64,000 bases of DNA, from NCBI GenBank assembly GCA_963752285.1, contig CAVVXN010000005.1:1536001-1600000 (forward strand). The letters run 5' to 3'. This stretch comes from an uncultured Planctomycetota bacterium. Its GTDB lineage: Bacteria; Planctomycetota; PLA2; JAEUHO01. Both the position numbers and the translations under genes were made by a program. Position 1 is the first letter of the stretch; the number at the start of each line of letters is the position of its first letter. This document shows, piece by piece, positions 1-64,000 of the stretch. The notes beneath the pieces are model-generated. The model was given only the letters and a program-made list of their open reading frames with translations, was not told the origin of the DNA and made no database searches.

Positions 1-606
1 CCCGCGGTCGCGCAGGGGTGCCGTCCGCTCGGCCCCTCGCTCGTCGTCACCGCGTGCGACGGACCGATGCTCACGGGTCTCGACGACACGACCGCACTCG
101 CGGCGCTCCGCCGGACCCTCGAGGACGCCGCGCGGGCCGGCGAGGGGTTGGAGGGGCGGCCCCTGCTCGTCGGGGTGGGCGTGGACCCCTTCACGGAGAC
201 GGAGGAGGGCCCCTGGCTCGTGCGGCCCGTGCTCGGGATGGACGCACGGGCGGAGGCGCTCGTGGTGGGCGCGTCCCTCGCACGGGGCCGTCGCATCCGG
301 TTCCACCTGCGCGACAAGAAGACGAGCCACGACGACCTCGAGCGCACGCTCGCCGGCGTGGACCGCGCGGTCGGCGCGTCGCCACGGGCCGCCCTCCTCT
401 TCTCGTGCGTGGGTCGAGGGACGCCGCTCTATGGCCGGCCCGACCACGACTCCGAGCGTCTCCGCGCCCGGTTCGGCGACCTCCCGATCGGCGGGTTCTT
501 CGGCCACGGCGAGATCGGACCCGTGGGACGTCAGACCTACCTGCACGGATTCACGTCGGCGATCGCGTTGATCGAACGTCGCGCCGACCGATCGCCGACC
601 GCGTAG
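1..606 (+). CDS. FIST (NosP-like) domain protein, C-terminal part; 5' end lies outside the window
   Basis: Frame is open from base 1 and reads PAVAQGCRPLG (FIST_C start motif); also LLFSCVGRG, GGFFGHGEIGP and YLHGFTS. Confidence 0.9.
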   Translation, partial: PAVAQGCRPLGPSLVVTACDGPMLTGLDDTTALAALRRTLEDAARAGEGLEGRPLLVGVGVDPFTETEEGPWLVRPVLGMDARAEALVVGASLARGRRIRFHLRDKKTSHDDLERTLAGVDRAVGASPRAALLFSCVGRGTPLYGRPDHDSERLRARFGDLPIGGFFGHGEIGPVGRQTYLHGFTSAIALIERRADRSPTA

Positions 607-648
607 AATCCCGCGTCCGGGGCGCGCTCCGTCCCGGGGGAGGCGACG

Positions 649-1146
649 ATGGCGACGATCACGTTGAAGGGGACCCCCTACCAGACGGTCGGCAACCTGC
701 CGGAGATCGGCGAGGTCGTGCCGGCCTTCGAGCTGGTCCGCCAGGACCTCGCGGTCGTCACGCTCGCGACGTACGGGGGGAAGAAGAAGGTGCTGAACGT
801 CTTCCCGAGCCTCGACACGGCGGTGTGCGCGCTCTCCGTGAAGCGGTTCAACGAGAGGGCCGGGTCCCGACCGGGCGTCGCGGTGCTCGACATCTCGGCC
901 GACCTACCCTTCGCGGCGAAGCGGTTCTGCGTGTCCGAGGGGATCGCCGGCGTCGAGACGCTCTCGACGTTTCGGAGCCGCTTCGCCGAGGACTACGGCG
1001 TGCTCATCACCACCGGCCCCCTCGCCGGCCTCTGCTCGCGGGCCGTCCTGGTGCTCGACGAGGGGAACCGCGTCCGGTACGCGGAGCAGGTCCCGGAGAT
1101 CGCACAGGAGCCCGACTACGACGCGGCCCTCGCCGCGCTCGACTGA
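649..1146 (+). CDS. tpx: Thiol peroxidase (atypical 2-Cys peroxiredoxin)
   Basis: VFPSLDTAVC, ISADLPFAAKRFC, EQVPEIAQEPDYDAAL; GGAGG SD upstream. Confidence 0.95.
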   Translation: MATITLKGTPYQTVGNLPEIGEVVPAFELVRQDLAVVTLATYGGKKKVLNVFPSLDTAVCALSVKRFNERAGSRPGVAVLDISADLPFAAKRFCVSEGIAGVETLSTFRSRFAEDYGVLITTGPLAGLCSRAVLVLDEGNRVRYAEQVPEIAQEPDYDAALAALD

Positions 1147-1223
1147 CGCGCTCCTCGCACCCCGGGGCCGGTTCGCGACGCTCGCCGCGCCGGTATCGTG
1201 CCGGCTCCCGCGCGGAGAGCCCC

Positions 1224-1940
1224 ATGGACGAGTCGGCGGCCGCTCGGCCGTCCCGAGCGCGTTGGTGGGTGCGCGTCGAGGACGCGGTCCTCGCCGTCTG
1301 GGTGGCCGTCGTCGCGCCCGCGCTGTTCGCGAGCGGGCCCGCCCCCGCCGGCCCGTTCGAGCCCGGACGGCCGATCGACGGCTTGCTGGGCCTCGGCGCG
1401 GTGCTCGGCGTCGCCGTGTGCCTCGCGCTGCGCCGTCCGGACGCCCCGCAGGGGCGGGGCTCCTCCTCGTGGGGCGCGGTCGGACCACTCGTGGGCGGGC
1501 TCCTCCTGGTCGTCGTGCACGCGACGACCTCGCTCGGCATGTCGGGTGGTCTCGTCTTCGCGACGGCGCTCGTGTTCGCCGCCGTCGCGCTCGTCGCCCG
1601 GCGACGGTGGCCCGCGCCGTCCGCGGCGTTCCGGCGCGCGCTCGTCACGCCGTACCTCGCGGTGGCCGGCGGCATGTTCTGGGACGTGATCGCGGGCGTC
1701 ACCTCGGGCGGCGAGCTGCCCGCGCAGATCCGCCGCGCCGCCGCCTCCGACCTCGGTGCGGTGCTCCCGATCGTCGGGTTCCTCCTCCTGTACTCGGCGG
1801 TCCACTACGCGATGCTCGTCTTCGCCCCGCGCCAGGTCGCGGAGCGCGAGGGCGGCGTGGTCGTCTGGTTGGTGCGCTACGCCGTCTTCGCCGCGAGCCT
1901 GCTCCTCGGCGCGGGATGGCTCGTCGTGCTCGCCGGCTGA
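1224..1940 (+). CDS. Hypothetical multi-pass membrane protein
   Basis: 3' part of ORF 18..1940 from ATG 1224 (MDESAAAR); about 7 hydrophobic segments. Confidence 0.7.
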   Translation: MDESAAARPSRARWWVRVEDAVLAVWVAVVAPALFASGPAPAGPFEPGRPIDGLLGLGAVLGVAVCLALRRPDAPQGRGSSSWGAVGPLVGGLLLVVVHATTSLGMSGGLVFATALVFAAVALVARRRWPAPSAAFRRALVTPYLAVAGGMFWDVIAGVTSGGELPAQIRRAAASDLGAVLPIVGFLLLYSAVHYAMLVFAPRQVAEREGGVVVWLVRYAVFAASLLLGAGWLVVLAG

Positions 1941-1956
1941 TCCCCCGGCCGGACGC

Positions 1957-3357
1957 TCACCGGGCGAGGTTTTGGTTCACGTAGCCGGGCTCGCCGGTGA
2001 CGTCGCGGACGACGTACGGGGCGAGCCAGGGCGGAAACGTCACCGCCTCGTCGGGACGCTCGAGCTCGATCTCTGCGAGCACGAGATCGCGGTCGAGGAA
2101 CTCGTCCACCTCCCACGTGCGCGCGCCGGACGGGACGCGGTGCCGCCGCTTTCGAACCCGCGCGCCCTCCGTCAGCGGCCACAGGGCCTCGAACACGACC
2201 GCCGAGGTCTCCTCCTCCCACTCGGACCGCACGACGCCGCTTCCCGCCTTGATCGTGCGCGTGCAGGTCGTGGTCGCGCCGCGGCGGGCGCGGCGCACCC
2301 GTTCGCGCACGGTCCGCCCGGGAAGCCAGCCCTGGTCGATCTCGATCGCCTCCGCGTCCGAGGGCAGGTCGGGGAGGGAGGAGAGGAGGTACTTCCGTTC
2401 GATCTCGCGCGGGGGCGCCCCCGCGCGCAGGAGCGCCGCCGCGAGGTCGTCCACCCGTCCGAGGAGCGAGGGGAGGAGGTCCTCCTCCCCACCCGCGCGC
2501 CCGTGTGACCGGAGCTCCTCGAAGAGCCGCCGCGCCCGCTCGCGGCACCGGAGGAGGAGCGCCTCCGCGCCCGTGCGCTCGCCGGCGGCCAGGTCGGTGG
2601 CCCACCGCACGAGCGAGTCCTCGAGGACGTGCGCGTCGTGGAGGTCGCCGAGGACGTCCTGGAGGACCCTCAGGCGCTCGACGACGGCGTCGGCCTCCGG
2701 CAAGCGCCCGGCGGCCGGCTCGACCAGGTAGCGCAGTCGTTTCGCGAGGATCCGCGCGCGGTGGACCCGGCGGCGGTCCTCCGCGTCCTCGATCGCGAGG
2801 AGCTTCTTCGCCACCTTCCGCGCGGCCGCGCGCGCCTTCGGCGCGAGCGCGGTCGCGTACGTCGGGGGCGAGCCCCCGCCGTCGAGGCGCACCTCGACGC
2901 GGTAGCGCGCGAGGCGCCGCCGGAGCGCCTCTTCGATGGCGGAGAACCGCGCGGACCAGACGCCCGCCCCCGCCTCGGCGGCCCCGGCCCGCAGCCGACG
3001 GAGGCGCTCGGCGTACGCCTCACACCCGGGGCGCTCCTCCGAGTCGAGGTCGTCCTCCACCGTCCGCACCCACGCGAGCTGGACCTCGGCGTCGCGCCCC
3101 GCGCCCGTCTCGTCCTGGAACGCGCCAAGGGCGTCGCGACGGCGGCGCCCGACGTTCTCGAGGTCGCGCCGCCACGCCCGAAGCGTCGTACGGACCCGGC
3201 GGACCGCTACGCGGAGGTCGTGGAGCGCCGACGGGTCGTCCGTGTCGGCGAGACGACCGGCCGCGGCGCGCGCCTGGGCGAGCGACGCGAGCGCGACGCG
3301 GCGCGCGGCCTCCACGGCGGGGCGCAGGAGCAGGTCGCGGGGGAGGTCGTCGTCCAC
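1957..3357 (-). CDS. CHAD domain + CYTH (triphosphate tunnel metalloenzyme) fusion
   Basis: CHAD motifs LHDLRVAVRR, HRARILAKRLRY, LQDVLGDLHD; CYTH motifs EIERKYL, WEVDEF, LAEIEL, DVTGEPGYVN. Confidence 0.9.
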   Translation of the reverse strand: MDDDLPRDLLLRPAVEAARRVALASLAQARAAAGRLADTDDPSALHDLRVAVRRVRTTLRAWRRDLENVGRRRRDALGAFQDETGAGRDAEVQLAWVRTVEDDLDSEERPGCEAYAERLRRLRAGAAEAGAGVWSARFSAIEEALRRRLARYRVEVRLDGGGSPPTYATALAPKARAAARKVAKKLLAIEDAEDRRRVHRARILAKRLRYLVEPAAGRLPEADAVVERLRVLQDVLGDLHDAHVLEDSLVRWATDLAAGERTGAEALLLRCRERARRLFEELRSHGRAGGEEDLLPSLLGRVDDLAAALLRAGAPPREIERKYLLSSLPDLPSDAEAIEIDQGWLPGRTVRERVRRARRGATTTCTRTIKAGSGVVRSEWEEETSAVVFEALWPLTEGARVRKRRHRVPSGARTWEVDEFLDRDLVLAEIELERPDEAVTFPPWLAPYVVRDVTGEPGYVNQNLAR

Positions 3358-3376
3358 CGTCCGCGCCCTCCGGCTC

Positions 3377-6300
3377 TCAGGCCCACCGCACGAGGCGGTG
3401 GAGTGTCAGGTCGAGCCCCGTGGTCTCGCGCGGGCGGACGCGCAGCCCCCAGCGGTACGGGCCCGGTCGTTCGAGGCGGAGGCGTCCCTCGTAGCGGTGG
3501 ACGCCGTTCGCTCCGGGTCCCCGCGCGTCGAGGCGCCGCACGGTGAGGCTCTGCAAGTGGTCCGTCTCTTCGCTCTCGGACGATCTCGCGAGCACGAGCT
3601 CGACCGAGACGTCCGTCGGCCGGAGACCGTTCAGGGACAGGTCCACCTCCGCGTCCACGTAGTCGCCGACGCCCACGCCCTCCAGGTTGCCGATGCGCGT
3701 CGCCGCGATCCGCACCTCGTCCATCGCGTCGCGGAGCCGGCGGTGCTCGGCGGCCAGGGCCCGCGCGGCGGCGTAGCGACGGGACGAGAGGCGGGCGTGG
3801 TTCGCCGCGAGCGGACCGTAGGCCCGCCGCGCGTACTCCGAGACCATGCGGTCGGTGTCGAACACGGGCGGGATCGTGGCGAGCGCGTGCTTCACCCGCT
3901 CGACCCAGCGCCGCGGCACCCGGCCCTCGCGGTCGAAGAACGACGGCACCACCTCCGCCTCCAGCAGCGAGAAGATCGCCGACGCCTCGATCTCGTCCGC
4001 CGACGCGCGGTCGGCCGCCTCGGCGACGCCGTCGAGGGCCCAGCCGTTCATGCCGTCGTGGCCCTCCACCCACCACCCGTCGAGGACGGAGAGGTTGAGC
4101 CCGCCGTTCGCCGCCACCTTCATCCCCGACGTGCCGCTCGCCTCCAACGGAGGGATGGGATGGTTCAGCCACACGTCCGCGCCCTGCACGAGGAGGCGCG
4201 CGAGCGAGAGGTCGTAGTTGGGGACGAAGAACACCCTTCCGCGCAGCCGCGGGTCGCGCGTCGCCGCGACGACGGCACGCACGAGGCCCTGTCCGAGCCC
4301 GTCGTCCGGGTGCGCCTTGCCCGCGAAGACGAGGCGGACGGGGCGGTCCTCGTCGCCGAGCAAGCGCGCCAGGCGGTCGGGGTCGCCGAGGAGCAGCGTG
4401 GGGCGCTTGTAGGGCGAGAAGCGCCGCGCGAACACGAGGTACAGCGCGTCCGACCGGAGCCCCTCCCGCTCGCGCGCGATCTTCCTCGCCTCGCCCCGGG
4501 CGAGCGCGGCGGCCTCGAGGCGCTGGCCGAGACCGTCGAGCATCCGCTCCCGGGCCCGGCAGCGCGCGGTCCACACGGCCTCGTCCGGGAGACCCGGAGC
4601 GCCTGCGAAATCGGCGGCCGTGACCGCGCGGCCCTCCGCACCGAGCAGGCTCGCGATCTCCGGGCTCGTCCACGTCGGCAGGTGGATCCCGTTCGTGATC
4701 GACTCGACGGGGAGCTCGTTCTCGAGGAGGCCCGGCCAGAACGGGTGCAGCAGCCGCCGCGAGACCTCGCCGTGCCGGCGGCTCACGCCGTTGATCCACG
4801 ACGCGAACGACATGGCGAGGTACGTCATGTTGAAGGGGCCGCCCTGGCCGGGCGCGCGGCCCGAGGCGAGGAACCGCTCCCACGACAGGCCCGTCCACGC
4901 GGGCGTGTCGCCGAAGTGACGACGCACGAGGTCTTCGTCGAAGGTGTCGTGTCCGGCGGGGACGGGTGTGTGCGTGGTGAACGCCGTGGTCGCGCGCACG
5001 ACGGCCCACGCCTCGTCCGGCGCGAGGTTCTCCTCGTGCACGAGGTGCGCGACGCGCTCGAGCGGCGCGAAGCCGGCGTGCCCCTCGTTCAGGTGCAGCA
5101 CGGCAGGGTCGAGCCCGAGGCGGCCGAGGAGCCGGATGCCGCCCTTGCCGAGGAGGATCTCCTGCAGGAGGCGGTGCTCGCGGTCGCCCGAGTAGAGGCG
5201 ACGCGTGAGCTCGCGGTCCGCGGGCCGGTTGTCGGGCTGGTCCGCGTCCAGGAGGTAGAGCGGGACGCGCCCGACGTCCGCGCGCCAGGCGAAGAGAACG
5301 ACCTGCCGGTCGAGGAGGCCGACCTCGACCTGGAGCGGCTCGCCGTCGGCGCCGCGGACCCGCCGGAGCGGGAGCTCCCTCGGGTCGTCGTGCGAGGCGC
5401 GGGTCAGCGCCTCGCCGTGCGGCGAGATCTCCTGCTCGCCGTAGCCGCCGCGGTAGAGGAGCCCCACCGCGACGAGCGGGAGGTCGAGGTCGGAAGCCGA
5501 CTTCAGGTGGTCGCCGGCGAGCACGCCGAGACCGCCGGCGTAGCCGTGGAGCGACGGATGGAGCGCGTACTCGAACGAGAAGTACGCGACCGGGCGCTTG
5601 CGGTCGAGCACCGCGCCCTCGCCGAGGTCCACCTCGGCGCGCGCGCTCGAGACGTACGCGTCGAAGCGGCCGACGACCGCGGCGAGCCGCGCGCAGAACG
5701 CCGCGTCCGCCGCGAGGGCCTCGAGGCGCTCGGGGAGGACGCGGTCGAGCAGCGCGAGCGGGTTCGCCTGCGTGCGCGTCCAGAGTTCCGGGTCGATCCC
5801 TCGGAACAGCGCGCGCGCGTCCACGTCCCACGTCCACCACAGGTTCCGCGCCAGGCGGTCCAGGTCGGCGAGGGCCGCGGGCAGCCGGGCCTCGACCCGG
5901 AACGGGACGAGGCGGGGTCGGGGGCTCTCCGCGAGGGGCTGCGGCGTCAACGACACGCGCCGGCGCTGCGGCACGAGCGGCTCGCGCGCGCCGCGGTCGC
6001 GCGCCAGGTCGAGCGCGTGGTCGAACGCGTCCTGGTAGAAGAGGACCAGGTCGGACCAGGCGAGCTGGCGTGCGGTCCTCCGGCACGCGGCGGCGATCTT
6101 CTCGCGGTCGGGCGCGCTCTCTGTCCGGCGCTCGATCACGTCCGCGAGGTCCTTCGCCGCATCCGCGTCCGAGCGCTCGTAGCGCGCGAGCACGTGGACG
6201 CCCGCGTCCTCGCCGAGCCCCTCCTGCGCGGCCCAGCCGCCGAACCCCGCGCAGTCGGTCGTCACGGTCGGGACGCCCACCGCGATGCACTCGGCGGGCG

Positions 6301-7600
6301 TGTAGCCCCACGGCTCGTAGAACGAGGGGTAGGCGCCGAGGTCCATCGCCTTGAGCACGGTCTCGTACGGCAGGTCCAGGAGGCCGTCGTGCCCGTCGAG
6401 GTACACGGGGACCTGCACGATCTTCACGCGCCGTCCCGTCTCGTTTCGCAGGCCGAGCTCACGCGCGAGGGCCTGGACGGGGTCGCGGTCCGCGTCCACG
6501 AGGTCGTGGGTCGAGAGCCCGAGCGGGGCCGCGGGCTCGAGCCCCGGGTCCTGGACGCGGTCCTTCACGTCGCGCTTGAGCCCGGTCGTGCTCGAGGGAA
6601 CGAGGAGGAACGCGACGATCGGCCGGCCGGCCGCGCCGTCGAGCCGTGCGAGCGCCTGGAGCAGGAGGTCGATGCCCTTGTTGTGCACCTCGTAGCGGCC
6701 CGAGATGCACACGTAGAAGGCGTCCTTCGCGTCCTCGCCCGTGACCGCGTACGCGACCTGGCGGAGCCGCGCGCGCACGTCGTCGAACGGCGCCGCGGAG
6801 GCGAGCTGGTCGATCACGTCCAGGTCGAGGCCGTTCGGCAGGAGCGGCACGGGCTCGCGCCGGTGGAACAGGCGGGCCTCCTCGGCGGTGATGCGGCTGA
6901 CCGTCGAGAAGACGTCCGCGGCGCGGGCCGCGGATCCCTCCATGGAGTGCTTCGAGCTGACCCCCTGCTCCTTCGCGACCTCCTCCGGCGTCTTGCCGTC
7001 GAGTCCCAGCACGGGCACGCGGCCCGCGCTGGCCAGGGCCCGGCCGAGCACCGTCGCGTGGGTCAAGAACACCGTGCCGACCGCGGGGAGGTGCTCCTTC
7101 AGGTAGAGCATGCCCGCGCCGCTCATCCACTCGTGGAAGAGCGCGACGGCGGGAAGGCGCCGTGGCGCGACGACCTCGTGCCACCAGCGGTCGAGCGCGA
7201 TGCCCGCCGCGTGGGCGAAGAGGACGGGCTCGACGTAGTCCCAGCCTCCGAAGAGGGAGTCCACGCCGTAGCGCTCCCAGAGGCCCGCGAGGATCGTGTC
7301 CTTCAGCGCGAAGAGTCCGGAGAAGCCCACCAGGATCGTGCGCGGGCGCCCCGCGATCAGCCAGCGGCCCACGCGCGCCTCGACGCCCGCCTCGCGGCAC
7401 GCCTCGCGCACCTCCTCGAAGCCCGGTTCCTCCTCGAAGGGCACGCGCCGCGTCCGGTCGTCGCCGAGGAGCGGCCCGATCGCCACGTAGTCGTCGCCGT
7501 GGCGCGCGACCATCGTGGGCGCGCGACTCGCGACGACGGTGTGGATCCCGCCGACCTTGTTCGCGACCTCCCAGCTCACCTCGAAGACCGCGTGGCTCAC
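3377..7600 (-). CDS. glgP: Fused GT3 glycogen synthase + alpha-glucan phosphorylase (GT35)
   Basis: N-half FEVSWEVANKVGGI, HEWMSG, SGRYEVHNKG, PSFYEPWGYTPAEC; C-half NLWWTW, YAGGLGVLAGDHLK, HLNEGH, FARRFSPYKR, PLP motif EASGTSGMK. Confidence 0.93.
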   Translation of the reverse strand: MSHAVFEVSWEVANKVGGIHTVVASRAPTMVARHGDDYVAIGPLLGDDRTRRVPFEEEPGFEEVREACREAGVEARVGRWLIAGRPRTILVGFSGLFALKDTILAGLWERYGVDSLFGGWDYVEPVLFAHAAGIALDRWWHEVVAPRRLPAVALFHEWMSGAGMLYLKEHLPAVGTVFLTHATVLGRALASAGRVPVLGLDGKTPEEVAKEQGVSSKHSMEGSAARAADVFSTVSRITAEEARLFHRREPVPLLPNGLDLDVIDQLASAAPFDDVRARLRQVAYAVTGEDAKDAFYVCISGRYEVHNKGIDLLLQALARLDGAAGRPIVAFLLVPSSTTGLKRDVKDRVQDPGLEPAAPLGLSTHDLVDADRDPVQALARELGLRNETGRRVKIVQVPVYLDGHDGLLDLPYETVLKAMDLGAYPSFYEPWGYTPAECIAVGVPTVTTDCAGFGGWAAQEGLGEDAGVHVLARYERSDADAAKDLADVIERRTESAPDREKIAAACRRTARQLAWSDLVLFYQDAFDHALDLARDRGAREPLVPQRRRVSLTPQPLAESPRPRLVPFRVEARLPAALADLDRLARNLWWTWDVDARALFRGIDPELWTRTQANPLALLDRVLPERLEALAADAAFCARLAAVVGRFDAYVSSARAEVDLGEGAVLDRKRPVAYFSFEYALHPSLHGYAGGLGVLAGDHLKSASDLDLPLVAVGLLYRGGYGEQEISPHGEALTRASHDDPRELPLRRVRGADGEPLQVEVGLLDRQVVLFAWRADVGRVPLYLLDADQPDNRPADRELTRRLYSGDREHRLLQEILLGKGGIRLLGRLGLDPAVLHLNEGHAGFAPLERVAHLVHEENLAPDEAWAVVRATTAFTTHTPVPAGHDTFDEDLVRRHFGDTPAWTGLSWERFLASGRAPGQGGPFNMTYLAMSFASWINGVSRRHGEVSRRLLHPFWPGLLENELPVESITNGIHLPTWTSPEIASLLGAEGRAVTAADFAGAPGLPDEAVWTARCRARERMLDGLGQRLEAAALARGEARKIAREREGLRSDALYLVFARRFSPYKRPTLLLGDPDRLARLLGDEDRPVRLVFAGKAHPDDGLGQGLVRAVVAATRDPRLRGRVFFVPNYDLSLARLLVQGADVWLNHPIPPLEASGTSGMKVAANGGLNLSVLDGWWVEGHDGMNGWALDGVAEAADRASADEIEASAIFSLLEAEVVPSFFDREGRVPRRWVERVKHALATIPPVFDTDRMVSEYARRAYGPLAANHARLSSRRYAAARALAAEHRRLRDAMDEVRIAATRIGNLEGVGVGDYVDAEVDLSLNGLRPTDVSVELVLARSSESEETDHLQSLTVRRLDARGPGANGVHRYEGRLRLERPGPYRWGLRVRPRETTGLDLTLHRLVRWA

Positions 7601-7727
7601 GGGCGCGCTCCATACCCCCCCCGAGGGTCCGGGACGCTCGAGGGGAACGGAGCGGAGGAGCGGAGCGCGCGGCGCGCCACGCGCGCGCTCGTCCGCACCA
7701 GGGACACCCGTCGCCGCGCGGAGAGCT

Positions 7728-9725
7728 TCATCGGACGCCGTCCTCCAGGAGAGAGAGCGCGCGCAGGAGCTCGCCGACGCTCCACGCCTGGGCGACCGCG
7801 CCCCGCGGCCGGTGCGGCGCGTCGCCGTCGAACGCCTCGGAGACCTGGAGCAGCCCGGCCTCGTCCACCACGTGCGGACGAAACGCGTCGATGAGCGCCC
7901 GCAGCGCGGTCCGCCGCCGCCGGGTCGCGCCGTGGGCGCGGAGTGACGCCTCGACGTAGAAGCCGAGGAGCCACGGCCACACGGTCCCCTGGTGGTACGC
8001 GCCGTCGCGGTCCGCGGGCCCGCCCTCGTACCGCCCCCGGTAGCGCGGGTCGTCGGGCGCGAGGGTGCGAAGCCCGCGCGGCGTCAGCAGGCGAGCGTCC
8101 GCCACCGCGAGGATCGAGGCGCGCATCCGCCTCGTGAGGGGGCTCGGGTCGAGTGCGGCGGCGATCACCATGTTGGGCCGGACGCTCGCGTCCTGGACGC
8201 CGTCCTTCCAGACGTCGGCCAGGTGGCCGGCCTCCGGCATCCAGAACCGGTCGAGGAACGCGCGGCGCGCGCGGCGTCGCACCTCGTCGAAGCGGCGGGC
8301 GGCCTTCGCGTCGCCCTCGGCCCGCGCGAAGCGCACGAGCAGATGGAGCATCTGGTACCAGAGGGCGTTCACCTCCACCGGACATCCGTCGCGGGGCGTC
8401 ACCGGCCGACCGTGGACCCGCGCGTCCATCCACGTGACGTTGGCGTCGGCCGAGCCGACGACGAGGAGTCCCTCGCGGTCGGCCCGCACGGGGGACGTCC
8501 CCGAGAGGTGGCGCAGCGCGATCTCCTCGAGGGCCGCGCGGAACGCTCGAACGACCCGCGCGGGCTCCCCGGCGACGCGTTCGAGGCGGCCGACGGCCGA
8601 GGCGAACCACAACGCGGCGTCGGCGGCGCCGTACGAGCTCGCCGCGGGCGTCCCGCCCAGGACGTTCGGCAGCGCGCCGTCGGAGAGGTACGGGAGGAGG
8701 CCCTCGAGCGCCGCGGCCGCCTCGGCGACGCGACCCCGCGCGAGGAGGAGGCCGGGGATCGAGATCGCGGTGTCTCGCCCCCACTCGGAGAACCACGGGT
8801 ACCCCGCGACGACCCCCGTCCGGCCGCCCGGCGCGCGCACCAGGAAGTCGTCGGCCGCCCGGTCGAGGAGCCCGCGGAGCCCCGGCCGGAGGGCGGCCCG
8901 CGCGGCGCGGCGGTCGGCGAGCGTCTCGGCGAAGAGGCGCCCGGGGTCCGCCGGCGCGTGATCGAGCGCCGCCGCCACCACGACCGCCTCGCCCGGTCGG
9001 AGTGCGACGTGGATCCAGCCCGGGGAGAACGCGTCCTCGTGCGCGTCGAACCCGCGCGCTCGCTCCTCGAGGAGCTCGACCCGGCGGTACCAGCAGGGCG
9101 CCGCCTCGAAGCGCGCGTCGCCGCCGCCGACGCGGAAGGCGAGGGCCGGGAGCTCGGGGTACGGCCTCACGACGATCTCGTCGCCGCGACGGAGGACGGA
9201 GGGGTCGAGGTGCGGGTTCTCGAACGTGAGCGCGTGCGCGTCCCGGAAGGCCAGGAGGGGACGGAGCGAGAGCTCGAGGGCCGAAACGTCGTTCGTCGCG
9301 GTGTAGCGGACGAGCACGCCGGGGCTCCCGCGGAGCCGCAGCACCTCGCGCGTCATGCCGAGGCCCGACCGCTCGTACCTCGCGACCGGGTGGGGCTCGA
9401 GCGAGAAGGAGCAGAGCGCCTGGTAGCCGTCGGGGTGCCACGTCCCCGGATAGCGTCCCGTGGACAGGTGCATCGCCTGACCGGGACCGCGGAGCACCTC
9501 CTCGTAGCGCGTCAGGAACACGTGGCGCGACCTCTGCCCCTCGGGCGTCGCGACGAGGAGGCCGTGGTACCGACGCGACGGGCAGAGCAGGACGGTGGAC
9601 GACGCGTAGCCGCCCTCGCCGTCCGTCTCGAGCCACTCGAGGGAGAGCCCGTCCTCGGGGGGCGCCCAGCGCGCGCGGCCGAACGACGCGAGGGCGTCGT
9701 CGGTGGCGGCGCGGGGATCGGGCAT
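7728..9725 (-). CDS. Glycogen debranching enzyme, amylo-alpha-1,6-glucosidase (GH133-type, GDE_N + GDE_C)
   Basis: EWLETDGEGGYASST, RRYHGLL, AGYPWFSEWGRDT, TWMDA, VEVNALWY, YHQGTVWPWL, AQAWSVGE. Confidence 0.93.
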   Translation of the reverse strand: MPDPRAATDDALASFGRARWAPPEDGLSLEWLETDGEGGYASSTVLLCPSRRYHGLLVATPEGQRSRHVFLTRYEEVLRGPGQAMHLSTGRYPGTWHPDGYQALCSFSLEPHPVARYERSGLGMTREVLRLRGSPGVLVRYTATNDVSALELSLRPLLAFRDAHALTFENPHLDPSVLRRGDEIVVRPYPELPALAFRVGGGDARFEAAPCWYRRVELLEERARGFDAHEDAFSPGWIHVALRPGEAVVVAAALDHAPADPGRLFAETLADRRAARAALRPGLRGLLDRAADDFLVRAPGGRTGVVAGYPWFSEWGRDTAISIPGLLLARGRVAEAAAALEGLLPYLSDGALPNVLGGTPAASSYGAADAALWFASAVGRLERVAGEPARVVRAFRAALEEIALRHLSGTSPVRADREGLLVVGSADANVTWMDARVHGRPVTPRDGCPVEVNALWYQMLHLLVRFARAEGDAKAARRFDEVRRRARRAFLDRFWMPEAGHLADVWKDGVQDASVRPNMVIAAALDPSPLTRRMRASILAVADARLLTPRGLRTLAPDDPRYRGRYEGGPADRDGAYHQGTVWPWLLGFYVEASLRAHGATRRRRTALRALIDAFRPHVVDEAGLLQVSEAFDGDAPHRPRGAVAQAWSVGELLRALSLLEDGVR

Positions 9726-9812
9726 TCGGGCACCTCCGTGAGGGCCAAGGAGGTCGCCCCTCCCCGACCCGTGGCGCCAAGGATGCCATGGCGCGCGCGG
9801 ACGCGCGGATCG

Positions 9813-10808
9813 TCACACGCCGTTCGAGGCGAGCGCCGATCTCTCGACCTCGGGGTGCACGCGGTCGCCGCCGCTCGCCTTCGCCGATCGAAGCAGCCGA
9901 TCGGCCTGCTGCACGAGCTGCGTGACCGAACGGGGCGCGCCGGCCTCGACCGCGACGACGCCCGCGCTCATCGTGACGGGACCTTCGACCGGCGCGTCCT
10001 CCGCGCGGCTCCGCGCCGCGACGTGGGCTCGCAGCCGCTCGGCGGCGATCACGGCCTGCTCGATGCCCTGCGCCTCCATCACGACCACGAACTCGTCGCC
10101 GCCGAACCGGTAGACGCTGTCGCCGCGCCTCACGGCCTCGCGCAGGAGGTCCGCGACCCACTGGATCGCGCGGTCGCCGCCCGTGTAGCCGCACTTCGAG
10201 TTGTAGCGGCGGAAGTCGTCCACGTCGAAGAGGGCGAACGCGAAGGGGCGCGCGTACCGCTCGGCGTTCGCGCGGAGCCGGCCGAGGTCCTCCTGGAGAC
10301 GGCGGCGGTTGGGCAGCCGCGTCAGGGCGTCGAGCCGGGCCTCCTCGAAGAGCGCCTGGTTCTGCGTCACGAGGTCACGGACGCGCGTCTCGAGCTCCTG
10401 GATGCGCTCCGCCTGTCGGCGCGCCGTCACGTAGACGGCGCGCTGCTTCAACGCGTGCTCGACCATCTCGCGCATGTGCTGGAGCTCGAACGGCTTCTTG
10501 AGGACGCCGAACGCCCACCTCCGGGTCTCGCCGAGCGCGTCGAGCATGCGCTGCTCGCCCGTCATGATCACGACCGGCGTGCGCTCCCGGAGCTGGCCGG
10601 CGGCGTTGCGGAGGAAGGTCGGCCCCGGCATGCGTGGGAGCTCGAGGTCGAGCAGCACCACGTCGTAACCGGCCGGCGCGAGGTACACGCGCTCGTAACC
10701 GTCGGTGCCGTCGCCGACGGCGTCGACGTCGTACCCCCAGCTCTCGAGCGCCTCGGACAGGAGCCTCGAGAGCGCCTCGTCGTCCTCGACGATCAGGATG
10801 CGAGCCAT
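9813..10808 (-). CDS. Response regulator receiver + GGDEF diguanylate cyclase
   Basis: MARILIVEDD...VLLDLELP...KPF; DALTRLPNRR, RRGD I-site, YRFGGDEF. Confidence 0.92.
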   Translation of the reverse strand: MARILIVEDDEALSRLLSEALESWGYDVDAVGDGTDGYERVYLAPAGYDVVLLDLELPRMPGPTFLRNAAGQLRERTPVVIMTGEQRMLDALGETRRWAFGVLKKPFELQHMREMVEHALKQRAVYVTARRQAERIQELETRVRDLVTQNQALFEEARLDALTRLPNRRRLQEDLGRLRANAERYARPFAFALFDVDDFRRYNSKCGYTGGDRAIQWVADLLREAVRRGDSVYRFGGDEFVVVMEAQGIEQAVIAAERLRAHVAARSRAEDAPVEGPVTMSAGVVAVEAGAPRSVTQLVQQADRLLRSAKASGGDRVHPEVERSALASNGV

Positions 10809-11024
10809 GGGAAGCTCCGGGCGGCCGGTCAGGCCCCGCCCCGGCCGCGCCCTGCCCGGCCGCCACCACCCGTCGGCCCGGCGGGCCGACAGACACCTAT
10901 CGACGCGTGTCCCCTGCATCTGAACCGAATCTTGAGAATTGTGTAAGCCGAGACTCGGGAACGGGTTAGGGATCCGATCCGCACGAGGGAGGGCCCCGTT
11001 TCGCCCCCGGCGTAGGATCCGCGG

Positions 11025-11705
11025 ATGGCCCCCGCCCGCGCGGTCCTGTTCGACCTCGACGGGACCCTCCTCGACACCCTGCTCGACCTCGCGCTCGCGG
11101 TGAACGAGGTCCTCGAGCGGGCGGGCCACCCGACCCGGCCCGTGGACGCCTACCGGCACCTCGTCGGGGACGGCATCCGAGAGCTCGTCCGGCGGGCCCT
11201 TCCTGCGGGGGCGCGCGGCCCGGACGAGGTCGAGACGCGGCTCGCGGAGATGCGCGCGGCCTACGGACGGCGCTGGCGGGACCACACGCGGCCCTACGAG
11301 GGGGCGACCTCCGCCCTCGCACAGCTTCGCGGGCGCGGGCTCCGCCTCGCCGTCCTCTCGAACAAGCCGGACGACTTCACGCACCTCTGCGTGGAGACGT
11401 TTCTCCCGGGGACCGGCTTCGAGGCCGTCGTGGGCGCGCGGGCCGATCGGCCGCTCAAGCCCGACCCGGCCGCGGCGACCGAGATCGCGCGCGGCCTCGG
11501 CGTGCCGCCCGGGCGGGTCCTCTACGTCGGCGACACGAGCACCGACATGCGCACGGCCGTGTCGGCCGGGATGGTGCCCGTCGGCGCGCTCTGGGGCTTC
11601 CGGGACGCCGGCGAGCTCCTCGCCTCGGGCGCGCGCCACCTCGTGGACCGCCCCGGCGCGCTGCTCGACCTCCCGGAGGTCCCGCCCCGCCCGCCGTCGG
11701 GATAG
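11025..11705 (+). CDS. HAD-superfamily hydrolase (phosphoglycolate phosphatase-like)
   Basis: FDLDGTLLDT, VLSNK, KPDP, YVGDTSTDM. Confidence 0.92.
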   Translation: MAPARAVLFDLDGTLLDTLLDLALAVNEVLERAGHPTRPVDAYRHLVGDGIRELVRRALPAGARGPDEVETRLAEMRAAYGRRWRDHTRPYEGATSALAQLRGRGLRLAVLSNKPDDFTHLCVETFLPGTGFEAVVGARADRPLKPDPAAATEIARGLGVPPGRVLYVGDTSTDMRTAVSAGMVPVGALWGFRDAGELLASGARHLVDRPGALLDLPEVPPRPPSG

Positions 11706-11728
11706 CCGGGCCGGGTCGGGTCGGGGGC

Positions 11729-12859
11729 TCACACGGGGGGCCGCGGCGACCCGAACCAGCGCCGCCACCCGCGCGGGCGGCTCCGCCGGACGAGCGCCTC
11801 GACCGCGCGCGCGAGGGACGGGGCGAGGTCGAGATCGAGGAGGTCGTCCCAGAGGGGGATCTCGCGCGCGGGGACGTGCGCGAGCCGGCTCACGGCGCGC
11901 GGAAGGTCCGCGTCCCGATCGAAGGTCTCGAACCGGCGAAGCTCGCCCGCGGCGGCGAGCGCGGTCATCGTGCGCAGGCACTCGGCGCACGCGCTGCAGT
12001 TGGGACGCTCGCCGCGCGCGGCGCGGCAGACCGAGAGGTGTCGCTGCGCCGGCGCGTAGTGGGCGATCCGGAGCACGCGGTCGCGACGCGGCAGGCCGGC
12101 GTCCTCGTGCTGGATCCGGACGCGGTGCGTGGACCACAGCTCGTCGGTGGACGGGTGCGTGCCCCACGCCTCCTCGCGGTCCTTCCGTCGAGACGACGGG
12201 ATCGAGAACGCGCCGAGCCGCGACGAGAGCAGGTGGCCGACGGCCGCGAGGGCGGCGCCGTGGCTCCGCTCCCAGGGGACCGAGGAGAAGTACGGGTGAC
12301 GACGGAGGTCGGAGCGCACGACGACGGCCCGCTTCCCCGTGTCGCGCGCGACCTCGCGGAGCGAGCGCTCCCACGCCGCGGCCCGGGGCGAGCCGCCGAG
12401 GGGGAGGTCGTAGCCGTGCGCCGACACGAGGTGGTCGTAGCGGGACGACGCGGAGAGCAGCGCGAAGAACGAGTCGACGCCGGCCGTGAACCAGAGGCCG
12501 TGGCCGGGCGCCGGAACGGCGTCGTCCCGTCGGACGTCCGCCATGTCGACGGGCCAGACGGCGGGATAGCCCCACCACTCGGCGTAGATGCCCGTGAGCG
12601 TCCGGGTGCCGAGCACCCACGTGGCGTCGAGCGGCGCGACCACGCGGATGTGGGCGCCGGCGTCGAGCGCGGGAAGGAGGAGAAGGCCCGCGAACGCCTC
12701 GGTGGAGCGCGTGAAGGAGGCGTCCTTCGACTCGAACCGGATGGGCCGCCCGCCCACCGTCACGCCGACGCGCTCGAGGCCGTCCTCGCGCCGGCGCTCG
12801 ACGGGGCCGAGCTCCCAGACGACTCGGTGCCGGGCCTCTCTCGAACGACGCCCCCACAT
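11729..12859 (-). CDS. Hypothetical protein with adenine-nucleotide alpha-hydrolase (PP-loop/QueC-like) features
   Basis: FTAGVDS (SGGxDS-like) and C-terminal VC...NCSACAECLRT; start uncertain (ORF is open to 12988). Confidence 0.65.
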   Translation of the reverse strand: MWGRRSREARHRVVWELGPVERRREDGLERVGVTVGGRPIRFESKDASFTRSTEAFAGLLLLPALDAGAHIRVVAPLDATWVLGTRTLTGIYAEWWGYPAVWPVDMADVRRDDAVPAPGHGLWFTAGVDSFFALLSASSRYDHLVSAHGYDLPLGGSPRAAAWERSLREVARDTGKRAVVVRSDLRRHPYFSSVPWERSHGAALAAVGHLLSSRLGAFSIPSSRRKDREEAWGTHPSTDELWSTHRVRIQHEDAGLPRRDRVLRIAHYAPAQRHLSVCRAARGERPNCSACAECLRTMTALAAAGELRRFETFDRDADLPRAVSRLAHVPAREIPLWDDLLDLDLAPSLARAVEALVRRSRPRGWRRWFGSPRPPV

Positions 12860-13020
12860 GCGGCCTCTCGTGACCGTCCGGTCCGACCCGGACCGGGGGG
12901 CGTCACGATAGCCGCGCCCCTCGCCGCGCACGCGGGAAGCCTCGGCGACCCGCGCCGCGGGGCCCCGGCGCCCCCGTCCGTCGTACAACGTCCGCTTCCC
13001 TCGGGAGGAGGCGACCGACG

Positions 13021-15579
13021 ATGAGCACCTGCGAGCGCGCGGGGCGCGGAGGAGAGTTCACGCTCCCCGGCGCCGAGCCCCACTACCCGCCGGACCTGCT
13101 CCTCGAGCCGGTGCACCTCGCGATGGACCTCCGGGTGGACGTGCCCACCCGGCGGCTCGAGGGGTCGGTCACCCACACGATCCGCTCGCGAAGCGTGCGG
13201 GCTCACCGGCTCCGGCTCGACGCGGTCTCGTTCGCGGACGTCGCGGTCCGGGACCTCGACGAGCACGCGCTCTCGTGGCGATACGACGGCCGGACGATCG
13301 AGGTGGACTGGGCCGAGGACGTGCCCGAGGGCGAGGAGCGGCGCCTCGAGATCCGCTATCGCGTCGAGGACCCGACGACGGGGCTCTTCTTCGGGCGTCC
13401 GGGCGCCGCGGCACAGGGCGACCTCGGCTGGGCGGCCACCGACCACGAGACCGAGCGCGCCCGGTACTGGCTCCCGACGGTGGACCTCCCCCACGTGCGG
13501 CCGACCCTCGACGTGCGGCTCCGCGCGGACGCACGGTTCACGATCCTCGGCCCGGGCCGTCTCGTCGGCGAGAAGGCGCACGACGACGGGACGAAGACGG
13601 CGCACTGGCGGCTCGAGCAGCCGTGTCCGTCCTATCTCACGTGCTTCGCGCTCGGCGACTTCGTCCGCTTCGACGACGGCGCGTTCGAGGGACGTCCGGT
13701 CGCGTACTTCACGAGCCGCGCGTTCTCGTCCGCGGACCTCCAGCGCTCCTTCGGCCGGACGAAGGAGATCCTGGCGTGGATGACGAAGCGCCTGGGTCAC
13801 CCGTTCCCGTTCCCGAAGTACTACCAGTTCGCGCTTCCCGCCTTCGGCGGCGCGATGGAGAACGTCTCGCTGGTGTCGTGGGACGACCAGTTCGTCCTCG
13901 ACGAGCGGCTGGCGCGCGAGTGGAAGCCGCTCGTGGACGTCATCAACGTGCACGAGATGGCGCACTCCTACTTCGGCGACATGGTCGTATGCCGCGACTA
14001 CGCGCACGCGTGGCTGAAGGAGAGCTGGGCGACGTACACCGAGAGCCTCTGGCTCGAGGACGTCCACGGCGAAGACGAGGCGCTGTACCACCGCTGGGCC
14101 GGCTTCCTCGCGTACCGCACGGAGGCCGACGAGGGCTACCGGCGCCCGATCGTCACGCGGACGTTCAACCACTCGTGGCAGATGTACGACCGCCACCTCT
14201 ACCCGGGGGGCGCGGCGCGGCTCCACCTGCTCCGCACGGAGCTCGGGGACGAGGCGTTCTTCCGAGGCGTCTCGCGCTACCTCGATGAGCACGCGTTCGG
14301 CACGGTCGAGACCGACGACTTCCGGCGCGCCATGGAGGCCGCGAGCGGCCGGTCGCTCGTTCGGTTCTTCGACCAGTGGCTGCTAGGTAAGGGCTACCCC
14401 AAGGTCAAGGCGGGCTACGCGTACGACCCGCGACGCGGCGAGGCGACGATCACCCTCGAGCAGACGCAGGTGGACGAGAAAGAGGGGGTCGGCCTCTTCG
14501 ACCTTCGCTTCGACGTCCAGGTCGTGGTCGCGGGGACGGCGCACGCCCGCGAGGTCCGACTCTCGCGCGCCAAACAGGTCGTGGTGATCCCCGTCCCCGG
14601 CGCGCCGGAGCAGGTCCGCGTGGACCCCGACGCGCGCGTGCCGATGGCGCTCGAGCTCGCGCCGGGCGACGACCTCCTCCGCCGGCAGCTCGCGTCCGCG
14701 CCCGACGTCGTGGGTCGGGTCCTCGCGGCGCAGGAGCTGTGCCGCTCCGGGAAGCGACCGAACGTCGAGGCGGTGGGGCGCGCGTACGCGTCCGAGCCGT
14801 TCTGGGGCGTCCGCGAGCAGATGGCCGAGGCGCTCGCGAAGACCGAGACCGGGGCCGCCGTCGTGGCGCTGGCGCGCGCGGTCGAGACGGAGCAGGACCC
14901 GCGCGTGCTCGAGCGGCTCTTCGCCCACGCCGGGCGGATGCGCGCGCCCGAGATCCGCGAGGCGCTCGAGGCGCGCCTCGACGGGGGGCTCGACCTGTAC
15001 CGCGCGCGCGGCGCGGCGTACGAGGCGCTCGGCCGCCAACGCGGCGACGCGCCCCTCGCGCGTCTCCTCGAGAGCGCCCGCGTGCCCGACCGGTACGGCT
15101 TCGAGCAGTCCGGCGCGTTTCGCGCGCTGGCGGCGACCCGGAGCGAGGACGCGCTCGACACGCTGCTCGCGGCCGCGGTCCCCGGCGGCAGCCCGGACCG
15201 CGCACGACCGTTCGCGGCGCTCGCGGCGGGCCAGCTCGCGCGGTACCTGCCGCGCGCGGCCCGCGCGCGCGTCGCCGACGTCCTCGTCGAACGTCTCCGA
15301 GACCCCGTGGTCCGCGTGCGCCACGCGGCGGTCCAGGGCCTCAAGGCGCTCGGCGAGAGAAGCGTGCTCCCGGCGCTCGAGGCCTTCGCGTCCTCGGAAT
15401 CGGACCAGGTGCGGGTGATGGTCGAGCGGGCGATCCAGGGCCTCCGCGGCGACCAGGAGCCGCGTGCCCCCGAGACCGAGAAGCGGCTCGACGAGCTGCA
15501 GACGCGCCTCCGACGCCTGGAGGACACCGTCGAGCGCCTCCGGGCGCTCTCGGAGAACGATCCGGGACTTCCGGCTTGA
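13021..15579 (+). CDS. M1 family aminopeptidase with C-terminal HEAT-like repeats and coiled coil
   Basis: GGAMEN, HEMAH-x18-E (WLKES), helical repeats, C-terminal LDELQTRLRRLE; GGAGG SD. Confidence 0.93.
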   Translation: MSTCERAGRGGEFTLPGAEPHYPPDLLLEPVHLAMDLRVDVPTRRLEGSVTHTIRSRSVRAHRLRLDAVSFADVAVRDLDEHALSWRYDGRTIEVDWAEDVPEGEERRLEIRYRVEDPTTGLFFGRPGAAAQGDLGWAATDHETERARYWLPTVDLPHVRPTLDVRLRADARFTILGPGRLVGEKAHDDGTKTAHWRLEQPCPSYLTCFALGDFVRFDDGAFEGRPVAYFTSRAFSSADLQRSFGRTKEILAWMTKRLGHPFPFPKYYQFALPAFGGAMENVSLVSWDDQFVLDERLAREWKPLVDVINVHEMAHSYFGDMVVCRDYAHAWLKESWATYTESLWLEDVHGEDEALYHRWAGFLAYRTEADEGYRRPIVTRTFNHSWQMYDRHLYPGGAARLHLLRTELGDEAFFRGVSRYLDEHAFGTVETDDFRRAMEAASGRSLVRFFDQWLLGKGYPKVKAGYAYDPRRGEATITLEQTQVDEKEGVGLFDLRFDVQVVVAGTAHAREVRLSRAKQVVVIPVPGAPEQVRVDPDARVPMALELAPGDDLLRRQLASAPDVVGRVLAAQELCRSGKRPNVEAVGRAYASEPFWGVREQMAEALAKTETGAAVVALARAVETEQDPRVLERLFAHAGRMRAPEIREALEARLDGGLDLYRARGAAYEALGRQRGDAPLARLLESARVPDRYGFEQSGAFRALAATRSEDALDTLLAAAVPGGSPDRARPFAALAAGQLARYLPRAARARVADVLVERLRDPVVRVRHAAVQGLKALGERSVLPALEAFASSESDQVRVMVERAIQGLRGDQEPRAPETEKRLDELQTRLRRLEDTVERLRALSENDPGLPA

Positions 15580-15672
15580 CCCTTCGAGAGCCCACGCCGT
15601 AGCCTCCCCGCACGCGGAGGGGACACCGCCTCGGGGGATGGGCGTCCTCGGGCGCCGCGAGGGAGGCTCACG

Positions 15673-16095
15673 ATGGGGAACGACGACAAGGACGGCGGGG
15701 GGATCGTCGCCAACTACTGGATCTGGGTCCTCGTCGTGCTGCTCGGCTTCGGGGTCGGGCTCGGGCTCGGCGCGCTGATCTGGGGATCGGGGGGAGAGCC
15801 GCCGCCGCCGGTCAGCTCGCCGTGGCCCTGCGAGAGCTGCGCGAACACCGGCCAGCCCGCGATCGCCGGTCTCGCCGGGATCTACAAGCTGGCGGAGCTC
15901 GCGCACGACGCCGGAACCCTCGCGCAGAAGGACTACGACGACGTCTGCCGGTTGGTGGCGAAGTGCGCCACGAACAACGACCCGGTGCCGAAGCTGACGC
16001 CCGACCAGCACTGCGACGAGATCAAGCAGGCCCTCACGGCGGCCGGCGACGGCGACTGGGTACAGTGCATCATGCACCTGGGCCACGGTCACTGA
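15673..16095 (+). CDS. Small membrane-anchored Cys-rich hypothetical protein
   Basis: GGAGG SD, one TM helix (WIWVLVVLLGFGVGLGLGALIW), Pro linker, 6 Cys, HLGHGH end, coding-like codon usage. Confidence 0.75.
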   Translation: MGNDDKDGGGIVANYWIWVLVVLLGFGVGLGLGALIWGSGGEPPPPVSSPWPCESCANTGQPAIAGLAGIYKLAELAHDAGTLAQKDYDDVCRLVAKCATNNDPVPKLTPDQHCDEIKQALTAAGDGDWVQCIMHLGHGH

Positions 16096-16198
16096 CCGCC
16101 GCGGCTCGTCGCCTCGCGTCGTCCTGTGGCGGCGGCGACGTCGGACCTCGGCCGCCGACGCACGATCGACGACGCGGCCCGGCCGATCGCCCGTCTCG

Positions 16199-19100
16199 TC
16201 AGGCGCCCGCGACCGCGAAGGGCCTCGCGCCCCGTCCGACGCGCCACGCCGCGAGGAGGGAGTCCTGCTCGTTCGACGAGGCGAGCGCCGACGCGACGCG
16301 TTCGATCGGCAGGGGGACCTTCCGCGGCGTCGCCGCCACGACGTCCGCGAGGCGCGCGAGCGCCGCCTCGATCCAGACGTGGCCGAGACGTCTCGCCCGC
16401 TCGGTCGCGTCGCCGAGCTCCAGATCGTTCGCGAGAACCCCCTGCTCCCTCCGGCGGGCCTCGAGCGTCCACCAGGTCGCGAGGAGGTCGAGCTCCGCGC
16501 GGCGGTAGTCCTTCGAGGGCCGCACGAGCGCCCGCGCGCCCGCGCGGAGCCGCTCCACGTCGCCGTCCACGCACGCGAAGGCCCGCGCGCCGTCGACGAC
16601 CGTGCGCGCGGGCGCGAGGGCCGGCGCGTCGCCGAGACGCGCGAGGCACCGTTCGGCGTCGTCGAGCGCCGCGGCGGGCAGCCCGAACAGGTACGCCTCG
16701 GCGATCTGGGGCGCCACGCGCGCCGCGACGCCTGCCCCGAAGGTGGCGGCGCGCCGGAGGGCGTCCTCGGCGGCGCCGTGCGCGCCCGCGTCGTCGCCGA
16801 GGAACGCCCGGATCCGCATCTCGGAGAGCGAGAGGTCCACGAGGAAGTCTTCCGCCCCCGCCGCCTCCGCCGCGGCGCGCGCCGCCACGAGGGTCTCCCG
16901 CGCGCGGTCCAGATCCCCACGGACGGTCGCCAGGAGCGTCGAGAGCTCCAGCGCCTCGAAGCGAGACGACGCGCCCACCTCGTCCCCCAGCACGCGCAGG
17001 GTCTTCGCCACCCGCCGCTCGGCGGCGCCGATGTCGCCCCCGCCGTAGTGGGCGCGCGCGAGGTAGAGGCCCGCGTGCGCCGCGAGCTGCGCCGAGCCCG
17101 ACAGCGCGAGCGTGTGAACCGCGCGCTCGAGGGAGCTGAGCAGGTCGGCGTCCACGCGCCGGCCCATGCGGAGTACGGCCTGGAACACGCGGCTCACCGC
17201 GGCGTTCACGGTCTTCCCGCTCGCCTCCGACATGCCGATCGACTCGCCGTAGAGCTGCTCCGCCTCCTCGTCGTGGCCCTCCTCCTCCGCGACCTGACCG
17301 AGCGCGTGACGGACGGTCGCGGCGAGCGCGCCGAGCCCCAGCGCGTCGCAGATCTCCCGGGCCTCCTCGAGGAGCGCGCGCGCCGCGGGGTTGTCGCCGC
17401 GGAACAGTGCGCACCGGGAAGCGACGTAGAGACCGCGGACGCGGTCGCTCCCGGCCGGGAGCCGGCGGGCCGCGGTCACGAGACGGGCGCAGTCGATCTC
17501 GCGCGACCCTCGCGCGTGGAGCTCGAGGTCGTAGCCCCACACCGTCGCGCGGTCCTCCAGCGCGCGGTCCGCGAGCGCGCGCGCGGCGGCGCCGACGCGA
17601 TCGACGAGCGCGCGGGCCTCGTCGTGACGCCCGAGGTCCGAGAGGCTCCCGGCGAGCGCGAACAGGAGGCCGGCCTCGCCCTGCGCCTCGGCGTCGCCGA
17701 TCGGACCGGGATGGAGCCCGGCCCGGCGCGCGAGGTCGAGCGCTCGGAGGTACTGCTGCCGCGAGGCGGCGCCCTGCGCCGCCCGGGCGAGGTAGGGCGC
17801 CGCCTCGCCGGGCTCTCCGGCGCGCTCCCAGTGGAGTCCCATGCGCTCCGGGTCCACGGAGGCGCCGTCCGCCCGGGACGCGAGGTGCGCGGCGAGGCGC
17901 CGGTGCATGGCCCGACGAAGGTCGGCTCCGATGTCCCCGTAGATCACCTCCTGGAAGAGGCTCTGCGCGAAACGGTAGCCCCGCGGCAGCGGAACGACGA
18001 TGCCGTGGGGTCGGTAGAGGCGCTGCAGCGTGCGCAGCACCCGGAGCAGGTCCTCCTCGAGCACCGCGGCGAGCGCCTCGCCGTCGAACCGGAGCCCGTC
18101 CACCGCGGCCGCCTCGAGCGTGCTCCGTTCGTCGGCCGAGAGCGCGGCGAGCCGGCGCCGGACCACGTCCTCCAGGCGGGGCGGGAGGTCGCCCCGTCCC
18201 CAGCCGGGGCCGGGTCCCACGCGGTCCTCCGTCACCTCGACCTCCCCGGTCGCGCAAAGGTGCCGCTCGAGCTCGAGCGCGTAGAGCGGGTTCCCTCCCG
18301 AGCGCTCGAGCACGCGGTCGACGACCTCCGCGGCGATCGCCCGTCCCTTCGCCTCGCGCTGGAGCAGGTCGAGCACGGCCTCGCGCGGCAGGGGGCCGAG
18401 CTCCAGACGCACCACGTGCGGGAGGGTCGCGAGGCTGGCGACGGCGCCGTCGATTCGCGCCTGCCGCTCCGGGTCGTCGGCGTCGTAGGTACGCAGGGCG
18501 ACGACGATCAGGACCGGGCTCTCGGCGAGACGCGACGCCACCGCCTTCAGGAGCTGGAAGTCCTCCGCCTCCGCGTTCCGCACGTCCTCGACGATCAGTC
18601 CGAGCGGACGATCGCGCGCGAGGCCCATCGCGAGCTGCTCGAACAGCCACGGGAGCTGACGCGCGTCGTCGTCGGGCTTCGGGGTCTCCGCCCGAAGCAG
18701 TCGCTCCCACCCGCCGGCCGCGGGCCCGAACCGGGCGGTGGTGAGCGGGACGCGGCCCGACGCGCCGTCGTCGCCGACGGCGGCGCGGCCCGCCTCGAGC
18801 AGCGCCGGCCAGAGACCTCCGACGGGCGCGACGCGGGCGAGGAGCCAGCGAAACCCGCGCGCCTCGGTCCGGAGCCGGAGCTCTTCCAGGAGGCGCGACT
18901 TCCCGATGCCGCCCTCCCCCGTGACCAGGGCCACGCGGCCCTGTCCGCCGGCGACCGACGCGGCCACGTCCTCGAGTCGCCCCATCTCCGCGCGACGATC
19001 GAGCAGGGGGCTCGACGTGCGCACCTCGTCCCCCGCGGGGCCGGGGCGCAGCACGGGAGCGCCGAGTGCGCCGAGCGAGCCGAGCCAGTCGAGGATCTCG

Positions 19101-19882
19101 CGGCACGAGGCGGGACGGCCCTCCGGCTGTTTCGACAGGCAGCGCATCGCGAGCGTGACGAGCTCCGTGGGCACGCCGGGCGGCGGCAGACGCGGCTCGA
19201 CGTGCTGGACGGCGTAGAACAGCGCCTGCACGTCCTCGGCGGCGAAGGGGAAGGCGTGGGTGATCATCCGGTAGAGGACCACGCCGACCGCCCACAGGTC
19301 CGACGCCACGGCGTGGCGCTCGGCGCGGAGCACCTCGGGCGCCATGTAGAGCGGCGTGCCCCGGATCCCGCCGGTGCTTCGCATGAGGCTCGCATCGCCG
19401 AGGCGCATGCCGAGCCCGAAGTCGGTGATCTTGACCTCGCCCTCGCGGCCGAGCAGGACGTTCTCGGGCTTCACGTCCCCATGGGACACGCCCTGGCGGT
19501 GGGCCGCGTCGAGCCCCTCGAGCACGCCTCCCAGGACGCGAAGCGTCTCCTCGCGGCTCATCGCGCCCGCGACGAGCCGTTGCTCGAGCGTCCCCCCGTC
19601 CACGTACTCCATCTCGAGCATGTAGGCGCCGGGCTCGGGCTCGTGGTCGCGGTAGAGCGTCACCACGTGTGGATTCGCGATGCCGCCGACGATCCGCGCC
19701 TCCCGGCGCAGGTGCTCGCGATCGACGCCGAGGTCCGAGAGGACGTGGGCGTGGAAGGCCTTCAGCGCGACCCGGCGCTCGAACCCCGGGTCCCACGCGC
19801 GCCACACCTCCGCGAACGCGCCCGCGCCGAGGAGCTCCTCGACCACCAGGTTGTCGATGCGAAGGCCGGGGCGGATCTCCAT
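16199..19882 (-). CDS. Ser/Thr protein kinase + AAA/STAND ATPase + TPR-like repeats
   Basis: GAGAFAEV, VALK, HGDVKPEN, DFG, YMAPE; Walker A GEGGIGKS, Walker B LIVED, GGNPL; helical C-terminus. Confidence 0.9.
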   Translation of the reverse strand: MEIRPGLRIDNLVVEELLGAGAFAEVWRAWDPGFERRVALKAFHAHVLSDLGVDREHLRREARIVGGIANPHVVTLYRDHEPEPGAYMLEMEYVDGGTLEQRLVAGAMSREETLRVLGGVLEGLDAAHRQGVSHGDVKPENVLLGREGEVKITDFGLGMRLGDASLMRSTGGIRGTPLYMAPEVLRAERHAVASDLWAVGVVLYRMITHAFPFAAEDVQALFYAVQHVEPRLPPPGVPTELVTLAMRCLSKQPEGRPASCREILDWLGSLGALGAPVLRPGPAGDEVRTSSPLLDRRAEMGRLEDVAASVAGGQGRVALVTGEGGIGKSRLLEELRLRTEARGFRWLLARVAPVGGLWPALLEAGRAAVGDDGASGRVPLTTARFGPAAGGWERLLRAETPKPDDDARQLPWLFEQLAMGLARDRPLGLIVEDVRNAEAEDFQLLKAVASRLAESPVLIVVALRTYDADDPERQARIDGAVASLATLPHVVRLELGPLPREAVLDLLQREAKGRAIAAEVVDRVLERSGGNPLYALELERHLCATGEVEVTEDRVGPGPGWGRGDLPPRLEDVVRRRLAALSADERSTLEAAAVDGLRFDGEALAAVLEEDLLRVLRTLQRLYRPHGIVVPLPRGYRFAQSLFQEVIYGDIGADLRRAMHRRLAAHLASRADGASVDPERMGLHWERAGEPGEAAPYLARAAQGAASRQQYLRALDLARRAGLHPGPIGDAEAQGEAGLLFALAGSLSDLGRHDEARALVDRVGAAARALADRALEDRATVWGYDLELHARGSREIDCARLVTAARRLPAGSDRVRGLYVASRCALFRGDNPAARALLEEAREICDALGLGALAATVRHALGQVAEEEGHDEEAEQLYGESIGMSEASGKTVNAAVSRVFQAVLRMGRRVDADLLSSLERAVHTLALSGSAQLAAHAGLYLARAHYGGGDIGAAERRVAKTLRVLGDEVGASSRFEALELSTLLATVRGDLDRARETLVAARAAAEAAGAEDFLVDLSLSEMRIRAFLGDDAGAHGAAEDALRRAATFGAGVAARVAPQIAEAYLFGLPAAALDDAERCLARLGDAPALAPARTVVDGARAFACVDGDVERLRAGARALVRPSKDYRRAELDLLATWWTLEARRREQGVLANDLELGDATERARRLGHVWIEAALARLADVVAATPRKVPLPIERVASALASSNEQDSLLAAWRVGRGARPFAVAGA

Positions 19883-20335
19883 CCCACCTCCGACCGCGGA
19901 CTGTCCCGAGAGCGCGACCGGAGGTCAAGCCGCCGCCCCCGAGGGCCCGGCGCGCGCGCCCCCACGCGTCGCCGAGGACTCCGCGCGGGCGCGACCTCGC
20001 GACGCCACCGAACGCGCGGGCGGGCGCCGGGACGCGACCCCGTCCTCGCGCGCGGGCCGACGGCCGTCGGAGGCGCGAACGGGCCCGGCCCGGGATCGCG
20101 GGGCGGGCCGACCGCCCGGGCCCCCTCCCGGGCCCCACCACGGCGCGCGTCCTTGGTGCGGGCGATCGTCGGGCCGGTAGAGAGGCCGGCCGTCGCGGGA
20201 CGTGCCGGGTCGGGCGCACGCCCCTCGACGTCCGACATGATGGGCCCCCCGGGAAGCGCTTCGGCCGCCGCGCCCCCGGTCGCCGGCTCTCGGGAAGAGC
20301 TCGCGCCGAGTCCCGCGGCAGGGATCCTCCACGGC

Positions 20336-21784
20336 ATGAACGAACCCGTCGCCGTCGCCACGAGGTCTGAGCTGCCGGACCTCGCGTTCTTCACCGTGGA
20401 CGAACAGGACGTCCAGCGTGTGCTCGCCGAGGCGATGTCGCGCGGCGCCGACTACGCGGACCTCTACTTCGAGCACGACCGCTACCACGCGCTCGCGCTC
20501 GAGGACGAGATCGTCAGCCGGGCGATGTCGGCGGTGGACCGCGGCGTGGGGATCCGCGTGCTGGTGGGCGACCAGACGGGCTACGCGTACAGCGAGGACC
20601 TCGACCTGGCGTCGATGATCCGCGCGGCGCGCGTCGCGGCCGCCATCGCGGAGGGGGGCGGATCGACGCCGCCGCAGGGGTTCGCCCGGCGGGCGACTCG
20701 CGACCTCTACCCCGTCGTCCCGCCCTGGGACGAGGTGGGCGTGGAGCAGAAGCTCCCGCTTCTCCGTCGCGCGGAGGCGCTCGCCCGGAGCCTCGACCCC
20801 GCGATCGAGAAGGTGAGCGTCTCGTGGCGCGACGGCGACAGCCGGGTGCTCGTCGCGACGTCCGAGGGGACGATCCACGCCGACCGGCGGCCCATGTCGC
20901 GTGTGGCCTGCCAGGTGACCGCGACCCGCAAGGGCGAGACCCAGACGAACATGGCCAACCTGGCGGGGCGCCGGGGCCTCGACTGGTACACCGACGACCG
21001 CATCTCCGACCTCTGCCGGCGCGCCGTGGACCGCACGATGATCCTCTTCGAGGCGCAGCGACCGCCCGCGGGCGAGATGCCCGTCGTGCTCGCGGCCGGG
21101 GCGTCGGGGATCCTGCTCCACGAGGCGATCGGGCACGGCATGGAGGCCGACTTCAACCGGAAGGGCGTGTCGATCTACTCGACGCTCGTGGGACGACGGG
21201 TCGCCGGGGACGACGTGACGATCGTGGACAGCGGCGTGCTGGAGGGCCAGCGCGGCGCCCTGAACGTCGACGACGAGGGCCAGGAGGTCGAGGAGACGGT
21301 GCTCGTGGACCGCGGCGTGCTGCGTTCGTACCTCCACGACCGAATCAGCGCGCGGCACTACGGCGTCGCCTCGACGGGCTCCGGACGCCGCGAGTCGTTC
21401 CGCCACGCGCCGATGCCGCGGATGCGGTGCACGTACATGCGTCCGGGACCGCACTCGCGCGAGGAGATCGTGGCGTCGGTGGACCGCGGCATCGTCGCCG
21501 AGACCTTCACGAACGGCGAGGTGCAGATCGGCGCGGGCGACTTCACCTTCTACATCAAGAACGGCTGGCTCGTCGAGAAGGGCCGCATCACCGCGCCGAT
21601 CAAGGACGTGAACATCATCGGGAACGGTCCCGAGGCGCTCGAGAACATCACGATGGTCGGGAACGACCTCGAGCTCGACACGGGCGGCTGGACCTGCGGC
21701 AAGAACGGCCAGGGCGTGCCGGTGTCGCAGGGTATGCCCACCGCGCTGGTCTCGCGCCTGACCGTGGGAGGCGAGGATGCCTGA
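20336..21784 (+). CDS. tldD: Metalloprotease TldD
   Basis: GADYADLYFE, HEAIGHGMEAD, PMPRM, CGKNGQGVPV. Confidence 0.93.
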   Translation: MNEPVAVATRSELPDLAFFTVDEQDVQRVLAEAMSRGADYADLYFEHDRYHALALEDEIVSRAMSAVDRGVGIRVLVGDQTGYAYSEDLDLASMIRAARVAAAIAEGGGSTPPQGFARRATRDLYPVVPPWDEVGVEQKLPLLRRAEALARSLDPAIEKVSVSWRDGDSRVLVATSEGTIHADRRPMSRVACQVTATRKGETQTNMANLAGRRGLDWYTDDRISDLCRRAVDRTMILFEAQRPPAGEMPVVLAAGASGILLHEAIGHGMEADFNRKGVSIYSTLVGRRVAGDDVTIVDSGVLEGQRGALNVDDEGQEVEETVLVDRGVLRSYLHDRISARHYGVASTGSGRRESFRHAPMPRMRCTYMRPGPHSREEIVASVDRGIVAETFTNGEVQIGAGDFTFYIKNGWLVEKGRITAPIKDVNIIGNGPEALENITMVGNDLELDTGGWTCGKNGQGVPVSQGMPTALVSRLTVGGEDA

Positions 21785-23123
21785 ACGGGCGCTGGACGAG
21801 AAGGAGACCGCCGCGGCGCTCCTCGCGGAAGCGTGGCGCGGTCTCGACCTGGCGAAGGCCGCGGGCGCCGAGGACGCCGCGTGCACGGTCACGCGCCGGC
21901 GCGGCACCGAGTTCGAGTGGCGGGACGAGCGCCTCGAGAAGGTGCAAGAGGACCGCAGCCGCGCGCTTTCGATCTCGCTGTACGTGGACGGCCGCTACTC
22001 GACGCACGTCACGCACGACCTCGACCCCGAGCGTCTCCGCGCGTTCGTCGCCGAGGCCGTCGCGCTCACGCGCCAGCTCGAGGCCGACCCGCACCGGCGC
22101 ATCCCGGACCCCGCCCTCTACGCGGACCGTCCCCCGGCGGAGCTCGACCTGGTCGATCCCTCGCTCGCGGAGCTCGATCGCGACACGCGCGCCGGCTGGT
22201 GTCGCGCGCTCGCCGACGCGGCGCGCGGCGACCCGAGCGTGATCTCCGCCACCGCGAGCGTGGCGGACGCGCACGAGGCGCTCGCCCGCGCCACCACGAA
22301 CGGGTTCGAGGGAACGGAGGAGAGCACGGCGGTCTTCTACGGCGCCGTCGTGACGATCCGCGACGGGGAGACGAAGCGTCCCGAAGCGCATCGCTACGTC
22401 GGCGGGACCCACCTCGAGGGCCTCCCCGCGCCGGAGGCCGTGGGCCGGGAGGCGCTCGACCGGGCGCTCGCGCACCGGGGCGCCCGCAAGGTGGACAGCC
22501 GGAAGACCACGATGGTCGTCCACCCCGAGGCCGGGCCGGCGCTCGTGGGCCGCCTCGTCGGCGCGCTGACGGCGGGCGCCGTGCAGCAGCGGCGCTCCTT
22601 CCTCGCCGAGCGCCGGGGGGCGCGCATCGCCTCGCCGGTCCTGTGCATGACGGACGACCCGCTGGTCCCGCGCGGCCTCGGCTCGCGGACGTTCGACGGC
22701 GAGGGCATCAGCGCGAAGCGGCTCCCGCTCGTAGAGGACGGCGTGCTGACGGCGTTCCTGGTGGACACGTACTACGGGAGGAAGCTCGGCTGGAACCCCA
22801 CCACGGGGTCCCCTTCGAACCTCGTCTTCCGCCTCGGCGACGCGGACCTGGAGACGCTCCTCGCCCGCGTGGACGACGGCATCCTCGTGACGTCCTGGCT
22901 CGGCGGGAACGCGAACTTGACCACCGGCGACTTCTCGTTCGGCGTGCGGGGGCACCGCGTCCGCGGCGGCGCGAGGACCGAACCGATCTCCGAGATGAAC
23001 GTGACGGGCACCTACGTCGAGCTGCTCGACCGGCTCGTGCGGGTGGGGAACGACCCCATCCCCTGGTCCACCTGCCGCACGCCGACGCTCGTGTTCGACG
23101 GCATCCAGTTCAGCGGGAGCTGA
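21777..23123 (+). CDS. pmbA: TldE/PmbA family protein
   Basis: Overlaps tldD stop; SRTFDGEG, NLTTGDFSFG, TPTL; lacks HExxxH. Confidence 0.9.
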   Translation: MPERALDEKETAAALLAEAWRGLDLAKAAGAEDAACTVTRRRGTEFEWRDERLEKVQEDRSRALSISLYVDGRYSTHVTHDLDPERLRAFVAEAVALTRQLEADPHRRIPDPALYADRPPAELDLVDPSLAELDRDTRAGWCRALADAARGDPSVISATASVADAHEALARATTNGFEGTEESTAVFYGAVVTIRDGETKRPEAHRYVGGTHLEGLPAPEAVGREALDRALAHRGARKVDSRKTTMVVHPEAGPALVGRLVGALTAGAVQQRRSFLAERRGARIASPVLCMTDDPLVPRGLGSRTFDGEGISAKRLPLVEDGVLTAFLVDTYYGRKLGWNPTTGSPSNLVFRLGDADLETLLARVDDGILVTSWLGGNANLTTGDFSFGVRGHRVRGGARTEPISEMNVTGTYVELLDRLVRVGNDPIPWSTCRTPTLVFDGIQFSGS

Positions 23124-24042
23124 AACGGGGGTCTCGGGGCTGCTTCGCCCTCGACGGCACGAGGAAGCCCCCCCACGCGAGCCCGAGGAGCGCCAGCGGG
23201 ACCGCCGCCAGGAGGTCCGCCGCGTAGTGGTAACGGAGCCAGAGCGTCGCGACCGTGATCGCGCACGCGGCGACGGTGGCGACGCGGCCGTACCGCGGCG
23301 CGAGCCGGAGGGCCGTGATCGCGACGACCCACGAGAGGGCCGTGTGCCCGCTCGGGAAGCAGTCGGGCGTCACCTGGTGGTCCGCCACGAACGAGCGGAG
23401 GGCCCCGGTCGCGACGTAGCCGCGTACCGGATGCGCGAACCAGCCCGGGAAGGCCTGCCAGGGCCCGACCGCGGGGACCAGGCAGTAGAGCCCGTAGTTC
23501 ACGAGATACGTGCCGACCCAGGCCACGAGGTACGCCTCGACCGTCGCCCACCCCACCACGCCCCGCCACGCGCGCGAGAGGAGGAGGAAGAGGAGCCCGG
23601 CGCCCCAGGCGTAGTAGGAGACGTAGGCGAGCTGCAGCACCTCGGCGAGGCCCCGGCCGAGCGGCGTCTCCGGCCCCACGACCGGCGAGCGGTCCACTGC
23701 GACGGCGACCTCGCCGTGCGGCAGCACCCCGGAGAGGAGCCGCGCGTCGGCCGCGGCGAGGGACGCGTCGGCGGACGGCCGGCCGAGGGTCCGGATCACC
23801 GACCCGGTGGCCCCGTAGTGGACGCCGATGCCGACGCCCAGCGCGACGGCGAGCAGAAGGCGCGGCACGCGGCCGCCCCGGAGCCGCACGACGAGCCAGA
23901 GCGCGGCGGTCGCGGCGCTCGTCGCGAGAGACGCGCCGATCGCCGCGTCGAGGGGCGCGAGCAGGGCGTAGAGCGGCCCGATCAGGACCGCCAGGACCGC
24001 GAGCAGCCCGAACGCGAACGCGGCCGGGCGCGGCGCGCTCAC
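23110..24042 (-). CDS. PAP2-family (PAP2_3/AUR1-like) membrane phosphoesterase
   Basis: PAVGP, DCFPSGHT, RYHYAADL; GTG start overlaps the upstream stop (GTGA). Confidence 0.85.
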   Translation of the reverse strand: MSAPRPAAFAFGLLAVLAVLIGPLYALLAPLDAAIGASLATSAATAALWLVVRLRGGRVPRLLLAVALGVGIGVHYGATGSVIRTLGRPSADASLAAADARLLSGVLPHGEVAVAVDRSPVVGPETPLGRGLAEVLQLAYVSYYAWGAGLLFLLLSRAWRGVVGWATVEAYLVAWVGTYLVNYGLYCLVPAVGPWQAFPGWFAHPVRGYVATGALRSFVADHQVTPDCFPSGHTALSWVVAITALRLAPRYGRVATVAACAITVATLWLRYHYAADLLAAVPLALLGLAWGGFLVPSRAKQPRDPRFSSR

Positions 24043-24611
24043 GCCCGGACGATCGCGAAGGCCTCGATCTCGATCAGGAGGTCGCTCCGGCAGAGCCGGG
24101 CCTGGATGCCCGTGGACGCGGGCAGCGGGTCGAGACCCGCGGCGGCGTAGAAGAGCGTGCGGACGCGGTTGAACTCGTCGTAGTCCCGCTCGATGTCCCG
24201 GAGGTAGCAGGTGGTGCGCACGATGTCGTGCCAGGTGGCGCCCTCGGACGCGAGGAGCCGGGTGATGTTGCGGAAGGTCCGCCACGCCTGCGCCCGCAGG
24301 TCGCCGACGTAGACGGTCGTGCCCTCCGAGTCGATGCTCGCGGTGCCCGAGATCCAGAGGATCCGCTGTCCCGCCTCGATCGAGACGGCGAGGCCGCGCG
24401 TGAACGACGAGGGAAGGTCGTAGCAGTACGCCTCGTTCAGCACGTCGTGAGACGTGATGACCGAGCGCGCCACCTGGGCGCGACCCGGCGGGAGCGCGAC
24501 GATCCGACCGGCGTCGTCGAGGATCCCGAGGAGCCGCATCTCCTGGCGCTCGCCCTCCGAGTAGCCCGCGTCCACCTCGCCCAGCACGCGCCGCTCGGTC
24601 GCCTCGCCCAT
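24039..24611 (-). CDS. RidA/YjgF superfamily protein (FkbO/Hyg5-like subtype motifs)
   Basis: SFTRG, WISGTASI, TTCYLRD, ARLCRSDLLIEIEA; AGGAGG SD. Confidence 0.85.
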   Translation of the reverse strand: MGEATERRVLGEVDAGYSEGERQEMRLLGILDDAGRIVALPPGRAQVARSVITSHDVLNEAYCYDLPSSFTRGLAVSIEAGQRILWISGTASIDSEGTTVYVGDLRAQAWRTFRNITRLLASEGATWHDIVRTTCYLRDIERDYDEFNRVRTLFYAAAGLDPLPASTGIQARLCRSDLLIEIEAFAIVRA

Positions 24612-24984
24612 CGTCGGACCTCCTCGCACAGCCCGGGCCGGGGGCCGCGCGCGCCCACGGCCGGGCGAGGCCGTCCGGCGCCGAGCCGCGCCGGAGAAGC
24701 GTGTCGCACGGAGGGACACGCCGCGCGGGAGCGGCGAAGCCGGGCACGACCTCTGCCGGCCGGAGCCGGCGGAGCCCTCGCAGAGGCTCTGCGGCGGGGC
24801 ATCCTACCCGCGTCTTTGTGCACCGACCCGTCGCGCGTCGCCCGTCCGGACCCGGTGCGACGCGCGCGAAAGCGTCATCCAGGGGCGTCGCTCGGCCGCG
24901 GACGGGGGCCGCCGACCGTAGCGGTCACGCCACGCGCGCGCCGCCCGACGAGACGCCCCCGGGCGCTTCCCGGCTCGCGCACGT

Positions 24985-25000
24985 CGGCACATCGATTGCA
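24985..25000 (+). promoter_or_regulatory. Putative sigma-54 (-24/-12) promoter
   Basis: CGGCAC-ATCGA-TTGCA versus consensus TGGCAC-N5-TTGCW; GG-N10-GC spacing exact; 86 nt upstream of the ABC operon start. Confidence 0.6.
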
Positions 25001-25086
25001 CCCGATCCGCCGGGGGCTCCGACCGCCTTCGCGTACGATCCTCGCGGGACCGCGTCGGGCCCTCGCCCCGACCCCGCGAGTCGTAG

Positions 25087-26010
25087 ATGCCCTCCGTCCC
25101 CCCCGCCCGACCCCGGAGCCGTCGATTCCGTCCGACCCCGCTCGGCGGGCTCCTGCTCCTCCTGCTCTCGGCGTGCGGGGGCCGCACCGACGACCGGGCG
25201 CCCCCGATCGACGGCGCTGCGCCGGCGCAGCGCATCGTCTCGCTCACGTGCACCGCGTCGATGACCCTCGAGGCGCTCGACGCCCTCGACCGCGTCGTCG
25301 CCGTCGAGGAGGACTGCCCGGTCCACGGCCCGGATGGCGTCCTCCGGATCCGCAACGACGACCACCCGGGAAAGCTCGCACCGATCAACCTGGAGTCGAT
25401 CCTCGCCCTCCACCCCGACGCCGTGGTCGCCCGCCCCGACCTCCGGCAGGCCCTCGACGGCAAGGGGCTTCGCGTCCTGTGGTCGCCGGCGTACACGACG
25501 CTCCAAAACCTGCCGGGCTTCGTGCGCGACCTGGGCGCCCTGATCGGGGCGTCGGACCGCGCCGAGCGGATCCTCACGGGGATGGAGGCCGAGGAGGCGG
25601 CGCTTCGGGCGAAGACCGCGGGCCTCCCGCGAACGAAGACCTACCTCGAGCGGAGCGGCCTCGGCTGGACGTACGGGTCGAACAACATCGTGGACGACAT
25701 GATCACGCTCGCCGGCGGCACGAACATCGCCGGCGCCGTGGACAAGTCGTCCGTCCGCCTGACCCAGGAGGCCATCTTCGCGGCGGACCCGGACGTGATC
25801 ATCCTCGGACCGTTCGCCGACCCGAAGGAGGAGGTCCTGAAGCGGCCTGGTTGGAAGGACCTCCGCGCGGTCCGCGAGGGTCGGTTCTACCAGGTGCCGT
25901 TCGACCACCAGGAGGTGACGCTCGGCTGCCCGCAGTGCATCGAGGCATGCAAGACGTACTTCCTCCCGTGGCTGCACCCCGAGCTCGGCTCCGAGGCCGG
26001 GCCGCACTAG
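25087..26010 (+). CDS. ABC transporter substrate-binding lipoprotein, Fe-siderophore/haem/cobalamin (BtuF-like) family
   Basis: Lipobox LSAC, QRIVSL, NLESILALHPD, LAGGTNI, WKDLRAVREGRFY, LHPE end. Confidence 0.88.
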   Translation: MPSVPPARPRSRRFRPTPLGGLLLLLLSACGGRTDDRAPPIDGAAPAQRIVSLTCTASMTLEALDALDRVVAVEEDCPVHGPDGVLRIRNDDHPGKLAPINLESILALHPDAVVARPDLRQALDGKGLRVLWSPAYTTLQNLPGFVRDLGALIGASDRAERILTGMEAEEAALRAKTAGLPRTKTYLERSGLGWTYGSNNIVDDMITLAGGTNIAGAVDKSSVRLTQEAIFAADPDVIILGPFADPKEEVLKRPGWKDLRAVREGRFYQVPFDHQEVTLGCPQCIEACKTYFLPWLHPELGSEAGPH

Positions 26011-26027
26011 CCCTCAGCGAGGTCGAG

Positions 26028-27050
26028 CTGCGCGCGTCGTCCTGCCGAGCCCTGCTCCTCGTCCTCGTCGGTGCGGTCCTCACCGTCCTGGCGGGGCTCG
26101 CCACGCTCTTCCTCGGCGTGGTGCCCGTCCCCGCGCACGCGGTCGTCCGGGCGCTCGGGGACCTCGTGGGCCTCCCGGGTCACAGCGCGGCCCCCGACTT
26201 CATGCTGGTCGTGGACATGCGGCTGCCGCGCGCCGTCGGAGCGATCACCGCGGGCGCCGCGCTCGGCGCGTCCGGGTGCATGCTCCAGGCGCTCCTGCGA
26301 AACCCGCTCGCCAGCCCGTTCGTGATCGGCGCGGCGCAGGCCGCGGGGTTCGGCGCCCTCCTGGCGATCCTCCTCGGCTGGCCGTACATGCCGATGCTCG
26401 CGATCGCCTTCGGGATGTCCGTGTTCGCGGCGTGGCTCGTGCTGAGCCTCGCGAGGAGCCGGCAGAGCCTCCCCACCGAGTCCGTCGTGCTGACCGGTAT
26501 CAGCGTGAGCCTCTTCTTCTTCGCCCTGCAGGGGCTGCTGCGCTTCCTCGCCCACGACCGCGGCGTCCTCGCACGGATGGCGCTCTGGGTGCAGGGCGGT
26601 CTCTGGGACGCCGCGTGGGTGTCGCTCCGGTTCCTCGCGCCGCTCACCGTGATCGCCGTGGTCGCCACGATGTTCCTCGCGCGACGCCTCGACCTCCTGG
26701 CGCTCGGTCAGGAGGACGCCCAGCGCCTGGGCGTCTCCGTGCGCCGCACCGGGACGCTCGCCCTCCTCCTCGCGTGCCTTCTCGCGAGTCTCGCGGTGTG
26801 CACGGCGGGCGTGCTGGCCTTCGTCGGGCTGATCGTCCCGCACGCGGCCCGCCGCCTCGTGGGCCCGGGCCACGCGGTGCTGCTGCCGGCGAGCGCCTTC
26901 CTCGGGTCGTTGCTCGTCCTGGCGACGGACAGCGTCGCGAGGACGGCGCTGCCGCCGCAGGAGATCCCGCTCTCGGTCGTGACGTCGCTCTTCGGCGTTC
27001 CCGCATTCCTCGTCCTCATGCGCTCGCTGCGGGCCCGGAGGAGCTCCTGA
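26028..27050 (+). CDS. FecCD/BtuC family ABC permease (start approximate)
   Basis: MRLPRA, LQALLRNPLASP, LALGQEDAQRLG, FVGLIVPH. Confidence 0.88.
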   Translation: MRASSCRALLLVLVGAVLTVLAGLATLFLGVVPVPAHAVVRALGDLVGLPGHSAAPDFMLVVDMRLPRAVGAITAGAALGASGCMLQALLRNPLASPFVIGAAQAAGFGALLAILLGWPYMPMLAIAFGMSVFAAWLVLSLARSRQSLPTESVVLTGISVSLFFFALQGLLRFLAHDRGVLARMALWVQGGLWDAAWVSLRFLAPLTVIAVVATMFLARRLDLLALGQEDAQRLGVSVRRTGTLALLLACLLASLAVCTAGVLAFVGLIVPHAARRLVGPGHAVLLPASAFLGSLLVLATDSVARTALPPQEIPLSVVTSLFGVPAFLVLMRSLRARRSS

Positions 27051-27865
27051 TGCTCGCCGCCGAGCACGTCTCCTTCGCGTACGGCGCTACGCCCGTGCTC
27101 GAGGACGTGTCCCTCGAGCTCCCCGAGGGCCGGCTCGTCGGCCTCGTCGGTCCGAACGGCGGCGGGAAGTCCACGCTGCTCCGCTGCCTCTACCGGGCGC
27201 TCCGCCCGGACCGCGGCGCGATCCGCCTGCGGGGACGGGACGTCTCCGAGCTCTCCTCGCGAGAGCTGGCCCGGGACGTCGGCGTCGTCCCGCAGGCGTG
27301 CCACGTGGTGTTCCCCGTGAGCATCGCGTACTTCGTGGGACTCGGACGCTTCGCGCGGGAGTCGTTCTTCGGCGGGCCCTCCTCCGCCGACCGGGCGGCC
27401 GTGGACCGCGCGCTCGACGAGCTGGGGCTTCGTCCGATCGCCGACCGCCCGATCGACGAGATCAGCGGCGGCGAGTTCCGCCGGGCCCTGATCGCCCAGG
27501 CGCTGGCGCAGGAGCCGTCCGTGCTTCTCTTCGACGAGCCGGTGCAGCAGCTCGACCTCCTCCACCAGCTGCAGGTGATGGAGTTCGCCCGGCGCTTCAC
27601 GCGGCGGGGCGGGACGGCGGCGCTCGTCGTGCTCCACGATCTCGGCCTCGCGGCCCGCTACTGCGACACGATCGCGCTGCTGTACGAAGGCCGCGTCGTG
27701 GGGTGCGGACCGCCCGAGGTGGTGCTCACCCCGGAGTCCGTGCGACGGGCGTACGGCGTCGAGGCGAAGATCAGCCGATGCGATCGAACGGGCGCCGTGG
27801 AGATCGTCGCGATCGCGCCCGCCGAGGACGTCGGCGGGCCGGGCGGTCAGAGCGTCTCGAGGTAG
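27050..27865 (+). CDS. ABC transporter ATP-binding protein (FecE/BtuD-like)
   Basis: GPNGGGKS, ISGGE, LLFDEP, VLHDL; TGATG overlap with the permease. Confidence 0.92.
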   Translation: MLAAEHVSFAYGATPVLEDVSLELPEGRLVGLVGPNGGGKSTLLRCLYRALRPDRGAIRLRGRDVSELSSRELARDVGVVPQACHVVFPVSIAYFVGLGRFARESFFGGPSSADRAAVDRALDELGLRPIADRPIDEISGGEFRRALIAQALAQEPSVLLFDEPVQQLDLLHQLQVMEFARRFTRRGGTAALVVLHDLGLAARYCDTIALLYEGRVVGCGPPEVVLTPESVRRAYGVEAKISRCDRTGAVEIVAIAPAEDVGGPGGQSVSR

Positions 27866-29688
27866 AGGACCAGGTCCGCGAGCTCCTCGTCGTCGAGGTC
27901 GCTCACGTCCCCGTGCCGGCCGTCCCGGTCCGCGAAGATCGCCCCGAGCGTCGTCGCGCGGCCGTCGTGGAGGTACGGGGCCTTGCGCCCGATCCCCTCG
28001 AGATGGGGAACGTCGAAGCGGCCGTCGGGATCGGTCGGACCGCGCGTGCCGACGTCCGTGGTCTGCCGGTTCGTGTAGTGCGGCGGCGCGTGACACGTCA
28101 CGCAGCGCCGCCCCGGCCCGATCCGCGTGCCGTCGTCGTGGCGACTCCGCTCGAAGATCGCCTGGCCCCGCGCGACGCGAGCCCGCGTCTCGGGATCGGC
28201 GCGCGCGAGGTCCAGGAGCGGTCGGGGCGGCGGCAGCGAGAGCAGGTACGTGGCGAGGTCGTGGAGCTTGGCCTCGGGGATCGGGTCGGCCCGCGTCAGC
28301 ACCATCGCGAAGCGCACGCCGCACTGGCGCTCGACCGTAGGGTTCGTGCCCTTCCACTTGAATGGCGCCGTGCCTTCGAGGCCCTCGAGGCTCCGGTTCA
28401 GGACCACCTCGCGACCGACGCCGTCCACCTCGAAGTCGTACGTGAGGCCGTCCGTTCCGGCCTCGGGATGGCAGGAGCGGCACGAGAACGCCCCCTGGAA
28501 GCAGTACGACGCGTCCGCGAACACCCGTTCGCCCGCGTGCACGGGGTCCTCGGGTACGCGCGGTCCGACCGCGACGCGTGACACCACGCCCCGGTCGGCG
28601 TCGAGGAGCGCGACCGTGTCGTCGAGCCGTTCCGACACGGCCACGAGCGCCCGGCCCCCGCGCCGGACGACGGCCAGGCCGCGCGGGTCGTCCCCCGTCG
28701 CGTGGCGAACGGCGACGATCGTCGCCGCACGGTCCATCCGCTCCGGCTCGTCCGGCGTCTGGGCGAGCCGGACGGCCTCCCGCAGGTCGATCACGGCCAC
28801 CTCGTCGGTCCCCGAGGCGGCGACGAAGGCGCGGTTCCCGTCGGGCGCCACGGCGATGCCCGTCGGGTCGGCGAACCCGCGCGACGGCGAGGCGAGCGGC
28901 GCGAGACGGACCGACCCGTCCGCGTCCACCATCGCCAGGACGGCGGACATCACCCACCCGCGCGCGACCGAGACGATCGGCAGCAGGTTCCGAACGCGGA
29001 GGAAGGGCACGAGCAGGCGACGCCCCTCGGCGTCGAACGCCGCGGCCTCCGCCATGTGACACGAGGGGATCTCGACCGTTCGCTCGAGCGCGCCGCTCGC
29101 GTCGAACAGGTCGATCCGTCCGCGCGGCTCCTCCTCGGGCGGGCCCGGCTCGGCGCGCCGTGACACGACCGCGAGCCGCCCCGTACCGGGCGCCCGGGCG
29201 ACGGCGAAGGGCTCGCCCCCGAGCGCGACGCGCTCCGTCACGACCGCGCGGACCGCGTCCACGCGCGCGGCGGCGCGCGCGACCGGCAGCGCGACCAGGA
29301 GCCACGCGCCGGTCCGGTCGAACTGGAGCCCCTCCGGCTCGGCGCCGACGTCCACGCGCGCGCGGACGGCCCCGGACGGGAGGTCCACGAGGACGACCGC
29401 TCGCTCCGGACCGAGCGACACCGCGAGCGTCTTCCCGTCCGCGGAGGCGGCCAGACCGCGCGGCGTGCCGCCCGTCTCGACGAACCGCTCCACGCGCCCG
29501 CCGGCCACGTCGATCACCGCCACCCGCCCGACGGGCCCGCACGCGGCGTAGCAACGCGCGCCGTCCGCGCTCGCGGCGAGCGCCCACGGCACGGCGTGGC
29601 GCGGCGGCGGCGGCTCGCCCGCGCCGCGGCGGGAGGCCACGAGGGCGAGGAGCGCGACGGCGAGGGCGACGACGGCACGACGTTTCAC
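27847..29688 (-). CDS. Secreted YVTN/YncE-type beta-propeller + di-haem cytochrome c (CCP/MauG-like); hydrazine synthase beta-gamma fusion-like
   Basis: Signal peptide, propeller repeats (PRGLAASADG, PEGL, PTGIAV, PRGLAV); CRSCH at 28468-28482, CVTCH at 28090-28104, APYLHDGRA. Confidence 0.85.
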   Translation of the reverse strand: MKRRAVVALAVALLALVASRRGAGEPPPPRHAVPWALAASADGARCYAACGPVGRVAVIDVAGGRVERFVETGGTPRGLAASADGKTLAVSLGPERAVVLVDLPSGAVRARVDVGAEPEGLQFDRTGAWLLVALPVARAAARVDAVRAVVTERVALGGEPFAVARAPGTGRLAVVSRRAEPGPPEEEPRGRIDLFDASGALERTVEIPSCHMAEAAAFDAEGRRLLVPFLRVRNLLPIVSVARGWVMSAVLAMVDADGSVRLAPLASPSRGFADPTGIAVAPDGNRAFVAASGTDEVAVIDLREAVRLAQTPDEPERMDRAATIVAVRHATGDDPRGLAVVRRGGRALVAVSERLDDTVALLDADRGVVSRVAVGPRVPEDPVHAGERVFADASYCFQGAFSCRSCHPEAGTDGLTYDFEVDGVGREVVLNRSLEGLEGTAPFKWKGTNPTVERQCGVRFAMVLTRADPIPEAKLHDLATYLLSLPPPRPLLDLARADPETRARVARGQAIFERSRHDDGTRIGPGRRCVTCHAPPHYTNRQTTDVGTRGPTDPDGRFDVPHLEGIGRKAPYLHDGRATTLGAIFADRDGRHGDVSDLDDEELADLVLYLETL

Positions 29689-30839
29689 TTGCCCGTCCCC
29701 CCGGTGAGGTCGGCCGGCTCGGAGCGCACGGCTTCAGGCCGGCGGTTCGGCGGCGCGGTCGTCGGGTCCTCGTGACACCCGATGCAGGCGCGGACCTCGT
29801 TCGGCCGGACCCAGAAGGGCGTACTCCCCTCGACGACCACGCTCCCGTCGGGCCCGACGAGGTCGAGCAGCAGCGGACGGTCCGCCGGCACGCGCGCGAA
29901 GAACGAACCGTCGGCCGCGAGGGGGGCGTCGCCGAGCAGGTCGCCGTCCGGTCGCGCGCCCGACCGGAAGGGCCCGCGAAGCGCGGTCAGGCGCACGCGC
30001 GCGCCGCGTGCGCCGGCCGCGCGCGCGTCGATGGCGAAGATCCGCCCGGCCGTGCCGCCCGCCACCACGACGCTCAGGTGTCCCTGAGGACGCGCGCGGA
30101 CGCGAACGGGGAGCCACCGGACGAAGCGCCGCCCGGGCGGCGGCGCGGGGCCGGGGACCGTCGTCGGCGTCGCGGGCGTCTCCTCGGCATCGGGAAGGGC
30201 CGCCGCGCCGGTCCCGTCGGGGAACACCGCGAACGGCACGAGCGCGTTCGCCGCGGGCGTCCACGCGTCGTAGCGGATCCGACCGTCGGCGAGCGCGGCG
30301 GGATCGACGTCGAAGCCCGCGCCGAACGTGATCCGCTCGGGTGTCCCGCCGGCGGTGCCGACGGCGATCGCGTACGCCGGCGCGCCGGCGACGGGTCCCT
30401 CGGCCGCCACCTGGATCACGCACGCGATCCGGCCGTCCGCGAGCACGGCGGGCTCGGCGAGGTCCGACGGCGCGGCGAGCACGACGCGCGGCGCGCCGCC
30501 CTCGAGGTCGCACGCGTAGACCGCGTAGGGCGCGCCCGCCGTCGGCTGCGCGGTGAAGTAGACCGTCCGCGCGGAGGCGTCGAGGGCGGCGCCGCCCGCC
30601 GCGAAGAGACCGGCCGAGACCTCGCGGGTGCGCTCGGGGTGCCCGGGCTCGAGGAGCAGGAGCCGCGCGCCGGCGGGGTAGCGCTCCTCGGGGACCGCGC
30701 GGGCCCCTTCGGCGCCGGCCGGCACCTCGGTGACGAGGACCCGGTCCCCGACGGCGGCGAACGGCGGCGGCGGACGGCCGCAGCCCAGGGGCGCCGCGGC
30801 GAGCACGGCGAGCGCGGCGAGGACGGCGAGACGCCACAT
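29685..30839 (-). CDS. Lipoprotein with TolB-like propeller blades and hydrazine synthase alpha middle domain (mono-haem)
   Basis: Lipobox PLGC; RITFG..DVDPAALADGRIRY..W...PDGTG; ADGSFFARVPADRP...WVRPNEVRACIGCHE (CXXCH at 29772-29786). Confidence 0.82.
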   Translation of the reverse strand: MWRLAVLAALAVLAAAPLGCGRPPPPFAAVGDRVLVTEVPAGAEGARAVPEERYPAGARLLLLEPGHPERTREVSAGLFAAGGAALDASARTVYFTAQPTAGAPYAVYACDLEGGAPRVVLAAPSDLAEPAVLADGRIACVIQVAAEGPVAGAPAYAIAVGTAGGTPERITFGAGFDVDPAALADGRIRYDAWTPAANALVPFAVFPDGTGAAALPDAEETPATPTTVPGPAPPPGRRFVRWLPVRVRARPQGHLSVVVAGGTAGRIFAIDARAAGARGARVRLTALRGPFRSGARPDGDLLGDAPLAADGSFFARVPADRPLLLDLVGPDGSVVVEGSTPFWVRPNEVRACIGCHEDPTTAPPNRRPEAVRSEPADLTGGTGK

Positions 30840-30956
30840 GGTCGAGGCCCCACGATACGTCCCCGCCCCTCCGGGCCGGCCGCGCGGCGGGAGCGTTCGG
30901 CCCCCGGGCGCTCCCGCCGCGCGGGTCGGATACCCTCGACCGGTCAGGTCCGCCCG

Positions 30957-32252
30957 ATGGACGTCGTCCCCCTCGATCCGCGCCGCAACCCCGGCTTCCT
31001 CAAGCTCGACCTCTTCTGTCGGGGCGCGCGGCTCGATCCCTCGTGCGCGGTCGAGGACGACGGAGGCCGACCCGTGCTTCGCGCCCGGGCGGGGCTCGGC
31101 TCCGGACTCGAGCTCGTGCTCGCGCACGGGATCCACGTCAACGTGCCCGTGACCGAGCCCTTCGCGGCGAGGAGCCCGTACGCCATCCGCCGGGAGGTGG
31201 ACGCGCGGGGCCGCGCGCGGTACGTGCTCCTGCACGACGGGCGGGTGGTGACGACGGTGCGGCTCGCGCCGCGGCCGCGCTGGTACGACGAGCGGACGCG
31301 CTCGGGTCGGGCGATGCGTCGCGTGGGCACGCTCCAGGGCACGTACCTGGCCGTGTACCCGGCGGAGGTCTGCCACTTCTGGGTGAAGGGGCCCGAACGC
31401 CCCGCCCGCGAGAACTGCCGCTTCTGCTCCGTGGGGCTGAACCTCGGCGCGGACGAGGAGCCGGAGAAGAGCGTCGACGAGGTCCTGGAGGTGGTGCACG
31501 CCGCGCGACGCGAGAGCCGTATCACGTACGTGGACTTCAACACGGGCCACTACGACGGTTCCGAGTACCTCTCGATCCTCGAGCCGTACGTGCGCCGGGT
31601 GAAGCGGGAGACCGGTCTGCTCGTCGGCGTGCAGACGCCGCCCTTCGCCGACCCGACCGGGTACCGGCGCCTCCGCGACATGGGCGCGAATCGGGTGAGC
31701 TTCTGCTTCGAGCTCTTCGACCGCGAACGGTTCGAGACCCTCTGTCCGGGGAAGGCGCGGGTCTACGGCCTGGACGGATACCTCCGGGCGATCGAGCACT
31801 CGCTCGAGGCCGCCGCCGCGGGGCCGCGCACGGAGCCGTGGGTCGTGAACGGCGAGCTCATCGCCGGGCTCGAGTCCCCCGGCAAGAGCATCGAGGCGAT
31901 CGAGTGGCTCACGGCGCGCGGCGCCATCCCGACCGTCTGCGTGTTCCGCCCGCTCACGGGAACGAACCTCGCCGACCTCGAGCCGCCCGCGACGGAGGAC
32001 CTGATCCCCGTGTTCGAGGCGCTCTGGGCGAGGACCATGGAGCGGGGCCTTCCCATCGGGGTCGCGCCCGGGATCCACGTGAGCCTCGTGCTGCTGCCCG
32101 ACGAGGCGCGCTGGCTCGTCCGGGACCCGGCGCTCCTCCGCGCGTTCGCCGGGCGGGAACGGCGCCGCCGGATCCAGAAGGCCGCGTTCGCCACCGCGTT
32201 CTACGGCCGCCTCGCGCTCCGCCGGCGGGCGGCGTCGCCCGCACGCGGATAG
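30957..32252 (+). CDS. Radical SAM protein (MSMEG_0568/biotin-synthase-like fold) with CX14CX2C motif
   Basis: CHFWVKGPERPARENCRFC, RAGLGSGLEL, FELFDRERF...CPGK, LIAGLE, PTVCVFRPLTGT. Confidence 0.85.
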   Translation: MDVVPLDPRRNPGFLKLDLFCRGARLDPSCAVEDDGGRPVLRARAGLGSGLELVLAHGIHVNVPVTEPFAARSPYAIRREVDARGRARYVLLHDGRVVTTVRLAPRPRWYDERTRSGRAMRRVGTLQGTYLAVYPAEVCHFWVKGPERPARENCRFCSVGLNLGADEEPEKSVDEVLEVVHAARRESRITYVDFNTGHYDGSEYLSILEPYVRRVKRETGLLVGVQTPPFADPTGYRRLRDMGANRVSFCFELFDRERFETLCPGKARVYGLDGYLRAIEHSLEAAAAGPRTEPWVVNGELIAGLESPGKSIEAIEWLTARGAIPTVCVFRPLTGTNLADLEPPATEDLIPVFEALWARTMERGLPIGVAPGIHVSLVLLPDEARWLVRDPALLRAFAGRERRRRIQKAAFATAFYGRLALRRRAASPARG

Positions 32253-32260
32253 CCCGTCCG

Positions 32261-32944
32261 TCAGGACAGGTGGAGGTGGTCCAGGTGCGGCCCCGAGGCG
32301 TCCCCGGACGAGAGTCCCGGAGGATGGGGCTCGTCCGCGTCGCTCGCGAGCTGGTCCCAGAAGCGGAAGAACGCCTCGCGCGTGATGGTCCAGCGCCCGC
32401 CCTGCTTCTTCCACGGGCCGAGGCGGCCCTCGTGGATGCGGCGGCGCACCTCGCGCTCGTCCAGGCCGAGCTGGGGCGCGACGTCCTTCGGGGATAGCAC
32501 GGGCTGGTCGAGCGGTGCCGCGCGGTGGTTTCCGCCGTCGAGGTCGATGCGGTCCCAGCCCCGGGGCGCCTGCATCGCGGTCAGGACGTCCGCGATCACC
32601 CCCTCCCGAAACGTCTGGACCATGGAGAGCCACGCGCTCGCGGAGGTCGTGCTGTACGCGCCGCGACGGTAGTCCTGGATCAGCTCGCGAACCTGGGACT
32701 CCCGCTCCTCGACCCTCCGGAGCGCCCACGCGTTCCGGCCGCTCGCCTCGATCTTCGTGGCGACGGCGCGAAGCCCCGCGGGGCTCGCGTACACGGCGTG
32801 CGCGATCGGTGCGCCGATCACCGCGTCGGGGTCGTCCGCCGCCAGCGCCTCGTACGGTCCAGAGAGCGCGTCGAGGGCGAGGCTCACCGCCTCGCGAACG
32901 CCCTCCAGGGCCTCGCAGACGTCTCCTTCGCCCAGGTCGCGCAT
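32261..32944 (-). CDS. Hypothetical protein with C-terminal excisionase/MerR-like (HTH_17) DNA-binding domain
   Basis: LSPKDVAPQLGLDEREVRRRIHEGRLGPWKKQGGRWTI. Confidence 0.7.
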   Translation of the reverse strand: MRDLGEGDVCEALEGVREAVSLALDALSGPYEALAADDPDAVIGAPIAHAVYASPAGLRAVATKIEASGRNAWALRRVEERESQVRELIQDYRRGAYSTTSASAWLSMVQTFREGVIADVLTAMQAPRGWDRIDLDGGNHRAAPLDQPVLSPKDVAPQLGLDEREVRRRIHEGRLGPWKKQGGRWTITREAFFRFWDQLASDADEPHPPGLSSGDASGPHLDHLHLS

Positions 32945-33216
32945 GCGTGCTCCGTGTCTATGGGGACGTCCAACGGACATCCGAGTACGCCCGCGATTCT
33001 ACCTGCGAACCGCGCAGTGGAGACCGCCGTGAAGGGCGGGGAAAGCGTTGACGAGCGGCCGTGCACAGGGAGTCGGCCCCGGCCGAATTCCCTTGTCGTG
33101 CCGCAGGATCGTCCCTACCGTGATTCCGTCCCGGGCGGGGGCAGGTCGGGCGCGGGCATCCCGAGTGGTTCCACGCGCCGGGGTCTCCGTTCCCAGGGAT
33201 GGAGACGGCTGCGAGG

Positions 33217-33477
33217 ATGCCCGAGACGCGAGTCTACGTCGGGAACCTTCCCTTCGCCTGTAGCGAGGAAGAGCTCGCCCGCATCTTCCGACCGTATGGC
33301 GAGGTCGCGTCGGTCGAGCTCATCGTCAAGCGCCAGAACGGTCGCCCGCGCGGTTTCGCCTACGTCGAGATGCGTCAGGTGGACGGGGCGAGGAGCGCGA
33401 TCGAGGGACTCGACGGCGTCACGTTCTCGGGCCGCACGCTGAAGGTCGCGCAGGCCCTGCCGCCCAATCACGCCTGA
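33217..33477 (+). CDS. RNA recognition motif (RRM) RNA-binding protein
   Basis: RNP2 VYVGNL, RNP1 RGFAYVEM, GRTLKV. Confidence 0.92.
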   Translation: MPETRVYVGNLPFACSEEELARIFRPYGEVASVELIVKRQNGRPRGFAYVEMRQVDGARSAIEGLDGVTFSGRTLKVAQALPPNHA

Positions 33478-33722
33478 CCCGCGAGGCCGGGGCCCGACCC
33501 GCGCCCGAGGGCGAGGGCGGCGACCACGTCGCGGCCGGACGGGCGCGCGCGGCGCCGAAGGCCCCGAGCGGTAGCGCCGAAGCACGCGGTTGGCGCCCGG
33601 CCCCTGGCCCGGAATCGGCCCGCGATCTACCATGACGCGCGAACGAGGGCACCCCGCCGCGCGGAGGTGTCTGGACCCGAATGCGCGGGCGAGGCGCCCC
33701 CGAGACCCGAAGGGGGGCCGCC

Positions 33723-34193
33723 ATGACGAGTCGTCGTTTGACCGCGTTCCTCGACGCGAACGGCGTCGAGTACGAGATCCTCCATCACCGCCCGGACTTC
33801 ACCGCCCAGGAGACCGCCGAGGACACGCACACGCCGGGACGCGAGTTCGCCAAGACGGTGATCCTCGACGTCGGCGTGGGAGGGCACGCGATGGCCGTCG
33901 TGCCCGCCGTCTGCCATCTCGACCTCGAGCGGATCCGCCACGAGATCGGCACGAGCCGCGTACGGCTCGCCGACGAGTCGGAGATGCGGGCGCTCTGTCC
34001 CGACTGCGAGGTCGGCGCGGCGCCGCCGTTCGGGAACCTCTACGCGGTGCCCGTCTTCGTCGATCCCTCGCTCGCCGAGGACGAGTACGTCACCTTCAAC
34101 GCGGGATCGCACGACACCGCGGTCCGGATGCGCTATTCCGAGTTCCGGCGCCTCGTCGCGCCGACCGAGCTCGGGATGGTGGCGTACGCCTGA
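33723..34193 (+). CDS. YbaK/EbsC aminoacyl-tRNA deacylase family protein
   Basis: FTAQETA, AKTVIL, DCEVGAAPPFGNLY, FNAGSH. Confidence 0.9.
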   Translation: MTSRRLTAFLDANGVEYEILHHRPDFTAQETAEDTHTPGREFAKTVILDVGVGGHAMAVVPAVCHLDLERIRHEIGTSRVRLADESEMRALCPDCEVGAAPPFGNLYAVPVFVDPSLAEDEYVTFNAGSHDTAVRMRYSEFRRLVAPTELGMVAYA

Positions 34194-34274
34194 ACGCGCG
34201 GGCCTCGGGACCGGTGCACGTCGCGCCGGCCGCCGGCGCGGGACCGTTCCCCGCGTCGTACCATGACCCGATCC

Positions 34275-35369
34275 ATGACCGAAGACGCCTCCCCCTTCAC
34301 GGTACCCACGCGCTGGTGGCACCGGCTCGACGACGGTCGCGTGCAGTGCGACCTCTGCCCCCGCCTCTGCCGACTCCACGACGGGCAGCGGGGCTTCTGC
34401 TTCGTCCGCGCCGCGCGGGACGGCGCCGTCGTGCTCGAGAGCTGGGGCCGCGCGAGCGGGTTCTGCGTGGACCCGATCGAGAAGAAGCCGCTGGACCACT
34501 TCCTCCCGGGAACCGCGGTGTTGTCGTTCGGCACGGCCGGCTGCAACCTGGGCTGCCGCTTCTGCCAGAACTGGGACATCTCGAAGTCGCGCGAGATCCA
34601 GACGCTCTCCGAGCCCGCCCGGCCCGAGACGATCGCCGCCGCCGCCGAGCGTCTCGGGTGTCGGAGCGTCGCGTTCACGTACAACGACCCCGTGATCTTC
34701 TCCGAGTACGCCGTGGACGTGGCCCGCGCGTGCCACGATCGGGGCGTCAGGACCGTGGCGGTCACGGCGGGCGAGATCCTGCCGGAGCCGCGCGTCGAGC
34801 TCTTCGCCCACATGGACGCGGCCAACATCGACCTGAAGGGCTTCACGGAGCGGTTCTACAAGGTCCTCTGCTCCGCGAGCCTCGCCCCGGTTCTCGACAC
34901 GCTCGAGTACGTGCGCCACGAGACCTCCACCTGGCTCGAGATCACGACCCTCCTGATCCCGGGGTGGAACGACGCGGACGCCGAGATCGACGAGATGACG
35001 ACGTGGGTCGCCGATCGCCTCGGCGTGGACGTCCCCCACCACTTCACGGCCTTCCACCCCGACTGGCGCCTCCGCGACGTGCCGGCGACGCCGCCCGAGA
35101 CGCTCTCGCGCGCGCGGGAGATCGCCCGAAGGAACGGCCTTCGTCACGTGTACACCGGAAACGTCTACGACCCCGAGGGGCAGAGCACGCGCTGCGCGGG
35201 GTGCGGGGCGGTCGTGATCGGGCGATCCGGGTACGAGGTGACGGCCTGGCGTCTCGACGCGGTGGGCCGGTGCCGCGCCTGCTCCGAGCGCCTTCCGGGC
35301 GTCTTCGAGGAGGCCCCGGGGACCTGGGGCGCGCGTCGCCTCCCGGTCCGGCTCTCCTCCGCCGTCTGA
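34275..35369 (+). CDS. amrS: AmmeMemoRadiSam system radical SAM enzyme
   Basis: CDLCPRLC, DPIEKKPL.HFLPG, GCNLGCRFCQNWDIS, YTGNV; alternative start at 34263. Confidence 0.92.
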   Translation: MTEDASPFTVPTRWWHRLDDGRVQCDLCPRLCRLHDGQRGFCFVRAARDGAVVLESWGRASGFCVDPIEKKPLDHFLPGTAVLSFGTAGCNLGCRFCQNWDISKSREIQTLSEPARPETIAAAAERLGCRSVAFTYNDPVIFSEYAVDVARACHDRGVRTVAVTAGEILPEPRVELFAHMDAANIDLKGFTERFYKVLCSASLAPVLDTLEYVRHETSTWLEITTLLIPGWNDADAEIDEMTTWVADRLGVDVPHHFTAFHPDWRLRDVPATPPETLSRAREIARRNGLRHVYTGNVYDPEGQSTRCAGCGAVVIGRSGYEVTAWRLDAVGRCRACSERLPGVFEEAPGTWGARRLPVRLSSAV

Positions 35370-35423
35370 CCCGCGTCGGATTTCGCGCGATAGCATGGCG
35401 GCCTTCGCGGAGGAGGGTCCCCC

Positions 35424-35960
35424 ATGGTGCGTCCGCTCCGTCTCCCGCCCGGCAGCGTCCGGGCCCTCCTCCTCCTCGGGCTGACCGCACGCGCGGTGCT
35501 CGAGCTCCGCCGCGCGAGCGACCTCGAGCCGTGGCTCGTCGCCGCGGTGGCGATGGCCGCGGCGTCGTACTTCGCGGCGCGTTCGGCCGGCATGGGCAAC
35601 CGGGCGCCGGCGCACCGCCATCCGCTCTACCTGCCGGCGGGAACGGTGCGGCTCCTCTTCCTCGTCGCCGCCGCCTACGGCGCGTGGCTGTGGTTCCACA
35701 CGCACGGGACCTCCATCGGCGCCCTCCCCGTGATCTGGATCTTCATCGCGTACGCCCTCGGCCTGATCGTCCGGTGGGTGAACCGAAGGCGTCTCTACTC
35801 GCTCGAGGCCGCGGCCACGTACTTCGAGCACCTGAGCGCGGTCGTCTCGCTCCTCGCCGTGGCGGCCCTCGTGTGGCGCGGCGTGACGCCGGCCGACTCG
35901 ACGGGATGGGTGGACCCGCTCCTCGCGGCGATCGGCGTCCACTACTTCGCGACGCGGTGA
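35424..35960 (+). CDS. Hypothetical membrane protein with duplicated PLxLPxGxVR motif
   Basis: PLRLPPGSVRALL and PLYLPAGTVRLL; both halves end in YFAxR; GGAGG SD. Confidence 0.75.
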   Translation: MVRPLRLPPGSVRALLLLGLTARAVLELRRASDLEPWLVAAVAMAAASYFAARSAGMGNRAPAHRHPLYLPAGTVRLLFLVAAAYGAWLWFHTHGTSIGALPVIWIFIAYALGLIVRWVNRRRLYSLEAAATYFEHLSAVVSLLAVAALVWRGVTPADSTGWVDPLLAAIGVHYFATR

Positions 35961-35996
35961 CGCGCGTCCCGGGGCGGAGGACGAGAGCGCGGCGTC

Positions 35997-37010
35997 TCAC
36001 GCCTCCGGCGGGACGCGCCGCGCGAGGAGGAAGGCTTCGTCCGCCTCGAGGAGGCCGTCGCCTCGCCGCCAGCGGAGCCCGGCGACGCGGGATCCCTCGT
36101 CCGCGAGGCGGACGGCGGTCAGGGCCGCGCCCCGGAGGTCGGCACCCTCCAGGTCCGCGCCACGCAGGTCCGCGCCCTCGACGTCGGCGCCCCGAAGGTC
36201 CGCACCGCGAAGCGACGCGCCCCTCAGGTCCGACCGGGAGAGGTTCGCCTCTCGGAGATCCACCCCGTCGAGCCGGGCTCCGCGCAGGTCGCTCGCGCGG
36301 ATCGCGAGCCCTCGCAGGTCGCGGTCGAGCGGATCCCAGCCCGCGAGGTCCACGCCGAGCAGCCGCCGACCGCGGAAGGCGCCGAGTCGTCGCGCGGTCC
36401 GGAGTCGGAGGACGTCTTCGGGCCGGATGGTCCCGGTCACGAAGCGCTCCTCGCGACTCGGGTCGGCGTCGTTGTGGTAGCCGGCCTCGCGCTCCCAGTA
36501 GCCGAGCGGGTCGGTGGCGAGGAGCTCGACGCGCCGCAGCCACTTGAGGCTCTTGTAGAGGTAGCGGCCGGGCGTCAGCGTGCGCACCGGCCCGCCGTGC
36601 TCGAGGGGAAGGGCCCCCCCCTCGAGACCATGGACCACCCAGGTCCCCTCGCGGGCGATCCGAACGGGGATCGTCGTGTCGTGCCCGCGTCGCGAGTGCG
36701 CCACGAGGCGCACGAACCGGGCCTCGTCGGCGGCCCGGGCGCGATCGAGCCACCGGGCCAGGGGGAAGCCCACGAAGGCGACCGCGCGGCGCGTCCAGCC
36801 CGTGACGCAGTGGAGGTCGAACGTCAGCGCCGTCGCGGGTTCTCGACGAAGCTCCGCGATCGAGACCGAGAAGGGCGCTTCGACGAGTCCCGTCACCTCG
36901 ACCACGAGCCCGTCGGGATCGACGTCATCGCCGAAGGGGGTCGCCTCGCCCACGAGCGGGAAGCGGCGCGTCTCGACCTGACCGGGCGGGAGGGACGACT
37001 CGTCGGGCAT
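35997..37010 (-). CDS. Molybdopterin-dependent oxidoreductase (sulfite-oxidase/MsrP-like) fused to pentapeptide repeats
   Basis: LPPGQ, DLHCVTGW, LPLEHGGPVR, YLYKSLKWL, GYWEREAGYH; then SDLRG-ARLDG-VDLRE-ANLSR-SDLRG-ASLRG-ADLRG... Confidence 0.88.
   Translation of the reverse strand: MPDESSLPPGQVETRRFPLVGEATPFGDDVDPDGLVVEVTGLVEAPFSVSIAELRREPATALTFDLHCVTGWTRRAVAFVGFPLARWLDRARAADEARFVRLVAHSRRGHDTTIPVRIAREGTWVVHGLEGGALPLEHGGPVRTLTPGRYLYKSLKWLRRVELLATDPLGYWEREAGYHNDADPSREERFVTGTIRPEDVLRLRTARRLGAFRGRRLLGVDLAGWDPLDRDLRGLAIRASDLRGARLDGVDLREANLSRSDLRGASLRGADLRGADVEGADLRGADLEGADLRGAALTAVRLADEGSRVAGLRWRRGDGLLEADEAFLLARRVPPEA
36120..36330 (-). repeat. Pentapeptide A(D/N)LXX coding repeat (15-bp period)
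   Basis: Recurring CAGGTC/GAGGTC units on the + strand encode xDLRG repeats on the - strand; bounds approximate. Confidence 0.75.
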
Positions 37011-37056
37011 CGCCCGGCCAGCGTACGCCGGCACCGGCGCCGCGCGCGGCCCGGCG

Positions 37057-37635
37057 TCAGCGGGCGCGGGACGGGGCCGAGCGCCTCGCACCGTCCACGA
37101 GCCGGACGGCCGGCGCGACGTGACGCAGCACGAAGGCGGCGGCGGCGACGCGCGGCCTCGCGCGCTCGAAGACGACCGCGAGCGCGTGGCGTTCCCGTCC
37201 CGAGTCGCCGCAGAGCTCCTGGCGGGTGCCGACCGCGAGCGCGCCCGCGCCGAGGAGCGCGCACCGGGCGCACGGGGCCGCGTCGTCGGGCGCGGGCTCC
37301 GTGTCCACGTTCGCGACCAGATGGCGCGGGCCCCAGGCGTCGAGGGGGAGCCGCGGGTCGCCGAGCGCGCGGTCCACGGCGAGCGGCACGCGAAACGTCT
37401 CGGCGCGCCGGACCTCGCCCTCGCCGTGGCACCACGACACGACGCCGACCGGCACGAGCAGGCCGTCGGCGCAGATGGCGTCGAACACGCGGACCTCGCC
37501 CGTCGCCTCGACGCCCGCGAGCGAGAGGCCCTCGACTCCGGTCCGTTCGTCGCGCGCGCGGAGGTAGAACCCCGCCACGTCCGAGCCGGCCGGGGCGAGC
37601 GCGGGGACCGACCCGCAGGCGACGCAACCTCGCAT
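37057..37635 (-). CDS. Hypothetical protein (two CxxC motifs)
   Basis: ORF fills the gap with coding-like composition; CVAC and CARC; GGAG upstream. Confidence 0.5.
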   Translation of the reverse strand: MRGCVACGSVPALAPAGSDVAGFYLRARDERTGVEGLSLAGVEATGEVRVFDAICADGLLVPVGVVSWCHGEGEVRRAETFRVPLAVDRALGDPRLPLDAWGPRHLVANVDTEPAPDDAAPCARCALLGAGALAVGTRQELCGDSGRERHALAVVFERARPRVAAAAFVLRHVAPAVRLVDGARRSAPSRAR

Positions 37636-37812
37636 CGAGAGCTCCTCGGAGAGGAACGCGCGCGCGCCTCTCCCAGATGACTTCGGCCGGTACGCGGCCG
37701 GCCCTTGAGCCGGCGCGCCGCCCGCGTCACGGTCGTGTCAGCGGACGCGGTCGCGCACGCGTCCTTCCGCGCGGGCGCGGACCCGCGCCGAAGAGCCCGT
37801 AGAATCCGCCCC

Positions 37813-38496
37813 GTGACCACCGTCGTCGCCGAGGCGCTCCACCGCCACCACCGCCTCGGCCAGGGAAACGTCGTCTGCGCGCTGGACGGCGTGGACCTCC
37901 GGGTCGGGGACGGGGAGCGCGTCGCGATCCTCGGGCGGTCGGGATCCGGGAAATCCACGCTGCTGAACCTCGTGGGCGGCCTCGACCGCGCGACCTCCGG
38001 GCGCGTGGTCGTGGACGGCGAGGACCTCGGGCGCCTCTCGGAGCGGGCGCTCGCGCGGTACCGGCGCACGACGGTCGGGTTCGTGTTCCAGTCGTTCCAC
38101 CTGCAGCCGCGCTTCCCGGCGTGGGAGAGCGTCGCGCTGCCCCTCGTCTTCGAGGGCGTGCGCCGTCGCGAGCGGCGCCGGCGCGCCTTCGAGATGCTCG
38201 ACCGCGTCGGTCTGGTCGCGCGCCGAGAGCACCGGCCGAGCGAGCTCTCCGGCGGCGAGCAGCAGCGGGTCGCCCTCGCGCGGAGCCTGGTCGGCCGTCC
38301 CCGGCTGCTCCTCGCGGACGAGCCGACGGGCAACCTCGACAGCGCGACGAGCGGCCAGATCGTGGACCTGATCCTGGACCTCGCCGTGACCGGCAGCACG
38401 GTTCTCGTCGTGACCCACGACGACACCCTCGCCGCGCGGCTCGGGACCCGCGTCGTCCACATGGCGGACGGTCGCGTCGTGGAGCCCCGCCGGTGA
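37813..38496 (+). CDS. ABC transporter ATP-binding protein (LolD/MacB-like)
   Basis: GRSGSGKS, GFVFQSFHL, LSGGEQQRVA, ADEPTGNLD. Confidence 0.92.
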   Translation: MTTVVAEALHRHHRLGQGNVVCALDGVDLRVGDGERVAILGRSGSGKSTLLNLVGGLDRATSGRVVVDGEDLGRLSERALARYRRTTVGFVFQSFHLQPRFPAWESVALPLVFEGVRRRERRRRAFEMLDRVGLVARREHRPSELSGGEQQRVALARSLVGRPRLLLADEPTGNLDSATSGQIVDLILDLAVTGSTVLVVTHDDTLAARLGTRVVHMADGRVVEPRR

Positions 38497-40016
38497 GGAG
38501 CCTCTTCGGACTCGCGTTCGACGGGCTGCGGCGGAAGCCCGGTCGGAACCTCCTGACGCTCGCGGGGGTCTCGATCGGCGTGCTCGCGCTGACGATGATC
38601 GTCTCGCTGGGCCAGGGCCTCGCCTCGCTGGTGACGACGACCGTCTCCGGCGAGGACAACCTGAGGCAGATCGGCGTCTCCCCCGGGTTCGGGTTCCGGA
38701 TCGGCGACGAGGGCCGCGTCGAGATCCGTGGCGTCGAGGACGCGGAGCGCCGCGCGCGGCTCGAGCGGGCCGCGCGCGCGCGAACGCGACCGGGGACGAT
38801 CGTGGGGAGACGGGCGGAGGCCCTCGACGACGCGGTGCTCGCCGAGATCCGGAAGATCCCCCACGTGGAGCGTGTCGAGCCGCTCGTCCTCGAGCGCTAC
38901 CGCCTCCGGGAGGGCGACCACGAGAGCGAGGCGAGCGCGAGCTTCGGCGTGGACGTGGGGCGCCGACGTCTCGAGAATCGGGTGGTCGCAGGTCGCTACT
39001 TCTCGAGCCCCGACGCGCACGAAGCGCTCGTGGACGAGTTCCTCGCGTACCGGTGGGGCTACGTCACGAAGGAGGACCTCGCGCGCCTCCTGGGGAAGAC
39101 GCTCGTGCTCGTGCCCATCCAGAACCAGGATCCGTCGTCGTTCCTCGGTCCGGCTTTCGCGGCGCGCATCCTCGGCCAGATGGACCTCTCCACCCTCTCC
39201 GACGAGGAGATGGAGGTCCTCCCGGGCCTCGTCGAGAAGATGGCGAGGTGGTGGTGGTCGGGCGGGCACGCGACGGAGCCGGCGGCCGCGCCCGGCGCGT
39301 CGGAGACGACCCTCGAGATCGTGGGCGTCGCGCGCGAGCTCGAGCCGAAGGACCCGCTCCGGCTGATCGAGGACAGCATCTCGCTCCAGGCGGACGTGTT
39401 CCTCCCGCGCGACGTGGCGGTGGACCTCTTCCTCGCCCAGCCGGTGAACCGCGAGCTCGGCTACGGCCGGGCCCTGGTCACCGTGGACCGCGCGGCGGAC
39501 GCCGCCCAGGTCGAGTCGGACCTCCGCGACCGCGGCCTCACCGCGTTCAGCGTGGCGTCCGTCGTCCAGCGCATCGACGACCTCCTCTCGGGCCTCACGA
39601 TCGTCGTGTCGCTCTTGACCGGCATCGCCCTCTTCGTCGCGGCGCTCGGCATCGTGAACACGATGGTCACGAGCGTGCTCGAGCGGACGCGCGAGATCGG
39701 GCTCTGGAAGGCCGTCGGCGCGACCCGGGGACAGGTCCGGACCGTGTTCCTGCTCGAGGCGCTCGCGATCGGGGTGGTCGGCGCGGTCCTCGGGCTCGGC
39801 CTCGCGCTCCTCGCGATGGTGCCGCTCGACCACGTGGCGGCCCGCATGATCGCCGAGCGCGCGACGGTGCCGCTCCAGGGCCGGGCGTTCGTCGTACCGA
39901 CGTGGCTCCCGGTGGCCGACGTCCTCCTCGCGGCGACCGTGGCCGTCCTCGCCTCGCTCTACCCCGCGCACCGGGCGGCGACCGTGGACCCGGTCCGCGC
40001 ACTCCACCACGAGTGA
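38493..40016 (+). CDS. MacB/FtsX-family ABC permease
   Basis: LTLAGVSIGV, GIVNTMVTSVLERTREIG, PAHRAATVDPVRAL. Confidence 0.92.
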   Translation: MRSLFGLAFDGLRRKPGRNLLTLAGVSIGVLALTMIVSLGQGLASLVTTTVSGEDNLRQIGVSPGFGFRIGDEGRVEIRGVEDAERRARLERAARARTRPGTIVGRRAEALDDAVLAEIRKIPHVERVEPLVLERYRLREGDHESEASASFGVDVGRRRLENRVVAGRYFSSPDAHEALVDEFLAYRWGYVTKEDLARLLGKTLVLVPIQNQDPSSFLGPAFAARILGQMDLSTLSDEEMEVLPGLVEKMARWWWSGGHATEPAAAPGASETTLEIVGVARELEPKDPLRLIEDSISLQADVFLPRDVAVDLFLAQPVNRELGYGRALVTVDRAADAAQVESDLRDRGLTAFSVASVVQRIDDLLSGLTIVVSLLTGIALFVAALGIVNTMVTSVLERTREIGLWKAVGATRGQVRTVFLLEALAIGVVGAVLGLGLALLAMVPLDHVAARMIAERATVPLQGRAFVVPTWLPVADVLLAATVAVLASLYPAHRAATVDPVRALHHE

Positions 40017-40064
40017 GCACCCGACCCCACGCCGCCCCCCGGGCGGTCGCGCGTCGCGGGGCGG

Positions 40065-40781
40065 TCACTCGCCGAGGTAGGCCTCCTGGATGCGGGGATC
40101 CTCGCGGAGGTGCGCGGCCGGTCCGTGGATCGTGATGGAGCCCGTCTCGAGCACGTACGCGCGGCGCGCGAGCGACAGCGCCATGTTCGCGTTCTGCTCG
40201 ACCAGGAGCACCGTCGTGCCGCGGCGCGCGAGATCGCGGATCACCTCGAAGATGCGCCGCACGACGAGCGGCGCGAGGCCCAGCGAGGGTTCGTCCAGCA
40301 GCAGGATCAGGGGCTCCAGCATCAGCGCCCGTCCGATCGCGAGCATCTGCTGCTCGCCGCCGGACAGCGTCCCGCCGAGCTGCCCCTTGCGCTCTCCGAG
40401 CACGGGGAAGAGATCGAACACGTGGTCCCTCCGCGAGCGCCGTGTCGCGGCGTCGCGCACGAGGAAGGCCCCCATGTCGAGGTTCTCCTCGACGGTGAGA
40501 CGCGGGAAGATGCGGCGCCCCTCCGGCACCTGCACGACGCCGCGCTCGACCACCTGGTGCGGCTTCGCGCCCACCAGCTCCTCGTCCCGCAGACGGATGC
40601 TGCCCCGGCGCGGCTTGACGACCTGCGAGATCGACATGAGCGTCGTGGTCTTGCCGGCGCCGTTCGCGCCGATCAGGGCGACGACCTCGCCCTCGTCCAC
40701 GTGGAGCGACACGCCCTTCAGGGCCTCGATCGCGCCGTAGCCGGCATCGACCTCCTCCAGCACGAGGAGCGGCCCGCTCAC
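40065..40781 (-). CDS. livF: Branched-chain amino acid ABC ATP-binding protein
   Basis: GANGAGKT, VPEGRRIF, LSGGEQQMLAIGRALM, DEPSLGLAP. Confidence 0.93.
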   Translation of the reverse strand: MSGPLLVLEEVDAGYGAIEALKGVSLHVDEGEVVALIGANGAGKTTTLMSISQVVKPRRGSIRLRDEELVGAKPHQVVERGVVQVPEGRRIFPRLTVEENLDMGAFLVRDAATRRSRRDHVFDLFPVLGERKGQLGGTLSGGEQQMLAIGRALMLEPLILLLDEPSLGLAPLVVRRIFEVIRDLARRGTTVLLVEQNANMALSLARRAYVLETGSITIHGPAAHLREDPRIQEAYLGE

Positions 40782-41548
40782 GAGAGGTCCTCCTTGCCGA
40801 GATACGCTTCGATGACCGCCGGGTCGGAGCGTACCGCCTCGGGCGCCCCGTCGGCGATCTTCTCGCCGTGGTCCAGCACGACGATGTGGCTCGCGATCCG
40901 CATCACCACCCGCATGTGGTGCTCGATCAGCACGATCGTGACGCCGCGCTGCTGGATCTTCGCGATCAGGTCCACGAGCTCGAGGCTCTCGCGCGGGTTC
41001 ATGCCCGCGGCGGGCTCGTCGAGGAGCAGGAGGCGCGGCCCCGTCGCGAGCGCCCGGGCGATCTCGAGGCGTCGGCGGGCGCCGTACGGCAGGCTCGTGG
41101 CCGTGGCGTCGCGCCAGGCGCCCAGGCCGACGAACTCGAGGAGCTCTTCCGCGTGGTCCCGCGCCTCGCGCTCGGCCGCGCGCATGCGCGGGGTCCGGAC
41201 GAGCGCGGCCAGGACCGTGTAGTGCGCACGGCAGTCGCGCCCCGTGACCACGTTCTCGAGCGCGGTCATCTGCCCGAAGAGGCGGATGTTCTGGAACGTC
41301 CTCGCCATGCCGAGCCGCGTGGCCTGGTGGGGCTTCGCGCGCGTCACGTCGCGCCCCTCGAAGCGGATGGTCCCCGACGAGGCCGTTCCCACGCCCGTGA
41401 TGCAGTTGAAGAACGTGGTCTTCCCCGCGCCGTTCGGCCCGATGATGGCCGTCACGGCGCCCGGCTCGACGGCAAGCGACACGCTCTCCACGGCCACGAG
41501 GCCGCCGAAGCGCTTCGTCACGCGGTCCGTCTCGAGGAGCGCGGTCAT
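40778..41548 (-). CDS. livG: Branched-chain amino acid ABC ATP-binding protein
   Basis: KRFGGL, GPNGAGKT, RTFQNIRLF, LPYG, DEPAAGMN, VIEAYLG. Confidence 0.93.
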   Translation of the reverse strand: MTALLETDRVTKRFGGLVAVESVSLAVEPGAVTAIIGPNGAGKTTFFNCITGVGTASSGTIRFEGRDVTRAKPHQATRLGMARTFQNIRLFGQMTALENVVTGRDCRAHYTVLAALVRTPRMRAAEREARDHAEELLEFVGLGAWRDATATSLPYGARRRLEIARALATGPRLLLLDEPAAGMNPRESLELVDLIAKIQQRGVTIVLIEHHMRVVMRIASHIVVLDHGEKIADGAPEAVRSDPAVIEAYLGKEDLS

Positions 41549-42801
41549 GCGACGCTCTCCGAGCCTACGGGCCGCGCCGGGTCGCGCGGCGGCGGGCGGC
41601 GCGCGGGCGCCCGGCGTCGCGCGCCGAAGAGGCCCTCGGGGCGCACGATCATCAGGGCCGCCATGACCGCGCCGAAGATCAGCAGCCGGTAGTCCTGGAT
41701 CGCCGGGATCTTGTCCCGCAGCACCTGCGGGAGGATGAAGAGGATCGCCGCGCCCACGATGGAGCCCCGGATCGAGCCGAGGCCGCCGAGGACCACCATC
41801 GCCACGAAGAGCACGCTGGCGTTGAAGTCGAACAGCTGAGGCGTGATCTGCCCGCGGAAGATCGGGTGCACGACGCCGGCGAGGCCGGCCCAGAAGGCGG
41901 ACGCGGTGAAGGCGAGGAGCTTCACGCGCACCGTGTCGATTCCCATGCACCGGGCGGCGGTCTCGTCCTCGCGCAGCGCGAAGAGCGCGCGTCCGAAGCG
42001 CGAGCGCACGTACAGCGTCACGCACACGACGCACAGCACGAGCAGCCCGAGCGCGAAGTAGTAGCAGTCGCGGGTCGTGGTGGGCTGCCAGAGCCAGGTG
42101 CCGAGCCACCCGTGGACGGCGTTCACGTCGCCCGCCACGCGGCTGCCGGGGAGCCCCGTGTCGCCGCCCGTGAGCCACGCCTCGTTCTTCAGCACCCAGC
42201 GCACGGCCTCGCCGAAACCGAGGGTGACGATCGCGAGGTAGTCGCCCCGGAGCCGGAGCGTCGGGAGCCCCACGAGGAGGCCCGCGAGCGCGGCCGCGAC
42301 GCCGGCCGCGGGGAACGCCAGCCAGAAGTTCCACTCGAGCCGTACGACGAGGAGCGTGAACGTGTACGCGCCCACGCCCCAGAAGGCGGCGTGCCCGAGC
42401 ACGAGCAGACCCGCCATGCCCATCGAGACGTTCAGCCCGACCGCGATCGTCGCGAAGACGAGCGTCTCGACGAGGATCGACTCCCACGACCGCGTGGCGA
42501 AGAGGGGCAGGACGACGAGGAAGGCCAGGAGGAGCACGACGTAGCCGCGCTCGACCCTCGGGCGGGCGATCGACCGCGCGAGGTCGGCCCACCCCTCCCG
42601 GGGCACGCGCTCCACCGCCCACCGGACCGCCACGTAGAGCGAGCCGAGCGCGAGCACGACCAGCCCGATCCAGCCGGACGGCGCGAAGGTGACGCGCGCC
42701 CCCTCCTCCGCCGTCGCGCGAAACCCGACGATCGGCCAGCTGACGATCGCGGCGGCGAAGGCCGCCAGCACGACGCGGAGGAGGCCACGCGCGGGGCTCA
42801 C
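41545..42801 (-). CDS. livM: Branched-chain amino acid ABC permease
   Basis: LRLRGDYLAIVTLGFGE, ALREDE, VVLGGLGS, RPEGL. Confidence 0.92.
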   Translation of the reverse strand: MSPARGLLRVVLAAFAAAIVSWPIVGFRATAEEGARVTFAPSGWIGLVVLALGSLYVAVRWAVERVPREGWADLARSIARPRVERGYVVLLLAFLVVLPLFATRSWESILVETLVFATIAVGLNVSMGMAGLLVLGHAAFWGVGAYTFTLLVVRLEWNFWLAFPAAGVAAALAGLLVGLPTLRLRGDYLAIVTLGFGEAVRWVLKNEAWLTGGDTGLPGSRVAGDVNAVHGWLGTWLWQPTTTRDCYYFALGLLVLCVVCVTLYVRSRFGRALFALREDETAARCMGIDTVRVKLLAFTASAFWAGLAGVVHPIFRGQITPQLFDFNASVLFVAMVVLGGLGSIRGSIVGAAILFILPQVLRDKIPAIQDYRLLIFGAVMAALMIVRPEGLFGARRRAPARRPPPRDPARPVGSESVA

Positions 42802-43724
42802 ACCTTCTCCGACACGCGCTCGCCGAGGAGACCCCGGGGCCGGAGCACGAGGACGGCCAGGAGCACCACGAACGCGTACACCTCCTTGTAGTCCGCGCCG
42901 AGGAGCTGGATCCCCAGGCTCTCGGCCACCCCGAGGATCACCCCCCCGAGCATCGCGCCGCGCACGTTGCCGATCCCGCCGAGCACCGCGGCGGTGAACG
43001 CCTTCATGCCCGCCATGAAGCCCATGTCGAACTTGGCCTGCGTCGTGTACAGCGTGAGCAGCAGCCCGGCCACCGCGGCCAGTGCGCTGCCGATCACGAA
43101 CGTGATCGAGATCACGCGGTCGATCGAGATGCCGACCAGGCTCGACATGACCTTGTCCTGCGAGGTGGCGCGCATCGCGCAGCCGGTCCGGGTCTTCGTC
43201 ACGAAGAGCCAGAGTCCGGCCATGAGGAGCAGGCAGACGACGACGATGAAGAGGTCGAGCGGGGTGACGATGACCGACCCGAGCTCCAGGTTCTGGCCCT
43301 CGCCGAACACCGCCTGGTACTCCGGCGTCCAGACCGGGAAGTAGCGCGGCGCGGAGCCCTGCGCGATCCGCACGAAGTTCTGGAGGAAGATCGACATGCC
43401 GATCGCGCTGATCAGCGGAGAGAGCGGCGGCGCGTGGCGCAGCGGCCGGTACGCGACCCGCTCGAGCGTGAAGCCGTAGACGGCGCTCACCAAGACCGCG
43501 GCGACGAGGGCGACGGCGAGGCAGGGGATCACGCCGAGGGCCGCGGTCGTTCCCGCCGCGGTGAGGGCCGCGTACGCGAGGACGCTCAGGTACGCGCCCA
43601 CCATCAGGATCTCGCCGTGCGCGAAGTTGATCAGCAGCAGGATCCCGTACACCATCGTGTAGCCGAGGGCCACGATGGCGTAGATGCTCCCCTGGACGAG
43701 GCCGGTGACCAGGGCCTGGAGCAT
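42798..43724 (-). CDS. livH: Branched-chain amino acid ABC permease
   Basis: ALGYTMVYG.L.LINFAHGE, KAFTAAVLGGIG. Confidence 0.94.
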   Translation of the reverse strand: MLQALVTGLVQGSIYAIVALGYTMVYGILLLINFAHGEILMVGAYLSVLAYAALTAAGTTAALGVIPCLAVALVAAVLVSAVYGFTLERVAYRPLRHAPPLSPLISAIGMSIFLQNFVRIAQGSAPRYFPVWTPEYQAVFGEGQNLELGSVIVTPLDLFIVVVCLLLMAGLWLFVTKTRTGCAMRATSQDKVMSSLVGISIDRVISITFVIGSALAAVAGLLLTLYTTQAKFDMGFMAGMKAFTAAVLGGIGNVRGAMLGGVILGVAESLGIQLLGADYKEVYAFVVLLAVLVLRPRGLLGERVSEKV

Positions 43725-43754
43725 CGGGACCGCCCTCCCCGCGCCGCCTCCCGC

Positions 43755-44888
43755 TCAGTCGGCGCCGTAGAGGACCTCGTGTCCGTCCTTCACGACCCAG
43801 ACCTTGTAGTAGTCGGACACCCTCACGTCGCCCTTCTCGTCGAAGGACATGCGTCCGACGGGCGTGTCGAACGTGCCCGCGTGGATCGCGGCCGCCACCT
43901 GCTTGCCGTCCGTCGAGCCGGCCTTCTCGATGCCGTCGAGGAGGATCTGCGTCGCGGCGTACGCGTAGATCGCGTAGGGCCCCGGGTCGCCGTGGAAGCG
44001 GGCCTGGTACTTCGTCACGAACCCGGCGTACCCGGCGGCCTGCGTGGTGTCCGGGAAGGTGGTCAGCGTCCCGTCGCCGCCGGGCCCGACCTTGTCGATG
44101 AAGTCCTTCTGGTAGCCGTGGACGCCGTCGCCGCTCATGAGCGGAGCCTCGATGCCGAGCTGGCGCGCCTGGATCAGCATGGGCGCGGCCTGCTCGTAGA
44201 TGCCGCCGAAGTACCAGACGTCCACGTTCGCGTCCCGGAGCTTCGTGAGGTACGGGCGGAAGTTTCGCTCCGTGACGTCGAAGCCCTCGCGGATGACGAC
44301 GTCCGCGCGGCCGTTCAGGGCCGAAGCGCAGCCGTCGGCCAGGCCGGCGCCGTACGCGGTCTTGTCGTCGTAGATCGCCACCCGCTTGGCGTGGAGCGTG
44401 TCGGCGATGAAGTCGGCCGCGGTCTTCGCCTGCTGGTCGTCGCGTCCGCAGACGCGGAAGACGTCGTCGTAGCCGCGCTCCGTGATCGTCTCGTTGGTGG
44501 ACGCCGGTGTGATCGTGACGATGCCGGCCTGGTGGTACGTGCGGGAGGCGGGGATCGTGCAGCCGGAGTTGAAGTGGCCCACGACGCCGACCACCCCCTC
44601 GTCCACCAGGCCCGACGCGACGGCCGTGGCGTTCTTGTCCTGGGCCTCGTCGTCGCGGAACACCATCGCCACGGACCGCCCGAGCACGCCCCCGGCCGCG
44701 TTCCGGTCCTCCACGGCGAGCCGGGCACCGTCCTCGAGGTCCTTGCCGTTGCGGGCCTGGCCGCCCGACATGGGGCCCGCGACGCCGATCTTGATCGCGC
44801 CCGTGCCGGAGTCGCCCTCTCTCCCGCCGCAGCCGGGGAACCCGAGCAGCGCGACGGAGAGGAAGGCGAGCGGGAGGAGGTGCTTCAA
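43755..44888 (-). CDS. livK: Branched-chain amino acid ABC substrate-binding lipoprotein (LivJ/K family)
   Basis: TTG start, lipobox FPGC, IKIGVAGPMSG, VVGHFNSGCTIPAS, DKTAYG. Confidence 0.9.
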   Translation of the reverse strand: MKHLLPLAFLSVALLGFPGCGGREGDSGTGAIKIGVAGPMSGGQARNGKDLEDGARLAVEDRNAAGGVLGRSVAMVFRDDEAQDKNATAVASGLVDEGVVGVVGHFNSGCTIPASRTYHQAGIVTITPASTNETITERGYDDVFRVCGRDDQQAKTAADFIADTLHAKRVAIYDDKTAYGAGLADGCASALNGRADVVIREGFDVTERNFRPYLTKLRDANVDVWYFGGIYEQAAPMLIQARQLGIEAPLMSGDGVHGYQKDFIDKVGPGGDGTLTTFPDTTQAAGYAGFVTKYQARFHGDPGPYAIYAYAATQILLDGIEKAGSTDGKQVAAAIHAGTFDTPVGRMSFDEKGDVRVSDYYKVWVVKDGHEVLYGAD

Positions 44889-45199
44889 CGGTCGGCTCCG
44901 GTCTCGGGGATGGGGCGGGACGATTCTACTGAGGTGACCGGACCGACGGGACCGCCCGTTTCTCGGGCGCACGTCGGGCCCGGCGGCGCGGTCCGCGGGT
45001 CGGTGGAACGAGGTCCGCCGGACGCGCGAGCGAGACCCGCGGGACGTTTTGCGCGCCCGCGGCCGGCGGCGAGGGGCGCGGCGAGCCGGGCGCCTGCGCG
45101 ATCGAGGACCGATCCCTCCTCGGGCCCGGCGGGGTGGCGACGGGGCGGGCGCCCCCTTTCGATCACGGCCCGCGCGCGCCCAACCGGCCCCGGGACCGG

Positions 45200-45787
45200 T
45201 CAGCGTCTCCGGAGCCCCTCGACGCGGCGCAGGGCGTCGAGCGCGCGCGCGCCCGCGAGGTCCATCGTCGGGCCGACCGCGACGAACCCGTGGCCCCGGA
45301 GCAGGAACACGTCCGCCCCGCGCGCCACCTCGACGGCGAGGGCCGCGATCTCGGGGGTGCCGTACGGCGCCTCGCGCGGCGTCGAGGGGAGCCCCGCCTC
45401 GCGCCCCTGGGCGAGGACCCGCTCGTGGTGGCCGTGGAACACGGCCCGCACCTCGGGCCGCGCGGCGTAGAGCGCCGCGTGGAGCAGGCTCTCGGAGGAG
45501 GGCTCGCGCGACCCCGCCGCGCGGACGCGGTTTCGGGTCTCGTCCGCCTCGAGGACGTGCACGAGGTCGTCCTCGCCGATCTGGTCCATCGGCACGTGCG
45601 TCGGCGTGACGAGGAAGCCCCGCTCGAGTCGAACGCTCAGGTTCCCGGACGCGTCCGCTCCGGCGGAGGCGAGACCCGTCTCGACGAAGCGAAGGCACCA
45701 CGAGACGAGGCCCGCCGCCTCGGGGACCCGGGGGGGTCGGGGCAGGACCCGCTCGGTCTCGAACCGGACGCCGTCGTAGATCTCCAT
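45200..45787 (-). CDS. Class II aldolase/adducin family protein
   Basis: SGNLSVR, PSSESLLH, VFHGH, LRGHG. Confidence 0.85.
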   Translation of the reverse strand: MEIYDGVRFETERVLPRPPRVPEAAGLVSWCLRFVETGLASAGADASGNLSVRLERGFLVTPTHVPMDQIGEDDLVHVLEADETRNRVRAAGSREPSSESLLHAALYAARPEVRAVFHGHHERVLAQGREAGLPSTPREAPYGTPEIAALAVEVARGADVFLLRGHGFVAVGPTMDLAGARALDALRRVEGLRRR

Positions 45788-45867
45788 GGGGCCCATTCTG
45801 ACCCGGCGGGACCGGGACGCGACCCGGGGGCCCGCGGCGTCCTCCGAGCCGGATACGGTGTCGCCCG

Positions 45868-46488
45868 ATGCGGATCGTCTGCCTGTCGGACACGCACGGA
45901 CGCCATGGGGACCTGGTCGTGCCCGAGGGCGACCTCCTCGTCCACGCCGGGGACCTCACGGCGCACGGCGACCTCCAGGAGCTCCACGAGTCCGCGCGCT
46001 TCCTGGCGGCCCTGCCCCACCGCCACAAAGTCGTCGTGGCCGGGAACCACGACTTCGCGCTCCAGGACCGGCCCGAGGCCGCCCGCGCGCTCCTCGACGG
46101 GCTCGTCTACCTCCAGGACCGGGAGACCACCGTCGAGGGGCTCCGGATCTGGGGGTCGCCGTGGCAGCCCTGGTTCTTCGACTGGGCGTTCAACCTGAGG
46201 CGCGGCCCGGAGATCCGGGCCCGCTGGGACCTGATCCCCGAGGGCATCTCGGTGCTCGTCACGCACGGCCCCCCCTTCGGCCACGGCGACCTGACGCGCT
46301 ACGGCGAGCACGTGGGGTGCGCCGACCTCCTCGACGCCGTGCGCCGGGTCCGGCCGAGGCTTCACGTCTTCGGTCACATCCACGAGGGGTACGGCCGGAC
46401 CGAGGACGGCGGGACCCTCTTCGTGAACGCGAGCACGTGCACGCACGCGTACGAGCCCATCCAGCCGCCGATCGTCGTGGACCTCTGA
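45868..46488 (+). CDS. Metallophosphoesterase (calcineurin-like, MPPED/239FB type)
   Basis: SDTH, HAGD, AGNHD, THGPP, FGHIHEG. Confidence 0.92.
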   Translation: MRIVCLSDTHGRHGDLVVPEGDLLVHAGDLTAHGDLQELHESARFLAALPHRHKVVVAGNHDFALQDRPEAARALLDGLVYLQDRETTVEGLRIWGSPWQPWFFDWAFNLRRGPEIRARWDLIPEGISVLVTHGPPFGHGDLTRYGEHVGCADLLDAVRRVRPRLHVFGHIHEGYGRTEDGGTLFVNASTCTHAYEPIQPPIVVDL

Positions 46489-46561
46489 GGAGGGCCTTCG
46501 GGGGCTGGTGCCGGGAGGGTTTCGGGTAGGCTGTCCCGCCCCTACCTTCGGGATACCGAGC

Positions 46562-46897
46562 ATGGACTACGACGTCGACGACCATCCCGCCGTCCGGGTG
46601 ATTCGCTTCGCGGGCGATCTCGGGAGCCACGACGACCCCGAGCTGAAGCGGATGTTCGTGGGCCTCGCGAACGAGAAGCGCGTGCGCGTCGCGGCCGACA
46701 TGTCGAAGGTCACCTTCCTCGACAGCACCGCGCTCGGGACGCTCGTGTGGGGCATGAAGAACCTGCGCGAGGCCGACGGCGACTTCCGCATGTTCGCGCT
46801 CCAGGGATTCGTCGAGCGGCTCTTCCACCTGACGTCGCTCGACCAGGCGTTCCGGATTTTCGAGACCGAGGAACAGTGCGTGCGCTCCTACGGATGA
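46562..46897 (+). CDS. STAS domain anti-sigma factor antagonist
   Basis: DMSKVTFLDSTALG (phospho-Ser motif), LTSLD. Confidence 0.88.
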   Translation: MDYDVDDHPAVRVIRFAGDLGSHDDPELKRMFVGLANEKRVRVAADMSKVTFLDSTALGTLVWGMKNLREADGDFRMFALQGFVERLFHLTSLDQAFRIFETEEQCVRSYG

Positions 46898-48165
46898 GCG
46901 GACCCGCGCCCGCGGCCGCCCGCGGGTGCCGCCGAAGGGCCCCGGGGACGCGGCGCCTGGTCGGCGCGCGCCGGGCCCGGCGCCTGGCGCCCGTCGTCCC
47001 GCTGCTCCTGCTCGTCGCCGTCGCGCGCGCGGGCGACGCCACTCCGTCCCCCTCGCAGCGCTTCGAGCGGGCGGTCGCGGCCCTTCCGGCGCCGGACGCG
47101 AACCTCGCCTTCGCGTTCCACGGCGACGTCCGCGTTCCCGGCGGCGAGAAGCCGATCGGGACGCTCGACCTCGACGTCCGCCCCGCGCCGGGCGCCGCGT
47201 GGAGGGTCGAGGAACGCCTCCACCTCGAGGGAAGGGACCGGCCCGCGAAGATCGAGACCACCGCGCTCCTCGACCGGACGCTCGCGCCGCGCGAGGGACG
47301 CCTCTCGATCGACGACCCACTCGGTCCGCGCGCATACGTGTGGCGCCTCGACGGGACGGTCCTCCGCGTCACGACGGAGGGTGAGGGCCTCGTCGCGATG
47401 GAGAAACGGGCGGACCTGGAGGCGCCCGCCACGACGACGCTCGCCGCGTTCCTGCTCTTCGCGCGCCTCGCGAAGGACCCCGGCGGCGAGGTCGAGACCC
47501 GCGTGTTCGACCCCTCCTGGGAGTACCTGGAAGCGGGGCGGCCGTTCTCCGCGGCGCGCCTGGCGCCCGGGACGCCCCCCTCGACCTCGACTGCCCCCGA
47601 AGAGACGACGCGCACCTGGACGGGCGCGTTCGGGGGGGGCGACCTCGCGATCACGCTCGGCGCGGGGGGCGCGGTGCGCGAGGTCCGCTGGCGCACGGAG
47701 CACCCCGGACCCTTCGTGGACCTCGTCGCGCGCGCCTCGGCCGCGCATCCCGAGGACGAGCCGCCCGCCGACGTGTTCGACGCGCCGGCCGGCTCGCCCC
47801 GCGCGGCCGCGCTCCGCGTGGCCCTCGCGTTCGCGATGGGCGATGCGGAACGCTTCGACCCGCTCGTCGACTGGCCGGCGCTGCGGAAGCACATGTCGGC
47901 CCAGGTCCACGGAAACGTCACGGACGAGGCGTTTCGCGAGCGGATCCTCGCCCAGTTCCGCCGCCAGGCCGCCGCGCACGCGGACGGGACGCCGGACGTC
48001 GGGGCCGAGGAGGCGCGGCTCCGCGGCATCTGGGGCGACCTCGAGGTCGCGTCGGAGGGCGCCGATGCGGCGGTCGTCACGATGCCCGCGTCGTACGGAG
48101 GGATGCGTCTCACGCTGGGCCGGGCCGACGGCGTCTGGCGGCTCGTGCGCCTGCCGGGCTCTTGA
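46894..48165 (+). CDS. Hypothetical exported protein (start uncertain)
   Basis: ATGA overlap with STAS; signal-like LAPVVPLLLLVAVARA; C-terminal ...DGVWRLV. Confidence 0.6.
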   Translation: MSGPAPAAARGCRRRAPGTRRLVGARRARRLAPVVPLLLLVAVARAGDATPSPSQRFERAVAALPAPDANLAFAFHGDVRVPGGEKPIGTLDLDVRPAPGAAWRVEERLHLEGRDRPAKIETTALLDRTLAPREGRLSIDDPLGPRAYVWRLDGTVLRVTTEGEGLVAMEKRADLEAPATTTLAAFLLFARLAKDPGGEVETRVFDPSWEYLEAGRPFSAARLAPGTPPSTSTAPEETTRTWTGAFGGGDLAITLGAGGAVREVRWRTEHPGPFVDLVARASAAHPEDEPPADVFDAPAGSPRAAALRVALAFAMGDAERFDPLVDWPALRKHMSAQVHGNVTDEAFRERILAQFRRQAAAHADGTPDVGAEEARLRGIWGDLEVASEGADAAVVTMPASYGGMRLTLGRADGVWRLVRLPGS

Positions 48166-48194
48166 CCGGGCCGGCGCGAGGACGCGTTCGGCCG

Positions 48195-48964
<770 letters not shown>

Positions 48965-48968
<4 letters not shown>

Positions 48969-49723
48969 ACGGGCCCCCGACGCGGCGTCGCGCGCCCGAG
49001 GCGGCGCTCGAGGCGCCGCGCGACGAGCGAGAGCGGCACGGTGACCAGGAGGTAGAACGCCGCGACGACGAGGAACGCCTCGAACGTGCGGTACGTCTCC
49101 GCGCCCACCTGGCGCGCGGTGGCCATCAGCTCGGCGTATCCGATGAAGAAGAGGAGAGAGGAGTCCTTCGTCAGGGCGATCAGCTCGCCGGTGAGCGGCG
49201 GGAGCATCCGCCGGTAGGCCTGCGGCAGGACGACGTGCCGGAGCGTCTGCCCGCGCGACAGCCCGAGAGAGCGCGCGGCCTCGACCTGGCCCCGGTCGAT
49301 CGACTCGATGCCCGCGCGGACGATCTCGCCGACGTACGCCGCCGCGACGAGCCCCAGGGCGACCGTGCCGACGAGGAACCGGTCGTCCACGCCGAGGATC
49401 GGGGCGAGCCCAAAGTAGGCCAGCGTCAGCGTGACGAGGATCGGCGTCCCGCGCGCGACCTCCACGTAGAGGTCGCCGAGGTGCCGCACCACGAGGCGGC
49501 GGTCGAGGCGCGCGAGGGCCACGAAGAGCCCCCCCACGAGGCCCACGGCGAACGCGGCCGCCGTCGCGACGACGGTGCGTCCGAGCCCCTCGGCGAACAG
49601 GCGCCGCGCGGCGAACGCGCGCGAGAAGTCGAAGTCGTACCGGGAGGCGGAGAGCGCCCCGGCGAGGAGCGCCCCCACGCCGGCCGTCAGGCCGACCCGG
49701 ACGAGGAGCTCCTTCCCGCGCAC
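48965..49723 (-). CDS. Polar amino acid ABC permease
   Basis: RGTP, EIVRAGI...[15 protein letters not shown]. Confidence 0.92.
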
Positions 49724-50509
49724 CTACCAGGATTCCGGCGGGTCGGTCCCGAACCACCTGCGGAAGATCGTCTGGTAGCGACCGTCCGCGCGCACGTCGT
49801 CGAGGAACCGGTCGAGGCGGTCCCGGAACGCGTCGTCGCCCCGCCGGCAGGCGATCGCGTACGGCTCGTCGCTCAACGGTTCGAGGAGCGCGCGCGTCGT
49901 GTCGGGGTTCTCGCGGTGGTGGCGCTCGATCGAGTGCTGGTCGTACAGGAAGGCGTCCGCGCGCCCGTTCACGACCTCGAGCGCGCACGCGCCCTCCGTG
50001 TCGAGCCGGACGATCGACGCGTGGGGGAACAGGCGCTGGGCCGCGAGGTCGCCGGTCGTGCCGAGCTTCACCACCACGCGCTTTCCGTCCACGTCGGAGG
50101 CCTTCTCGATGGGCGTCGAGGTCCCCACGAGCAGGCAGAGGCGTGTGCGGTAGTACGGCTTGGAGAACGCGCGGCTCTTCGCGCGCTCCGGCGTCGCCGT
50201 CATGCCGGAGAGGATCACATCGATCTTCCCGGTCGCGAGCGCGGTGGGCAGGGAGTCGAACGCCATCTCCTCGAACCGGGCCCGGACGCCGAGGTCCCGG
50301 GCCAGGGCCCGGCCCAGGTCCACGTCCAGGCCGACCAGGCGTCCCTCGGCGTCCTTCGACTCGAACGGGGGGAACTCGGGCTCCGTGCCGATCCGGATCT
50401 CGCCGCGCGCCTTCAAGCGCTCGAGCGTCGAGCCTTCCGGGCCGCCCCCGCAGCCGAGGAGGAGACACGCGAGGGCGAGCACGGAAGGAATCGCGGCGGG
50501 CCGGACCAT
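49724..50509 (-). CDS. Polar amino acid ABC substrate-binding lipoprotein
   Basis: Lipobox [23 protein letters not shown]. Confidence 0.92.
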
Positions 50510-50583
50510 CGGCGAGGATCCTACCGCGTCGCCGCCTCGGGGAGGACACCCCGACGCCGGCGCGGCCGGGAGGCGAGACGAGC

Positions 50584-51942
50584 ATGCCGATCGACGCGTT
50601 GGACCTGCCCCTGCTCGAGCGGGCGCTCTCCGAGCTGGCCCGGGGGTTCTCGGACCTCCCTCCCGACCCCTCGCCGGCCGGGGACGAGCGCGCGGCGATC
50701 CAGGAGGTGCTCCTCGAGACCGCGCGAAGGATGCGCGACAACTACCCCTACCACCACCCGCTCTACGTGGGTCAGATGCTGAAGCCGCCCCATCCGGTCG
50801 CCCGTCTCGCGTACGCGCTCGCGACGTGGCTCAACCCCAACAACCACGCGCTCGACGGCGGGCGCGCGTCTTCGGCGATGGAGAAGGAAGCCGTCGCCCG
50901 CCTCGGTGCGCTCTTCGGGTGGGACCACCCGCTCGGCCACCTGACCGGCGGAGGGACCCTCGCGAACCTCGAGGCGCTCTGGGTCGCCCGAGAGGTGGCG
51001 GGGGCGGGCGTCGTGCTCGCCTCGTCGGAGGCGCACTACACGCACGAGCGCCTCGCCGGCGTGCTCGGCGTGCCGTTCGGGCGCGTGGCGGTGGACGCGT
51101 CGGGCCGCATGGACGTCGCCGACCTCGAGCGAAGGCTCGCCGTGGGGGACGCGTGCGTGGTCGTCGCGACGCTCGGCACGACGGCGCTCGGCGCGGTGGA
51201 CCCGCTGCCGGCCATCCTCGACGTCGCGCGCGCGCGGGGCGTTCGCGTCCACGTAGACGCCGCGTACGGCGGCTTCTTCACGCTCGCCGGCTCCCTCGCC
51301 GCGCCGGCGAGGGCGGCGTTCGACGCGGCCGGCCGGGCCGACTCGGTCGTCGTGGACCCGCACAAGCACGGGCTCCAGCCCTACGGCTGCGGGTGCGTGC
51401 TGTTCCGGGACCCCGCGGTGGGCGCCGTGTACCGGCACGACTCGCCCTACACGTACTTCTCGTCGGACGAGCTGCACCTCGGCGAGATCTCGCTCGAGTG
51501 CTCGCGGCCCGGCGCCGCGGCGGTGGGGCTCTGGGCGACCCAGCGGCTCCTCCCCTACGAGCCGGGCGGTCGTTTCGCCGCGGACCTGGACCGCTCGCTC
51601 TCGGCGGCGCGCGAGCTCGCCCGCCGCCTCGGCGCGGACCCGCGCCTCGCGCTCGTCGTCCCGCCCGAGCTCGACATCGTCGTGCTCGCGGTGCGCGCAC
51701 TGAGCGCTGGCGAGGCCTCGCGCCGCGCACGGCGGGTCTTCGACGAGGCCGCGCGGATCGGCCTCCACCTCGCGCTCGCCGCCGTGCCCCGCGCGCTCGT
51801 CGAACGCGCGACCGGACGCCTCGAGGGCAACGAGCCCACGGTCACGTGCCTCCGCATGACCACGATGAAGCCCGAGCACGCCGCGTGGACGGACGCGATC
51901 GTCCAACGCCTGGGCCGATCGCTCGACGCCGCGAGGTCGTGA
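50584..51942 (+). CDS. Group II PLP-dependent decarboxylase
   Basis: [24 protein letters not shown] (PLP lysine), ECSRPG. Confidence 0.9.
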
Positions 51943-51966
51943 GCACGGCGCCCCGCGGGGGCCCGT

Positions 51967-53124
51967 TCAGCGGTCCGAGAGCTCCGGCGCCGCGGCCGCG
52001 GCCGCCTCCTCGCGCTCGGCGCGCGCGACCGCGACGGCGAGTCGTGTTCGCTGGGGGTCCACGAAGCCCCGGCCCTGCTCGACCTGCCGCCGCAGCGTGT
52101 CGAGGAAGAATGGCACGTGGAACGGGGCCTCGCGCCACGCCCCCACCGGGGGCGGGCGCGGGGTCTCGTGCGCGAGGGCCGCGAGCACGCTCTCGACGAC
52201 CGCGACCTGCTCCGGGTGCGGCGCGATCTGGCCGGCGAACGTCTCGTCGAACGCGCGGGCCGACGCCGGGTCGAGGCCCTGCAGTCGGAGTCGGTCCACG
52301 CCCTTCGCGAGCTCGGCGAGAAGGGCCTCCCGCGCCGTCTGACGTGCCCGCTCGGCTTCCGCGTCGGGATGGGCGGCGTCCCACCGCGCGAGCGCGGCCT
52401 TCGCCTCCTCGAGCGCGCGTCGGGCCTGGTCGAGCCGGGCGCGCGCCGCGACCACCTTCGGGTCCACCGCGGGCGGGATCGCCTCGCCGTCCGGACCGGG
52501 GAGCGGCGTCGGCCCCGTCTCGGGCGCCGGCACGAGAGGCGTCGGTCCGGAGGCGTCCGACGACGAACGACTCGGAACGCTCCGCGGCGTCTCGTCCGTC
52601 CCGGTCGGCGTACCGACCCCGGCCGGCGTCTTCGCGCGTGCGTCGTCGGCACTCCCGCCCTCGCCGCCCCCTTGCGTGGCGAACACCACGCCCACGACCG
52701 CGGCCGCGACCACCGCGACCGCGAGCAGCGGCCAGCGACGCGCGGGGGCCGCCACCGCCGGGGCCCCGGGCTCGGCCGCCCCCGGCCGTCGCGTCGTCTT
52801 GGTGGTGAGACGGGTGCTCTGGTGGCACCGGGGACAGTTGTACGACGTGCCGAACAGGTCGGCCGACACCGGGGCCGTGTTGCCGCACCACGGGCAGTCG
52901 AACGCCACCCTTTGCTCTTCGTGGTGCGGCGCGTCGGGCGGCGCGTCGAGGAGACCGGCCCGGCGCACGGTGTGTTCGGTGAGCTTGGTCTTCTGGCCGC
53001 ACTCCGGGCACTCGAAGCTCTCGCCCACGTGGTCCGGGGCGACACCGCAGATGGCGCCGCACCAGGGGCAGTCGAAGGTGAGGTGCCCCGGGCCGTAGGC
53101 TTCCTGGTCGCTCGATCGATGCAC
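51967..53124 (-). CDS. Membrane-anchored protein with tandem zinc-ribbon domains
   Basis: FDCPWCG..CPECG and FDCPWCG..CPRCH, TM helix, Pro/Thr linker, helical C-terminal domain; start uncertain. Confidence 0.72.
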   Translation of the reverse strand: MHRSSDQEAYGPGHLTFDCPWCGAICGVAPDHVGESFECPECGQKTKLTEHTVRRAGLLDAPPDAPHHEEQRVAFDCPWCGNTAPVSADLFGTSYNCPRCHQSTRLTTKTTRRPGAAEPGAPAVAAPARRWPLLAVAVVAAAVVGVVFATQGGGEGGSADDARAKTPAGVGTPTGTDETPRSVPSRSSSDASGPTPLVPAPETGPTPLPGPDGEAIPPAVDPKVVAARARLDQARRALEEAKAALARWDAAHPDAEAERARQTAREALLAELAKGVDRLRLQGLDPASARAFDETFAGQIAPHPEQVAVVESVLAALAHETPRPPPVGAWREAPFHVPFFLDTLRRQVEQGRGFVDPQRTRLAVAVARAEREEAAAAAAPELSDR

Positions 53125-53301
53125 ACGGACCTCCAGCGGAGGCCGGCCCCGTCCCTTCGCCGAGCGGGCACGTGGGCGGGCCGCCCCCGCCACTCCGTCC
53201 CATTCTACAGAGACGGCACCGCCGGAGGCGAGCCCTCCCTCGCGACCCGCGGGCCCGGGGCGGTGCGCCGTCCCCCGGCGGGTCGGTCGTCCCGGGGCCC
53301 C

Positions 53302-54318
53302 TCAGGGAAGACGGGTGAACCGGATCGCGACGCGCTCCACGCCGTTCGTCTCGGCGGGCTCGACCTCGACCACGCCGTCTTTCGCGTCGAGGAACCGCTC
53401 CGCCGGCACGTAGACGACGCCGACGGGGTCGTCGAACGCCAGGTCCGAGTCGACGACCTCGAGGAGGAGACCGTCCCCCGTCCCCGAACGGACCCGCCCC
53501 TCGAGCGCGACGTCGTCCCACGCGAGCGTCAGGTCGTCGCGGCCCGCCTCGGAGGTCAGCACCTGGCCGCCGAGCCACGACACGTGGAGGACGAGGTCGG
53601 GCTTCGCCATCTCGAGGGCGGGCGCGCGGGCCGGCGCGGGCACGTGGGGGAGCTTCGCGAGGGGGTTCCTCCCCACGTCCCAGTCGCCGCCCTCGGGCCG
53701 GTGCGCACGGGCGGTGACCTCGAGACGGTCCACGCGGAGCGCGACCGGCGCGGCGCGCGAGGCGTCCTCCACGCGCACGACGACCTCCAGGTCGAACAGC
53801 CCGGCCGATCCCTCGAGGACGTGGAGCCCCGGCTTCGCCACGAGATCGGCCGCCGTCGCCACGGCGGCGCCGACGCGGTCGTCGTCCCGCAGGTCCTCGT
53901 CCATCACCTGGAACGAGACGCGGTCCGGACGCCGGCCCGTGGCGGGATCCGCCGTGAGCTCGAAGGAGAGCACGTAGTCGGGCGCGAACGTTCCCTGCAC
54001 GGGCTTCGACCGCGCGAGCTCCCGATCGCCCGCGAGGACCACGACGTACGGGTCGGGTCGGTTCCGGTAGGGAACGAGCGAGAGGAGGGAGAGCGACGGG
54101 TAGCCGGCCGCGGCGGCCAACGCGCGGTACGCGAGCAGGGGGATCTTCTGCTGGTCGCCGTCCCACGCCCGGCCGTCCGGCTGGAGGGGCCGGATGCGCG
54201 CGCCGATCACGGTGAGCGAGACGCGCGACGAGCTCGCCGGGTCCGCCGACACGGCCGGGCAGAGCGCCAGACCGAGTGCCAGCACGGCCGCCAGCGAACG
54301 ACGAGAGAAGATCCCCAT
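53302..54318 (-). CDS. Secreted protein with two C2-like domains
   Basis: Signal peptide; WDG..PDPYVVV..VMDEDLRDDDRVG and WDVG..PDL..VVDSDLAFDDPVG; GGGAGG SD. Confidence 0.78.
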   Translation of the reverse strand: MGIFSRRSLAAVLALGLALCPAVSADPASSSRVSLTVIGARIRPLQPDGRAWDGDQQKIPLLAYRALAAAAGYPSLSLLSLVPYRNRPDPYVVVLAGDRELARSKPVQGTFAPDYVLSFELTADPATGRRPDRVSFQVMDEDLRDDDRVGAAVATAADLVAKPGLHVLEGSAGLFDLEVVVRVEDASRAAPVALRVDRLEVTARAHRPEGGDWDVGRNPLAKLPHVPAPARAPALEMAKPDLVLHVSWLGGQVLTSEAGRDDLTLAWDDVALEGRVRSGTGDGLLLEVVDSDLAFDDPVGVVYVPAERFLDAKDGVVEVEPAETNGVERVAIRFTRLP

Positions 54319-54402
54319 GGCGCCCTCCCAGATGGCGCCCATGGTACCGTCGCGCCGCCGCGGGAGCGGGACCGGGCGGAGCACGACCGAGGCGGAGGGG
54401 CG

Positions 54403-55275
54403 ATGCGGGCGCTCGTGCTGAGCGGCGGGGGGTCGAAGGGGGCCTGGCAGGCCGGGGCGATCGACCAGCTGCTCCGGGACCGCGGCCGTACGCACGACCT
54501 CTACTGCGGCGTGTCGGCCGGGGCGCTCAACGCCGCGTTCCTCTCGATGTACGGGCCGGGCGCGGAGGGTACGGGCGCGCGCGACCTGGTCGAGGTGTGG
54601 CGGTCGCTCCGCACGTCGAGCGTCCGGCGTGCGCATCGTCCCTTTGGACTTCTCGAGGGCCTCTGGCTCCCGAGCCTCTACGACAGCCACCCCCTCCAGG
54701 AGCTCGTTCGGGCGCGGATCGAACCCGCGCGCTCGGCGTCGTCCGGAAAGCGGCTGCGCGTCGGCGCGGTCTCGCTGACGACCGGCCGGTACCGACTCTT
54801 CGACGAGACCTCGCCGCACCTCGCGGACGCGGTGCTCGCGTCGTCGGCGTTCCCCGCGATGCTCGCCCCCGTCGAGGTGGACGGAGACCTCTGCACGGAC
54901 GGAGGCCTTCGCGACGTGACGCCGCTCGCCGCGGCCATCGACGCCGGGGCGACGTCGGTGGACGTGCTCCTGACGTCGCCGCCGGAGATCGCGCCGCGCC
55001 CCGTCGTCGAGGGCCGCCGGCTGAACGCGGTCCGTCTCGCCGTCCGCGCCCTCGAGATCCTCCTCCACGAGGTCGTGGAGAACGACCTCACGGTCGCCGT
55101 CCGGACGAACGAGCTCGTACGCCGGGGCGCCGCGCCGGGGAAGCGCGAGGTCCAGGTCCGGGTGCTCCGTCCCTCGGTCGCGCTGCCCGGGGACCCGCTC
55201 GACTTCTCGCCCCCCCGCATCGCCGAGATGCTCGCGCAGGGACACGCGGACGCCCGGACCTTCGACACGGTCTGA
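54403..55275 (+). CDS. Patatin-like phospholipase
   Basis: LSGGGSKG, GVSAG nucleophile elbow, ASSAFP, DGG. Confidence 0.92.
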   Translation: MRALVLSGGGSKGAWQAGAIDQLLRDRGRTHDLYCGVSAGALNAAFLSMYGPGAEGTGARDLVEVWRSLRTSSVRRAHRPFGLLEGLWLPSLYDSHPLQELVRARIEPARSASSGKRLRVGAVSLTTGRYRLFDETSPHLADAVLASSAFPAMLAPVEVDGDLCTDGGLRDVTPLAAAIDAGATSVDVLLTSPPEIAPRPVVEGRRLNAVRLAVRALEILLHEVVENDLTVAVRTNELVRRGAAPGKREVQVRVLRPSVALPGDPLDFSPPRIAEMLAQGHADARTFDTV

Positions 55276-55377
55276 CCCCCGCTGCCGACGCGGGCGCGCG
55301 GCGCGCGGTCCGCGCCTCGGTTTCCGAGTCCCACGCGCCTTCTACAATCACCCGACCCCGGTCCTCGCGAGGCTCCG

Positions 55378-56703
55378 TTGCGTCGTCGTGCCCTCTTGTC
55401 CCTCCGGCCGCTCCTCGCGTTCGCCGCGCTGGCGGTCCTCTCCGTCCTCTCGGGATGGGCGGACGCGACCGTCGCGCGGGCGGGCCCGGAGGGCGGTGGC
55501 GTTGCGCCCGGCGACCCCGACGCCGCCGCGCGGGCGCGCCTCCTCGCCTACCTCTCGCACGAGCGGCGGCTGGACCTCGCCTTCCTCGAGCACCTCGGGT
55601 GGCGGGTGCTCGCGGGACGTCCCGGCACGGGGATCGTCGTGCAGGGAGGGTGGCCCGCGCGTCGCCCGACCCTGGCGGCGGCGCAGGCGGCGGGCGATCT
55701 CGAGATCCGCGTCGCGCCGGACGTCCGTGGCGACGCGGTCGGACGCTTCGCGCCACGGCTCGGCCCGCTCGCCGACTCGCGGCCCTCGCGCTCAGCGTTC
55801 AAGCACCGCGAGGCCGTGGCGGTGCGCGACGCGACGAGGAAGCTCGCCGACAACACGGAGCGCGGACGATTCACCTTCCCGAAGCTCGTCCTGATCGACA
55901 GCCCCTGGTTCCGCGTGGAGCCGCCCGAGCCGGAGTGGCGGCGCGAGGGGACGATGGCCTACGCACGGGGGTCCCCCGCGCGCGCCATCGCCGCGTTCTA
56001 CGACCGGGAGGCCGTGGCCGAGTGCTACGCCGCGCAGTGGATCGCCCTCTTCGCGACCCAGTACGAGGTCCTCGGTCCCCGGGCGTTCGACGAGGCCTAC
56101 CGCCCCGACGAGCTGGTGCTCGGCCGGCCCAACGACATCGTGGACACGCCGTTCGGCCACTACGTCACGGACGTGAACCCCTCTCCGTGGCGCGCCCTCC
56201 TGATCGCGCCGCCCGACTACGACCTCGACCCGGGCGTGGCGCTCGCGCGTCAGGGGCCCGTCGCGTTCGCCGCCGCGAGTGGCGTGGTCGAGAACGTCGA
56301 GCCGGGACTGCGCTCGAACGACAACTTCGTGATCGTGTCGGTGACGCCCGAGGCCACGGCGTGGCTGCTCGAGAACGACGGGTTCGCCGGCGTCACGGCG
56401 CGCACCGAGGCCGCGTGGGAGGCGCACGAGCGGGGACGGCGCGGCGTGGTCAAGGGCGCGTCGGGCACGGAGGCCCGCGACGAAGTGGAGGCGATCCTCT
56501 CCGAGACGCCGTTCCTCGGGATCACGCTCTACGTGCACCCGTACGGCGTGGTGCCGCTGAAGGAGATCGTCCAGCACCGCGTGGGCACGATCCAGCGGCC
56601 CGTCCGCGTACGCGTCTACCGGAACAGCGTCGAGGACGCGTTCTACCAACGCTACCGCGCCTGGTTCCGCGCCCACGCCGAGGTCGCGGAGCCCCCGCGC
56701 TGA
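55378..56703 (+). CDS. Secreted Bacillus Tgl-like protein-glutamine gamma-glutamyltransferase
   Basis: Signal peptide; SPARAI..AECYAA..Y..LG..FD, NDNFVIV and YVHPYG parallel the Tgl motif order. Confidence 0.68.
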   Translation: MRRRALLSLRPLLAFAALAVLSVLSGWADATVARAGPEGGGVAPGDPDAAARARLLAYLSHERRLDLAFLEHLGWRVLAGRPGTGIVVQGGWPARRPTLAAAQAAGDLEIRVAPDVRGDAVGRFAPRLGPLADSRPSRSAFKHREAVAVRDATRKLADNTERGRFTFPKLVLIDSPWFRVEPPEPEWRREGTMAYARGSPARAIAAFYDREAVAECYAAQWIALFATQYEVLGPRAFDEAYRPDELVLGRPNDIVDTPFGHYVTDVNPSPWRALLIAPPDYDLDPGVALARQGPVAFAAASGVVENVEPGLRSNDNFVIVSVTPEATAWLLENDGFAGVTARTEAAWEAHERGRRGVVKGASGTEARDEVEAILSETPFLGITLYVHPYGVVPLKEIVQHRVGTIQRPVRVRVYRNSVEDAFYQRYRAWFRAHAEVAEPPR

Positions 56704-56803
56704 GGCGGCCCTCCCGCGCGGCGCCGGCGGGCCCGCTCGTACGTCGGGACCACATCCGACGCGCCTGCGAACGTCCTTCGTGACGGTCGTTGCCGGACAG
56801 GCC

Positions 56804-59281
56804 CTACGGGGTCCCGAGTCGCACGTCGCGGACCTCGGCCCAGCCGGACTCGACGAAGAGGCCCGCGGCGCCCGCGAGCTCGCCCGGCGCGTACGGGAGC
56901 CGCCCCACCGCACGTCCGTCCACGAAGAGGGAGACGTGACGGCTGTCCACCTCGACGGCGAGGCGGACGCCCTTCTCGAGATCCAGGCCCTGGTCGCCCA
57001 GGTCCTCGCGGCGTGTCAGGAGGTCGAGCACGCGAAGGCCTTCGAGCTTGCCGCCCGCCTGGACCCCGAATGCGTCCACGACGCCGGTCCCGTCGTCGCC
57101 CACGGCCAGCCCGACGAAGCCCCGGGTGCTCATCGGCCGGAGTCGCACGGTGGCCTCGAGTCGATACGGCAGCTCGGGCGCCTCCCTCAGGAGGAGGCGC
57201 GCGCTCTCCTCGGAGCTGACCGACGCAGCGGCCTCGTCCGCCCTCCACTCGCCGGACGGCCACCACGAGAGGAGACCCGACCCCAGGGGGATCCGACGCC
57301 ACGCGAACGCGTCCGCGTGCGTCTTCGCGCGGAGGTCGTGCGACAGCTCTTCGAGGTCGGGATCGCCTCCGAGGAGGCGGCTCGCCGCACCGAGCGTGAA
57401 GAGCGCGGTGCGAGGGAAGCCGCGGTCCACGTACAGCCCCGCGGTCCGGTGAACGCGGTCCACGAAGGTCTTCTTCGTCGTCGAGATCGCCTCGAGCAGC
57501 GCGGGATCGAGCGCCTGGATCGCCCGACGGCACGCCTCGGCCACCTCGCCGAGCTTCTTCCCCTCTACGCCGGGGCAGGGCGCGCCGAGGTCGGGTGACC
57601 GCTCGATCTCCGCGAGCGCCGTCCGGTACCAGTAGAGGGACGCGTCCTTCTCGCGGCGCTGCCCGTGGAGCTCGGCCAGCTCCAGCTCCGTCCCGAGGAA
57701 GGCGGGTCGCTTCCTCCGGGCCCACCGGAGGCTCTCGAGCGCCGCGTCGAGATGCCCCAGCGCCCGCTGCTCTCGCGCGCGCTCGAGAAGCACGCTCGCC
57801 TGCTCGGGCGAGGCCGAGGCCAGCGCGCCGAGGTCGTGGATCCACGCCTGCCACCGCTTCTGGAAGTCCCCGAGGTCCTCGTGCATCGGACCGAGGACGA
57901 CCCGCTGGAACGTGGAGAGGGGGTCCTCCCGCCGGGTGGCCTTGTAGGCCTTGACGCACGCCTCGTAGAGCGCCTCGTAGGGCCGATTTCCCTTCTCGTC
58001 CTCGTAGTTCTTGAGGAAGTACACGACGCCCCAGCCCACGGGGTAGTACTCCGCGGGGTACGACGCGGCATCCGCGTACGACAGCACCTGCTCGAGCGAC
58101 GGGTCGCCCTTCCCCATCTCGCCGAGCAGGTCCTGGAGCCGTTCGGCGGGGACCAGGTTCGCCTCCACCCGCCCGAGCGGGAGTCGGCGCGCGCCCTCGA
58201 AGTAGGTGGCGGTCCCCTCGTTCAGCCAGGAGGGCACGAGGCCGGTACAGATCATGTGGACGAACTGGTGCGCCGACTCGTGGAAGAGCGTCTCCCACAT
58301 GTCGGCGTACGGACGGCCCTCGGACCGTGGATCGTACGTGGCCACCCGGTTCTCGCCCGGCACGAAGAAGCCCAGCGCGTCGCCCCCGTCGGGCTCGTGC
58401 GCCAGGAACTCCGCTTGCGTGCGGTACACGTCGATCTCGCAGCGCGCGGTCTTGGACGCGCCGGGCTTGCCGAGGAACACGCGGCAGTAGTAGTCGTGGA
58501 TCTGCTCCATCGCGGAGGCAATCTCCGACGCGTCCTTGAAGGACAGGTCGGTGCGCACGGTGTAGTTGCGCCCCTTGAGCTGCCACGCCTCCGCCCAGTC
58601 GGCGTGCTTCGGGTCCTCGCGTCGCTTGCGCCGCGCGAGCCGGCTCTCCGAATCGTCCAGGGGAACGTCGAGCCCGGTGTCGAGCAGGGCGGCGACGACG
58701 TGGTCGTCGTGGTAGAGGTGCTCGAGCAGGGCGTCCGCGTCGCCGTCGACCATGGTCCCGCGACAGCGAGACAGGCACTCCACCGCGTTCGCGTAGAGGT
58801 GGCGCTTCACGAGCTCCTTGCCGACGTCGAGCAGCCCCTGCCCGTACGACGCGAGGTCCGCCCGGTCGCCCGCCGCGAGGGGATCGAGCGCGTCGGCGCG
58901 GTGCGCCCGCGCGTCGAGGTCGGTGCCGCCGAGCCCGTCCCGGAGCGCGACGACCAGCGCGCGGTCCGCGTACCACAGCGCTTCGTCCGCGCGGCCCGCC
59001 GCCTCGGCCACCCGCGACGCGAGGTCGAGCGCGTCGAGCATCTCGGGTTCCGTCTCGCACGCGAGAACCGCCTCGGTCCACGCGTCGTCGAGCTCCTTCC
59101 GGGACAGGTGGGCCTCGCCGGCGGTCACGTGCGAACGGGCGTCGGCGTCCGGTGCGCTCCCGGGATCGGCGACGGCCCGGCGGGGCCCCGTTCCGAGCGC
59201 CATGACGGCGAGCACGGCGACCGTGTACGCCCCCACCCGGCGTGCCCACGGGAGGTGGGCAACCCGCAACGTCACGTCCAT
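56804..59281 (-). CDS. Secreted TPR + DUF1570-like zinc metallopeptidase with C-terminal beta-sandwich
   Basis: LFHESAHQF...PSWLNEGTATYFE gluzincin motif, YPVGWGVVYFL, TPR-like helices. Confidence 0.82.
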   Translation of the reverse strand: MDVTLRVAHLPWARRVGAYTVAVLAVMALGTGPRRAVADPGSAPDADARSHVTAGEAHLSRKELDDAWTEAVLACETEPEMLDALDLASRVAEAAGRADEALWYADRALVVALRDGLGGTDLDARAHRADALDPLAAGDRADLASYGQGLLDVGKELVKRHLYANAVECLSRCRGTMVDGDADALLEHLYHDDHVVAALLDTGLDVPLDDSESRLARRKRREDPKHADWAEAWQLKGRNYTVRTDLSFKDASEIASAMEQIHDYYCRVFLGKPGASKTARCEIDVYRTQAEFLAHEPDGGDALGFFVPGENRVATYDPRSEGRPYADMWETLFHESAHQFVHMICTGLVPSWLNEGTATYFEGARRLPLGRVEANLVPAERLQDLLGEMGKGDPSLEQVLSYADAASYPAEYYPVGWGVVYFLKNYEDEKGNRPYEALYEACVKAYKATRREDPLSTFQRVVLGPMHEDLGDFQKRWQAWIHDLGALASASPEQASVLLERAREQRALGHLDAALESLRWARRKRPAFLGTELELAELHGQRREKDASLYWYRTALAEIERSPDLGAPCPGVEGKKLGEVAEACRRAIQALDPALLEAISTTKKTFVDRVHRTAGLYVDRGFPRTALFTLGAASRLLGGDPDLEELSHDLRAKTHADAFAWRRIPLGSGLLSWWPSGEWRADEAAASVSSEESARLLLREAPELPYRLEATVRLRPMSTRGFVGLAVGDDGTGVVDAFGVQAGGKLEGLRVLDLLTRREDLGDQGLDLEKGVRLAVEVDSRHVSLFVDGRAVGRLPYAPGELAGAAGLFVESGWAEVRDVRLGTP

Positions 59282-59421
59282 GGCTCATTCCTCCGACCAG
59301 GACGGGGTCGAGACTACGCCCGTGCGGAACGAGGGTCCAGCGCGAACGCGGCGCGTCTCGACCCCGGCGCGAGACCCCCTCCGACGCGACGCGGCCCGCT
59401 GCGGACCCCGCGGCGCAAAGG

Positions 59422-59444
59422 CCGCGAATACCGCGAATACCGCG
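59422..59444. repeat. Intergenic 9-bp tandem repeat (CCGCGAATA x2.5)
   Basis: ccgcgaata ccgcgaata ccgcg read directly from the sequence. Confidence 0.7.
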
Positions 59445-59474
59445 TGCGGGCGCCGTCGGGGCGCCCCGGGGGAA

Positions 59475-61142
59475 TCAGGCGTAGGGCGTGTACGAGGGCT
59501 CGAACATGAGGCCGCGGACGTGCTCCCTCAGGTCGTCGGGCCGGGGCGCGCGCGCGAGGCCACGTTCGTACGCGACCTGCGCGACCTCGGTCGCGATCGT
59601 GAGCGAGACCTCGCGGATGCGCGTGAGCGAGGGGTAGACGCGTCCGATCCGCAGGTCGTCCGCGGACACCTCGGACGCGAGCGCCTTGGCTGACGTGTAG
59701 AACATCTCGTCGGTGACGCGCGACGCCTGCACGGCGATCGCGGCGAGGCCCACGCCCGGGAAGATGTACGCGTTGTTCCCCTGGCCGGGCACGAACGTCC
59801 GTCCGCCCACGTCCACCGGGTCGAAGGGGCTCCCGCTCGCGAAGACCGCGGCGCCGTCGCTCCACTCGTAGGCCTGACGCGCGGTGCACTCCGACTTCGA
59901 GGTCGGGTTGGAGAGCGCGAAGACGATGGGGCGCTCGTTCACGCGCGCCATGGCGCGGACCACGGGCTCCGTGAACGAACGGGCGACCGTCGAGACGCCG
60001 ATCAGTCCGGCGGGACGCAGCGCTTCGACGGCCGAGAGGAGATCGGGGAGGAACGCGTGATCGTGCGCGTACGGCTTCTTGTGGTCCGCGAGGTCCGTTC
60101 GGGCGCGGCACACGAGACCCTTCGAGTCGAGGAACCAGCACTGGCGCCGGGCGGCCTCGGGGGTCAGCCCCTGGTCCACCATGCCCGCGACGATCGTGTC
60201 GGCGATCCCGATGCCGGCCTCGCCGGCGCCGAGGAACAGGAACCGGCAGTCCGTGAGACGGCGGTTCGTGAGCCGGAGCGCGGACAGGATGCCGGCCAGC
60301 GCGACCGCTCCCGTTCCCTGGATGTCGTCGTCGAAGCAGCAGACGCGATCCCGGTAGTCCGCGAGCAGGCGGAAGGCATTCGTCGTGGCGAAGTCCTCGA
60401 GCTGCACCACCAGGTTGGGGAACCGGTCGGTCAGCGCGCTCACGAGCTCGTCGAAGAGCTCGTCGAACTCGCGCCCGCGGAGCCGGCGACGCGGGACGCC
60501 CGTGTAGAGCGGGTCGTCGAGCAACGTCTGGTTGTTCGTCCCGACGTCGAGCGTCACGGGGAGGCACTGCGTCGGATCGATCCCGGCGCAGGCGGTGTAG
60601 AGCGAGAGCTTCCCGACGGGAATGCCCATCCCGAACGCGCCGAGGTCGCCCAGGCCGAGGATGCGCTCGCCGTCGGTCACCACGACGATGCGGACGTCGT
60701 CGTGCGGCCAGTTCACGAGCAGGTCCGCCACGCGCCCCCGGTCGTCGGCGGAGACGTAGAGCCCGCGCGGCCTGCGGAAGATGTGGCCGTACGTCTGGCA
60801 CGCCTGGCCCACCGTCGGCGTGTAGATGATGGGCATCACCGCGCCGAGGTGGTCCATCACCACGCGATAGAACAGCGTCTCGTTCCGGTCCTGCAGCGAC
60901 ACCAGCTCGATGTAGCGGGCGAGGTCGTTCGGCTGCCGCGCCAGGTTTTCCATGACGCGCTGAACCTGGAGATCCTGCGTCATCGGGCGCGGGGGCAGGA
61001 GCCCGCGGAGGCCGAGCTGCTCGCGCTCCGCCTCCGTGAAGGCCGTTCCCTTGTTGCGGACCGGGTCGTGGAGGAGGTGGACGCCGCGCGGGAAGACCGG
61101 CGGGACGGCGTGGGTGCGCTCGAGGCGGGATGCGGTGCTCAT
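59475..61142 (-). CDS. maeA: NAD-dependent malic enzyme
   Basis: NKGTAFT, IYTPTVG, VTDGERILGLGDLG, DDIQGT, GAGEAG, LSNPT, QGNNAYIFPG. Confidence 0.95.
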   Translation of the reverse strand: MSTASRLERTHAVPPVFPRGVHLLHDPVRNKGTAFTEAEREQLGLRGLLPPRPMTQDLQVQRVMENLARQPNDLARYIELVSLQDRNETLFYRVVMDHLGAVMPIIYTPTVGQACQTYGHIFRRPRGLYVSADDRGRVADLLVNWPHDDVRIVVVTDGERILGLGDLGAFGMGIPVGKLSLYTACAGIDPTQCLPVTLDVGTNNQTLLDDPLYTGVPRRRLRGREFDELFDELVSALTDRFPNLVVQLEDFATTNAFRLLADYRDRVCCFDDDIQGTGAVALAGILSALRLTNRRLTDCRFLFLGAGEAGIGIADTIVAGMVDQGLTPEAARRQCWFLDSKGLVCRARTDLADHKKPYAHDHAFLPDLLSAVEALRPAGLIGVSTVARSFTEPVVRAMARVNERPIVFALSNPTSKSECTARQAYEWSDGAAVFASGSPFDPVDVGGRTFVPGQGNNAYIFPGVGLAAIAVQASRVTDEMFYTSAKALASEVSADDLRIGRVYPSLTRIREVSLTIATEVAQVAYERGLARAPRPDDLREHVRGLMFEPSYTPYA

Positions 61143-61324
61143 GCTCCCGAGGATAGATCGTCGGCTTCCGGCCCCAAGCGCGGACGAGGCGCCTTCCCGC
61201 CCGACACCCGTTCGCACGCGAAGCGTCTTCGTGCCTCGCCGCGGCGGGCGGGTCGCGCGCGGCGTACCATCGCGGGGGGCCGCGCGGACGACGCCGGACG
61301 CGGGGCCCGGAGGAGCCCGGCCGG

Positions 61325-61876
61325 ATGCGCACGTTCCTGGCGACCACGCTCTCTGCGGCGTGCCTGCTCCTCGCGCTCGGCCGAACGGCGCGCGCGGGCC
61401 CGGGGTCGGACCCTCGTGGCCCGTCGCCGGCCCCGGCCGCCCCGCCGCCGACGTGGCGGTGGCAGGCCGTCCCGGTCTACGAGGACGTCGAGGTCCCCGT
61501 CACCGAACGGAGGAAGAAGCCGCTCGTGCGCATCCGATTCGTGCCGCGCTACGAGGTGATCGTGGAGCCGGTGTACGGAGAGCGGCGCGTCCCCGTCGTG
61601 AAGCGGGTCGTGGACCCGGCGACCGGAGCCGCCCGGGATGTGGTCGTCGGCGAGCGCACGGTGCGCGTCGTGGCCCACGAGAGGCGCCGGCGCCACCTCG
61701 TGCGGTACGACCCCGTCGAGGTGCCGATCGGTTGCACGTGGGAGACCGTCACCACGGGTACGAGGAAGGTGCACGTGCTGAAGGGTTGGCGGTGGGCACG
61801 CGTTCTCGTCGCCGACACGCCGACCGGGTCGCCCGCCGCGGCGACCCTTGACGACGGCGCGGCGGCGACGCGCTGA
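61325..61876 (+). CDS. Hypothetical secreted Val/Pro-rich beta-strand protein
   Basis: Signal peptide; VPVYEDVEVPV, EPVYGERRVPV, DPVEVPI. Confidence 0.65.
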   Translation: MRTFLATTLSAACLLLALGRTARAGPGSDPRGPSPAPAAPPPTWRWQAVPVYEDVEVPVTERRKKPLVRIRFVPRYEVIVEPVYGERRVPVVKRVVDPATGAARDVVVGERTVRVVAHERRRRHLVRYDPVEVPIGCTWETVTTGTRKVHVLKGWRWARVLVADTPTGSPAAATLDDGAAATR

Positions 61877-61980
61877 CCGCTGCGGGCCGCGCGTCCATCG
61901 CGCGCGGTTCGTGATGGCGATGGACCTCGGCACGTTCGTGAAGGACCAGATGCCGCCGCGCGGCGCGCGCCGGCCGTGCC

Positions 61981-62208
61981 CTACCGCCCCTCGATGTCGT
62001 CGATCGCGGCCTCCACGTCGGCGAGGCGTGCGCGGAGCGCCTCGATCTCGGCGGGGCTTCGCTCGTCGGGCGCGTGTCGCGACGCCCCCGTTCGGACCCG
62101 CGCGGAGCGCGGCGGCGGACCGCCCACGACGGGGAGCGACGCCACCGCGGTGAGGAGGACCGTTGCGAGGAGGAGGGTCGAGCGCGGCCGCCGCATCCGG
62201 GAATCCAT
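61981..62208 (-). CDS. Small hypothetical exported protein with coiled-coil end
   Basis: Hydrophobic LLLATVLLTAVASLPVV; EIEALRARLADVEAAIDDIE. Confidence 0.45.
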   Translation of the reverse strand: MDSRMRRPRSTLLLATVLLTAVASLPVVGGPPPRSARVRTGASRHAPDERSPAEIEALRARLADVEAAIDDIEGR

Positions 62209-62269
62209 CGAGAGCCGCCCCTATCGGCCACGCGGCCCCCGGGCGAGAACCCCCGCCCTCGTGACGGGG

Positions 62270-63436
62270 TCACTTCGCCTTCACGGGCTCCGCGGCCTTC
62301 GCCGCGCCCGCGGCGCCGGTGAAGCCGGCGGCGGAGAGGGAGTCGAGGCGCTGGGCAAGGGGCGCCGCCGAGTCGCCCTCGAGGAGCATCCGGGTCTGGT
62401 CGTGGCCCTTCCGGACGATCCCGAGGAGGAAGTCGGAAGCGACGACGGTCATCAGGACGACGTTCCCGAGCAGCGACAGGACGATCTTCACGATCTCGAA
62501 GAACGGGGCCTTGGCGTCGATCGCGAAGATGAGGAAGAACACGCTCGCGGCGGCGATGCAGGACCAGTACCGGAGGCGGAGCGCGGCGAGCTCGCGGCTC
62601 ATGACGTCGGGCTCGAGCGGCGGGACGAGTCGCCGCCCGCGGACCACGATCACCACCATGCCCAGGAGGACCGACGCGATCGCCAGCACCAGGATCACGT
62701 TGCCGAAGATCTGGTTCACGACCGCGAAGATCACGAAGAGGATCGTGGCGAAGAGCGGCGCCGTGAACATCGCGGTCCAGCCGGGCATGGGACTCTCGGG
62801 CAGGACCGTCTTGAGCGACAGGGCCGAGCGGATGATCCCGGGAAAGAGCGCGAACACGCGCGGCGCGATGAGCACGACGTAGTAGAGCCCCATCCCCTTG
62901 GCGACGAGGAGCGTGAGGCCCCGCTCCGCCTCGCCGGTCGGCAGGTTCAGGACCTCCTGGACGGGGATCGTCGCGAGGACGAAGGGGCTCAGGAAGATGA
63001 CGAGGAACCCCACGATGGCGGCGACGCGGGACGCGGCGGGGCGAGCCCACCGCCGCGCGGCGAGCGTGACGTAGATCGTTCCGACCGCGAGCGAGCCGAT
63101 GATCAACCATCGCAGCCCGTCGATCGTCTCCAGGTTCGCGTCGCCGATCGTGTTCGCCGCGCCGCGGCCGGCTTCGCCCGCGCTCTCGAGCTCGGCCCGC
63201 GTGGACGAGAACCCGATCGCCTCGCAGAGCACGAGGGCCCAGAGGACGATCGCCGCCACCGCGAGGAGCGATCGCCGCCACGCGGCGTAGTCCTGCGCCA
63301 AGGGGTCCGAGACGGGCGGCGAGGAAGCCGCGAGGACCGCACGTTCGGCGTCGGTCGCGCGCTCGACGTGGAGGTCGCCGCGGCGGAGACGCCGGAGCGC
63401 GAGCTTCGCCTCCTCCCACAGCTGCTGGCCGGTCAT
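62270..63436 (-). CDS. Hypothetical multi-pass membrane protein
   Basis: About 8 TM segments; AAGGGAG SD. Confidence 0.78.
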   Translation of the reverse strand: MTGQQLWEEAKLALRRLRRGDLHVERATDAERAVLAASSPPVSDPLAQDYAAWRRSLLAVAAIVLWALVLCEAIGFSSTRAELESAGEAGRGAANTIGDANLETIDGLRWLIIGSLAVGTIYVTLAARRWARPAASRVAAIVGFLVIFLSPFVLATIPVQEVLNLPTGEAERGLTLLVAKGMGLYYVVLIAPRVFALFPGIIRSALSLKTVLPESPMPGWTAMFTAPLFATILFVIFAVVNQIFGNVILVLAIASVLLGMVVIVVRGRRLVPPLEPDVMSRELAALRLRYWSCIAAASVFFLIFAIDAKAPFFEIVKIVLSLLGNVVLMTVVASDFLLGIVRKGHDQTRMLLEGDSAAPLAQRLDSLSAAGFTGAAGAAKAAEPVKAK

Positions 63437-63488
63437 CGTCGGTGCTCCCTTCGTGCGGCGACGCGCTCGGGGGGACTCTACCCGCCCC

Positions 63489-64000
63489 TCACCGGGGCGT
63501 GACCGGTCCGCCCGGCGTCGAGCCGCCCCGCGGGGTGGGCGACCAGGGAGGCGAGCTCTCGTCGTCGTCGCCCGCGCGCGGCCGACCGTCGGGACCGCCG
63601 TCCACCGGGTCGAAGATCCAGCACTTCGCCTCGCTGTAGTACACGGTCCAGCCCCACGGGGTCCGCGCGTCGTGCGCCATCACGTCCTTCGCGGCCTCGA
63701 TCATCCGGAGCGCGCGCGGGCGGAGCGCCGGGTCGAGGTACCGGAGGACGGCGTCGAGGTCCCGCTGGCCGCGGTACTCGGGCCGACGCGGGTCGAGCGC
63801 CAGCAGGTTGCCCTGCTGCCCGGGCACGACGTCGCCGGCCGGCCAGCGCGCGGCCTCGGGGACGCCCGGCGGCGACCACGCGCGGTGGAGGAGCCGCGAC
63901 GCGGTGGTCTCGAGGGACGCCGGGAGCGTTCGACCGTCGTATGCGTCGAGGCAGTCGCTCAGACGGATCGCCGTCAACGGCGCCGCCGAGAAGCGGCCGT
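63489..64000 (-). CDS. Hypothetical protein, C-terminal part; frame stays open past the window edge
   Basis: No stop between 63977 and 64000; coding-like composition (WGWTVYYSEAKCWIFDP). Confidence 0.55.
   Translation of the reverse strand, partial: GRFSAAPLTAIRLSDCLDAYDGRTLPASLETTASRLLHRAWSPPGVPEAARWPAGDVVPGQQGNLLALDPRRPEYRGQRDLDAVLRYLDPALRPRALRMIEAAKDVMAHDARTPWGWTVYYSEAKCWIFDPVDGGPDGRPRAGDDDESSPPWSPTPRGGSTPGGPVTPR

Follow-up and report, generated by a model that had tools for sequence, protein, structure and literature searches.

A gene pair encoding distant homologues of the anammox hydrazine synthase subunits, a predicted alpha-like lipoprotein and a fused beta-gamma-like di-haem protein

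The closest described relatives of the gene pair analysed here come from two studies, PMC10732223 (2023) and PMC12758564 (2025), which have already published the architecture, the gene order and the missing catalytic residues of the family. The authors of the former proposed a broader, widespread enzyme family acting on other substrates; the latter describes clades I-III, whose architecture and residue losses match those reported below. In hydrazine synthase (HZS) itself, Cys165 of the gamma subunit forms a third covalent bond to haem gamma-I, and a role is also described for gamma Asp168 (PMC12758564, PMC12607021). The role of the HZS beta loop is treated in PMC12758564, which places a tryptophan of CCP and MauG at the position of gamma His144. 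Our window, i.e. the whole stretch of 64 kb that was analysed, contains a pair confirmed as a true but distant relative of anammox HZS. The resemblance goes beyond chance, as seen from the profile and fold matches to HZS subunits and from a pairing conserved elsewhere. The best explanation as a whole, in which we have considerable confidence, is a non-anammox pair of HZS homologues with the alpha-like gene directly upstream of the fused beta-gamma-like gene.

Both genes lie on the minus strand. The first (29685..30839) encodes a predicted lipoprotein of 384 aa, with the N-terminus MWRLAVLAALAVLAAAPLGC, in which a shortened TolB-type propeller is followed by the HZS-alpha middle domain with one c-type haem. 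The second (27847..29688) has a GTG start and encodes 613 aa comprising a signal peptide, a 7-bladed YVTN propeller and a di-haem domain. Read from the minus strand, the junction is ...ggcaaGTGAaacgt..., hence the stop of the alpha-like gene and the start of the beta-gamma-like gene share GTGA (29685..29688, minus strand), and the two genes are coupled. Translation and the minus-strand reading thus agree with the preliminary description, which had reported two minus-strand genes with this overlap, and all motifs that it listed were recovered in the translations: RITFG, LADGRI, PDGTG, DGSFFARVPADRP and WVRPNEVRACIGCHE in the alpha-like protein, and CRSCH (residues 403-407), CVTCH (529-533) and PYLHDG (571-576) in the beta-gamma-like protein. 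A GC3 of at least 0.9 across 27650-30800 backs both frames; a longer, 1014-aa ORF in the alpha-like frame was dismissed, as high GC accounts for what precedes the ATG. Each of the two proteins has an export signal, and the pair has three c-type haem motifs (CxxCH) in all, one in the alpha-like and two in the beta-gamma-like protein.

The signal peptide of the alpha-like protein (30780..30839, minus strand), as read from the translation, ends in a lipobox-like LGC, and the chain is probably lipidated at Cys20; many family members have a Cys in this alignment column, and 95 of the 176 relatives with a full start show a lipobox-like pattern. A match to an HZS-alpha profile had been set as a check beforehand and was found: Pfam HZS_alpha (PF18582) covers residues 301-357, including DGSFF...WVRPNEVRACIGCHE (29769..29939, minus strand), with 51 bits against a cut-off of 26.6, and the profile of the alpha-like family (A2) retrieved 5C2V_A from the PDB with an E value of 4.7e-22, the next match being at 8e-9. 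The A2 alignment with 5C2V_A consists of three collinear stretches, the haem alpha-I CxxCH among them. In a fold search with the model of the protein (pLDDT 84.8), 5C2V_D/A came out on top (E 1e-14, TMq 0.72-0.73), with TolB at TMq 0.27-0.36. The NCBIfam model hydrazine_alpha scored 13.4 bits, its cut-off being 800. These searches bear on the view that two generic proteins happen to stand side by side, a TolB-like lipoprotein in which a CxxCH has strayed and a YncE-CCP fusion, neither specifically related to HZS. The single sequence (P0003) compared with the PDB does give a weak match to TolB only, as this view would have it, whereas HZS alpha leads the profile and fold searches with a margin of 8 to 13 orders of magnitude.

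The CIGCH motif of the alpha-like protein (residues 352-356; 29772..29786, minus strand) corresponds in the profile alignment to the haem alpha-I motif, the family CxxCH aligning with the 5C2V_A C..CH whose last residue is number 560 of the chain. Residues D310, G311, S312, W343, E348, R350, C352, C355 and H356 show complete or almost complete conservation among 242 relatives (E348 in 242, R350 in 239, and C352, C355 and H356 in 241 each). No Tyr was found at position His+4 of the motif, which is Thr in the window and E, N, D, A or G across the 242 relatives, Tyr never being dominant. His254 was considered as the sixth ligand of this haem and rejected because of its poor conservation (H in 99, R in 65 and L in 40 of 242). 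The chain terminates 28 residues past the haem motif and, at 384 aa, is among the shortest of the family (median 472); the earlier cautions that it has about half the anammox length and a single haem were justified.

For the beta-gamma-like protein, the best NCBIfam model is hydrazine_BC, a beta-gamma fusion, with 70.3 bits (cut-off 1250), and Pfam CCP_MauG (PF03150) scores 28 bits, just over its cut-off of 25.6. The family profile (A1) matches HZS beta (5C2V_B) end to end with an E value of 9.9e-47, compared with 6e-19 for YncE, and HZS gamma (5C2V_C) with 7.6e-28, compared with 3.7e-10 for MbnH and 5.5e-10 for CCP; the affinity to HzsBC stated in the preliminary description therefore stands. 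5C2V_B is also the top match of the fold search (E 7.6e-23, TMt 0.83). The model is poor in the di-haem domain, with pLDDT falling below 50 in the segments 411-467 and 537-576, so the fold evidence for this protein bears on the beta part. Both proteins are homologous to HZS subunits by sequence profile and predicted fold. The YVTN S-layer protein 1L0Q does beat HZS beta in total bits, which would suit unrelated neighbours, but it does so because its repeats match several times, whereas HZS beta aligns in one stretch of 340 out of 352 residues.

A loop of a late propeller blade, RVRNLLPIVSVARGWV (residues 231-246; 28951..28998, minus strand), is conserved and aligns in the comparison with 5C2V_B with the HZS-beta loop segment KNWLPVCEAENGQV. 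Its N234, P237, V241, G244 and W245 are invariant in A1, and the model has low pLDDT at 234-245. The remaining features, all on the minus strand, were assigned from alignments and from conservation in 186 relatives. CRSCH (28468..28482) and CVTCH (28090..28104) correspond to the motifs of haems gamma-I and gamma-II, respectively, and occur in 186/186. Trp445 (28354..28356; W in 186/186) stands at the position of gamma His144 (PfKW aligned with PFRH). Cys456 (28321..28323) is the equivalent of gamma Cys165; 143 relatives have C and 43 have D at this position, and the third thioether is therefore dispensable for the family. Three residues further, Arg459 (R in 186/186) replaces gamma Asp168. His592 (27913..27915; H in 186/186), whose aligned counterpart in HZS gamma is the His of ...DMHG..., is a candidate sixth ligand of the second haem.

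From these comparisons the pair is judged not to be a hydrazine synthase: it has neither the Tyr-ligated, zinc-linked alpha-I site nor the alpha-II haem domain, and Arg and Trp have taken the places of gamma Asp168 and gamma His144. That it might nevertheless be a minimal anammox-type enzyme of a non-anammox organism, forming hydrazine or another N-N bond from inorganic nitrogen, appears extremely improbable. The homology to all three HZS subunits, the retained equivalent of gamma Cys165 and the conserved beta loop segment would suit such an enzyme, but besides the losses just named, NCBIfam models score only 13 to 70 bits where 800 to 1250 would be required, no hdh/hao was found in the 64 kb, and the family occurs in Flavobacteriaceae, Verrucomicrobiota and other non-anammox lineages. 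PMC12758564 likewise concludes against this function.

The family is large, with at least 357 genome loci and 831 clusters at E≤1e-30. Its members in Flavobacteriaceae include the cultured Maribacter arenosus and Lutimonas saemankumensis, both aerobes. The rarity and novelty implied earlier thus found no support, the family being widespread and in print since 2023 and 2025. In 75 of 80 related loci the alpha-like gene precedes its partner on the same strand, and four of the five misses are at contig ends, which upholds the expectation that other genomes would conserve the pairing. The two proteins have strongly correlated distance matrices (Mantel r 0.94, 63 loci; none of 999 permutations as high); the correlation shows co-inheritance of the two proteins, not contact, and the pair is co-inherited as a unit in at least seven phyla. 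Together with the HZS profile and fold matches this pairing refutes the chance-neighbour reading, which is also opposed by the GTGA coupling and to which we attach next to no credence.

Many relatives have more haems than the window copy. An extra N-terminal CxxCH, by eye just past an apparent membrane anchor, is present in 87 of the 120 relatives listed; loci L031 and L034 have eight extra haem motifs, and a split reading of L041 adds further ones. In the tree, the window protein falls within a three-haem clade, inside a subclade of 9 rows that all have two haems, and its N-terminal haem and anchor have been lost. In the window the family is thereby represented in reduced form, with a two-haem beta-gamma-like protein, a shortened alpha-like protein and no FG-GAP or binding-protein neighbours. 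The additional haems, in most relatives as well as in L031 and L034, and the probable bis-His coordination of the second haem would suit a lipid-anchored three-haem complex that merely shuttles electrons between the membrane and a periplasmic or outer partner. We regard such a non-catalytic module as unlikely: the first haem has no conserved neighbouring candidate for a sixth ligand, its pocket has the HZS-type Cys and an invariant Arg, a 7-bladed propeller with a conserved loop is costly for a mere wire, and it is precisely the N-terminal haem and anchor that the window copy has lost.

The window has a GC content of 0.71-0.77 throughout. Pfam scans of its ORFs over the 64 kb found no hao/hdh, ccm or multihaem families, in line with the absence of hao/hdh noted before. 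No other cytochrome gene was found among the 52 GC3-supported ORFs; the sole other ORF with CxxCH (51967-53301) encodes a Cys-rich zinc-finger-like protein instead. Elsewhere the conserved neighbours are FG-GAP/ASPIC proteins (FG-GAP/UnbV_ASPIC, cluster 4, in 68 of 80 loci), three type-1 binding-protein-like genes (one directly following the pair in 65 of 69 loci), a Rid-like gene and DAHP synthase. The FG-GAP and binding-protein genes of most relatives are absent beside the window pair. A Rid/YjgF-like gene (24039..24611, minus strand; Pfam Ribonuc_L-PSP) encodes 190 aa from the ATG, with an alternative GTG start at 24719 and no signal peptide; it lies on the same strand as the pair, 3 kb off, with a 3-gene ABC importer on the opposite strand in between. 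It shares 69% identity (E 5e-92) with the corresponding gene of the L037 cluster and 54% with that of the Maribacter arenosus cluster (L073), and 49 of 68 loci have such a gene no more than 4.5 kb downstream. The window gene is the orthologue of this gene, whose downstream position is conserved in other phyla. The main text of PMC12758564 mentions neither the Rid-like nor the DAHP synthase genes, and the conserved Rid-like gene is an addition to the published account of the family.

The two proteins may assemble in the periplasm on the plan of one alpha-beta-gamma protomer of HZS, with the lipid anchor of the alpha-like chain holding the complex at the membrane. Electrons would enter at the bis-His second haem (His533/His592) and reach the first haem (His407) by way of the invariant Trp445, a route like that of di-haem peroxidases and MauG. 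The first haem, with a probable third thioether (to Cys456) like that of HZS gamma-I, would turn over a small substrate, and the invariant Arg459 would line its pocket. A second site may be made up of the conserved propeller loop (residues 231-246) and the alpha-like haem, which would be His-ligated and accompanied by the invariant Glu348, Arg350, Asp310 and Ser312, and would be reached through the complex as in HZS, by an interface and a tunnel that we infer from homology alone. The preliminary description was right in its caution over the chemistry of the pair. Our tentative guess, held at well below even chances, is that the peroxidase-like gamma module reduces a small reactive oxidant of the H2O2, NO or NH2OH type; the conserved neighbours elsewhere (FG-GAP/ASPIC, binding-protein-like, Rid-like and DAHP synthase) fit a simple detoxifying reductase badly.

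The main alternative, somewhat less probable still, is oxidation of a partner by a MauG/MbnH-like maturase, whose di-haem module would react with H2O2 or O2 to give a high-valent bis-haem state and would oxidise or cross-link, at a distance, a protein or an aromatic small molecule. Conceivable targets are the alpha-like chain itself and the proteins encoded beside the pair in other genomes (FG-GAP/ASPIC or binding-protein-like), and in this reading the alpha-like protein would be a partner or substrate with no second catalytic site. This is consistent with the conserved cluster of mostly exported non-redox proteins (68/80 and 65/69 loci, as above), with the occurrence in the cultured, aerobic Flavobacteriaceae named above, with weak matches to the MbnH and MauG models and to PDB 6E1C, and with the invariant Trp445 at the electron-hopping Trp position of CCP and MauG (PMC12758564). 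However, E values place the gamma-like domain 18 orders of magnitude closer to HZS gamma than to either MbnH or CCP, the alignment gives the second haem a candidate His ligand (His592) like that of HZS gamma-II and unlike the Tyr of MauG, and the pair is kept in the window without the putative targets. The invariant polar residues E348, R350, D310 and S312 in the alpha-like haem pocket also speak against a maturase, suggesting a separate site of the alpha-like chain.

Among known systems, clades I-III of Hagglund et al. 2025 (PMC12758564) share with the window the alpha-like gene upstream of a fused beta-gamma-like gene. Like the window protein, clades II and III keep the haem alpha-I motif and lack the alpha-II site and the last ~100 residues, and the homologues and the window pair alike have no Tyr591, two C-terminal haem motifs, Trp for gamma His144 and a beta loop without its Glu. 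The window differs in having no adjoining FG-GAP/CRTAC1 gene or binding-protein gene pair and, from clade III, in lacking the one extra beta-gamma-like haem motif. In the Phycisphaerae UBA1845 MAGs (PMC10732223) the hzsA-like gene is also immediately upstream of a fused hzsBC-like gene, but hao, nxr-like and other nitrogen-cycle genes are reported there and none were seen in the window; Phycisphaerae-type loci L035, L047 and L053 have an FG-GAP gene between the two genes of the pair, where the window has none. Compared with di-haem CCP, MauG and MbnH (PF03150), the window protein has the same two CxxCH with a Trp between them and a PYLHDG-type motif, but its di-haem domain is fused to a propeller and carries the HZS-type extra Cys, and its second haem is probably His/His, not His/Met or His/Tyr. 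TolB and YncE/YVTN propellers match the repeats of both window proteins in the propeller parts only, and more weakly than the HZS subunits do when whole-chain profiles or folds are used. In Kuenenia stuttgartiensis HZS (5C2V), at 13-18% identity in the fold alignments, beta and gamma are separate, the gene order is reversed, and the alpha subunit is twice as long, with the Tyr ligand and alpha-II domain that the one-haem window chain lacks; gamma Asp168 and His144 stand where the window has Arg and Trp, and the hdh partner was not seen in the window. Each of the three modules has 5C2V as its best PDB match, the haem alpha-I, gamma-I and gamma-II motifs align, and an equivalent of gamma Cys165 is present.

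The alpha-like gene (29685-30839, minus strand) encodes a 384-aa protein whose signal peptide ends in a lipobox-like LGC, and the product of the beta-gamma-like gene (27847-29688, minus strand) has 613 aa and a Sec-type signal peptide. The window has a GC content of 71-77% throughout; a 1014-aa ORF in the alpha-like frame was rejected as a high-GC artefact. The coupling by a GTGA overlap reported in the preliminary description was borne out: the four bases at 29685-29688 are common to both genes, and third-position GC backs both frames. The pair is a transcription unit by itself, with a diverging radical SAM gene on one side and a converging ABC ATPase gene (27050-27865, plus strand) on the other. 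No match was obtained in an Rfam scan of the window, and a promoter and terminator scan of 27500-31300 found none.

The ATPase gene is the last of a three-gene Peripla_BP_2/FecCD/ATPase importer (25087-27865, plus strand) of the iron-siderophore, haem or cobalamin type, and shares 19 bases with the 3' end of the beta-gamma-like gene. The radical SAM gene (30957-32252, plus strand), separated from the divergent pair by a 117-bp spacer, matches the NCBIfam model variant_rSAM NF045502, and a second one lies at 34263-35369 (plus strand); among the relative loci in other genomes, a radical SAM gene was found upstream in L071 with Pfam, and ORFs of the same sequence cluster upstream in L048 and L078. 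Elsewhere in the window, a 1433-aa ORF (3377-7678, minus strand) combines a glycogen-synthase-type glycosyltransferase, DUF3417 and an alpha-glucan phosphorylase domain and adjoins a glycogen debranching enzyme gene (7728-9725), and at 35997-36950 (minus strand) an Oxidored_molyb (molybdopterin-binding oxidoreductase) domain is fused to pentapeptide repeats.

Both proteins of the pair are relatives of hydrazine synthase (HZS). The preliminary description, which had read them as a miniature HZS-like haem complex outside an anammox context, proposed two profile comparisons as checks: a match of the alpha-like protein to HZS alpha, and the affinity of the beta-gamma-like protein to HZS as against generic YncE and CCP proteins. 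Both came out in favour of HZS. The Pfam HZS_alpha domain (PF18582) scored 51 bits on the alpha-like protein against a cut-off of 26.6. As a single query against the PDB this protein retrieved nothing useful; a profile built from 35 relatives matched the alpha subunit in the Kuenenia stuttgartiensis HZS structure (5C2V_A) with an E-value of 4.7e-22 over three collinear stretches, the last of which sets the CxxCH of the family on the haem alpha-I motif in the profile alignment. The next matches were designer propellers (8e-9) and TolB (2e-4). When the AlphaFold model of the protein (pLDDT 84.8, pTM 0.80) was used in a fold search, the alpha chains 5C2V_D and 5C2V_A came first (E 1e-14, TMq 0.72-0.73), with TolB at TMq 0.27-0.36.

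For the beta-gamma-like protein, the best NCBIfam model was the hydrazine beta-gamma fusion. Its profile matched HZS beta in one stretch covering residues 10-349 of 352 (E 9.9e-47) and HZS gamma with an E-value of 7.6e-28, compared with 6e-19 for YncE, 3.7e-10 for MbnH and 5.5e-10 for CCP; the archaeal YVTN protein 1L0Q reached a higher total score than HZS beta, via three overlapping repeat matches. The propeller of the model retrieved the HZS beta chain 5C2V_B first (E 7.6e-23, TMt 0.83), a match that covers the propeller only, the di-haem part being modelled with pLDDT below 50 at 411-467 and 537-576. Pfam PF03150 (CCP/MauG) also recognized the di-haem part, with 28 bits against a gathering score of 25.6 and over residues 383-456 only; the match to HZS gamma is far stronger. 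A MauG-like oxidase acting on a partner is in our estimation an unlikely reading of the chemistry of the pair.

To follow the pair in other genomes, one genome per species was scanned, which gave 611 pattern matches, 357 of them with a relative; the 80 best loci were taken further. These 80 of 357 loci are spread over Planctomycetota, Acidobacteriota/Thermoanaerobaculia, Verrucomicrobiota, Gemmatimonadota, Bacteroidota, Chlorobiota and Binatia, and include the cultured Bacteroidota Maribacter arenosus and Lutimonas saemankumensis. Searched with an HMM of alpha-like proteins, 75 of these best 80 showed an alpha-like gene upstream of the beta-gamma-like gene and in the same orientation. Four of the five misses (L025, L033, L059, L075) have a beta-gamma-like gene that begins at the contig end, and L076 is the sole real exception. 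At this locus (6869-8719), the only one of its kind among the 80, upstream sequence is present and holds no alpha-like gene; a gene for the glycine-cleavage P-protein is found upstream in the opposite orientation, and the beta-gamma-like protein matches its profile only from a late position onwards and has no N-terminal haem motif. Pairwise distances of the two proteins were strongly correlated over 63 loci (Mantel r 0.94, reached by 0 of 999 permutations), which shows co-inheritance, not contact. The HZS-family reading of the preliminary description is thus supported by profile and fold matches and by the conserved pairing that it had named as a further check. When 1.84 billion representatives were searched with the alpha-like profile, 831 clusters passed E<=1e-30 and 6588 passed E<=1e-10; lengths among the best 150 are 315-701 aa. 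The nearest relatives of both HZS-like proteins share one contig with the best non-self match, 77% identical, of the window malic enzyme (59475-61217, minus strand), whose further matches lie at about 70% in several phyla.

The wider gene order was derived by clustering the ORFs of the 80 loci and scanning examples for families. An FG-GAP/UnbV_ASPIC gene stands first (68 of 80 loci), followed by the alpha-like and beta-gamma-like genes and, directly downstream, by an approximately 400-aa gene that groups with binding proteins (65 of the 69 loci with room). A Rid/YjgF-like gene is fifth, at most 4.5 kb downstream in 49 of 68 loci with room; two Peripla_BP_6 genes occupy positions 6 and 8, a type I-beta DAHP synthase gene position 7 (37 of 80 loci; NF006421, 459 bits against a cut-off of 335), and a TPR plus FG-GAP/ASPIC gene position 9. 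Six loci have the FG-GAP gene inserted between the genes of the pair. In three of them (L035, L047, L053) the beta-gamma-like protein carries two haem motifs; in L031 and L034 it carries eight additional N-terminal CxxCH motifs for a total of ten, and in L041 a split reading contains seven haem motifs. Our literature search found no functional work on the accompanying FG-GAP/ASPIC genes. The DAHP synthase genes lie inside or beside the HZS-like cluster on the same strand (for example L066, 11996-12901; L037, 2954-3859), and in Bacteroidales between the two Peripla_BP_6 genes. We know of no link between this synthase and the haem proteins of the pair. The comparison shows that the pair travels with a Rid-like protein of very high conservation and in many genomes also with DAHP synthase, near which the Rid-like gene is often found; the main text of PMC12758564 mentions neither RidA nor DAHP. 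The conserved non-redox neighbours in other genomes speak against simple detoxification as the role of the pair.

Only three cluster genes are kept in the window, namely the pair and the Rid-like gene (24039-24611, minus strand), which is parted from the pair by the importer on the opposite strand and encodes a cytoplasmic protein without a signal peptide. This protein is 69% identical to the cluster gene product of the planctomycetotal locus L037 (E 5e-92) and 54% identical to that of Maribacter arenosus, the window genome having 75% GC. Across phyla, no companion of the HZS-like pair is better conserved than the Rid-like gene. An Atlas grouping places the protein with Rid-family hydrolases; its assignment as a chorismatase was not adopted and is kept only as a lead, the matches being weak and sub-threshold (FkbO/Hyg5; TIGR04444, 37 bits against a cut-off of 325). 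No FG-GAP cluster match was found among the window ORFs, and such genes could sit elsewhere in the genome. The only Peripla_BP_6 gene of the window (43755-44972) is 27% identical and part of a Liv-type ABC operon. So stripped a context argues for a self-sufficient pair, and suggests that the two genes can stand alone as a functional core.

Several features separate the pair from anammox HZS. Scores against the anammox models lie below their cut-offs: 13.4 bits against 800 for the alpha-like protein with NF052339 (alpha), and, for the beta-gamma-like protein, 70.3 against 1250 with NF052342 (beta-gamma fusion), 45.8 against 625 with NF052341 (gamma) and 44.4 against 560 with NF052340 (beta). 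According to PMC12758564 and PMC12607021, Tyr591, four residues past the CxxCH histidine, is the proximal ligand of haem alpha-I. This tyrosine is absent from the window protein, in which the motif reads CIGCHEDPTT and the His+4 position is Thr; among 242 alpha-like relatives the five commonest residues there are Glu (103), Asn (43), Asp (39), Ala (20) and Gly (12), and Tyr never predominates. The C-terminal domain with the bis-His haem alpha-II is likewise missing. As noted in the preliminary description, the chain has one CxxCH, and it ends 28 residues later; a single haem motif is found in 239 of 242 relatives. Residues D310, G311, S312, E348, R350, C352, C355, H356, P363 and N365 show little or no variation across the 242 sequences. 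His254 (PQGHLS), considered as a sixth ligand of the alpha-like haem, was rejected as a family feature, being invariant only among the 35 closest relatives (His 99, Arg 65, Leu 40 of 242).

In the di-haem part, both CxxCH motifs, K444, W445, R459, H574, D575 and H592 are invariant in 186 beta-gamma-like sequences. In HZS gamma, Cys165 forms a third covalent bond to haem gamma-I and Asp168 sits beside its iron (PMC12758564, section 8, and PMC12607021). The alignment equates W445 with gamma His144, C456 with Cys165 and R459 with Asp168, and the replacements of His144 by Trp and of Asp168 by Arg are found in 186 of 186 relatives. Cys456 would thus be placed for the same bond. Of the 186 sequences, 143 have Cys at position 456 and 43 have Asp, the latter mostly within the three-haem branch to which the Bacteroidota loci belong; this makes the putative extra haem cross-link lineage-specific. 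No hdh/hao family gene was detected among the 52 ORFs of the 64-kb window, as the preliminary description had also stated. The only other CxxCH of the window is in a 444-aa Cys-rich ORF (51967-53301, minus strand) with weak zinc-finger-type Pfam matches (DUF7560, HVO_2753_ZBP), which is not a cytochrome. PMC12758564 concludes that the homologues cannot make hydrazine, and we regard hydrazine synthesis by the window pair as extremely improbable.

With HZS homology, export signals, three haem motifs and conserved pairing established for them, the two proteins may assemble in the periplasm into a lipid-tethered complex on the plan of one HZS protomer. A bis-His second haem of the beta-gamma-like protein would take up electrons, which would travel by way of Trp445 to the first haem, the catalytic one, in an Arg-lined pocket, and a second site would lie at the His-ligated alpha-like haem. 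A plain electron carrier is a doubtful description of the pair. As to the chemistry, we tentatively propose a small-oxidant reductase of the H2O2, NO or NH2OH type. Far more speculatively, and with little expectation that it is correct, the pair could be a minimal two-site, tunnel-linked haem enzyme that performs an undescribed periplasmic reactive-nitrogen conversion and is kept with only a Rid-like companion; NO might then be reduced to NH2OH at the gamma-I-like haem and converted further at the alpha-like haem. If this nitrogen reading were true, the family, which extends through Bacteroidota, Verrucomicrobiota, Acidobacteriota, Planctomycetota and Gemmatimonadota, would supply an enzyme missing from the nitrogen cycle, and of all living systems it would come closest to the pre-anammox HZS ancestor as a model. 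The pair occurs in two cultured Flavobacteriaceae, Maribacter arenosus and Lutimonas saemankumensis, and the function is therefore testable.

To the best of our knowledge, HZS was long thought to have no relatives. Homologues outside anammox bear on how anammox arose, and represent a large haem-enzyme family of undescribed function, to which the window adds a stripped-down member with three haems, a shortened alpha chain and none of the usual neighbours around the pair itself. A third, N-terminal CxxCH is present in 87 of the 120 beta-gamma-like relatives listed; 33 have two motifs, nine of these being N-terminally truncated fragments. In a quickly built maximum-likelihood tree (95 rows, many of odd composition; LG+G4; SH-aLRT support only), which excludes seven loci whose genes are split or cut, the window protein, with two haem motifs only, falls in an all-two-haem clade of nine rows (support 100), nested in a clade of 27 rows (support 100) of mostly three-haem forms. 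Because of this nesting, the simplest reading is that the window copy has lost an N-terminal haem and anchor. The alpha-like chain lacks about 60-120 alignment columns present in most relatives and is therefore among the shortest.

A broad HZS-like enzyme family with other substrates was proposed in PMC10732223, and PMC12758564 (December 2025) sorted co-located HZS homologues into clades I-IV; the following comparison refers to the accessible parts of both. According to the latter, gene order is reversed, and genes for FG-GAP/CRTAC1 and for two binding proteins accompany the homologues; clades II and III have lost haem alpha-II together with the final ~100 residues, Tyr591 falls in a gap, Trp stands at gamma His144, and clades I, II and III have eight, no and one extra haem motifs, respectively. 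The loci L031, L034 and L041, with extra motifs and the FG-GAP gene in between, match the description of clade I. The window shares with clades I-III and with the PMC10732223 genes an alpha-like gene upstream of a fused beta-gamma-like gene, with clades II and III an HZS_alpha domain with canonical haem alpha-I and without alpha-II, and with the homologues in general two C-terminal CxxCH motifs and the Trp at the gamma His144 position. It differs from clade III in lacking an FG-GAP/CRTAC1 gene upstream of the alpha-like gene, two binding-protein genes downstream and the single additional N-terminal haem motif of the clade III beta-gamma-like protein. The window pair is a reduced member of a known, widespread family, of a kind already described.
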